From assembly GCA_052327205.1 (NCBI GenBank), contig CM126228.1:8370001-8434000 (forward strand): a DNA stretch of 64,000 nucleotides, read 5' to 3'. Numbering within the stretch: position 1 is the stretch's first letter; every line of letters starts with the position of its first letter. The notes below the pieces were generated by a model. That model made no database searches, was not told the DNA's origin, and was given only the letters and a program-made list of their open reading frames with translations. The stretch comes from Somniosus microcephalus (taxonomy: Eukaryota). This document shows positions 1 to 64,000 of the stretch, piece by piece. The position numbers and the translations under genes were made by a program.

Positions 1-17
1 GTAGAGAAAATAAACCT

Positions 18-495
18 GAAAAAAAGAACTTGCATTTATATAGCGCCTTTCATGACCTCAGGATGTACCAAAGCGCTTTACAGCCAATCAAGTACTTTTG
101 AAGTCTAGTCACTGTTGTAATGTAGGAAATGCAGCAGCCAATTTGCACACAGCAAGCTCCCACAAACAGCATTGTGATAATGAAATTAAAACAGAAAATG
201 CTGGAAACACTCAGCAGGTCAAACAGCATCTGTGGCGAGAGAAACAGAGTTAACGTTTCAGGTCGATGAAACTTTCATCAGAACTGAATTCAGATTTCCA
301 GTATCCACAGCAGTTTGCTTTTGTTTTAGCAACGTGATAATGACCAGATAATCTGTTTTTTAGTGACGTTGGTTGAGGGATAAATATTGGCCAGGACACC
401 AGAGAGAACTCCCCTGCTCTTCTTCGAAATAGTGCCATAGATCTTTTAAATCCACCTGAGAGGGCAGACGGGGCCTCGATTTAACATCTCGTCTA
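18..495 (-). mobile_element. Deu-domain SINE (SacSINE1-like), 5'-truncated, interrupted at 184-327
   Basis: Reverse complement of the 3' two-thirds of the full copy at 20056-20523. Confidence 0.85.
184..327 (-). mobile_element. Short Penelope-like insertion with degenerate hammerhead core, nested in a Deu-SINE
   Basis: Near-direct repeat AGCA(TT/AC)GTGATAATGA at 168-183 and 328-343. Minus strand of 248-285 reads AGTT-CTGATGA-..-GAAAC-GTT-AACT. The 3' tail is in the opposite orientation. Confidence 0.75.
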
Positions 496-1454
496 TAAGA
501 GAAGTCGTTACGTCTTTCATATACATCAGGGCAGCAGCACAAGGGGGTTGTGAAGAACATATTCTTTGCAGCTAGAACGAGCCACCAGGTAGGGTGGTTG
601 AGGGTAGGACACTGGAGTCATTTAAGAAACAGCCAGCCTTTATAATAGGAAGACACTAGGGTAGATATTCTGGAAGGATGAAATCAAAGGGTTGAAGGAT
701 TTTCTTCATCTGAACCTACTTTATGATCACTCAGTCACACAGTAAGTCATTGCACCAACCCATGGGGGCCACACGGGGTATTCATTTTAAATTAAACTTT
801 AAGAATGCTAATATTCTCTGTAATAACTGCAATAGTGTAATGGAATTTTTATGCAATAGATCATATTGTATCTAACTGGAAATCTCCAACAGAAAGATAA
901 TGCTATTTACTGCTGTGCAGACAGTAATGTGGTCAGAGTGGAAATTAGTGCATCTTTGAATGATTTTGTATGGTTTCACAGTCTACTAATAAAGTGCTGT
1001 CACATTTAGTGTGATAAAGAGTTGAATCAGCCCCAGTCAATTTCCTGAATTATTTTGAATCATCCCAGGGTTAGTTTCTCATACAATCGTACTATTAAAT
1101 ATTTCCCCTGATCTGCCTTGCTATTTTGGTGCAGAGGGGAGTGTTTGGCTTTGTCGAGGTCTTTGATTTAACAAATCCATTGTTTCCATGCAATGGCCAG
1201 TTACGCGACCATTTTGCACATCAGTACAAAGCAATTGTGGTTGGAACAAAACGGATACAAAGCTTAAGAGCCAGATCATTCATTGGATGTATTGTCTTCA
1301 CTCGTTGCTTCCCCACAGCGGCAAGGCTGAGATCAGGAACTCAGTGGAGCTGGGGAGATGGTAGTGATGAGATCACATCTTACCGCTCCAGTGCACCACA
1401 CCATCACTCTGCTTAGTTGCCCTTACTCTTTGTGATATATTGTATTTCCTTCAA

Positions 1455-1822
1455 TTTCCTCCCCACCTCTCCTGACTTATGATTGATACCTTGCCCAAGT
1501 GGCCATTCTTCACTGATGAGCCTAGACAATGAGTGTTGGCAATGTAGTTGACTATGGAGGGTATCACAGCCAAGCTTGGTCCTGTCCACGTTCACACACG
1601 AGCGCTTTCCTGCGGGGATCACCGGATGGCAGCCAGCAGCGAGAGCACTTGGCTGATTTATATTTCTCCCTAGTCCAAGTGAATTGAAGCCAACTGTAGT
1701 GTCCCAAAAGCTGCCCTGCCTGAGATTAGCAAACACAGCACAGCCAGGCTATCAAGCCAAGAACCTTCATGGTTGATGTGGCTCAGTGGATGGTCCATTT
1801 ACCAACTGGGTGCCATTTGGGA
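1455..1822 (-). mobile_element. Ancient tRNA-type SINE (MamSINE1-like), most complete copy
   Basis: Diverged homologs at ~5560-5875, 9960-10190, 13040-13345, 39555-39835, 46300-46460, 51440-51710, 53070-53780 and 60820-60965. Family name from memory. Confidence 0.55.
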
Positions 1823-2084
1823 ACAGTGTGATCTTTATCGCCCATCGGGACAGACAGGAAAGATCTTGGTTCAACCTTTTCTCTGAAGGTTAGTTCCTTT
1901 AGCCCACTGCCTGTGAAGTGAAGAAGGATGAGGATTCCATGGGTGTACCTCACCCTGGTGTATTGAGGGATTTAAGCAAATTGGGGACTTGACCCATCTA
2001 AAAAAAAATCATTGTCAAATAAATTCTACATTATTCATTAGGTACAGAAAATCTATTTCTGCCATAAATAAATTACACCCAATT

Positions 2085-2490
2085 CCAGATTGATTGGCAC
2101 CCCATCCACCACCTTAAACATTTACTCCCTTCACCACCAGCACACCGTGGCTGCAGTGTGTACCATCTAGAAGCTGCAGTGCAGCAACTCGCCAAGGCTT
2201 CTTCGACAGCACCTCCCAAACCCGCAACTTCGAAGGACAAGGGCAGCAGGCGCTTGGGAACACAAGTTCCCCTCCAAGTCACACACCATCCTGACTGGTC
2301 ACCGTTCCTTCATCGTCGCTGGGTCATGGTCCTGGAACTCCCTCCCTAACAGCACTGTGGGAGTACCTTCACCACACGGACTGCAGTGGTTCAAGAAGGC
2401 GGCTCACCACCACCTTCTCAAGGGCAATTGGGGATGGGCAATAAATGCTGGCCTTGCCAGCGACGCCAACATCCCACAAATTAATACATT
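2085..2490 (+). mobile_element. CR1-group LINE 3' fragment
   Basis: Begins ttgattggcaccccatccaccacc (LIGTPSTT), homologous to 51085-51425; ends in an A/T-rich tail. Confidence 0.75.
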
Positions 2491-2824
2491 TTTTAAAAGG
2501 GTAAAGTCAGAGCTTTGAATGAAATATTTCCACCTGTCAAACCACCCCTTATTCACTCCCATTCTATGGAGTTCCCATACCAACCAGAAAATATCCCAAT
2601 TGTTCCCATTTTTAATAATCGGGTACATGTTAATCAGACCACTGCAAAATTTCAGATGGAATATGGGCACTTTTGTTCATTTGTGTTTTCTCCAACTTGT
2701 CTCCCTTTTTCTCCTTCCCTCTCCTGAAAGCAGTGACTCACACTGGGGTTCAGTCCCACTGGTAGTGCCAACCTTCCTGTCCCTCATCCAAATGTCCATT
2801 CTTTGCATTTAATATTAGACAGTT

Positions 2825-3375
2825 AGTGCTGATAGGCTATACTATGAGTACAGTGCACAGTTTTGGGGCATCCCGTTATAGAATGGACATCAAGGCCATA
2901 GAGAGTGTACAGCATGTCTTCACCAGGGCGATAGCAGGACTGGAAAACTACAGTTACAAGGAGAGACTTCATATGCTGGGGCTATTTCCATTGCAGCAGA
3001 GAAGGCTAAGAGAAGATAATTTTAGAATGTTTTTTAAAATTATGAAGGTTTTTTAACAGAGTGAGTAGGGAAAGACCATTTCCTCTGGTTGGGAAGTCAG
3101 TGACTGGAGGTTATCAATTTAAAATCATCACTGAGAGTGAGGAGAGAGATTTGGAGAAGTTTCTATATGCAGCAGATTGTTAAAAATGGAATGCTTCGCC
3201 ACAGAGAATAGTTGAGGCCGAGACCATTGCAGCTCTTAAGGGAAAAGTAGATAAATATTTGATGCAGAGCTATAAAGGTATGGGGCGAGAGCAGGGCAGT
3301 GGGATTAGTTTTGGTTTTCTGTAGCGAAGAGCCAGAACAGATTGCAATGGGCCAAATGGCCTCCTTATGTGCTGT
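2825..3375 (+). mobile_element. Old CR1 LINE 3' fragment
   Basis: DIKAIESVQHVFTRAIAGLENYSYKERLHMLGLF, the CR1 ORF2 C-terminus. Confidence 0.85.
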
Positions 3376-3871
3376 AAACACCCATGGTTCTATGGGGAGG
3401 GGATCACAGGCAAACCAATTCCTGTCCCTGTCCGACAGCCACAGATATGCACTTTCCAGCAAGGGGCACTGGATAACAAGCAAGAGCGGGAATTCTGGTT
3501 GATTTTCTACTTCCTAGCCCAAGGACACAGAAAGCAGTTGGCGGTTGCAAATTTGCACTTTCTGCAGTTAATAAAACACAGTGGCAATCTTTCCCGCAAA
3601 ATAAATAAAACACAAGTAAGTTAATTATTATGGGGCAGAGTTGACTATAAAAAGCCAACTGGCAATTTTCTCAACATTAAACATCTGTACTAGATTTGAA
3701 GAAGGACTTCCTCTCACTCTCTTAGACAAATAATCTGTCACATATGAAACTTCTGGAATTCATTAACTGTGATGTAATCATAGAGTACTTTATGATTTTT
3801 AAGCAATGTATTATTTTTGTAATCTGGCTACAGTGATTATATTTTATAGTTAATTGAATGGAATTGTGAAA

Positions 3872-4607
3872 GCAACAACTTGCATTTATATAGCAACTTT
3901 AATGTAGTGAAATGTCCCAAGATGCTTCACAGGAGCGATTATCAAACAGAATTTGGTACTAAGCCATGTAAGGAGATATTAGGACAGGTGACCAAATGCT
4001 TGGTCAAAGAGGTAGATTTTAAGGAGCGTCTTACAGGAGGAGAGAGAGGCGGAGAGGTTTAGGGAGGGAATTCCAGAGCTTAGGGCCCAGGCAGCAGAAG
4101 CCACGGCCACCAATGGTGGAGCGAAGAAAATCAGGGATGCACAAGAGGTCAGAATTGGAGGAGCGCAGAGTTCTCTGATAGTTGTGGGGCTGGAGGAGGT
4201 TACAGAGATAGGGAGGGGGCGAGGCAATGGAGGGATTTGAAAACAAGGATGCGAATTTTAAAATCGAGGCATTGCCGGAGTGGGAGTCAATGTAGGTCAG
4301 CGAGCACAGGGGTGATGGGTGAACGGGACTGGGTGCAAGTTAGGACACGGGGCAGTGAGCACAGGGGGTGAGGGGTGAATGGGACTTGGTGCGAGTTCGG
4401 ACACGGGCAGCAGAGTTTTGGATGAGCTCAAGTTTACAAAGGGTGCGAGCTGGGAGGCCGGCCAGGAGAGTGCTGGAATAGTCGAGTCTGGAGGTAACAA
4501 AGACAATGTTACGGAGGTAGCCGGTCCTAGTGATGGAGAGAATGTGAAGTCGGAAGCTCAGCTCAGGGTCAAATAGGATGCCAAGGTTGCGAACAGTCTT
4601 GTTCAAA
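3872..4607 (-). mobile_element. L2 LINE 3' fragment
   Basis: VRNLGILFDPELSF..SRLDYSSTLLAGLP..LELIQNSAARV and TIGGRGFCCLGPKLWNSLP; contains an internal ~55-bp tandem duplication at ~4296-4410. Confidence 0.88.
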
Positions 4608-5875
4608 CATGGCATCAGTGGAAATTACGCGCTACATAAGGTTTACTAAGAAAAGCTATCTTCTGCATGTATATGGTGAGGAGATGGTCCATGGACAGCA
4701 ACTTGCCATGATGCTCCAGAAAATGAATGTGCAGCACACAGGGCCAGCTCAAAGCGCTGACTCCACACTACTTTCTGTTAATCTGCTTTCTTCCCTTAAA
4801 GGCAAAGGACAAGAGCAATTAAAATAATTTGCTATTAATAACTCCTTAATTAAAAAGATGAACAATCTATACTGCTATTACATGGTAAAAGGGAAAATGT
4901 TCATCGTTGTATAGCTTTGTGGAAAATCTCTAAACATCACTTGAAGCTACAGTTGGAAGAGGCAATATTTCATTGATCTTCCACATGGACACCCTCTGAA
5001 TAAAGTGGCACATCGACTACAGTGCTACCTGAGGCTGACCCAGCCATCTCAACCATCAAGCCAGTCATCACAAGACTCCAAACAGTGCTGGCTTTTGCCA
5101 TCCCTGTACTGCCCATGTGAGGGTGGAGAATTATAGAGAGATCGTCAATGAAGGAACCATCCAACTAACCCACTGCCAGCTGCAATATATGATGCAAGGA
5201 TACAATATCCCATTGTTGCCAAGCAAAGCAAATATGCACAGAATCCAATTGCTGTTTGGCGGGTGGGCACTTCTTGTCATCTACTGTCTGGAATTATGAG
5301 TTGGCGGAATTGAAGCAGCAGACCGATAGGATGCTCCTTCTTGTTTTCCAGGTATAAGCAAGTTGGCAGCTTCATTTTATGAGGTAGTCATGTGGAGGAT
5401 CCTGCAAATGCTATGCCATCTGTTGCACTTTCTGTTCTGTTATCTTATGCCTCTGCGTGGTAGGTGACATTCAAGGATATCAATGGTGTCCATCCAATCC
5501 TTTTCCTCCTTGTCTTTGTTTTCCCCTGCCCCCAGTTTTGTCCTCTATTCTGCATTCCTCTCTTGAAGACACCAACTCATGGTGGGGTAAGGCTCCATAG
5601 GTGCAGGATACCCTCCACTACTGCACCCAATGACCAGACCTGACAGTGTCGGCGGAATAGTTTACCACGAGGTGCATCACAGCCAAACCTCATTCTCATT
5701 GGACATCTGCAAACCTGCACACTCCAGCAGAATTCACTGGATTAGCATTAAGTGGGGACCTGGCTGATCTTCCCCATCCATAGCCCAAGAGTGCTGAGGC
5801 CAACTGAGCACCTCAACAGCGGAGATCGGCTAACTTAGCTCAGACCAGGGGCTGAACCTAAGGCCTTTTGGGTTT

Positions 5876-6199
5876 ATGCCTTCAAGAAGGAGTTGGACTG
5901 GTTCTTGACTGGGGCATCATATAGAAAGTAAGTGTCTTTATAAATAACACTGGGTCTGTGTGATCTCCTGGACTGGTTTCCATCGCCTGAGGGGGTTGGA
6001 GAGGAATTCTCCAGAGTATTTTTTCCCTTATTGGCCTTGGGTTTTTTCTCTGCTTTTTTGCCTCTCCCAGGAGATGACATGGCTGCGGGGGAGGGAGGAA
6101 GTGTTTAGTCATGATGCTCTGGCCATCGTGGTGTGGGACAGGCTTGACAGACCAGCTGGTCTTTTCCTGCCCATCAATTTTGTATGTTCATAAGTATGT
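5876..6199 (+). mobile_element. CR1-type 3' end with long UTR, inserted in the ancient SINE
   Basis: Starts with FKKELDWFL; ends in a tatg/tatgt microsatellite tail. Confidence 0.65.
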
Positions 6200-7121
6200 G
6201 GGTCAACATCACACTGAGTGGTGCTTTCAGCCACTGGGTTATCAGGAAAGTTTTCTCTTCATATTAATCCCCAGCCTTGGAGAGTCAAGGAGATCTTGTT
6301 CTGTTGTATGCAGTCTTGGCGAATCACCCACTTAAATATAGAAGTATGATTTATGGATGCATGAACTTTCATTTTTAATCATCGGCGTAGATATATTTAA
6401 ATATGGCTAAGTAAGGCATTAAAATATATGTTGGCTTACAAACATTTTTGAAATGCAGATAAAAGTGGACAGAGGACATTTTGATTTTGTATGCTTTGTA
6501 ATGCATTGTAACCAGCCGCATTTTGGGGCTGACATTTTATGTTCATAAAAATAACTTACCAAAATCAGTGATGCTCTCATTAATTTCAAAGCCTTGACTT
6601 GTCTCAAAAGAGTCCATGGGAAAAAAAGTTCTGTCACTTTATCCTCTGGAGGTATGAAAGTATCATCTGGCATCTCAGTAAGTGTGGTACTTTGTCATCC
6701 TGACCTTGTTTAATTTTGTTTCCGACATCCTACCAAATTCTCTAGCCGCAAGAGACTACCCTTCAATCGCTCAGCTGCCTCTTCCTAGGGTTTGGTGGAT
6801 GTGTTGTGGTCCCACAGATATAGCCTGACCTCCGCAGTGCCTCCTCCATGACCCCTGTGTACATCTCCAATTCCTCAGTGTCTTAGGGAAGTGTAGAGTT
6901 TTCCCCATTGTTTCCCAGTTTCTCCCTTTCTCTCTTCTTATTGGGCAACAATCCCATGAACACTGGCCACCTTCTACTACCTTGGAAAAGCAACCATTCA
7001 TCATGTCCATGCCTAGACAGTGAGGCCTAGATTTTCTGTCCCTGGCTGGAGCCGAACAATGGGCAGATGTCCTACCCTGCTGGAACTCGCCCACCTAGCC
7101 CCCAACACAGTTTTGGATGGA

Positions 7122-7319
7122 ATAAAAACAGAAAATGCTTGAAATACTCAGCAGGTCAGGCAGCATCTGTAGAGAGAGAAACAGAGATGACGAAGGATCA
7201 TCGACCTGAAACGTTAACTCTGATTCTCTCTCTACAGATGCTGCCTGACCTGCTGAATATTTCCAGCATTTTCTGTTTTTATTTCAGATTTCCAACATCC
7301 GCAGTATTTTGCTTTTGTA
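7122..7319 (+). mobile_element. Short Penelope-like insertion with 5' inversion (fold-back)
   Basis: 15-bp TSD ACAGTTTTGG(A/G)TGGA at 7107-7121 and 7320-7334; ~66-bp inverted arms 7121-7186 / 7218-7283 around TGACGA..GACCTGAAACGTTAAC. Confidence 0.8.
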
Positions 7320-7699
7320 ACAGTTTTGGGTGGACTGGGCCAGCGGCACAGGAGCGCTTGCCAAAAAACAGGTGAGCACTTTGTTTAAATAATAAATTGG
7401 GGGCTTATCAGTCCCATGCATCACTTTCCACCATTCTGCTGGGCAGGACCTCAGACATCAGAATGTGACATGGGTGCAAAGAGTTGCTAGGCAGCAGTAA
7501 GTATAAGGGATGTCATGAAAAGGACACGGTAATATATAAGCAAGCGTATTTAAAATAATTTCTTAACCCTTTTTCTTCATACAATGTTTTTGCTTCTTTC
7601 CTGTTGGCACTTAGGTTCTCGTGAGCCTTTGTGCCAATTATTGTTTTTTTTGTCTCAGCACCATTACTAACACCAATGGGTTTCCCAGTGGGAATCCCC

Positions 7700-8060
7700 T
7701 TATCTGAGGCATTTGGAAGAATGGAAGAACCTTTGGAGGGTTCCCAGGCATGAGAGATGCTCTGTACCCACCCACCAACACCTGCAGACAGAGATGCGCA
7801 TACCTTGCTTTGCTAGCCATTTATTGCACATGGTGGCTCCTCTTCCCAAAGGAAGCTGGGAAAACAGACCCGATGGCACCTCTAAGAAATGTGAAGGCTG
7901 GATTGACCATAATGCTTCCTCTGAAGCACCCCAGTCTCATGTATGTCATGCTTTCAATGGCGCTGCATGAAAGAATGCTTGCCAGGGTGATCAAGAGCCA
8001 GAGTAGCGTGAGTGGCGACCAAGACATCTTCGACCATATCTGCAGCCCTTGGCACACCTA
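7700..8060 (+). pseudogene. Possible decayed PIF/Harbinger transposase fragment
   Basis: Frame-shifted peptides GGFPGMRDAL..T, MLPLKHP, FNGA, ARVIK resemble HARBI1-type GFPGV.GAID.TH and LMTPL..P..YN.AH...R.VIE motifs. Confidence 0.35.
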
Positions 8061-8936
8061 ACTAGCAATGACCTTAAGGAATTGTCCTCTCAGGTCCTGG
8101 GTCACCAGAGAGACAAATGGAGAGGCACCTGTGACTTCCATGCAGTGCTCACCTATGAGGTTGGTGTGATGGAGTGGCACAGGGGGCCACCATTCTTGTA
8201 ACTACTTCATGCATCACCACCCTCATTTCAGCAGTCATCAAACAAAGGGGGTTCTGGGCTGTTTCCATCACTCGTCGACCCAACCCATCCCTGCACCTTT
8301 GGTTTCCCTTCTCTTTATTGTTGTCTGTCTCTTCCTAGTGCTTTGCCTCCTCAGGCTTGGCAAGAGCTGCTAAACTATTGAGATGCCTTTGAGGCTCTTC
8401 AAAGGTTTTCATAATTTTGTCACCCTATTGTGGCATTCGCATTTAATTGTTCCCATGCCTTTAAATTTCAGTTCCATGCAATACTTCACTCTCTAGTCCT
8501 GCCCAAATCGGCACTTGAAGTTATTGCTAACAATCAGACCACAGAAAGTAACACCATTCCATTTGAGTCTCTCCAAAACCCACCAATAGCTGTTCCAGTC
8601 TAAACTACACTAAAAGCTTGAATGCTGCAGGTAATTTCATCATTGGAGATGTCAGTACCTGTCCTCATCTGATTCCTCCCCCACCCCACCCCCACACACA
8701 TCCACATCTTCTAACAGGGGTCATTGGATAGCAATCAAGAGCCGGAACTCTAGATGGAGTCAAGCTGAACACTCCAATTGCTGCTCATACTCGGCACACA
8801 CTACAAGTTGAACCAAGCAACTTCCAGGTCTGTATGGGTCAGTTACATTCTACCTTCACAAAATGAACCATCAGGAGGGACTGCAATATAGTATTCTAAC
8901 ATTAGGATGGTCATTACCTTAATGCCCACAGGGAAA

Positions 8937-9263
8937 AGAAAGAAAGACTTGCATTTATATAGCATCTTGCATGACCACCGGATGTCCCAAAGCACTTTAC
9001 AGTCAATGAAGTACTTTTTTGAAGTGTAGTTACTGTTGTAATGTAGGAAACGCGGCAGCCAATTTGCGTACACCAAGCTCCCCCAAACAGCAATGTGATA
9101 ATGCCCAGATAATCTGTCTTAGTGATGTTGATTGAGGGATAAATATTGGCCCAAGACACCAGGGATAACTCCCCCTGCTCTTCTTCGAAATAGTGCCATA
9201 GGATCTTTTACACCCACCAGAGAAGGCAGGCGGAGTCCCCGGTTTAACGTCACATCCGAAAGA
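8937..9263 (-). mobile_element. Deu-domain SINE, 5'-truncated
   Basis: Homologous to 20056-20523. Confidence 0.85.
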
Positions 9264-9469
9264 TTCATTGTGTGAGATTTCCTTCTGCTGATCATGCTGT
9301 TTTTGCAGCAATGGGATAAATAGAGGGTTATAGGTTGGGGAACCACTGAAGAAAAACAAATGCATATTTCACCAGTGGTCAGGCCACACATCCCACAAGT
9401 AGCAAAGTCACTCTTGGCTTGAGACTCTTTGTTGATCACTGTAGAGTGTTCCACAGTTCTCCACTGCAT

Positions 9470-9812
9470 TTCATAGAACACAGAAGGAGGCCATTCTAAG
9501 AACCATCCAATTAGTCCCATTCCTCCTTGCTCTTTCCCTATAGCCCTGCAAATGTTTCCTTTTCAGGTAATATGTCCAATTCCCTTTTGAAAGTTACTGC
9601 TTCCACCGTCCTTTCATAAGAACTTAAGTAATAAGAGCAGGAGTAGGCCATACAGCCCCTTAGGCGGTGCATTCCAGATCACAACAACTCGCTGTGTAAA
9701 AATAATTCTCCTCATCTCCCCTCTGGTTCTTTTGCCAATTACCTTAAATATGTGCCCTCTGGTTAGCGACCCTCCTGCCAGCTTCTTCTTATTTAATCTA
9801 TCAAACCCGTTC
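9470..9812 (-). mobile_element. CR1 3' fragment
   Basis: TRGHIFKVIGKRTRGEMRRIIFTQRVVVIWNAP. Confidence 0.8.
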
Positions 9813-10219
9813 ATTTCTTGGGAGTTGTATCACATGGTGAAAACCACCACTTTCAAACATTTTCTACAGTAACCACAATTATTCGGCGAACTTTATATGC
9901 CAAACACAGGCATGCAATTCATCTCAAAATACGTCATTGCATTCTGAAAATGTTACACTGTCCCTGAGCTGGACAGGGTGGGGGAGGATGGGCCGAATCC
10001 GCCAGGTTTCCTCCTCCTGATTACTATCCAGTGATCACTGCCTTAAAGTAGGCGCATCAAGTGAGGACAGGATTAGGTTCAGCTATGAAGCCCTCCACAG
10101 TCAGTGGTCTGCCGTCACATATACAGAAAGGGCATTTGTGTAACCCATCCCAGCAAGAGTCAGCACCTCGGGGAACGGAAAGGGAGCTAGGAGGCATGGG
10201 TAAGCTCATTAGAACTCAA

Positions 10220-10306
10220 AGGGTTTGACCCGAAACGTTGACTCTTTTTTCTCTCCACGGATGTTGCCTGGCCTGCTGAGTTTTTCCAGCATTTCCTGTT
10301 GTTTTT
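10220..10306 (+). mobile_element. 87-bp Penelope-like 3' fragment
   Basis: Perfect 14-bp TSD TCATTAGAACTCAA (10206-10219, 10307-10320); begins at hammerhead stem II (AGGGTTTGACCCGAAACGTTGACT). Confidence 0.8.
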
Positions 10307-12439
10307 TCATTAGAACTCAAGCTGTGATCTGAATCACGGCCCCTACCCAGTCTTGAGCAACCCTAAGCCAGTGGGGCACGGAGGTTTACCCGTTACTGCC
10401 TTCATTAGTTCGGGCTGATGGGATGGGGTCAGGCAAACCCAATGCCACCGGGACATCTATTAGCACCCTCTAGGAGGGTTCTACTGAGAAAGTTGGACAG
10501 TCCATCCAACTAACAATGCATGCGATTACAGCATAATCCAGAAGATTTGGCGCAATAAAACAATCGAGATCCTGCTTTGATCAAAACAGGTGGGCACCGA
10601 GATCCAGACACAGGCGAGCAGTTGGAGAGACCCTCTCTGGTGATCTTACAGGGCAGATTTCGCTAGTTCCATTAGCAGAGCCACCAGGAGCTTTCCCCCG
10701 TCTGCTTGCCCTGCTGGTGGTGTCGATGACTTTTATGGTGCTGCTCTTGTAGAATCTGACTCTATTTGGATTCCAAGTCTAATTATATGGAGTGAATGCT
10801 GAGGTACACTGTGAGACTGCCAGGAGCGTACAATTAGTCCCCCTCTGCCTTTACCTTCGGGCCCTGTAACACACCCACAGACACTTCTGCAACCCTTTCG
10901 GCAATATTTCAGCAGCCTTCAAAAGCAGTCAGTGTATTACTTACATCACAGAAGCACCCACAGAGCATTAGACAGATTGCACGTTAAGGTACTTGCTGCC
11001 ACACTCCAGCCTCGCACCTCAGAAACCATTTGCTTTGCGTGTTCTAAAGTGAAATTCAACCTGCAGCGAGTGTCCCATGATATAGCATTAAATGAATTGC
11101 AGATCATTGTTAGCCAAGGTCCAGTACCTTTATAACAAGAGCTGGTGTGAGAGAGCTGAGAACTGCATAACCAGATTGGCATGTGGCAACCCTCGTTTAG
11201 TTAACCAACGTTATTTTTCCAAATTGATGTCAACGTCTAGATTCCTGCGAATTAACGTTCTTTAATTATTGGCTTCAGTCGCCTTTGATAATGGTCCTTA
11301 GATTTTATTAAAAGATATGTGTCATTTCATCCATTTAAATTTGTTTACCCTATCTTTTTAGGTCTCCGTTCCCAAAACACCAACTTCCATCCCCCAGCCA
11401 GGTGTTAGGCAGGTGATGTACCATTTTTCGGCATAAACAGGGTGGTAGTGAGATGGAAATCACCCGCATAGAATCAATGCTCCATGCGTGGTATCTCTTC
11501 CAGCGGCCGCTTAGAGGGTGTATTAGTCTGCCCTGGCGCCTCTTACCCCGCATGAGCCACCCCTACTTTCCTGTTCAGTCCCCACACCCTTTACCAAAAG
11601 TCAACTGCTGCTCTATATCCACCGGAGCTGAGATCAGCACAGCCCGGAGATCAAACCAGGGAGGGGCCTTCCTGGCCTGTGCTCAGCACCGCACAAGGTG
11701 CTACCTTTACCTCCTGGGCTATCAGGGAGCTTAGCAGCCAAGTTCAGAGAACACATTTCGGAATTCTCCTAACTTACTAATGGTTGCATGGAAACTTTCC
11801 CAGTGTGTTTGATGCAGGAATTGAGGGCCTGGAGCTGATTAAAGCACATTCATTATAACCACCATAATCATTACTCTCAGCTGGTCCCACTAAATTCTAA
11901 AAAGAAAAGAGAAAACAAAAGAAGACGGCGGGTAATTCAAGGATAACAACACAGCATGTATATTGTTTCTAGTCTTTGAGAACGTTGTAATAAACATTTC
12001 AGCTGGCAACTGAATCTCAATCTGTGCCGAATTATATGATCTTAACTGTGACAGAGGTAGGGATGCTGCAATTGCCCCCCTCATAGCCTTCCCAAGGTTA
12101 TGGAGAAGACATTTTCTGGTGTTCCCAATCCTGATCGCTTCCTGTTTTAAAGTGCATGTGGGTGCACTTTGATCGAGGAGAGGATTGGGCTTGGCGGTGA
12201 TGCCTCTGCAGCCGAATAGTCTGCCAGCACAGACTGGCTACCCACCCATGCTTGAAGAGTGGCCACTTGGATAAGATAACCCGATGGTGACCTGTGACCC
12301 CGAAAACAGGGGAAGAGATCAAAAAGGGGAGAAAAAAACTGGTAAAATAACAGAGCCATGAGCATGACAGAAAAGCTTTGCCCAATTGACAGAAGCACTT
12401 TGATTGTCCACCTACTTAAACCGATATCATGTGGGATGT

Positions 12440-12880
12440 ATACACCATCTTAGATTAACAGCACTCCCTTAGCTAAATTGCTAGAAATGTAAGTTCCAGT
12501 GATGTAAGATTATTAATAATTAAGGACTAATTGGGAAATCACTTCCGAGCTTTTTAGTCTCTTTTGCCTCTGACACTTGCTATTAATGAACAGCAACGAT
12601 GGATGATTACTGTGGGGCTGCATCTATTGCCATTAAATATTTACAATCAGTTTGGGCCTTTAGCTAATAGGTGAAAGCTTAGGCTTTGCTGAGCTTTACA
12701 TTATGGAAATATCAACTGCAATTAACACAAACTTTCTCTGCAAGATGATAATTATCCCATGAAAACAATTTCACTGTAAATATTGAAAGCAACCCCACTC
12801 TCAAGATACTCGTGCAAGTGGTTTACAGGAGCTTTAATTGTAGAATGCAATTATTCACTAGGTTAATGAATAAGTGTGGT
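12440..12880. promoter_or_regulatory. Candidate conserved non-coding element (enhancer-like)
   Basis: Unique AT-rich block between repeats, dense in TAAT/ATTA cores; contains TGGGAAA and ACAAT motifs. Conservation not tested. Confidence 0.35.
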
Positions 12881-13448
12881 TAAATATCACTGCTTGCAAT
12901 ATCCAGCAGCTGTTACTGTATGTTTAAGGGGGTCTGCGTGGGGGTCTGTGTTTTATTCTCTGCCTCACCCCCCAGATTGTCTCACTCCCTCTTCTGTGGG
13001 TGCACAGTCTTGTTGGGCTACAGTCTCGCCAACACTGGCAACCCTCCGCTACTTCTCCCAAGCGACCGCTCTTCATGTGGGAGCTGAGATAGTGAGTGTC
13101 AGCAGGCTATTTGGCTGTGAAGGGCATCACAACCAAGCCCGCTATGTTCTCACCCATGCATACTTGTCCAGTACAAGCTATTGGGTGGCTGCTTTCCTCC
13201 ATGCTCCTTAGCCCAGGGCGCTGAGTCCAATTGTAGCATCTTTGCTGCAGTCCTGGCATTTGGGGGATTGAACTTGGTACCTTTTTGACTGTAATGGCTT
13301 AGTACCACCCTGGGCAGTCTACCTGCAAAGCCATTGGGGAAGGAATGCTTTGCTCCTTCATCATCTATTAAACTACTGCAGTTGATCCCGTAGCAAGTGT
13401 CAACTGCTCCACTTACATGCTGTCTAATTATAAAATACTTGCCCCATG

Positions 13449-13912
13449 TGTCAGCCGTGGCTGAGTTGGTAACACCACCCCCCCCCCCCCGAGTCAGAAG
13501 GTTGTGGGTTCAAGTCCCACTCCAGGGACTTGAGCACAAAAATCTAGGCTGACACTCCACTACAGTACTGAGGGAGTGCTGCTCTGTCGGAGGTGCTGTC
13601 TTTCGGATGCAATGTTAAACTGAGGGCCTGTCTACTCTCTCGGGTGGATATAAAAGATCCCATAGCACTATTTTGAAGAAGTTCTTCCCCGGTGTCCTGG
13701 GCCAATATTTATCCCTCAATTATCATCACTAAAACAGATTATCTGATCATTATCTCATGGCTGTTTGTGAGAGCTTGCTGTGTGCAGATTGGCTGCCGCA
13801 TTTCCTACATTACAACAGTGACTACACTTCAAAAAGTACTTCATTGGCTGTAAAGCACTTTGGGACATCCGGTGGTCATGAAAGGCGCTATAAAAATGCA
13901 AGTTTTTCTTTT
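13449..13912 (+). mobile_element. Full-length tRNA-derived Deu-domain SINE (SacSINE1-like)
   Basis: A box TGGCTGAGTTGG, B box GGTTCAAGTCC, Deu-like core (gtctttcggatg..aaagatccca..ccggtgtcctgg), tail aaaggcgctata.aaatgcaagt. Confidence 0.88.
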
Positions 13913-16354
13913 CATACAGGGCATTAACAACATGAGCTGCAGTAGACACAGGAAGGCACTTGCAAAATTCCTGCGCGTGCAAAACCCTCAAATGATCATT
14001 TCTGCATGGTTAAAGATACCGGAACTAGAATATCTCAAAAACTGGATAGGGACACCAGGCAGACACCTTGTTCTATCTCTGTGTTCTCGCTAATCTGCTC
14101 GTCTGTAGTGCCAGGCTGATACCATCTAGAAAAGTTGACAATATTTTCTTAAGTTGTAATCTTTTCTCACTGGTTCATTTATATGGCAGTCTGTCCTTTT
14201 CCGTATAGAATCAGAATTATGCAGGTTTTGTGTTTGTGAAGTTTTGGCACTATACTATATTTACTATATTTCTCACACCAAAAGCAATCAAATAAATTGA
14301 TCAATTTACTAGAGCTTAATCTTGGATTAGCCATGATCAACCATGATCGCATTGAATGGCGGAACAGGCTCGAGGGGCCGAATGGCCTACTCCTGCTCCT
14401 ATCTTCTATGTTTCTATGTTTCCCTTTTTAAAAAATATATATATATAAAGCTGTCTTATTAATGTAAATATGGCTTGTTACTTGTAAGTAAATGAGTTTT
14501 TTAAATAATATTTCATCCTGTTAGGTCTCCTTGTTTTGGCTGTTTAAAGCTAATTAATGAAAATCAGTTCCCAGCCTTAACAGAACAGCGCTGTAATTCA
14601 TTCCAGTTCTCACTCACTCACTCACCATAGAATTCATGATTTATTTCACAGAATCACAAGGAAGAGAACTTCAATGTCTCTAACCAGAGCCAGGAATGAT
14701 CCTCAAAGGAGCAGAACCGCCTACTCGAGTCTCCAGAATCCTGCCCAGATTTTGCATCAACCCATCTCAAAAAGGTGGAAAGTTACTGGTCCAGGTGCGT
14801 GTCTTATTTCTACCTATTTTGATACTTGTTTGTGTCTCCATCTCTCTCTTCCTGTTTTCTAAAGTTACAATAAGGAGTTTCTTAAATGATTTATTAATAA
14901 TGAAAGACTGGTGGAACTCACTGGCCGGAGAATGAGAATACTTAAAAAAACAGATCGGGAACTTTTCAATTAGATCTTAAGGGGTAAGAAGGGGAGAGGG
15001 GAAGATCTCACCAAAGATAATCTTAGAAGGGGGATGCATTCTCCAGGTTACTGTCGAGGACAAACTAGATGTGAATTTAAGCAGCTCTTTGAGAAAGGTG
15101 TTTTAGCAGAAAAGCCCCGTCCTCATTCCCCAAATGTATTTCATTCCGAAAATTCCTGGTCAGGGCAACTCATTCCTGCAATAAAGAGAGGGACCAAACT
15201 TGCAAAGGTTTGCCGCAATTGAAATGACTGAATATATATTAATATTAATATTATATCCGTAGAGAACCGCGCTCTAAATGACTGAACTAACTTTAGTTTG
15301 TGAAAAGTAAATTGGGGGGAGGGGGCTGATTTCAAGCTGGGGTTTGATAGCATTAAAACAGGAGACCCCCCCCCCCCTCCCGAAACATTGAAAAATAAAT
15401 TCAGGATCTGAATTGTGGGGCCCAGCTGTCGATAGAGGATCTGTCTGTCCCGGGAGCGCGTTGTTTCGCTCTCACACACTCTGTTACAAACACAGACTGC
15501 TTTGAAGATGCGACTTGGGAGGACCCTTCTGATCTCCATTCGCCAGTCACACTGAGACTGTTAAAGCTCTGGAAAGAACTGCTGTTTGACTTAATCGATA
15601 ACCCTGTGTCTATCGATTGCTTAAATTTCATTTTGCAAATCCAGTTACCCTAAAACAGCGGGGTAATTGATTAAAAAATAGGCAGATTTAGAGTCGGAGT
15701 AACATTAAGTCGCTTTGCGGGAGGTAATAGAAACTTCGACCCAACGTCCTGCAGCAGTGTAAACATTATGGGGATTATTATATTCTAAGGAGATCACTAT
15801 ACAGTGACTTTATGGAACATTATTAATAAACAGTTTATTAAGCATTGCCATCTTGAGACGTGGTTTGGGAGGTGTCTCCCTGGCTTAGGTTGCAGTGTTT
15901 GTGTCACAAGGACGGTGCAGGATGAGATATAGGGACTCTCCTGAAGAACCTTGACCCTTCTTTCTTCACCTCCTTGCTATCCATCAGAACCAGGAATCTG
16001 GTCACAGAGCGGGGAGCGAGGAGGTAGCAGTGGTGGTGACAGGAGCTGCCTATGGACCCGTCCGTGTATCCACCCTAAGTAACGTGCATTAAAAAAAAAA
16101 ATATATATATATAACTAATGTATTTATAGTTGAATATGTCTCAGCCCCTTTAGATGATCTGCCTCGCTCCCTATTGAGAATACAACCTTTAGCCTTCTTT
16201 CTGCCCACTCGCATCAATCGGTGAAGAAAATCACATCGCCAAACTAGCAATTCCGAAATTAACTCCTTGTTACCAAATGAATGATTGAATTCTATTTAAC
16301 ACACTTCAGCCCACGAAAATAAAGAGTCCAAGTAAGTATTGACCTGGGTTAAAA

Positions 16355-16830
16355 TTGCACCTGTTTCCCCCCTTCTCTTCTGTTGCTCATTTAGCTCCCG
16401 TTTCACAATCTATCCAGTCTATTTGCCAGGGCCTGACCTTTGCAAGCCCATCCAACTTCATTAGCAGATCGGGTCATCCAAACTGTGCCAGGCATGTAAA
16501 CAGCCATTAAAGGGATTCTTTTATCAATAGCCAGTAATTAAAATGTCAACGTTTAATTTTCAGTAGACTCCCATTCTCTTGGAGCAATCTTTCCCCTTAA
16601 TAAGACTGTAATCGAAGAGAGAGAAAACCTACAGAGAGAGGGAGAGGGAGAGAGAAGGGGATCTAATGTATGGGGCTGTTCAATCGATACAACAGTGAAT
16701 TGATCTGCCTCTGAAATTAAATTTATTGGGGTCATGGTTGTATTTGCTGCTGATACAACGGTTAAATGGAGAACATTCATTTTGAATACCAGCGTTTATT
16801 AAACTTCCACTGAATTAGACCGCCGTGATT
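16355..16830. promoter_or_regulatory. Candidate conserved non-coding element (enhancer-like)
   Basis: Non-repetitive; TGACCTTTG (nuclear receptor), TGTAAACA (FOX), ATCAATA and AATCGATA (ONECUT), TAATTA motifs. Confidence 0.4.
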
Positions 16831-17169
16831 TATGTTGCAATCTAGCTCGCAGCCCTCCAGGAACGGAGAGTTGCTTTTTTTTTATATGACACGGCTTTGT
16901 AAGTTTTAACCGAAAAAAAATAATTCGCCCGTCTGCTCCCAAAGTAAAGCTGCTGCATATGGCTGGGGGGGTGGGGGGTGCTGAGTCTTGGGAAGAAGGT
17001 GTTGACTCCAGTCCCAAACACGTTGGCTCCTCTCCAGACACAGCCAAAAAAAAATCCCTTAAAGGGACGAGTCCCATCGCTATGCCACTGGAATGGGTTT
17101 TTTTGGCGGGGGGATTAAATATATGGCCACCCCCCGGCTCCTTGTGGGATGTGGTGTTATTTAACCCTT

Positions 17170-17470
17170 CACACACACACACACACACACACACTCACAG
17201 GGACCACTGTCTCCACACAGACCTACTCGGAGTCTGAGTACTCACTGACCCAATATACACATACTGATATACACACCGACACTCCAAAACAAACTGTACT
17301 AGTCCTGTATATGCACACTGATCTATATATACACCGATCCCCCTCTCTCTCTCTCTCTCTAAATATATATATATATACCGACTCTTAATAAACAAACTTC
17401 TATTCCTCTATATAATCACTGTCCCTCTCTATATATGTATCTATATATAATATATCGACTCTCTATATAC
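17170..17470. repeat. (CA)n, (CT)n, (TA)n compound microsatellite region
   Basis: Directly visible; a GT-rich tract also lies at ~17900-18205. Confidence 0.85.
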
Positions 17471-20055
17471 AGCCTCTACAATTAGTCATTTATGCATATA
17501 CTTAGATTATCACAAACTCACGACACACACTTATTTTCGGGGCCAATATTTGATGCTGAGTGAATATGTCAAATTCAGTTCTTACTATACGGGATACCAG
17601 GATTTAAACGATGTTTTTGGGATCGGATTGCTTTCGTCTCGTCCACCCCCCCCCCCCCCCCCCCACCTCGTAAAACCGTAAATTAATGGTTTTAATTATT
17701 TTAATTTGCTGCAATTTAAAACAAAATTTTCCAGTGATCTATTCATCGATAAGTTAAAATAAAAGAGATGGCAATAGGATAGCAGATCCTGCGTTTTGTT
17801 TTAATGTCAGATGTGCAGCGTTAGTGGTTCTCTTATCCTATTGTTAATTGATTTCTGGAACATGTGAATTAAAAATTGGATCGAGGATTAGCGGAACCCC
17901 AGAGAGTGTGTGCGAGCGTGTGGTAGTGTCTGTGATTGCGACTTCTGTGCTGGTCAGTGTGAATGTGTGAGCGCACGAGTGTGTGTGAGCGAGTGAGCTT
18001 GGAAGGGTGAGTATGTGAAGGCGAGAAAGTTAGGTGTGCAGAAGTGAGAGTGTAAATTTGTGGGTAAATGAATTGGAGTGAGTGCAGGTGTGAGTGTAAA
18101 TGAGTGTACGAGTGCAGGCACGTGTTTTAACACCATTGAGTCTGAATACATGAGTGTGTGTGAGAAAGTATAGTGAGTGTGAGTGCAGGGGTGTGTGTGT
18201 GTAAGGGGCGGGGTGAAACACACAACCTGATTAATGCACTTTTAATACATGCCAACCAGCTCTGTCACGAACAGATTGCACTAATAGTGTAAACCATCAG
18301 ACATCAATCTACATTTATATAGCGCCTTTAACGCAAAATAAACGTCCCAAGGCGCTTCACAGAAGCCTAATCAGACAAACATTGACAGCAAGCCAAGGAG
18401 ATATACCTATCCCACACCGCATTATAATCCTTCGGTACCTTAATCCTTGGAAAAGGGAGTGTGATGTAGAATTTAAAATATTTTATCTAAAAAAAACAAG
18501 TTGATTGTGCACTCTTTAAATGGCAGTCTTCACCTCGAATTATACCGCGCCTTCTCGAGTTCAACGCGCAATTAATAAATAATCAGGTATCATATTTAAT
18601 AATTACCAAAAATAACATTGGTAGATAATATTATTTTGACAATTACTACTAATTTGATGCGGGGGGATGAAAGAGAATGGCAGAAAGTGCCAGTGTTGCC
18701 CGGTATCTGTCTCACAGGGTCCTTTGAGTGGATGTGTTGGGGAAAGGTGCTATTGTGGTTAGGGGGATATGTGTAAATATTCCAACAACCTTCTAATCCC
18801 TCTTAATGCTACAGTCCCTGACTGCTACTTAAGGACTTCCATCCAACATGGAATTGAGCGGTTCTGTGATGTCCAGTGTTGTGGTTCGGGGAGGAAGCGG
18901 GTTTGCAATTCAAATGCACCTATATTTTAAAAAAAGTGGACGGTGAAATTATGGTCCGCGAAATTAGAGAAGTGCTGGTCAAATCCGGGAGCGTTTTGGG
19001 TGGGGAAGGAAATGCAATAATGGAAGGGACTGAGTTTGTAGATGCTCACGAGTCTAATACAATCATTACAGAATGCAAACTTGTCTATCTTCACTGAGGA
19101 ACGCTTTATGTAACATTCTTTTCTGTTCTGAAAGGAACGAGCTGGGAATGTATCGTGTACATGAGGTTTTAAATAGAGCCTGTACCACACTGAAAGGGAT
19201 GGGCTGTTTGATGCCAGCCTCATCTCAGCCATTGCAATGCAACTTTGTCTGTAATGAGACGGGTTGTAGGTTGAAGGGGTTCTCATTGCAGCAGGAGGCT
19301 ATGCTGAATTCCCCAATTTCTCGTCCACACTGATTATTTTGTAAGGTTTTGGGAGGCGAGGATTGCGAATCCTGCAGTTGGAGTTAAAGGCGTGTCATTG
19401 CTGAGGATGCAGGAGTTTAGAGAATTGTCCATTCCAAGTTACAAACTGGTCCACCTGAGAATGACCAGGGACATTAAGACCCTTTTTGGAATGACTAAAT
19501 ATTTTTTTTAACTCAGACGTTGTAAAATCCATACACACAGAGCAAAAACCACACACATAGACACTCTCTCTCTCTCTCTCTCACACACACATCTGATAAA
19601 CACAAATGGACAGACTTGGGTGAATGAGGTTAGCCCAGTTGGAGAAAATTATCTATGGGACTGGCTCCTTTAGTTTTCCTGAAAACAGCAGGAGGCAAAG
19701 AATATACAAGGAGAGGGTCAACTTAATATTTTTACAGCTTGATTCTGGAATAGAATAGATTGTCCTTGTATGCAAACAAGTATTGCATTTTGAGTAAGTC
19801 AAAGGTATTATCCTGATGTGGCCATGGTTTTAAGTTATACCTTTGTTGGTGGTAAACAGAATGTTACTATTTTTAAATACTCAGTCGCACATACAAACAT
19901 ATACCAGTGAGACTACACTTACACCTCCGCACACATAACAATGGATTGAATTTCCCACAAGTATTCATAACTAACTGTAAAGGAAACAATCAGAGACAGT
20001 GTATAAATATTAGAGGTAAAGACTCGCCCTCGCACCCTCCCCATACACAGATAGC

Positions 20056-20523
20056 TGTCAGCTGTGGCTCAGTGGGTCACATTCTCGCCTCTGAGTCAGA
20101 GGTTGTGGGTTCAAGTCCCACTCCAGAGACTTGAGCTCAAAAATCCAGACTGACACTCCCAGTGCAGTGCTGAGGGAGTGCTGCACTGTCGGAGGCGCTG
20201 TCTTTCGGATGAGACGTTAAACCGAGGCCCCGTCTGCTCTCTCAGGTGGATGTAAATGATCCCATGGCACTATTTCGAAGAAGAGCGGGTGAGTTCTCCC
20301 CAGTGCCCGGGGCCAATATTTATCCCTCAACCAACATTGCTAAAAACAGATGATCTGGTCATTATCACATTGCTGTTTGTGGGAGCTTGCTGTGCACAAA
20401 TTGGCTGCCGCGTTTCCTACATTACAACAGTGACTACACTTCAAAAGTACTTAATTGGCTGTAAAGCGCTTTGGGAAGCCCTGAGGTTGTGAAAGGCGCT
20501 ATAGAAATGCAAGTCTTTCTTTC
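20056..20523 (+). mobile_element. Full-length tRNA-derived Deu-domain SINE (SacSINE1-like)
   Basis: A box TGGCTCAGTGGG, B box GGTTCAAGTCC, Deu-like core, L2-type tail ending in (CTTT)n. Confidence 0.9.
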
Positions 20524-22576
20524 TATACAGCCCCTCCCCCTATACACAACAGACCGCCCTCCCCCCAGCCGCGCAACTTTTTTATTTTCAGCAACTTCCA
20601 CTGCTCACATGGATACTTCCATTATTCACAAAATATGTCCCAGATGTTTCACTGTTAAAATCCCAAGTCCACTTTGCAGCACACATCTGGCCACACGCTG
20701 TTGGCAGATTGTTTCTTCAAGACTGCTACACACCTGTGATGTCATTAATAAAAACACACATTTGGAAAAGGGGATTTTAAAAGTTGCCGGAACCGGAACT
20801 ACCCAGCTGTAGACCTGCCCAAGGGACCGCACTCGTGAAGCCAACCATCTTCATTTTAGGTGAATTAGTAAAGCGCATAGACATTCAATGTAAGACAAGT
20901 TTACTGATATAATCGCGCATGTGTCGGATAACATCTATTTTTCTCTGTCTGAAGAATCAGATGCGGATTATTTGTACACACAGTAATTGTTGGGTTAGAG
21001 AATCAGTCTGACCCTGAACTTTTGGATGTTGGGTCTGCGTGGAGATCTCAAACGCCATCATGCGGGAATAGGTGAACAGTTCATTCTGCTGTTCCCGCAG
21101 TTAAATTATCAGCGCCTAGTTGTATAATAATAAGGCTTAATAACACACACTTAATAATTACCCTAAGGGTCAATCTTTATAAGTAACTGTGAGGCACATG
21201 GAAGCTGAGGCATAAATCTAAATAGATAGCAAATACTGCACAGTGGGCGTTTATTAAAATAGCTTCGACACTCCTCTCCCCCCACACAGCAGTAAACTAC
21301 AAGAAGTCCATTAGATCTCACTCAGAATCAGATTATTCCCATTGAAGTTTACAGTGATCTGTACTTGCATTTTTACATAGAATTGACAGCACAGAAACAG
21401 GCCATTCGGCCCAACTGGTCTGTGCTGGGGTTTATGCTTCACACGAGCCTCCTCCCACCTTACTTCATCTCACCCCATCTGCATGTCCTTCTAGTCCTTC
21501 CTCCCGCCTGTACTTACCTTGCTTCGCCTTAAATGCATAAAATACTTGTATGAAGACTGATACAAGTCTCCCAACCAGCACCAGTATGGATCATTGGATT
21601 GAGATGATCGTGCACTCTTGCTGATGTTTGTGCTCCCCACCCTCCGTTGTCTATTTTTCACCTTGTGGCCAACAGTAGCACCTGGGACACTCCCACAGCA
21701 ACGAAAAGTTTCACCCCAGGTTTGGTGTTTGTTAAATTCAAACTTACAGCTGGAAATATTGAAACAAAATTAAAGTCAGGTTTCATGGAATTGCCACAGA
21801 AGGCAAGTTCGTGTTTAGGTGTAGTTTCCTACATCACAACAGCGACTACACTTCGAAAGTGCTTCATTGGTTGTAAAGCGCTTTGGGGCGTCCTGAGGTC
21901 GCGAAAGGCGCTATATAAATCCAAGTTCTTTCCTTTCTTAGTTTGAAAACGGCGTAACTCTGACATTGCCTGCACCCTCCAGGTACGGAGAGACTGATGG
22001 ATGTTTCATTTCAGACACAGAATATATAGGTTTACCTTTAACTAACTGTAAAAGCCATCACTAGGATTCCGTGCATTGGTCATTGGTGGACTGTTAAACC
22101 ACAAAGTGCAGTCACAACATCATTGGATGCAGTCATGTTTTCTCTGCTTTCAAGTTTATGTACGAGTCCCAGGCAGTTATTAAAATACATATTGTGTTCT
22201 CTGATGCCCGGAGTCCCGCTTGCAGCTTTGCAGTTCCCACAGACAGCACGGCGTCTAAGAGATGCATTTTTTCTGTCCAAAAATACTCGAATTCCCATTT
22301 TAACACTGCAACAATAAGCGCTGCGGTTAATTCATAAGGACAGAATAAAGAAGCGTCGCGTTTGAAAGGGGGAGGGGTGCAAACAGGGAATACTGAAGTC
22401 AGCTGTCTTTAAAGAAGCAACGGCTTCTGCCAGCCAAGTAACTTTGTGCTCGGTGTTTGCGCTATGGTGGGATTTAGCACAAGAGAAACACAGGAAGCAA
22501 CCTGTTTGGTACATGGCTGAAGGTGCGTTGGACTTCGGAGTTTACGTACTGGTGTGTATATTTGTACTTAGCGAAA

Positions 22577-22965
22577 GTGTGTGTGTGAGTGTGTTTGTGG
22601 TGTGAATGTGTGTGAGAGTGAGTGTGTGAGTGAGTGAGTGTGTTTGTGGTGTGAGGGTGTGTGAGAGAGTATGAGTGAGTGTGTGAGTGAGTGTGTGTGT
22701 GAGTGTGTGTGTGAGTGAGTGTGAATGTGTGTGTGAGTGAGTGAGTGTGTTTGTGGTGTGAGGGTGTGNNNNNNNNNNNNNNNNNNNNNNNNNNNNNNNN
22801 NNNNNNNNNNNNNNNNNNNNNNNNNNNNNNNNNNNNNNNNNNNNNNNNNNNNNNNNNNNNNNNNNNNNNNNNNNNNNNNNNNNNNNNNNNNNNNNNNNNN
22901 NNNNNNNNNNNNNNNNNNNNNNNGTGTGAGTGAGAGTGAGTGTGTGAGAGTGAGAGTGAGTGAGA
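22577..22965. repeat. (GT/GAGT)n compound microsatellite spanning an assembly gap
   Basis: Directly visible on both sides of the N run. Confidence 0.92.
22769..22923. other. Assembly gap (155 N)
   Basis: Run of N. Confidence 1.
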
Positions 22966-23099
22966 TAGACTGTGCGAGAATTGGTGCTTAATAGCACTCA
23001 ACTCAAAGGGAAAGTCGGCAATATTATGATTAAATAAACCAGTTTTAAAGTCTGGTATTAACTGCAGGCTTAACAGCTAAAACCAAACGTCTTTTGCTA

Positions 23100-23420
23100 T
23101 TCCCTGAAATACCAGTTTTTATTCCTCCACCTGTGCGAGCCCCGCCGTTAGATGTGTACAGTGTGACTGACAAACAGCCTGTACTGCAATTAACAAAGAG
23201 TAATGGACAAATCATTAATGAAATGTTCCTCTCATCCTTGCTGATCTAAAGACAGGGACTGGCAAAGTGCACGTTCCATTCAGAGACTGTGTGCCGGAGT
23301 CGAGTTGTTTTAATCTCCATCCATCTCCAATCTGCCCCGGTGCCAGCTCTGGTTTCCACACACGATGCATTTACATCAACAGTGAAAGAGCCCGAATGCG
23401 AGCCCATCCGTCCGCCCGCC
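23100..23420. promoter_or_regulatory. Candidate conserved non-coding element (enhancer-like)
   Basis: TGACTGACAA (23164-23173), AACAAAG (SOX), CATTAATG palindrome, E-box CACCTG; unique CpG-rich context. Confidence 0.35.
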
Positions 23421-24917
23421 CGCCGCCGCCGCACTCTCACGTTTCCTAACACAACAACTTTGGAAACGAACTTCGATTGACTTATGGATTGAGTGAAGGG
23501 AAAGGGTCCACAAAAGGGGGGAAGCCCACTGACTGAGATGAGATGAGTTTAGTGACAGATGGGGCCTCCTCATCCCACATAACCAACTCCATTCATATTA
23601 TTTTAAATGTTCTGGGACTGAATTCAACAGGGGTCTGGTAAGAACGTATGTTCCTTTACATTGTAAAGCAAGTTATTGATAGATTTGCTTACAGCTGCCT
23701 ATTGCAGAACAGATTGTCTCGGTATACTTTTGTTTAAAAAGGATTTTTTTGGTTAAAATAAAAACAGAGAGAATTACAAATAGAGGATTGATTTACCTGC
23801 CTGTATCCGTATCGGATCCAGACACCAATACCTTTCGAGAAAGATGTGTCTTTTGTTGTTGTTAAAGTCTTAAGCAATCAGGTGGGGAACTTTTGCGGTC
23901 AGCTCGGTATTGGGACTGACATTCGCAGAGGTGCAAGCTCGCTTGAAGTGAAAGAAACACTGCGTGCGAATGCATTGCAAGGCACATTGTAGTAAGTGGA
24001 AATCTTCATTGCAAAAAGGGGAGTTGTGGCTGACATCAACATGCATGTATTTAAATAAATATAGAGGTCCCCTAAACCTTTGATCGTCGCTTGCAGCGGA
24101 TTAAGGGTGAATTATTATGCTTGAAAATATGTTTAAAAAAACAACAAACAAATCCACAACGGAATCTCTCAATGCAAAGCCCGAGTGTTGCTGCAGCTGT
24201 TACAAGGGTTGTTTCGAGTCGCGGCCTCGTCACTGGACATCCGAAGCTGAGATGACTGACTGTAGTCTAGGAATCATTGGCCTCAATGATACACTCACTC
24301 TGACCTCTGAATAATTAAAAAGCGGCGAATAATTACTGTATAAGATTCTAATTATTGAGGAGGGGACAGAGAAAGGGCTAACGTCCCCGCTACAGAAAGC
24401 TGAAACGAAACACAATATCAGGTTTACGTCGATGTTCCTTTACTCAATAAATTTTGCATTTGCTTCATGCTCCCTGAGAGAGTATCAAATCCGCGAGGTC
24501 AGTTAAACAAATACTTTTAAAAAAAAAGATAGTTAAATGTCTCCTCTATTTTGCATTTCAACAAATAGGCGATAGTTGACTTCGTGATGTGAAGTGGAAA
24601 TAGTTGGGTTTAATTATTACAGAAATTGCAATTTGCCTCCCCCCCCCCCTCCTTGAAATTCCCGTGTTTAGATGTTGTGTATAAAACACATATGGCGTGA
24701 AGAACTGCTGGCAACCCTTCCTTTAGTTCAACGCAAGTCTGCTTAACAAAAGTAATAGCTTGGGGCAGTTTCCTGGACGTTATTAAGTTCTGTTTGATTA
24801 GTGTAACTGTTCAAATTTGAATCCAGACAGTATGATTAATTACAGTTTAATTAACGTGTCCACGAAGAGCAGTAAATGGCGTCATGTTGCAAAAACAAAA
24901 AGAGAGACAACGCCTGA

Positions 24918-24946
24918 AGATAGATAGATAGATAGATAGAGAGATA
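24918..24946. repeat. (GATA)n microsatellite
   Basis: Directly visible. Confidence 0.9.
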
Positions 24947-26189
24947 ATACACGTTTCCAAAGAGGAAACTCCAAACCTAGAGTCTTCGATGTGTAACAAG
25001 CAAGTAGGAGATTGAGGTGATTAGACCTTGCTAACAGAGGTTGGATATGTACCGATTATACCCACAATATATTCCTAAAGCTCTGAGGTTTTTCAAAACA
25101 TTGAATTGTAAATATAAACATTGCAGTTATTTTTTCAAAATTACTATCATATAAAGTATCCACTTCACATTCAGAAATTTGTTACAGCCTCCGTTTACTC
25201 GTCACGTTTCTATCGGTCTGTCTCTCTTTACATCACACATTAGCTCGAGTGTGTTTCCACGTTATATATACCCTGATAAAATGACTTTGCATTCGCGTTA
25301 GCACAGACCCAACACACATGTACAGCATTGCCCTCTTTAGAAAATAACTGCGTTTTACACCCGGTTTTAGGAGCCAACTAAAATTGGATCTTTAAAACGG
25401 GTAATAATTTCAGGAAAATGTATTTAGAAGTCTCGAAGACGATGCCAGACTAGAGCCATTGAAAGCGCAGTTGTGTCCCCAGTAGGGCTAAATGATGGTT
25501 ATTGATCAGGTTATAAATAGTTAATAGAGTCAGCATTGCGTTACACCACTTACCGCAGAATATTGCACAAATATATCAGAGTGTTTATGTACACAGACCA
25601 GCATCAGCCCTACCACACGTCGCAAGCAGGCTGGCGTTTAAAGCCACATTAAAGGAGCGGAGGCAGACCATCATTTTCAACTGGAAGACTAAGTTATATC
25701 TTACAGCGATTTTAATTGCGTGACTCCCAATCTCCACACAAACTTTAGCGCAGCATTTCCCTTTTCAGGTTTTATCGCCACAACTTCCCTTTTACTAATT
25801 TCATTCCCCCTTGTTCGTGTTTGCAGCTTCGCGGCATTTTATTTTGGGTTTCAGCCTTGGATTTAATTAAAGAGAATTGCGCAAACGCGGGTGGTTCGGC
25901 GAAAGCTGCACCCGTGCAGACCAACAAAAGAAAGGCTCTCTTTAAAAAAAAAGTTTGCCCAAGGGCACAGCCGAGCGCCTGTGAGTGCGGCCCTCGGGCT
26001 GGTTCCTGATGCCAAGAGTGTTTAAAAAAAACAATCACTACATTCTGGTTTTCCTATTCGTAATTATCCCCCCCGTAACATTATTAACAGATACAAATAG
26101 GACGAATTTCATGGTGCTTATTCTTTAAAACATCAATTGATATTCCGCTTTATCAAACGTACCATGGCCTCCAATACGTGGCAATAGGG

Positions 26190-26445
26190 CTCTCTCTGCC
26201 TTGCTCTCTCTCTCTCTCGCTCTCTCTCTAGTTCTTTCTTGCTCTCTCTCTCCTGCTATCTCTCTTTCTCTCTCTGTCTTGTTCTTTATATCTCTTGCTC
26301 TCCCTCTTTCTCTCTTGCTATCTCTCTCTTTTTCTCTCTTGCTCTCTGTCTTGTTCTTTATATCTCTTGCTCTCCCTCTTTCTTGCTCTCCCTCTTTCTC
26401 TCTTGCTCTCTCTCTCTCTCTTGCTCCCTCTCACACTCTCTCTTC
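26190..26445. repeat. (CT)n-rich polypyrimidine tract upstream of the putative promoter
   Basis: Contains an internal duplication of ctctctgtcttgttctttatatctcttgctctccctctt. Confidence 0.9.
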
Positions 26446-26519
26446 AATCGATGGATTTATTTCACAGCAATTTGAAATCGACCAAATGCACAACGCAGAG
26501 ATGAACCTTTTTTGTTGTT

Positions 26520-26930
26520 GCAAGTTTTGAGCTATCTAAGTGTGTGTGTCGACGCTGCTCCGGCCTATATGGGCTGACTGACAGCCCTCCATTCTAAAAC
26601 ATTGTTTTAATTAAACCAAGGCCGCTTTAGCAGTCGTGGGATTTTTTTTGTTGACTTCGTTATATAGTTTTTTTCTTTCGCTTTCTGTCGGCAATTCCTT
26701 GAAACGAATGCCAAAAAAAAAGCTTCCAACCACATGGCTGGTGACCTGAATCGTTTGATCCTGTGAAATAAACAGGAAGAGGAAGAGAAAAAAAAACAAC
26801 AAAAAAATCCACTCCCCCCAGATCCCATGTTGCAATAAGCTTCACAAAAACAGGAGCTTACCTCCGAGTGACATGTCTTAAAGATTTCTCTCTTTATTTT
26901 CTCTCTCTCTGGTCTGCGCAAGGTGTAAGT
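26520..26930 (+). promoter_or_regulatory. Candidate SKOR1 promoter and non-coding first exon
   Basis: The ATG exon starts at a splice acceptor, so an upstream exon is required. CpG-rich region with cctatatggg (~26564) and TGACTGACAG (26575-26584), ending at a GT|GTAAGT donor (26924/26925). An alternative donor AAG|GTGAGC lies at 27582/27583. Confidence 0.45.
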
Positions 26931-28834
26931 GGATGAAACATCGCTTGATTGACGGGAAATAATGATTGACGTTAGAGGGCGTCCCGTAGACAAACAGTTA
27001 ATGTAAATATGCTGGCGCTAAGTGGGTGTGTCTTCCTATTATTTTAGCTGTCACTTGATCGATGTAAACCTATTCAACTAAGGCTCAGCATCGCACCCAT
27101 CCTGTTACCATGTGTTTGCTCTGTTGCATTAAGGAGAGGGGACAATTTTGGGACATGGATTTGCAAGACCTTCCCTGAAAATACCCGATACCTCTGCACC
27201 CCCTTCCCAGAGAGAGAGCGAGAGAGAGGGAGGGAAAAAGGGCACGGACAAGGGGGCACAGGGATTACACACTGCGGGACAGGAGTTTCGGAATTCGGAG
27301 CCCCTCTCCCAGCCTGCAAAAAGGAACCAGGAACAGAGCTGTGATTACGATTCTGCCTCATGTCTCCCTGGCAGCAACTTTTATTTTCTGAAAATTGGAA
27401 GACAGCATTGGTTTCAGATTGAACAAACAATAAGGGTAAAGTTTAATCTGTTTTCTCCCTCTTTCTCGCTGCTGTGTGTGAGTGAGTGCTGGGGTTTAAT
27501 TACGGTTCGCTTCCATCTTATTAAAGCCGTGAATTCCTGGTGTATTCCGTGTAATTACACTTAATGTTCCGATCCGTTTAAGGTGAGCCCGTTTTACTGG
27601 TTCGGTTCTGATTCTAACGTTAAAGTTATATTTTAGTCTAATCCCTTTTAGAATGATCAGCTGTGCATAGGATTTCTTTCTAGCCCTTATACATACATTT
27701 CTTGTAAAATCTTAAGTCAAGAATGTTTCCCCAAACAGCAGTTGTGATCTATATTGCAGGAAGTACTCCCGATTTAAACCCATTCACTTATCTGATCCGG
27801 GCTAGCGATGTGATGTAACTACTAATTGAGCGTATCAATCGTTATTGTAAAATCGCTGGAGTACTTAAACCGCGTCGCTCCTCCTGTCTCTCTCCGTTTT
27901 TGGATTAAATACATTTAGCAAGATGATGTCTCGCAAGGATTGCAGCGCGGCGGAATCCAACTAAGTTTATTTAAAGCACGTTTTTTTTTTAATTTAAAAA
28001 AAATCTTGGTTTAAACATTGCGATAAGTCATCCACGGCTGAAAAAAAACAATTTCTTTTCTCTGCATCACAGAATTAACCTGTCCCACAATACAAGATTC
28101 TTCTTGAATCCTGAAGTGAAGCAAAGCAGGTAGGAATTGCACAAAAAAATTAAAATTAACAGCTGGGATTCTAAGAGGAAGAATTTCGACTTTTTTTGTA
28201 CAAACATTTTAGTATTGTATATGTGGCGTCTGGCTCCGATAGTTTTTTAATCTAATGGGATATTACAACAGTGTGGCGCTGGGTTTAGCAACTGCAGAAA
28301 GTGCTTTTATATATATATATATAAAATGGAAATAATATCACCAGATTATACTTTTCAGTTTGAGACTCAACATACTGTACAGAAAGGGAACTTGTGTCCG
28401 AGTAAATCAGCTGAAAATCCTTCATTATTTTCAAGGAAAAAAGATTTTTTTTTGATTAAAACATTGTAAATTTACAGAGGATTACTTGCAGTTAATTGGA
28501 ATAAATTGCATTTAAAATATATATATATTTCTGATCGGGACGTGGCCTTAAATAATTGCATATTTATACTTAGACAGCGTTCGGTATATTTACAAATGAG
28601 AATCTCGTTTATTTAGATGGGAAATATTTCTCTATCCCACAGTGTGATGAATTATTTTAATTATGGCACCAAATTATATATGCACAGTTAATGTACAAAA
28701 TAAGCTTCGCGTCGCAAAATGCTGTGCGTTTTTAATCGGTTTTCATAAAACGTTTTGAAATGTAATATAAATATATATATTGATATAGAATTTTTGGCGC
28801 ATTTTATTTCTATTTTCTCGACAGAAACTCCGGA

Positions 28835-30568
28835 ATGGAGAAGATTTCCAGTCAGCTGGGAGTAGTGAATGACGCCGCCTCTTCTCCAACCTCGAAGCAG
28901 GAACTCCAGCCTTACAGCCAGCGAGAGCACCCCGGCTCCAGCAATCTGAAAACTAACACAGTCGGGGAGGCCATACTATACGGGCTTCCTATTGTTTCAC
29001 TGGTGATTGACGGACAGGAGAGACTGTGCCTGGCCCAGATCTCCAACACCCTGCTGAAAAACTACAGCTACAACGAGATCCACAACAGGCGGGTGGCCCT
29101 GGGTATCACTTGCGTCCAGTGCACCCCGGTCCAGCTGGAGATCCTCCGCAGGGCCGGAGCTATGCCCATCTCCTCCAGAAGATGCGGCATGATCACCAAG
29201 AGGGAAGCGGAGAGGCTCTGCAAGTCTTTTCTAGGGGAGCACTCGCCTCCCAAACTGCCCGAGAACTTTGCCTTTGATGTATCTCATGAGTGCGCCTGGG
29301 GTTGTCGAGGCAACTTCATCCCAGCAAGGTATAACAGCTCTCGGGCCAAATGCATCAAATGCAGCTATTGTAACATGTACTTTTCTCCAAATAAATTCAT
29401 CTTCCATTCTCACAGAGTCCCGGACGCTAAGTATACCCAACCAGACGCTGCTAACTTCAATTCTTGGCGGAGGCACCTCAAACTCTCTGACAAGACTCCG
29501 TCTGACTATTTGGCCCACGCTTGGGAAGATGTCAAGGCAATGTTCAATGGAGGGAGCCGCAAAAGAACCCTCCCTAACCATGGATCGGCGGGCTCACCTG
29601 CTCTGAAAGCTCACGGACCCAGCTCCATCCCTCCCAGGAATTCAGAAATCCCCCACAAGGCCATGAGGTGCGAGGACGAGGGGCGCAGTCTAAACCTTGG
29701 GAACAACGTTAGGAGTTACCCCGTCATTCCAGTGCCCAGCAAGAGCTTCGGCATGTTGCAGAAGATCCCCCCTCCCATGTTCCCGCACCCCTACGGATTC
29801 CCGACCTTTGGGCTGTGTCAGAAAAAAGACGACAGCAGCGTGGTGGGGGAGAAGACGCAGGGAGCTTTGCCTGGCATGTTCTGGCCAGGTAGCAAGGACA
29901 CTGTCTACCCTTCTTTCCCAATGTTTTGGCCCGCCGCTGGCACTTTACCGGTGCCCCCATATCCACAGGCCCAGCCAAAAGTCACAGAGAATCCAAATGC
30001 CAGGCAGAGTGAAATCGACGTGTCAGAGCAGAGTGACCGAAGCACCAACACGCCCAAGGACAGTTTGGCAGACAGCGAAAGGTGTTCGAGCACTCACTCC
30101 AGGAACGAGGAGGACAGATCGGGAGACGAGGCCAGGTCCATAGAAGGGATGTCCCTCACCCCTCGAAAACTCAATTATATCTCAGCCTTCCGACCGGTCG
30201 TCAAAGACGCGGAGAGCATCGCTAAACTTTATGGCAACAGAGAGGTGTACAATGGATCCAGGCCTGGCTACTTGTCTCCGGATTTTATGAGCGAGAGTTC
30301 AAGCTACAGGTCGGTGTCTCCGGATATAGACAGCGATGGAGAAGAGCCTGAGGTGGACGTGGAGTCGAACAGATGTCCAGAGGACGAACCTTCTCCAACC
30401 ATGGTGGAACCCATCCAAGAGGCAGAGATCCCACCCCAAGAAACCCCCGCTAACCCAGAGCCCACACACGAAATATCGAACAAAGAGGCCCTGGGAACAC
30501 CTTTTGGCGATCAAGGATCTGAAGAACCCAGACCTGGCGAGCAGAGCGTGGAAGAGAAAGCTCACGAG
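28835..30568 (+). CDS. SKOR1: SKOR1 large first coding exon (DHD/Ski-Sno domain, SAND-like SMAD4-binding domain, Pro/Ser-rich region; 578 codons)
   Basis: Translation contains LYGLPIVSLVIDGQERLCLAQISNTLLKNYSYNEIHNRRVALGITCVQCTPVQLEILRRAGAMPISSRRCGMITKREAERLCKSF and HECAWGCRG..CIKCSYC..FIFHSH, diagnostic of SKOR proteins. Acceptor ttttctcgacag ends at 28824; ATG at 28835; phase-0 donor GAG|GTAGAG at 30568/30569. Confidence 0.97.
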
Positions 30569-31221
30569 GTAGAGAACATATTGTTGGTCCTTTCTGAAAT
30601 GTTAATTCTGCAATTAAAAAAAAAATGTTCTCCACATCATATTCACTTTGTCTAGTCTGTGGAGAGAAAGTTAAACAATTTGGAGAAATCGAAGATAATC
30701 TAAGATGATATATTTGGAATATATTAACATCAATGTGCAATTTTAAACAGGAAATGCAGCGAAACCTAAAGACAATCCTGGCACATGGCGTGGCCCTACT
30801 GACACCTGAAACTTAGCAGCCAGACACATTTAAATAAGAGTAATTAACCAAATTATAGGAACCTATTTATTGCAACTGAAGTTAGGCGGGTGCTGTAGCC
30901 GCCAATGGGCGCTTGTTGTGTTCGGCTCCATTCTAATTCGAGTTATTCTCTTTCAAGTATCCATGGTTGCATTTATTAAAACTAATGCACGCAAATAGAG
31001 ATTAGCACCAACTAGAGGTTTGAAGATCACTTGTTCAAAATCCCGGGGACTTTTCGGGGGAGGTCGTGTTCAGAGAGACATTAAAAGCAAAAAAAAAGAA
31101 TAATCCCTCGTTAAACGGGAGGGACTTGGAACACCCCCAGGAGTAGGAGACCTCGCATTAGGAGATGAATACCTTGCGGTAACAGTTTGTAACCTTCTCT
31201 CATTTCTTTATCTATTTGCAG

Positions 31222-31309
31222 GTGTTTTCACATGAACATTTGCACAGCGTGAAAAATCCTTCCACGGCGGCCTCTGCAGCCACTTACATCTGCAGTACAG
31301 ACACAGCCG
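31222..31309 (+). CDS. SKOR1: SKOR1 coding exon 2 (VFSHEHLHSVKNPSTAASAATYICSTDTA)
   Basis: tctatttgcag acceptor, G|GTAATC donor; 88 nt, phase 0 to 1, which restores the frame into the next exon; weak similarity to the mammalian ..AASYVCT.. segment (recalled). Confidence 0.85.
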
Positions 31310-31549
31310 GTAATCCCTCCCCCCTCTCCCATTAATCTGAGTGAAGGCGTGTTTTATGTTCAACACAAGCGTCAGACTTTCTTGAACTTTAGTATATGTT
31401 ATCGTCACCCATACATGTGTGAACAGCAACAAGATTGAAATGAGTGTTTACATGAGGAAATTAAGTTTGGGGAGGGGGGGAGGTAATTGTTTCTTGAACA
31501 GTCAGAGAAAATGCTCAGCGTTTAATGGTTGAAGATAAAACTAGTTATC

Positions 31550-31765
31550 GAGGTATCTGATCTGGAACGCGCTGCCTGAAAGAGCGGTGGAAGCAGATTC
31601 AATCGTAACTTTCAAAAGGGAACTGGATAAATAGCTGAAAAGGAAAATTTGCAGGGTTCTGGGGAAAGAGCAGGGGGGAGTGGGACTAATTGGTAGAGCT
31701 CTTTCAAGGAGCCGGCACAGGCACGATGGGCCGAATGGCCTCCGCCAGTGCTGTATCATTCTATA
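31550..31765 (+). mobile_element. CR1 3' fragment in a SKOR1 intron
   Basis: IWNALPERAVEADSIVTFKRELD plus the gggccgaatggcctcc terminus; a similar copy lies at 35750-35960. Confidence 0.85.
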
Positions 31766-32046
31766 GTTGTTGATCTTCACGTGTCATAGTGAAACAATCA
31801 CATTTTAAATTTGTAATAAAAAAACTGTAGAGAATATGGGCATGGGTAAAGGACAATCCCGATGATAGAAAGGTTCTGTTGTGCTACTTCTGGCGTTCTC
31901 TTGATTGCATGGGACTGTGCAAGAAAGGTCCTTTGATAACTCCAGGCAATTATGGGGGCCGCTGATAGGGGCTATGTGTTGTCAGCCTTGCAATTAGAAT
32001 CACATGTCGCTTGCTTACACTGAAAATCGGTTTGTTGTATTCCAAG

Positions 32047-32154
32047 AGCAAGATAACGAAGACAATCAGTGCACAGCGGAGGACTCCGAGTCCAGGAAAT
32101 CATATCAGGAGCAAAGCAGCGCCTCCCAGGAAACCTCGGCCAGCACTGAGCGGG
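32047..32154 (+). CDS. SKOR1: SKOR1 coding exon 3 (EQDNEDNQCTAEDSESRKSYQEQSSASQETSASTERG)
   Basis: gtattccaag acceptor, G|GTGAGT donor; 108 nt, phase 1-1; similar to recalled mammalian EPDKEDNHS..RKSY..NTDRG. Confidence 0.92.
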
Positions 32155-32754
32155 GTGAGTGCTCTTTGCTTGGGATCGACAACTTTAAAAGGGAATTTGT
32201 GCAGAAGTTCGCTCTAGTCAAACCAAATCGGATCGTTCCATTTTTACAAAAGTTTGTATTTGGCATTGAATGTAAAGATGTAAAAAAGTATTCATAATGT
32301 CAAGCACTGCCAAGACCAAAGCTCGCAGCGCATATTGAATAAAACACACGGTAATATATCAGTCATGTTATACATAACATGCTCCTTCAGTGCAATCCCC
32401 CATGTGTTCGTTAAGCACATTATTCCCCCATTTTTGGGAGAGTGCAACTGTTATTGATGATCTGTATTTTTGGGGGGGTCATTTTATTTTTCAAGCTTCT
32501 TAAGAGTCCAGACAAAGTTTCTTGTTCAGAGATACTAACCGACTCAGAGTCACCCCACCTCACAACCTCTAAGGTTTCCGCCACACACAACATCCCACGC
32601 TCGCCAATGAGTTCAAACACTGCCCCACGAGCTTTGTGGCGATGCTTTCACACCAGGTTTGAACAGATAGCGACTGAAATCACTTTCAGACTAAACAATC
32701 GTTCCTGCTTATTGTATCTGACAAGGTTCAACTGTGTTTATGTCCATCACACAG

Positions 32755-32826
32755 GTGAAGATGGCATTAGACTGGAGACCCCGAGAACCCAACTGGTCGA
32801 AAAAGATATTGAAAATATGGGGAAAG
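32755..32826 (+). CDS. SKOR1: SKOR1 coding exon 4 (EDGIRLETPRTQLVEKDIENMGK)
   Basis: catcacacag acceptor, AAG|GTCTGA donor; 72 nt, phase 1-1; LVEKDIEN motif. Confidence 0.93.
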
Positions 32827-34065
32827 GTCTGAGTTCTGACTTTCTATATTTTGCTTAGGAACCGAGACCTCGGGTAGATTCTATCCATGTCACCTTTGCT
32901 CAGAATCCTTTACACTTCTAGCTGTCTGGCTTGGAAAGTGGGATTGCAGAAGCTTTGTTGCAGTAAATGATTGAGAATCAGGATCTTTTTAATGTTGTCA
33001 ACTATTTCTTTCCTTTACTCGAGTGTCACATTTTCCTTTCGAACTATTCAGAACATCCCGACATTTAAAAGTTGGGGGCTGAAGTTTAAGGGAAGACAAA
33101 CTGTGAAGGAACGACCGAATTCCCTGAAGGCTTTGGTCGTGCCTGCACAGAGAGGAGGAAGCAACGAGAGTTCATGCATTGACATACTCGGTTTATCCCG
33201 TTTAAATTGAATTCAACAATATATTTTTGTTCATTTTTGTAGCCTTATGGAGTGTGCCCCTGACTCGCCTCTCGACCCTTGGAGGAAAGTCACTGCCTCA
33301 AATCTTTAGTGTGTTTTAAGATTTTTTATTTTGTCGCCGTTTGATTTTCGAATTGCAGTGCGGATTGAGCCAGGAATGGGTTGTTATTTTGTAACTGGTG
33401 AGTTACACAGAAGCAACTTGCTCATTGGGTCCAAACTGGTGATTACTGCGAAAAGTAAACGGATCTGAACCCGTCTCTTGTCAATTAATATGCAAGTGGT
33501 ACGACTTAGTGTTGGGCTTTGTAAACCGCTGCTGCTCACGTTTTTATTTCTCTGGAGCTAGTGGTTCTGCACCTGATCGAGTATTAACCGGGCTGACATG
33601 TAATTAAACATCATTTGATACGAATGTGTGGATGAATTAAGAAGTGTTAGCGCTATTGTACCTGTTGGCAAGCGATGAACGAAGATGCGGGGTATTCACA
33701 GTGAAGAATGCACCATGTGGGTTACTGGTAATCGTGAGAAGTCCGTGCTGATCAATGATTAAGATGGTTAATGGGAACATCAGCGTGTATTGTGGCTGGA
33801 TATACCACGGGAGGACTGATTTAACATTCATGGCCCCAGGTACAGCCCACTGACATCGCTCATCGGAAGTGACACTTTATTCAGAACCCAAACTGTCAGG
33901 TATCCGATGGCACACACCTCCCTCAGATAATGTGCATCTTTTTTTGAATGTATGGACCAGATTGAAAAATGCTTTTCCTTTAACGAGTGTCCCTGACAAA
34001 TGCTCACAGCAGGTTTCTGTACAAATATGGAAGCGAGTTAAGATCCCTCACTCTCTGTATTTCAG

Positions 34066-34140
34066 AAGAATTACAAAAACTGCTTTTGGAACAGATGGAC
34101 CTTAGGAAGAAGTTAGAACGTGAATTTCAGAGTTTGAAAG
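34066..34140 (+). CDS. SKOR1: SKOR1 coding exon 5, coiled coil (EELQKLLLEQMDLRKKLEREFQSLK)
   Basis: ctgtatttcag acceptor, AAG|GTACGT donor; 75 nt; SKOR1-type coiled coil. Confidence 0.96.
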
Positions 34141-34633
34141 GTACGTCACTCTGAAACTGTTATCTGGGAAGGATGTTAACCCGGTATAGTAAATCTGTTG
34201 GCTTCAGATAGCTGAACAACATTAAATACTGCTCCCAAATTCTGATGGATAAATCTGTTGTGATTGCAATTTGTTAACACATTTATTGTCCTATAAAAAC
34301 AGTTGTGGATAATTGTATATTTAATTACCAAAATCCTTACGGGGGAAATGGTCTGAACACAGTTAGCCTACAAATCTCTTTTCCTCCTTTGGTAATGTAA
34401 TTCTATTGAGCTTATATAAAGGCCCAAAAATAGGACAATCTTTGGGTGAGAAAAGAGAAGGGAATTGGTGAAAGTTGCAACTGCAGGAGAGAGAGAGAAA
34501 AAATAATAATTCGTTAATTGGGATTAAACCCAATAGACAAGGCGAAGACGATTTTTTGAAATAAATCTATTTTGGATGGAACAAAAAGTGTGCCAATAAA
34601 TATTCACTTGAAATCTGCCCTACTTTCCTACAG

Positions 34634-34708
34634 ACAGTTTTCAGGATCAGATGAAGAGGGAATTGGCCTATAGAGAGGAAATGGTCCAACAGCTTCAGAT
34701 CGTTAGAG
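34634..34708 (+). CDS. SKOR1: SKOR1 coding exon 6 (DSFQDQMKRELAYREEMVQQLQIVR)
   Basis: tttcctacag acceptor, GAG|GTAAAA donor; 75 nt; conserved SKOR motif. Confidence 0.97.
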
Positions 34709-35336
34709 GTAAAATGCAATCAGGTGTTTATAGTCTTGATCTGGGCACTCTTCAGTAAGCATTTCATCGAGTGCATTAAAACCATTTATAGTTAAATTAT
34801 TTTTCAATAATTTCAATTGTAATAGCGCTGACCCTTTTTTAAAATATATATGTTACCGTGAAACGTGCCCTTACCGAATCAGTACAGGCTGATTAGCCCC
34901 TGCATTCGGATCCCGTGTATAAACGGCTCCAAGGCATCATTACAAATAACTGATTGAATTTTTTCTCCTACTGCAATTTTCATGCTGTCTAAATTAAAAA
35001 TCGAGGCGTAAAATTACCTGTGAAGTAGTGCCTAACTTTGGTTTAATTTTCAACTGGTTTGCAGCTTGCCTTCCAGCGCAGTCCACCTCCATGGGCACAG
35101 AGCATGTGGCGGCGCCGCGGGGGGTTTTTATTTTTCAGACAAATCTAAACAGCGCGGTGATTTTTATCAGTTCATCTAGAACTCATTTGAGTTAGCAAGG
35201 AGAGAGATTGTAAAAAGAACCACAAACACATATAGAAGCTAGGATTGTTTTAATTGGGACTTGCTGAAGTTCTCTCAGTTTTTGTTCAAGCGTCTCTGCT
35301 GCTTTTCTCAGTGATGGACTCATTTCGTTTTGACAG

Positions 35337-35402
35337 ACACGCTCTGCAATGAACTAGACCAGGAGAGGAAGGCGCGTTATGCGATCCAACAAAAGCTAAA
35401 AG
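35337..35402 (+). CDS. SKOR1: SKOR1 coding exon 7 (DTLCNELDQERKARYAIQQKLK)
   Basis: ttttgacag acceptor, AAG|GTAATG donor; 66 nt. Confidence 0.97.
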
Positions 35403-35749
35403 GTAATGACTTCATCCCCATAATCTGACTGACACGCTCGCTATAAAAGGGGGCGACAATAGACGCGAGCACAATCCTTAGTCTAACAGAACAGGGTCTC
35501 AGGTGGACGAGAGGCCAACGAGAGAATGAGAAGCTGGAAGAAAGGATTGAGGGGGAAAAAACGATATTAAGAGCAAGAATAGAAAATATAAAGAAGCAGA
35601 TGGGAATCGAAGCAAGTTAAAGGAAAGGTGAATTTGGTAAAGAAAAGTGTTAAATACTGGATCGAGGACAAAGATCTGATCGGTTTTAGATGGAAATGTC
35701 ATTGAAAGTAAAGGAAGATAGAACAGAATAATTGTATATTAGGGGGAGC

Positions 35750-35960
35750 CGAGGATTTCTACACAGCGAGTTGTTGTGATCTGGAATGCATTGCCTGAAA
35801 GGCCAGATTCAATCGTCACTTTCAAAAGGGAATTGGATAAATACTTAAAGGAAAATTTGCAGGGTTGTGGGAAAAGAGCGGGGGGGGGGGGACTAGATCA
35901 GAGCCGGCACAGGCACGATGGGCCGAATGGCCTCCTCCTGTCCTGTAGGATGCTATGATT
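35750..35960 (+). mobile_element. CR1 3' fragment in the last SKOR1 intron
   Basis: IWNALPERPDSIVTFKRELDKYLK. Confidence 0.85.
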
Positions 35961-36098
35961 TAAAAAGAGGATTTAATAAGATCATAAATATTGATTAAGT
36001 GTGCGCATCAGATCAATGTTGATGAGAAGGATGTTTCAGATACACTGTGCCAGTTTCTAATCATTTCTCTGTTACATTTCCCATCTCCCTGCATCTAG

Positions 36099-36196
36099 AA
36101 GCACATGACGCCCTCCATCATTTCTCGTGTAAGATGTTGACCCCGCGACATTGCACTGGGAACTGTTCCTTCAAACCGCCTCTGCTCCCGCAGTGA
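36099..36196 (+). CDS. SKOR1: SKOR1 last coding exon (EAHDALHHFSCKMLTPRHCTGNCSFKPPLLPQ*)
   Basis: ctgcatctag acceptor, TGA at 36194-36196; C-terminus characteristic of SKOR1. Total CDS 2316 nt. Confidence 0.97.
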
Positions 36197-36810
36197 CAAA
36201 ACAGCCGTTTACACAACCACGCAAGCGACGTTATAAAATCATATCCTTAGTACTGTAAATAATTTTAAAAAAAAGTTTTAAATGAAAGATGCAAACCAGG
36301 ATATGTGGAAGCCGAGGGGACCCAGACCACTGACAGCCCAGGGGAAGCCCAGTGTACCTGTACTTGTCGATGGAGATTGTGAATATAAATTTCAAGGACT
36401 ATAAGCACGAAATTTTCTATACGAAGAATGAATAGATGACCTCAGGGTCACTGTGACAGACCTACCTGTTTGACTTAATGTCCACTTATTTAAAAAAAAT
36501 ATTGTTCATAAAGAAATAAGTGGTTATGTGCAATTTATCTTTCTGTAATGTGATTTCGTTCGTACGGTATTTAATGGTTGTAATTTATTGATTTATTTAT
36601 TATTTATTTGCCTTTCTCATCCCGAAATCTAAGGGGAAACACAATTACCTTTGTATATTATCGATGTTATTAAAAGAGCACTTTAAGAGGCAATTCAGTG
36701 TATAAAGATTCCGTTTGGAAATCTGTTAAGTGATTTTGTTCTTAAAATAAAGTCGGCCTTAAACCGTTTTCTTGACTTTGAATATTTTAATTGTATTTGT
36801 TGTTGTTGGG
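36197..36810 (+). terminator. SKOR1: SKOR1 3' UTR with AU-rich element and polyadenylation signals
   Basis: Overlapping ATTTA run at ~36583-36610; ATTAAA at 36669-36674; AATAAA at 36746-36751 followed by a GT/T-rich downstream element (ttgtatttgttgttgttg). Confidence 0.7.
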
Positions 36811-39800
36811 GGGAGGGGGGGTCCTGAATGTTTTGAAAAGGGAAAAGCCAAGACCGAGGCCCAATCCCCAGCACCGGGGCTCCACCGAGGCTGGGGCGAG
36901 CTTTCGAAGATGGATGAGTTAGGTGAGGCCATGCTCGGGGCGTTTGTAAAGCCTGTTGGGCTGTAGGCGGAAGGAGGTGACCGAGGGAGGCGAGGAGTCC
37001 CAGAGTTTTGAATTCCGGGCAACATGAGTTAGGGTTGAGATTGTGAGACGAGTTGTGATGAGAGCGCAGGGGAGAGGGCGGATTATTTGGAGTCTTCTGA
37101 TATTGGCCATCAATCAAAGTAACATTTTACATTTGCCACATTGTCCCAGGGTGGGACCCTCGCGATGTCTACATTTCCTTCTGCACAGACTTGTCACTCA
37201 TTTCCCCTTTCTCTGCTTTCTCTTGAGACTGGGATTTAGAGTATTACACATTATAAGATCAGTGTTGATTTAAAATTAGCCTGCCCCCCAAAAAATCTAG
37301 CGTGTTTTGATTGGGAAGTAAATAATGATGAGTTTTCTGACTCGGGTTACTGCGGGCACGATGTGGGACCACTGTCCGAGCTGCAGTGACCTGGGAAATA
37401 CGCTCATGAAGGTTTCCTCGGTTGGGTTTTTTTCCCCTCTTACAAATGGTAAACGAAAGGCGTTAACAATTTCGTTAGCAATGCCCAAGGGTGCAAACCT
37501 TCGCTAAAGCGTTTGTGACACACAGCGGCCAACCTGCCCCCGTGTCAGATTCACAGCGCCAAGAAAATAAGGGAACAATTCAACTAGTGTGGAACCAAGA
37601 GAAATCGCCAGTGAGAACACAGAGTAACTCCCTGGCGGATTTACACAAACCCACATTTGGGAGATAGGAGGAATCATCCTTGCCTGAAAGGGGAAAGGCC
37701 TAATGTGTAAATAGTTTCGAACACAATTACTGCAAACATCATTTAAACCCCTCCAATTTTAATTCCATTTTTTGATGGGGGGTTAGGAGAGATTCTGAGT
37801 TCCGGGAACTTGCTAACACGAAATAAAAGCATCAGGGAATCTGTGGAATGAATTGTTTCTGTTAATGTAAAAAAATAGTCTCACTTGTACACGGTAAGGT
37901 TAAGCAATATCCTTGTGTGTCTAACTAGTTACCTAAATCTTAATATTCAGTGTTGTGGATACCGCCAAATTAGTAATCGTCCTTAAATATCTCAAATTAT
38001 AATTGTCCAGGGATACTTTAAGGACTGACGGGGGAAGCATAAAGATATTTTAAGCTAAAAGGCTCAGTTATTAAATTCTTTTTTTTAAATGTGCTGAATA
38101 TTTTACCTTTTTTAGTTTTTTAAAATTCCTTACTGAACATTAGCTGCCGGCTTGTATTTCTCAGTCAGTGGGGGGAAATACTTCCAAAACGAACATCGAA
38201 TAATCTGTATCGAAAAGAGAATGGAAAATAGCAAAGGATCAAAAGGAAAGTGGAGCCAAACTAGCGGCTTCACTTCAAATTCATGTTTTCTGTTTCCAGA
38301 GGGAAAGAAATCTCGTCACCTTAAAAAAAACCCTGGACCCTGTAAAACTATTTCAAGTCCTGGTGTGTGTGTGTCTGGCGGAACGGGGTTGGCAATAATT
38401 TGCAGGTGTGTCAATATATATTTAAAAAAGCTGTGCAAGTATCGCAGACATTTCCACACACAGGCCGGGTCTGTTTCACCCGCTGGATTCACCCCAGAAA
38501 GAAACTTTCACCGCGCAGGGGTGGCGGATTTTCAATCCAGACTGTTGGTCGTTTATTGGCATCTTTCCCGGGTTTTTTTTGGTATCGATTGAGAAACATT
38601 AAAGCAGAGAAAAAGCCTTGCAATTTTCATACAATTTGACACTGAAGATTGTGAACAGAATGTATTCCCCCACTCAACAACAACAACACTCGTGTTTTGC
38701 TAACACTTCTGAGCTCTTTCCTATATCTTGAACCACGCTCAAGGGTTCAAAATTGGACTTTCTCATACTGACCTTGTGAACTGAGCATAATTGCAGTGTT
38801 TGGAGAAGTACAGGCGGTGTTTGCCGTTTCCACTCTTGGTCACTGTGATGCCAAAGTCAATGGATGCCCTTTCTGCCTGTTCAAGTGGAAGTAACATATT
38901 CCATGTCACTATTGGAAGAAGTGCGGTGAGTCCCCCCAGGATTTTGGCCAACATTCCTCCCTCAACCAACACCACCATTTAGTGTGTGTGGGACCTTGCT
39001 GTGCACAAATTAGCTGCCTGCAAAACAGTGGCTGCATTTTACATGCAATCCATTGATTGTGACCCATTTTGGGATGTCTTGAGAATGTGAAAGATGCTAC
39101 ATAAAGGCAGGTTCTTCCGTTCTTAGAGAAACAAACCAGAATAATTTTATGCTGCAAACTCCTAACCTGGGAACTTACCCTGTGGGATATTAACTAACTC
39201 ACACTTCACATCTTGGTATGAAATAACTTTGGTATTTAAGTTAACCCATTTATAACCAACTGGTTAGTGGTGGTGTGGCCAAGCAAGATCCAACCCCCTG
39301 TCACTTTGGTCATGGGTTGGAATCCCATAATTGCCAACAAGCAAATCAGTGCTGTTCACAAAAAGTGGGAAGCATTTGCATACAATGCAATTTCTAGGCT
39401 GCAGTCACAGGTTACCTGCGACTGCCATATTTACCCTGAGCTCCGAACTCCATCCAAATTTCTGTTATACTGGCTGGCGGTCGATAGATAATCAAATGTA
39501 ACTAATTAGCACATCTGTTTGGTTAGAGAAAAGTTAATCTTATTTTTTTGTTCCAATTTCTTCCCACCCCTCCTGAAGGTACTGACTCTTGCTGGAATAG
39601 TTCCATGAATGTCTGTAACTTCTGGTACCTTGCCATCAGGCTATTTGACCATAGACAGCACCGCAGAAAAGCTCGATCAACATCCCCCACACACACACAC
39701 TTTTCAGCAGGAGTGATTGGACTGAATCCCTGATTAATGACTTCACTCAATAAGCTCAGGGCAGTGACAGCAGCTGCGGTGTCCTGAACTGCTGCCTTGA

Positions 39801-40574
39801 CTAAGATCAGTGAAATCAGCACAGACTGCTGGAGTTCATTGTTTTAATACCAGGAATAACTAGCAGAAAATAATAAAATAATTATTTGCATTTATATGGA
39901 GTGTTGGCACATTGTAACATCTAAAGTGCCTCACACAATGAGTTACTCAGGGCACAATGACTGCTGTCATGTAGGCGAATGCCATGTTATGGACAGGGTG
40001 GTGTGTAATATCAACAAGAATCATAGCTGGTGAGATTATTCCGATTAAATAAATGGGGGAAGACAAAAAGAAATGTAGTCCTGTGACCAATGTCAGGAAA
40101 CATCCCACTCAGTGATTAATACCTGGAATGGACGACCAACTGGAAAAGTAGAGACAACTACTCAGGACGGCGTTAGATGCTGTGGGTGGGTTATTGGTTG
40201 CTATGCAGGGGTGAGCTGGGTGGGTTGGATGGCCTCCCTCACTTGTACTTATCTTTGTGACCTTTACTAACTAAAGCATACAGCTTGTAAGGATATGGGA
40301 AACTTCAAATAATGCTCCGGAAGTCTTCTCTGGGTTTAAAGAGAGAGCAGTCTTCCTGAAATAATATTGTGCAAGTTTGGGGAGGCGGAAGAACCAAACA
40401 TCATGAGGATTTTGTCACCACGAGGTGTTCAAGAAACCTGATGCTGCAAACCTTCATCGTGCATGTATAAACAATTCAAAAAATGTTTGCCAAAAAACTT
40501 TAAAATGAGGTGGTGCCTTTAATTTTTTTGTTATGTGGGGGCTTTGTGGAAATTTGGAGAGAATGATGTCCATC

Positions 40575-40760
40575 CCCCAATCCCTTTGCCTCACCATTGG
40601 CGACCGTGCCTTCGGCCATCCAGGCCCTAAGCTCTGGAATCCCCTTCCTAAACCTCTCTGCATCTCTCTCCTCCTTTAAGTCACTCCTTAAAACCTGCCT
40701 CTTTGACCAAATTTTGTTCACCTGTCCTAATGCCTCCTTTTTTAGCTCAGTGTGAAATTA
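40575..40760 (+). mobile_element. L2 3' fragment
   Basis: Homologous to the reverse complement of 3960-4140. Confidence 0.75.
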
Positions 40761-42840
40761 TTGGTGATGGGTGAGAGAATGTCAGAAAATTAGAAACAAC
40801 AGAAAATAGTCACTAGGATGGTCATGTGGAAACTTTTAATACTTGGCCTTGCACTGGATTGGAGTTATACTGCACCTGGTGCAGGAAACTTGGCTTCAGT
40901 GTTCTTGGAAGTCAGATGGCTGACCTGACTCTTGATTCGTACCTCTGCCTTCATATTGATTTGCATCCAACACCACTTTGTACATGAAGTGGTCTAAAAG
41001 CTCAGTTAGAGGACTGCATACAGCTGTGAAATACTTGCCAGCTGTGGCAATAGGGAAGCAGGCAGAAGGCAAGTTGGTTTGGAAATTATCTGTGTTGAAT
41101 ATAAAATTCCTCAGAAGGAGACACCTACAGTAGGTGACAGAGGCGACTACAGCATAGAGAAAGAGAATAAGATGGACTGTTAATTAAACTAGACAAGTAG
41201 CTGACTGTAATTTTGTGGATTCTGAATGTGATGGAATGGAATGGGACAGAATTGGCCAAGAAGGTTAGAATGTGCTGCTTGATAAAGGAAGTGATTAGAC
41301 TGCTGCCCTTGAGTTGACAGTCAATCAGGGATATTTCTGGGGGGGGAGGGGTTTGATTGGTGATTTGACTTCCAAGGTCTGAAACAAGCTCCTACAGTCT
41401 GCCGCACCCCTGCTCTGTGCGCAGGCTGGAGTATAACTCCAGTGTGTTCGGTTGCAGGATGGCAGGTCTCAGCTTGGTATCACTGTCAAATTGTGTGTTT
41501 TTTTTTGGTTAAATGTCACGTTCCATGATATTTAGAAAGTTTTTTAAGTTTTTTAATTATTTTTTCCACAAAATTAAACAACAATTTTCCTACATTACAA
41601 CAGTACTTCAAAAGTACTTTAAACTGTAAAGAGCTATGGGACGTCCTGAGGTTGTGAAAGGCCCATATAAATGCAAATCTTTATTTTTGGATGTATGCTG
41701 TGGGATGCGAGCGTACATCACACCGAGCCAATGATAGGCAGACATCCCAGAAAGCCAGTGGCCACTTTCTGATTGTAGAACAGTGCACCCGATTGGAGGG
41801 ACAGTATAACTCCAGTATAACTGTAGATACAAACACAAATCTCTTTCACATCCCTTTCCTTCAGTACATTTACGCTGTTGTTTAAGCAGCAGGCAGAAGA
41901 AATTCGTGCAAATGTGTTCAAGATTTTTTTTTACAATTCAAACCCCCTCGTGTTTAGGTGAAGCAGGTTTGTGTGAGTGTGAGATATGTTGGTGAAACTG
42001 GGGAGTAATTCACTCACATGGAAACTTGGGGTCCGCAGCAGCCTCGCATTCCAACGGCGGGTCTGAATTATAAACTGCGAGCCATGCGGAGGGAACTTTG
42101 GAAAGTTGGGCTGCCCCGGGAAACTTTTTAAATGTTGGCCGAGAGTTGACCGGCCTCACCGTTTCTGTGGACACTGAATTGGTTTGTTGGATACCAGCGC
42201 GTTGGCAGCTGGCCGAAGACCAGCGCAGAACTGGCGAAATAACGGCGCTGTTACACGTCTTACCCCTGGGGTGAGCGATTTTCCGAGGTTGCGACACTCT
42301 CCTGTGCTCCCACTCTTCCAGCGGAGGGACCGGGCTGAGTCTGACTGGGAATAAGAGGTCACTGGGCTGAAACATTAACGCTGTGTTTCGGTCTCTCTCC
42401 ACAGATGCTGAGTGTTTGCTGCTTTTACTTTGGGTGCCAGGTGGGCTATCAGGACAGTGGAGACACAGAGGCAGCACAAATGGGGTCGATCCCTCTTTTA
42501 TTACAAGAGTGTCTTCACAAGTTTTTTTTTGTCTTTTAAATAAATTGGAGAAGTGCATCACAGGCAAACTGACCCTGCACCGGCTGAAAGCAGTTGTACA
42601 ACTCGGGGAAAAGCGACTCTCTGCCGCCACCGCCTGAGCAACAACTGCAGGAGGAGCAGGACTGGGTGACTGACAGAACTGGGGAAATGCAGCACTGTTA
42701 CCTCCAGTCTGATCGCTCTCAGTAAGATACTGCTCTCCAACCCAGATCTGCGGTGTAATTATGTCCCAGCAAACCAAAAGGGCAGGCAGAATAGTGAGAT
42801 ACAGAGGGAAACGACTTTATATCCAAGTCGTTATATCCAA

Positions 42841-42945
42841 CGAAGGTCCTGAAGAAGGGTTTCGACCTGAAACGTTGACTCTATTTCTCTCTCCACGGAT
42901 GTTGCCTGGCCTGCTGAGTTTTTCCAGCATTTTCTGTTGTTATTT
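42841..42945 (+). mobile_element. Short Penelope-like insertion with intact-looking hammerhead
   Basis: 12-bp TSD CGTTATATCCAA (42829-42840, 42946-42957). Confidence 0.8.
42845..42880 (+). ncRNA. Minimal type I hammerhead ribozyme motif
   Basis: GGTC-CTGAAGA-A-GGGT-TTCG-ACCT-GAAAC-GTT-GACT: both conserved core boxes, stem II with UUCG loop, palindromic AACGTT stem III, 4-bp stem I. Activity untested. Confidence 0.65.
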
Positions 42946-42959
42946 CGTTATATCCAAGT

Positions 42960-43928
42960 CGTTCTGACGAAGGGTCATCGACCTGAAACATTAGGGCTGG
43001 ATTTTCATTGAGGAGGCCTGTAGGAGGCGGGACTACAACTTTTGGGGTTGTAGTCCCGCCTCCATTGAGTTCTAGCCAACCCATGCAATTTTCACTTGAT
43101 TCACCTTGTTGAGCCCGCCCAGCGGGCTCAGCAGGCCAATTAAGGGTCACCCGGCAACAGGTGACGTCACAGATTGATATTTCATCTGTCAAGGCCTTTT
43201 GACAGACGAAATATCAGTGTTTCACAGCTGTTTGAAGCTGTCAAACACTGACAATCTGTACTCTAAGTTAATTCCTTTCTCTCAGGATGATTTAGAGATC
43301 TCCCCGGAACAGAAAGCTGAATGCTGGAACTTTTGACAGCTCGCGGCCATTCTGCTTTCTGTGCCGGTAAGATGAGGGACTCCCGAGACCTGAAGGAAGG
43401 AAGGCTGTAAAGGTTAGTAGAACTTCTTTAAACACTTTAAACACACCAAACACACTTACCTCTTCACTCATGCATCCATCACTCACCTGAACACCAGACA
43501 TCTCGAACCCTCCAAGTCCTTCAGCCCGACGGTCCGCCTCGCTAACTTGGCGTGGTTTGGAGTCATCGGGAATCCTACACTTCAGGAATAAAAATAGCAA
43601 TTAGGCTAAAAATTGCCTGTTATCTACCTGTTAACAGGCAGTTAATTGGCACTAATCCCCTTCCCGCCTTGGGGAGGCGGGTCCCAGCGTGGGCGGGTAC
43701 CCGCCTCCTTTGAAACTGGCATGGAGGTGGGTTGGGGGCAGGATGGGTTCGTGCCCCCCGATTTCGAGATTTTAACCATCCACACGCCTCCAATCTCGCC
43801 TCCACGGCCCAATGAAAATCCTGCCCATTAACTCTGTTTCTCTCTCCGCAGATGCTGCCTGACCTGCTGTGTGTTTCCAGCATTTTCTGTTTTTATTTCA
43901 AATTCCCAGCATCCGCAGTATTTTGCTT
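42960..43928 (+). mobile_element. Second Penelope-like insertion at the same site, split by a DNA element
   Basis: TTATATCCAAGT at 42948-42959 and 43929-43940; CTGACGA core at 42964-42970; the host sequence resumes at 43831. Confidence 0.75.
42994..43826. mobile_element. 833-bp non-autonomous DNA transposon with TIRs and 4-bp TSD (Sola2-like)
   Basis: TIR GGGC(T/A)GGATTTTCATTG at both ends; ATTA duplicated at 42990-42993 and 43827-43830. Superfamily assignment is an inference. Confidence 0.8.
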
Positions 43929-44091
43929 TTATATCCAAGTGGGCTGGCCTGAGAATTCATTAATGGGATGTGTGGGTGATGATGGGGACTAGCCAAACCA
44001 GAGAATATGAGGTCAAAATCCACCATGCAGTTTGAGGGTTTGAATTCAACTTTTTTTAAAATCTAGAAATAATAAGCTGGTATAAGAGAGA

Positions 44092-44495
44092 AAAAAAGAA
44101 AGACTTGGATTTGTACAGTGTCTTTCACAACCACCGGGCGTCCCAAAGTGTTTTACAGCCAATGAAGTACTTTTTGAAGTGTAGTCACTGTTATAATGTA
44201 GGAAACGCGGCAGCCAATTTGCACACAGCAAGCTCCCACAAACAGCAATGTGATAATGGCCAGATTATCTATTTTAGTGATGTTGATTGAGGGATAAATA
44301 TTGGCCAGGACACCGGGGAGAACTCCCCTGCTCTTCTTTGAAATAGCGCCATGGGATCTTTTACGTCCACCTGAGAGAGCAGACGCGGCCTCGGTTTAAC
44401 GTCTCATCCGAAAGACGGCACCTCCGACAGTGCAGCACTCCCCCAGCACTGCACTGGGCGTGTCAGCCTAGATTTTTGTGCTCAAGCCTCTGGAC
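44092..44495 (-). mobile_element. Deu-domain SINE inserted in a second tRNA SINE
   Basis: Homologous to 20056-20523; flanks (43975-44090 and 44495-44755) match the SINE at 62496-62998. Confidence 0.85.
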
Positions 44496-45619
44496 AAAAG
44501 TGAGTATGAAGTGACTGTCTTAGCAACTCAGCTGCTTCACTAATGTCCTTTTGGGAAGGAAATCTGCCGTCCTTACCCGGTCTGGCCTATACGTGACTCC
44601 AGTCCCACACCAACGTGGTTGACTCTTAACTGCCCTCTGAAGTGGCCGAGCGAGCCGCTCAGGTGTATCAAAAGACTGACCACCACCACCTTCTCAGAGC
44701 AACTAGGGATGGGCAATAAATGCTGACCTTGCCAACGACACCCAGATATCTCACAGTTCCTCGTCATTTATTCTGTATGTACCAAACGTTAAGACATTGA
44801 AATAATAAAAGTTAGACATGAATATTTATACAAATTACATTGATGCAGAAATTGCCAACTGCGAATCTCTCACACTGTCATCTACTCTCAGTTACAATGT
44901 CATCATGAAATAAGAAAAAAGTAATTAACGGAGGTAAGGATATTATGGTCTGAACATCCTCTGTTTGCGACTTTAGCAGGCCCTATTTTAAATACAGGGG
45001 TTAATAAATGTCCTCCACTGACAAGGATTTCAAGTGCACTCATTAAGTGCCCTGCTGCTGCCTAATATTGTGGGCTGGCCACTATCAACCGAAGGGGGAA
45101 GTGAGTATGTTAGTCTAGTGGTCATGGTATTGGCCTATTAACCTATGGTTCATGAGTTCAAAATCCCACCACGGCAAATGATAAAAAATGAATTCAATAA
45201 CGCCAGTAATTTGTGAATTGTTATTGGTTTCCTCATGCCCCCTAAAGCTAGTCTAGCCTACAAGTGACTCCAGTCCCACACTATGTGGCTTTCCCTTAAC
45301 TAGGGACAGTCAATAGACAGTAGCTTGTCACTGGGATAGACCTGTTGGGCTGAATGGCCTGTTTCTGTGCTATAAAAATCTATGTAAATAACACGAGCAT
45401 TATGAAAAATGAAGAATTTCCCCCAGACCTGATTCAGGCAGGTGGGGTGATAGTGAGATCCCGTGGGTCAGAATTACTACCCGTTCTATATTGACACAGA
45501 ATGATTTTCGCTGCACACTGAATCAAAATCAGAACTATTACTAGAAACTCGATTTCTAATCTCACTGCAGACGATATTGTGTCAGGAACATGTGAGACCA
45601 CCTCTAGGAGTTAACCTCA

Positions 45620-45955
45620 CAACAACAACAAAAATGTGTATTTATATAGCGCTTTTAATGTAGTAAAATGTCCCAAGGTACTTCACAAGGAGTGCAATTG
45701 GTCAAAATTTGACACTGAGCCACATAAAGAGAAATTAGGAAAGGTGACCAAAAGCTTGGTCAAAGATGTAGGTTTTAAGGAGCGTCTTAAAGGAGGAGAG
45801 AGAGAGGTAGAGAGGCGGAGAGGTTTAGGGAGAGAATTCCAGAGCTTAGGGCCCAGGCAGCTGAAGGCACGGCCACCAATGGTGGAGTGATTGAAATTGG
45901 GATGTGCAAGAGGCCAGAGAATTGGAGTAGTGCAGAGATCTCGGAGGATTGTAGA
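45620..45955 (-). mobile_element. L2 3' fragment
   Basis: STIGGRAFSCLGPKLWNSLPKPLRL; (caa)n tail. Confidence 0.85.
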
Positions 45956-46118
45956 CAATGTTTCCCGTAATTCTTTTGGGGCCGTGCGGCCCCTTTAATG
46001 GGCTATGCGGCCCATTCAAAAGTCCATGCATGCGCGGTTTTTCAGTTTAAAAGCTGGCTCACCAGCTGCGCGGGATCCCTGGAGCGCTGTGCGGCCACGT
46101 GGCTTAAAGGGAACTTTG
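45956..46118. mobile_element. hAT-type MITE, related to 56650-56822
   Basis: Ends CAATGTTTCC / GGGAACTTTG; decayed 8-bp TSD (attgtaga / gttgaagg). Confidence 0.7.
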
Positions 46119-46464
46119 GTTGAAGGGCTCACCCACTCGACCTTCATGGTATATGCAGTATAACTACAATCCAATACTAAGCCAAGTTTAGAAAGCTCCA
46201 CTGGGAACATTATAAAGTTCACGTCTCTCTCCTCACCTCCTGAAGAAGTCGCAAGGCTGGGTCACAGCTCCGCAGGTGCTGAGGGTCTCTGGTACCTCAC
46301 CCATGTGACCAGCCTTCATGGGTGACCTCAGACGGGTGAGTGTAGGCTGGCAATTCGACTGCGAGCGGGCATCACAGCCGTGCCCGGACCTGCCTTCTCC
46401 TGACAGCCTCACACACACACGGGTCGCTGGATAGCCATCAGGAGTGGGACCCCCACGGCTGATC

Positions 46465-47010
46465 ACATCGAATTTACAGCACAGAAACAGGCCCTTTGGC
46501 CCAACTGGTCTATGTCGGTGTTTATGCTCCACTCGAGCCTCCTCCCGCCTCTTTTCATCTCACCCTATCAGCATATCCTTCTATTCCTTTCTCCCTCATT
46601 TACTTATCTAGCTTCTCCTTAAATGTATCTAAGTACAAATTCAGCTGCCTGGGCCCTAAGCTCTGGAATTCCCTCCCTAAACCTCTCCACCTCTCTCTCT
46701 CCCCTCCTTTAAGACGCTCCTTACAAACTACCTCTTTAAGCAAGTTTTTTGGTCACCTGTCCTAACATCTCCTAATGTGGCTCGATGTCATTTTGTTTGA
46801 TAATCACTCCTGTGAAGCGCTTTGGGACGTTTTACTACGTTAAAGGCGCTATATAAATGCAAGTTGTTGTTGTTGTATCTATACTATTCGCCTCAACCTC
46901 TCCCTGTGGCAGCGAGTTCCACATTCTAACCACTCTCTGGGTAAAGCAGTTTCCCCTGAATTCCTTACTGGATTTATTAGTGACTGTCTTATATTTATGG
47001 CCCCTAGTTT
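46465..47010. mobile_element. CR1 3' fragment (-) interrupted by an L2 3' end (+, ~46640-46876)
   Basis: RGHKYKTVTNKSSKEFRGNCFTQRVVRMWNSLPQ on the minus strand; L2 tail ggcgctatataaatgcaag(ttg)n on the plus strand. Confidence 0.8.
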
Positions 47011-47734
47011 CCTCTCTGTAGCCCGGGAATGCTGAGTCCAATTGTAGCAATTCTACTGCTGCCGAGATCACTCCCCTCAGTACAGACCGAGAACAGAATG
47101 TGGGGCCTTCTGATCTATACGTCCTGGTACCACATTGGGCTGGTAAAACCTTTAAGCAGTGGGTCATTATTTCCTTAACATACCTGTGTCCCCATCACAA
47201 ATAACAGCGATTATGCAATGAAACATATAGTGTGGAAAAAATATTTTACCAACCATTCCTTTACCACTTTGTGACAGGAAATTAAACATTGGGTCTGGAG
47301 TTGATTAAATTCTGATATTTCGCAGTATGGATACACCATTATCCCTGACTCTGAAACTCCCATGACCCTGAGAGATAGGCAGCTGGAGCAGCTTAAAAGC
47401 TTGACGTGGTATCATTTTCATAGTAAAAAATAATGTTTTAGCAATTTTTCTTTGTATTGATCACAAGTTGTGAATAGGAAGGGCAAGTTTTTTTTTTGTC
47501 TTGTTGTTTGGGGCCACCTGGACCTGGATTGAGATTTCCCCAAACTCATTTCGCCCAAGACCCTCGAAGCAATCAGTGAGTGGAGACTTCCATCTCGTCT
47601 GTATGGGCTGTATTGAAACCCGGGTCCCAGAGGTGAAAGGACAACCTGCTGGTGCCAGCTGAGGTATTTCAACAAACTGATTGATTCTGAGTTGGAGCAC
47701 AGGCCATAGAGAAACAGAATGTTGATGTAGATGT

Positions 47735-48312
47735 GCCTCTGTCTCTGTCTGGCTGTTTAATCTGTGTTTGTCTGTTTCCCGCTGTCTGTTGTTTCTGTCT
47801 GTCTCTCTGTCTGCAGTCATCTCTCTCTCTCTGTTTATCTGTTTGTCTGTTTCCTGCTGTCTGTTTCTGTCCGTCTGTCTGTCTTTGTGCATGTCTCTCT
47901 CCCTGCTTATCTGTGTTTGTCTGTTTCTCCATCTGTTTCTGTCTGTCTGTCTTGCTCTCTCTGTCTGTCTATTTCTCTGTTTATCTGTTTCCCGCTGTCT
48001 GTTATTTCTGTCTGTCTCTCTGTCTGCATCCATCTCTCTCTCTGTTTATCTGTTTCCTGCTGTCTGTCTCTCTGTCTGTCTGTCTGTCTTTGTCTGTGCA
48101 TGTCTCTCTCTGTTTATCTGTGTTTGTCTGTTTCCCCATCTGTTTCTGTCTGTTTCTCTTTGTCTGTCTGTCTTGCTCTCTCTGTCTGTCTCTTTCTCTG
48201 TTTATCTGTTTGAATGTTTCCCTCTGTCTGTTTCAGTCTCTTTCTCTGTCTGTCGGCCTGTTTGTTTCCCTCTGCCTGTCGGTTTCTGTCTGTCTCTCCT
48301 TCCTCTTTCTCA
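47735..48312. repeat. Complex (TCTG/TC)n low-complexity repeat with ~200-bp higher-order duplication
   Basis: A-poor plus strand; gtgcatgtctctctc..tatctgtgtttgtctgtttc occurs twice. Confidence 0.92.
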
Positions 48313-49085
48313 ATGACTCCATCTACAGCACTTAGAAAATCAAGCATTGCAGAGTTTAACAGGGTGAAGAATGAGCAGACTGGCATTCTGAAGCATCAGG
48401 AAAAATGGCAAAATCGACAGTAGCAGAACTCGGCAGTAAGACAGCTCAGTGCTGGGGTTGGGACAGGAATAACTTGTAGCCAGAAGGATCCCATGGACAC
48501 ACTGATCGCAAAAAAAAAAGCTAATCTTGTGACTGAGTAGAATTCTGCTTCAACACAGGACAAGATTGAATGCACGGAATATAATATTTAACAGGATTTG
48601 CTGCAGGCTTTGAAAAATCTCTGCCATTGCCTAACAAGAAGTGGGACAGGATTGTCCTCACCGATTTATTTCCTCGCAGGGTGATGGAGCCACGGCTGCG
48701 AAGTGCCCCATCTAGTGTTCCACGTCAGAACTGACCAAACTGCTGCAGTTTATCTTGCGGTATCCGGGCGACCTTATCCGCAGGGAGCCAAGAGCAGGAC
48801 ATCATCAAAGTTGAATAGAGCAGGAGAGAGGACCAGGTAAGTCAGGAGGTGGTCATCAGGTGATGCCAACTCTTGCGGTTTAGAAGCCTTGCACTTAATT
48901 GGCGCCTTACCAGGTCTCCCAGAAACATCTCAAAGCCCTTCGCAAACAATTAATTACTTTCACGTAAACACTGCAGCCATTCCGCACCCAGCAAGTTCAC
49001 ATCAACAGCAATTAAATTCACAAAAATTCAGATTTTGGTGGTGTTAGCTGAGGGAGCAGTGTTGGATGTAAAAGATCCCATGGAG

Positions 49086-64000: not shown

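Follow-up and report, generated by a model that had tools for sequence, protein, structure and literature searches.

Short hammerhead-bearing repeats in a 64-kb window of the Somniosus microcephalus genome are pLTR-bearing 3' ends of a Penelope-like element

The locus and its repeat copies

In this work, we analyzed a window of 64,000 nucleotides of Somniosus microcephalus DNA (contig CM126228.1, positions 8,370,001 to 8,434,000, forward strand), with particular attention to a short repeat at 42846-42947, hereafter the focal copy. On the plus strand, the window contains a SKOR-like gene (28784-36193), whose large exon encodes Ski_Sno and c-SKI_SMAD_bind domains and to which tblastn added six more coding exons; we take it to be SKOR1. 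The focal copy is an ordinary stub located 6.65 kb beyond the last coding exon and stop codon of this gene. The window also harbors a minisatellite (52235-52985; 47 copies of 16 bp, 92% matches) and a different dispersed repeat, also abundant and 330-470 bp long (17-500, 8930-9263, 13448-13919, 20053-20524, 44087-44494, 54886-55228 and 60117-60583), in one copy of which the family member at 184-327 is nested.

A sequence-only reading of this DNA had listed seven related copies of a hammerhead-bearing repeat. Alignment showed these to be genuine, with pairwise identities of 80-93% across their common part, and a profile search of the window added two decayed plus-strand copies absent from that list, 42352-42426 (E 2.7e-7) and 63919-63968 (E 4e-8), the latter a fragment from downstream of the cut site. 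With nine copies in 64 kb, the family is some four times as dense here as in the genome on average (14 per 399.5 kb). A full minimal type I hammerhead is retained in two of the nine: the descriptor search returned two window sites, with C3 at 42849 (plus strand) and 57035 (minus strand), which are the two copies previously named as possibly active, and returned none in 20 dinucleotide shuffles. The Rfam scan of the window gave no hammerhead match at E≤5, only four chance matches, and a CTGACGA...GAAA site at 53741, considered as a further hammerhead, fails the minimal type I descriptor.

On the minus strand, the copy at 184-327 extends from the front edge of the ribozyme, carries a short inverted piece of tail and has a stem II mismatch, and does not pass the descriptor. 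The plus-strand copy at 7122-7319 has a tail and an inverted 5' arm (7122-7187) and lacks both C3 and the 5' strand of stem I, while that at 10220-10306, also on the plus strand, begins within the ribozyme and is devoid of CUGANGA. Two minus-strand copies are less truncated: 55500-55945 includes about 300 nt of 3' UTR, the tail and a ribozyme damaged by a G at position 17 and a stem II mismatch, and 56936-57326 includes 3' UTR and the descriptor-passing ribozyme at 57004-57039. Five copies had been credited with target-site duplications (TSDs) of 12-16 bp; exact duplications do flank five of the nine, but their range is 10-16 bp (10 bp at both 184-327 and 7122-7319, 14 bp at 10220-10306, 16 bp at the focal copy and 12 bp at 42960-43928), and no exact flanking duplication of 8 bp or more was found at the other four.

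The focal copy is a plus-strand, pLTR-only end without tail; it opens at base 2 of stem I and runs to roughly +70 past the predicted cut. Its minimal type I hammerhead (42846-42880, plus strand) matches the descriptor and comprises stem I (42846-48/42877-79), the core CUGAAGA (42849-55), an extra A (42856), stem II (42857-60/42865-68), GAAA (42869-72) and the palindromic CG, with cleavage predicted after GUU at 42876; the fold energy of stems I and II is -6.4 kcal/mol versus -6.7 kcal/mol for the MFE structure. An AUG lies at 42899-42901 (plus strand), 23 nt downstream of the predicted cut; in intact elements, the corresponding AUG shares the frame of the RT ORF. The left copy of the 16-bp duplication (42817-42832) is followed by a 13-nt filler (42833-42845), a partial re-copy of the target, and family sequence begins at 42846; the right copy (42948-42963) shares positions with the left TSD and the initial bases of an older copy. 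Of the GGTC/GACT stem I covariation proposed for this site, the outer pair is lost, as G42845 belongs to the junction filler, and the inner change from U-A to C-G stands.

That older copy (42960-43928, plus strand) belongs to an older subfamily, has a tail, and its ribozyme is split at the palindrome, where it also has a CpG change. The split is due to an 833-bp element with terminal inverted repeats (42994-43826, no strand assigned), which lies between two ATTA in the palindrome. The older copy would have inserted before being split by the 833-bp element, with the younger focal copy placed at its left junction. A cis-dimer of the focal copy with 42960-42992 was considered and rejected, as ACAU replaces ACGU and the 833-bp insert splits it. 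The palindrome of the ribozyme is a repeated target of inverted-end elements starting with GGG or GGC (42994-43826, and loci L183, L218 and L135), whose insertion breaks the ribozyme.

The focal copy is identical over 101/101 positions to a longer copy that extends into the 3' UTR (L002), and over 96/101 to an ORF-linked copy (L031). Because it diverges from the intact element (86 matches, 8 mismatches and 4 gaps), we assign it to a recent, but not the youngest, subfamily. It is most likely a passive insertion. Cleavage in vivo at 42876 by this lone copy is unlikely because it has no helix III, its fold is not favored, its potential partner is broken and published monomers are inactive.

The parent element and its hammerhead

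Walking upstream from genomic copies to a reading frame led to the autonomous partner with RT and GIY-YIG domains that the sequence-only reading had anticipated, its ORF being contiguous with the repeat and on the strand of the ribozyme. In 20 of 22 loci sampled around the RT-thumb region, the family sits where the ORF plus 3' UTR match ends; of the two exceptions, L044 lacks it and L048 carries it about 750 nt further on. A 695-aa ORF (P0001) contains the motifs DKG (KPADKGG), FRYIDD, a CX4CXXC linker (CKRRRCNTC) and YIG, and matches RVT_1 (E 2e-6) and GIY-YIG (E 0.002) in Pfam, in the correct order and both below the curated cut-offs; a PDB sequence search with the ORF gave 0 matches. One locus (L050) is a complete pLTR-ORF-pLTR unit of 3144 bp. 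Furthermore, 62 of the 64 scored matches in the protein search were stop-free, and 15 copies with a 977-codon frame, in a unit of 3.15 kb, diverge by only 0.03-2.0% (mean 0.6%). The additional sequence of the 55500-55945 and 56936-57326 copies is 3' UTR; at 10 out of 14 other loci, it connects to the C-terminal end of GIY-YIG. What had been described as two subfamilies with different 3' tails has to be revised accordingly: the "tails" are the element's 3' UTR, which, read on the ribozyme strand, is positioned 5' to the ribozyme, and the ribozyme subfamilies are at least five.

Judged by its motifs, the element appears to be an EN+ PLE of Neptune type, since DKG and the CX4CXXC linker mark Neptune/Nematis and the linker excludes Poseidon; in the accessible text of Li et al. 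(2026, bioRxiv 10.64898/2026.07.22.740005), Neptune and Poseidon are the only PLEs found in vertebrates. The accessible portions of the Neptune descriptions (PMC8557442; PMC3846280) agree with our element in the RT followed by a C-terminal GIY-YIG, DKG, the CX2-5CXXC linker, partial-tandem pLTRs, inverted 5'-truncated arms, an optional 30-40-bp tail, TSDs of about 10 bp and an ORF start inside the pLTR. They give no difference in kind, and 5' truncation, inversion and the optional tail are standard in PLE integration as portrayed there. Partial-tandem pLTRs, inverted 5' arms and the optional tail of 30-40 bp are all present in our element. Taken together, the tiny repeats do not form a retrozyme family of their own: they are 3' ends, bearing the pLTR, of a Penelope-like element with RT and GIY-YIG. 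Their identification as Penelope-type minimal hammerheads is borne out by the linkage to the ORF and by the core features: CUGANGA, GAAA and UH, stems I and II, and a palindromic stub of stem III.

We also analyzed the conservation of the fold. In 164 parsable copies, the pair 2.1-1.1 is U-A in 94, C-G in 44, U.G in 14 and C/A in 5, and the pair 10.1-11.1 is G.U in 103, G-C in 32, A-U in 24 and A/C in 1; the extra A after A9 is found in 163 of them and the CG of the palindrome in most. Stems I and II do covary across copies, as had been expected, with the caveat that independent events are few: on the weakly resolved ORF tree there are about one to two changes per pair, and the counts are of copies and not of events. 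In 24 chosen copies, 98% of the cells were paired compared with 14-46% when the alignment was slid, and double changes were found in three of nine pairs; two pair-type covariation measures on these 24 copies did not exceed the shuffles (263 and 464 of 500). The 3-8 pair, whose C3-G8 form is an active-site pair (PMC3088659) and for which U3-A8 covariation is known from the accessible parts of earlier work (PMC4209133; PMC3088659), occurs in three states in the young clade: in the first 100 of 17,754 matches, counted by hand and with some rows being arms or duplicates of one insertion, there were 25 C3-G8, 37 U3.G8, 37 U3-A8 and a single C3/A8, i.e., one mismatch against about 10 expected (p 1e-5). 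In a mixed set, 13 of 14 C3/A8 copies stood in a CpG context. The ribozymes attached to intact ORFs in the 977-codon set are all U3.G8 and GUC, and the in-frame AUG lies 22-23 nt past the cut in intact elements and in the focal copy.

On these data, the fold is probably maintained by selection, for a slow cleavage of the parent RNA that depends on dimers. This has to be weighed against the possibility that the hammerhead no longer cuts and that its fold is kept for another function, for example to bind a protein or to start translation at the AUG. This second explanation, which we regard as rather unlikely, draws on the U3.G8 of the youngest intact elements. U3.G8 strongly slows hammerhead cleavage. 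Our literature search, with subscription papers outside its reach, found no report on U3.G8 activity. In the accessible parts of the published work, minimal PLE hammerheads show no activity as monomers and a weak one as dimers (PMC4209133), and one of nine Xenopus dimers cut (bioRxiv 10.64898/2026.07.22.740005); in addition, type I hammerheads of fungal viruses assist translation start (PMC13725137). Against it, the active-site pair 3-8 avoids mismatches as just described, and a second hammerhead family keeps the core and has a different palindrome. That family, with GC instead of CG in the palindrome and a 5-bp stem II (L072, L081, L141 and L149), has six descriptor matches in 600 kb and none in the window. 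As for the monomer, the hammerhead was not the MFE fold (z about +1), as expected without helix III. Two RNA-seq runs of 2026 from a related organism covered all 30 bins of the element, indicating transcription of the family in that organism; in neither run did read ends accumulate at the front edge or the cut, positions that fragmented cDNA resolves poorly.

Ends of the copies and a proposed RNA start

We surveyed the ends of 90 copies in genome order, picked through a 32-nt anchor downstream of the cut, with ends set by local alignment (error of up to a few bases) and numbered from the predicted cut. There are two fixed 3' ends, which differ by a 34-nt tail: 49 copies end at +58 to +87, without tail, and 41 at +96 or beyond, with tail. 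An inverted arm is adjacent in 25 of the 90. For the 5' ends, 87 copies were used, after dropping a duplicate (L206) and two later insertions into the palindrome that had given apparent 5' ends at the cut (L183 and L218). Eighteen of them start at -35 to -28, seven at -99 to -36, 27 at -27 to +21 and 35 beyond -99. The excess at -35 to -28, the front edge of the ribozyme, is significant relative to a uniform distribution (p 3e-9), with only seven ends in the next 64 nt upstream, and there is no excess of 5' ends at the cut site (6/27, p 0.27). A TSD was found in just 10 of the 52 non-inverted copies, and it abuts the end in 7 of 13 front-edge copies of this type versus 3 of 39 others (control, 5/200). 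Besides, two intact full-length copies (L274 and L276) begin at the A of stem I, one of them with an abutting 11-bp TSD.

The best explanation for these observations, to which we give a probability of about 0.8, is that the repeats are the pseudo-LTR ends of this element, likely left by reverse transcription that started 65-105 nt past the predicted cut and stopped early, the front edge being likely the start of the RNA. A nick made by the endonuclease would prime reverse transcription, in line with established PLE biology; the RT would start 65-105 nt past the cut and halt early, often at the first bases of the ribozyme, and transcription may start at the A of YYAGTY. As the cut site lies within nearly every inserted copy, the templates were uncut or re-joined. 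Selection on the catalytic fold would act in the parent RNA, where the fold probably works as a slow dimer. A linear RNA from the front edge cannot be the sole template, because 17 of 19 copies of unit length or longer, in a sample chosen by frame length, extend past it; for the longer-than-unit copies, a template jump, tandem read-through or a circle would be needed. We somewhat favor a scheme in which the RNA starts at stem I, the RT can prime at either pLTR, upstream or downstream, and the 100-140-bp stub is the shortest product that is complete. It is tempting to go further and to speculate, more tentatively, that the RNA starts at the very first base of the hammerhead, with a leader consisting of the ribozyme and then the AUG, that either pLTR has two fixed internal priming sites and the stubs are strong-stop-like products of the upstream pLTR, and that the active master, by shifting its catalytic 3-8 pair to a U.G wobble, has tuned down cleavage and thereby leaves most templates uncut.

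The pile-up at the front edge might alternatively reflect a splice acceptor or an RT pause instead of an RNA start, which we consider a sizeable but lesser possibility. A pyrimidine run plus CAG precedes the motif in all subfamilies, so that the front edge reads as a splice acceptor, the intron of the D. virilis Penelope, in the accessible text of PMC4209133, extends up to helix I's 5' end, and most very long copies pass the front edge. However, AG or G before the would-be exon is retained, with an abutting TSD, in L276 and L207, the 18 front-edge copies have no common upstream exon, no joint into the front edge appeared among the RNA-seq joints listed, and stem I would already be unwound once the RT arrives. 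In D. virilis Penelope, as far as the accessible text goes (Schostak et al. 2008, PMC2377424), the promoter lies in the pLTR and there is a 34-bp terminal extension, in both respects resembling our element, but transcription there begins 46 nt ahead of an intron of 75 nt whose end is at helix I, whereas our data suggest an RNA end at helix I. Returning to the reading of the front edge as the RNA start, our literature search, with subscription papers and preprint supplements outside it, found no report of a start site at a PLE ribozyme. A TATA-like run at -31 was rejected as a promoter box, as it occurs in the old subfamily and is absent from the active one.

Copy number and relation to known systems

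The sequence-only reading had proposed a high-copy, retrozyme-like population. High copy number was confirmed: 14 copies in 399.5 kb, sampled as forty 10-kb stretches at round coordinates and extrapolated to a 6.4-Gb genome, give about 2.3x10^5 ends (95% range 1.2-3.8x10^5), that is, roughly 2x10^5 genome-wide, and exact occurrences of a 15-nt half-core number 89,548, compared with 67 for the control. The retrozyme-like part found no support, as close direct pairs are rare and the copies are tied to an ORF-bearing element. Same-strand pairs of cores 85-445 nt apart numbered 687 against 89,548 cores (0.8%). Of 12 close pairs inspected, four were internally deleted elements and one a 146-nt direct repeat, and the remaining ones resembled neighboring or nested insertions; 4 of 120 loci had two same-strand cores, with a spacing of 618-1307 nt.

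An independent, retrozyme- or SINE-like family of short copies, transcribed, self-cleaved, circularized and mobilized in trans, is very improbable in our view, although many copies share approximately the same extent of 100-140 nt with clean TSDs, and the 687 close direct pairs do exist, the 146-nt direct repeat among them. Another case, an array of 323-bp units of the young subfamily (G000:C3:126047014-126047997), is the most retrozyme-like among the 100 pairs listed. Those 100 pairs show no common spacing, the 5' ends are not concentrated at the cut, and the focal copy is identical to a longer copy, all of which argue against such a family. According to the accessible parts of the literature on animal non-LTR retrozymes (PMC7229834; bioRxiv 10.64898/2026.07.22.740005), these share with our family the type I hammerhead, long TSDs and an origin from PLE pLTRs, but are tandem units of 150-450 bp with at least two ribozymes, while here less than 1% of the cores belong to close direct pairs. 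Our copies have TSDs above the 4 bp of the retrozyme definition (10-16 bp in the five window copies), but form no non-coding unit separate from the ORF-bearing element, and their ribozyme, with a 4-bp stem I and no helix III, is minimal instead of the canonical type I stabilized by tertiary loop 1-loop 2 contacts. The accessible text of Li et al. (bioRxiv 10.64898/2026.07.22.740005) counts dispersed monomers and notes that most PLE insertions keep one terminal repeat.

PLE hammerheads as a class have been known since 2014. The metazoan pLTR hammerheads, as characterized in the accessible parts of PMC4209133, resemble those described here in being type I without helix III, in the extra base between A9 and 10.1, in the palindromic 15.2-16.2 and the U3-A8 variant, and in occurring mostly as single dispersed copies of truncated elements. 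The same source gives about 4,000-9,000 motifs for coelacanth and Xenopus, compared with the roughly 2x10^5 ends estimated here; in contrast to the hammerheads it describes, stem II is here 4 bp, the intact subfamily is U3.G8, and C-G, U.G and U-A all occur within one lineage. We found no study of a shark PLE hammerhead in a search that left out subscription papers, Repbase and preprint supplements, any of which may cover the family. What our results add is an intact master with a U3.G8 core, genome-wide counts, a 3-8 pair that takes three states, and two full-length copies that begin at the front edge. They bear on the role of the hammerhead in the Penelope cycle, for which this genome can serve as a test system, as it offers a vertebrate element that is intact and very young, dated ends numbering about 2x10^5, and natural C-G, U.G and U-A subfamilies at the catalytic pair, which permit a direct comparison of cleavage rate with transposition success. 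Near full-length intact elements were also observed in head-to-tail arrays with a unit of 3153-3159 bp (L258 on G000:C22, L272 and L273).
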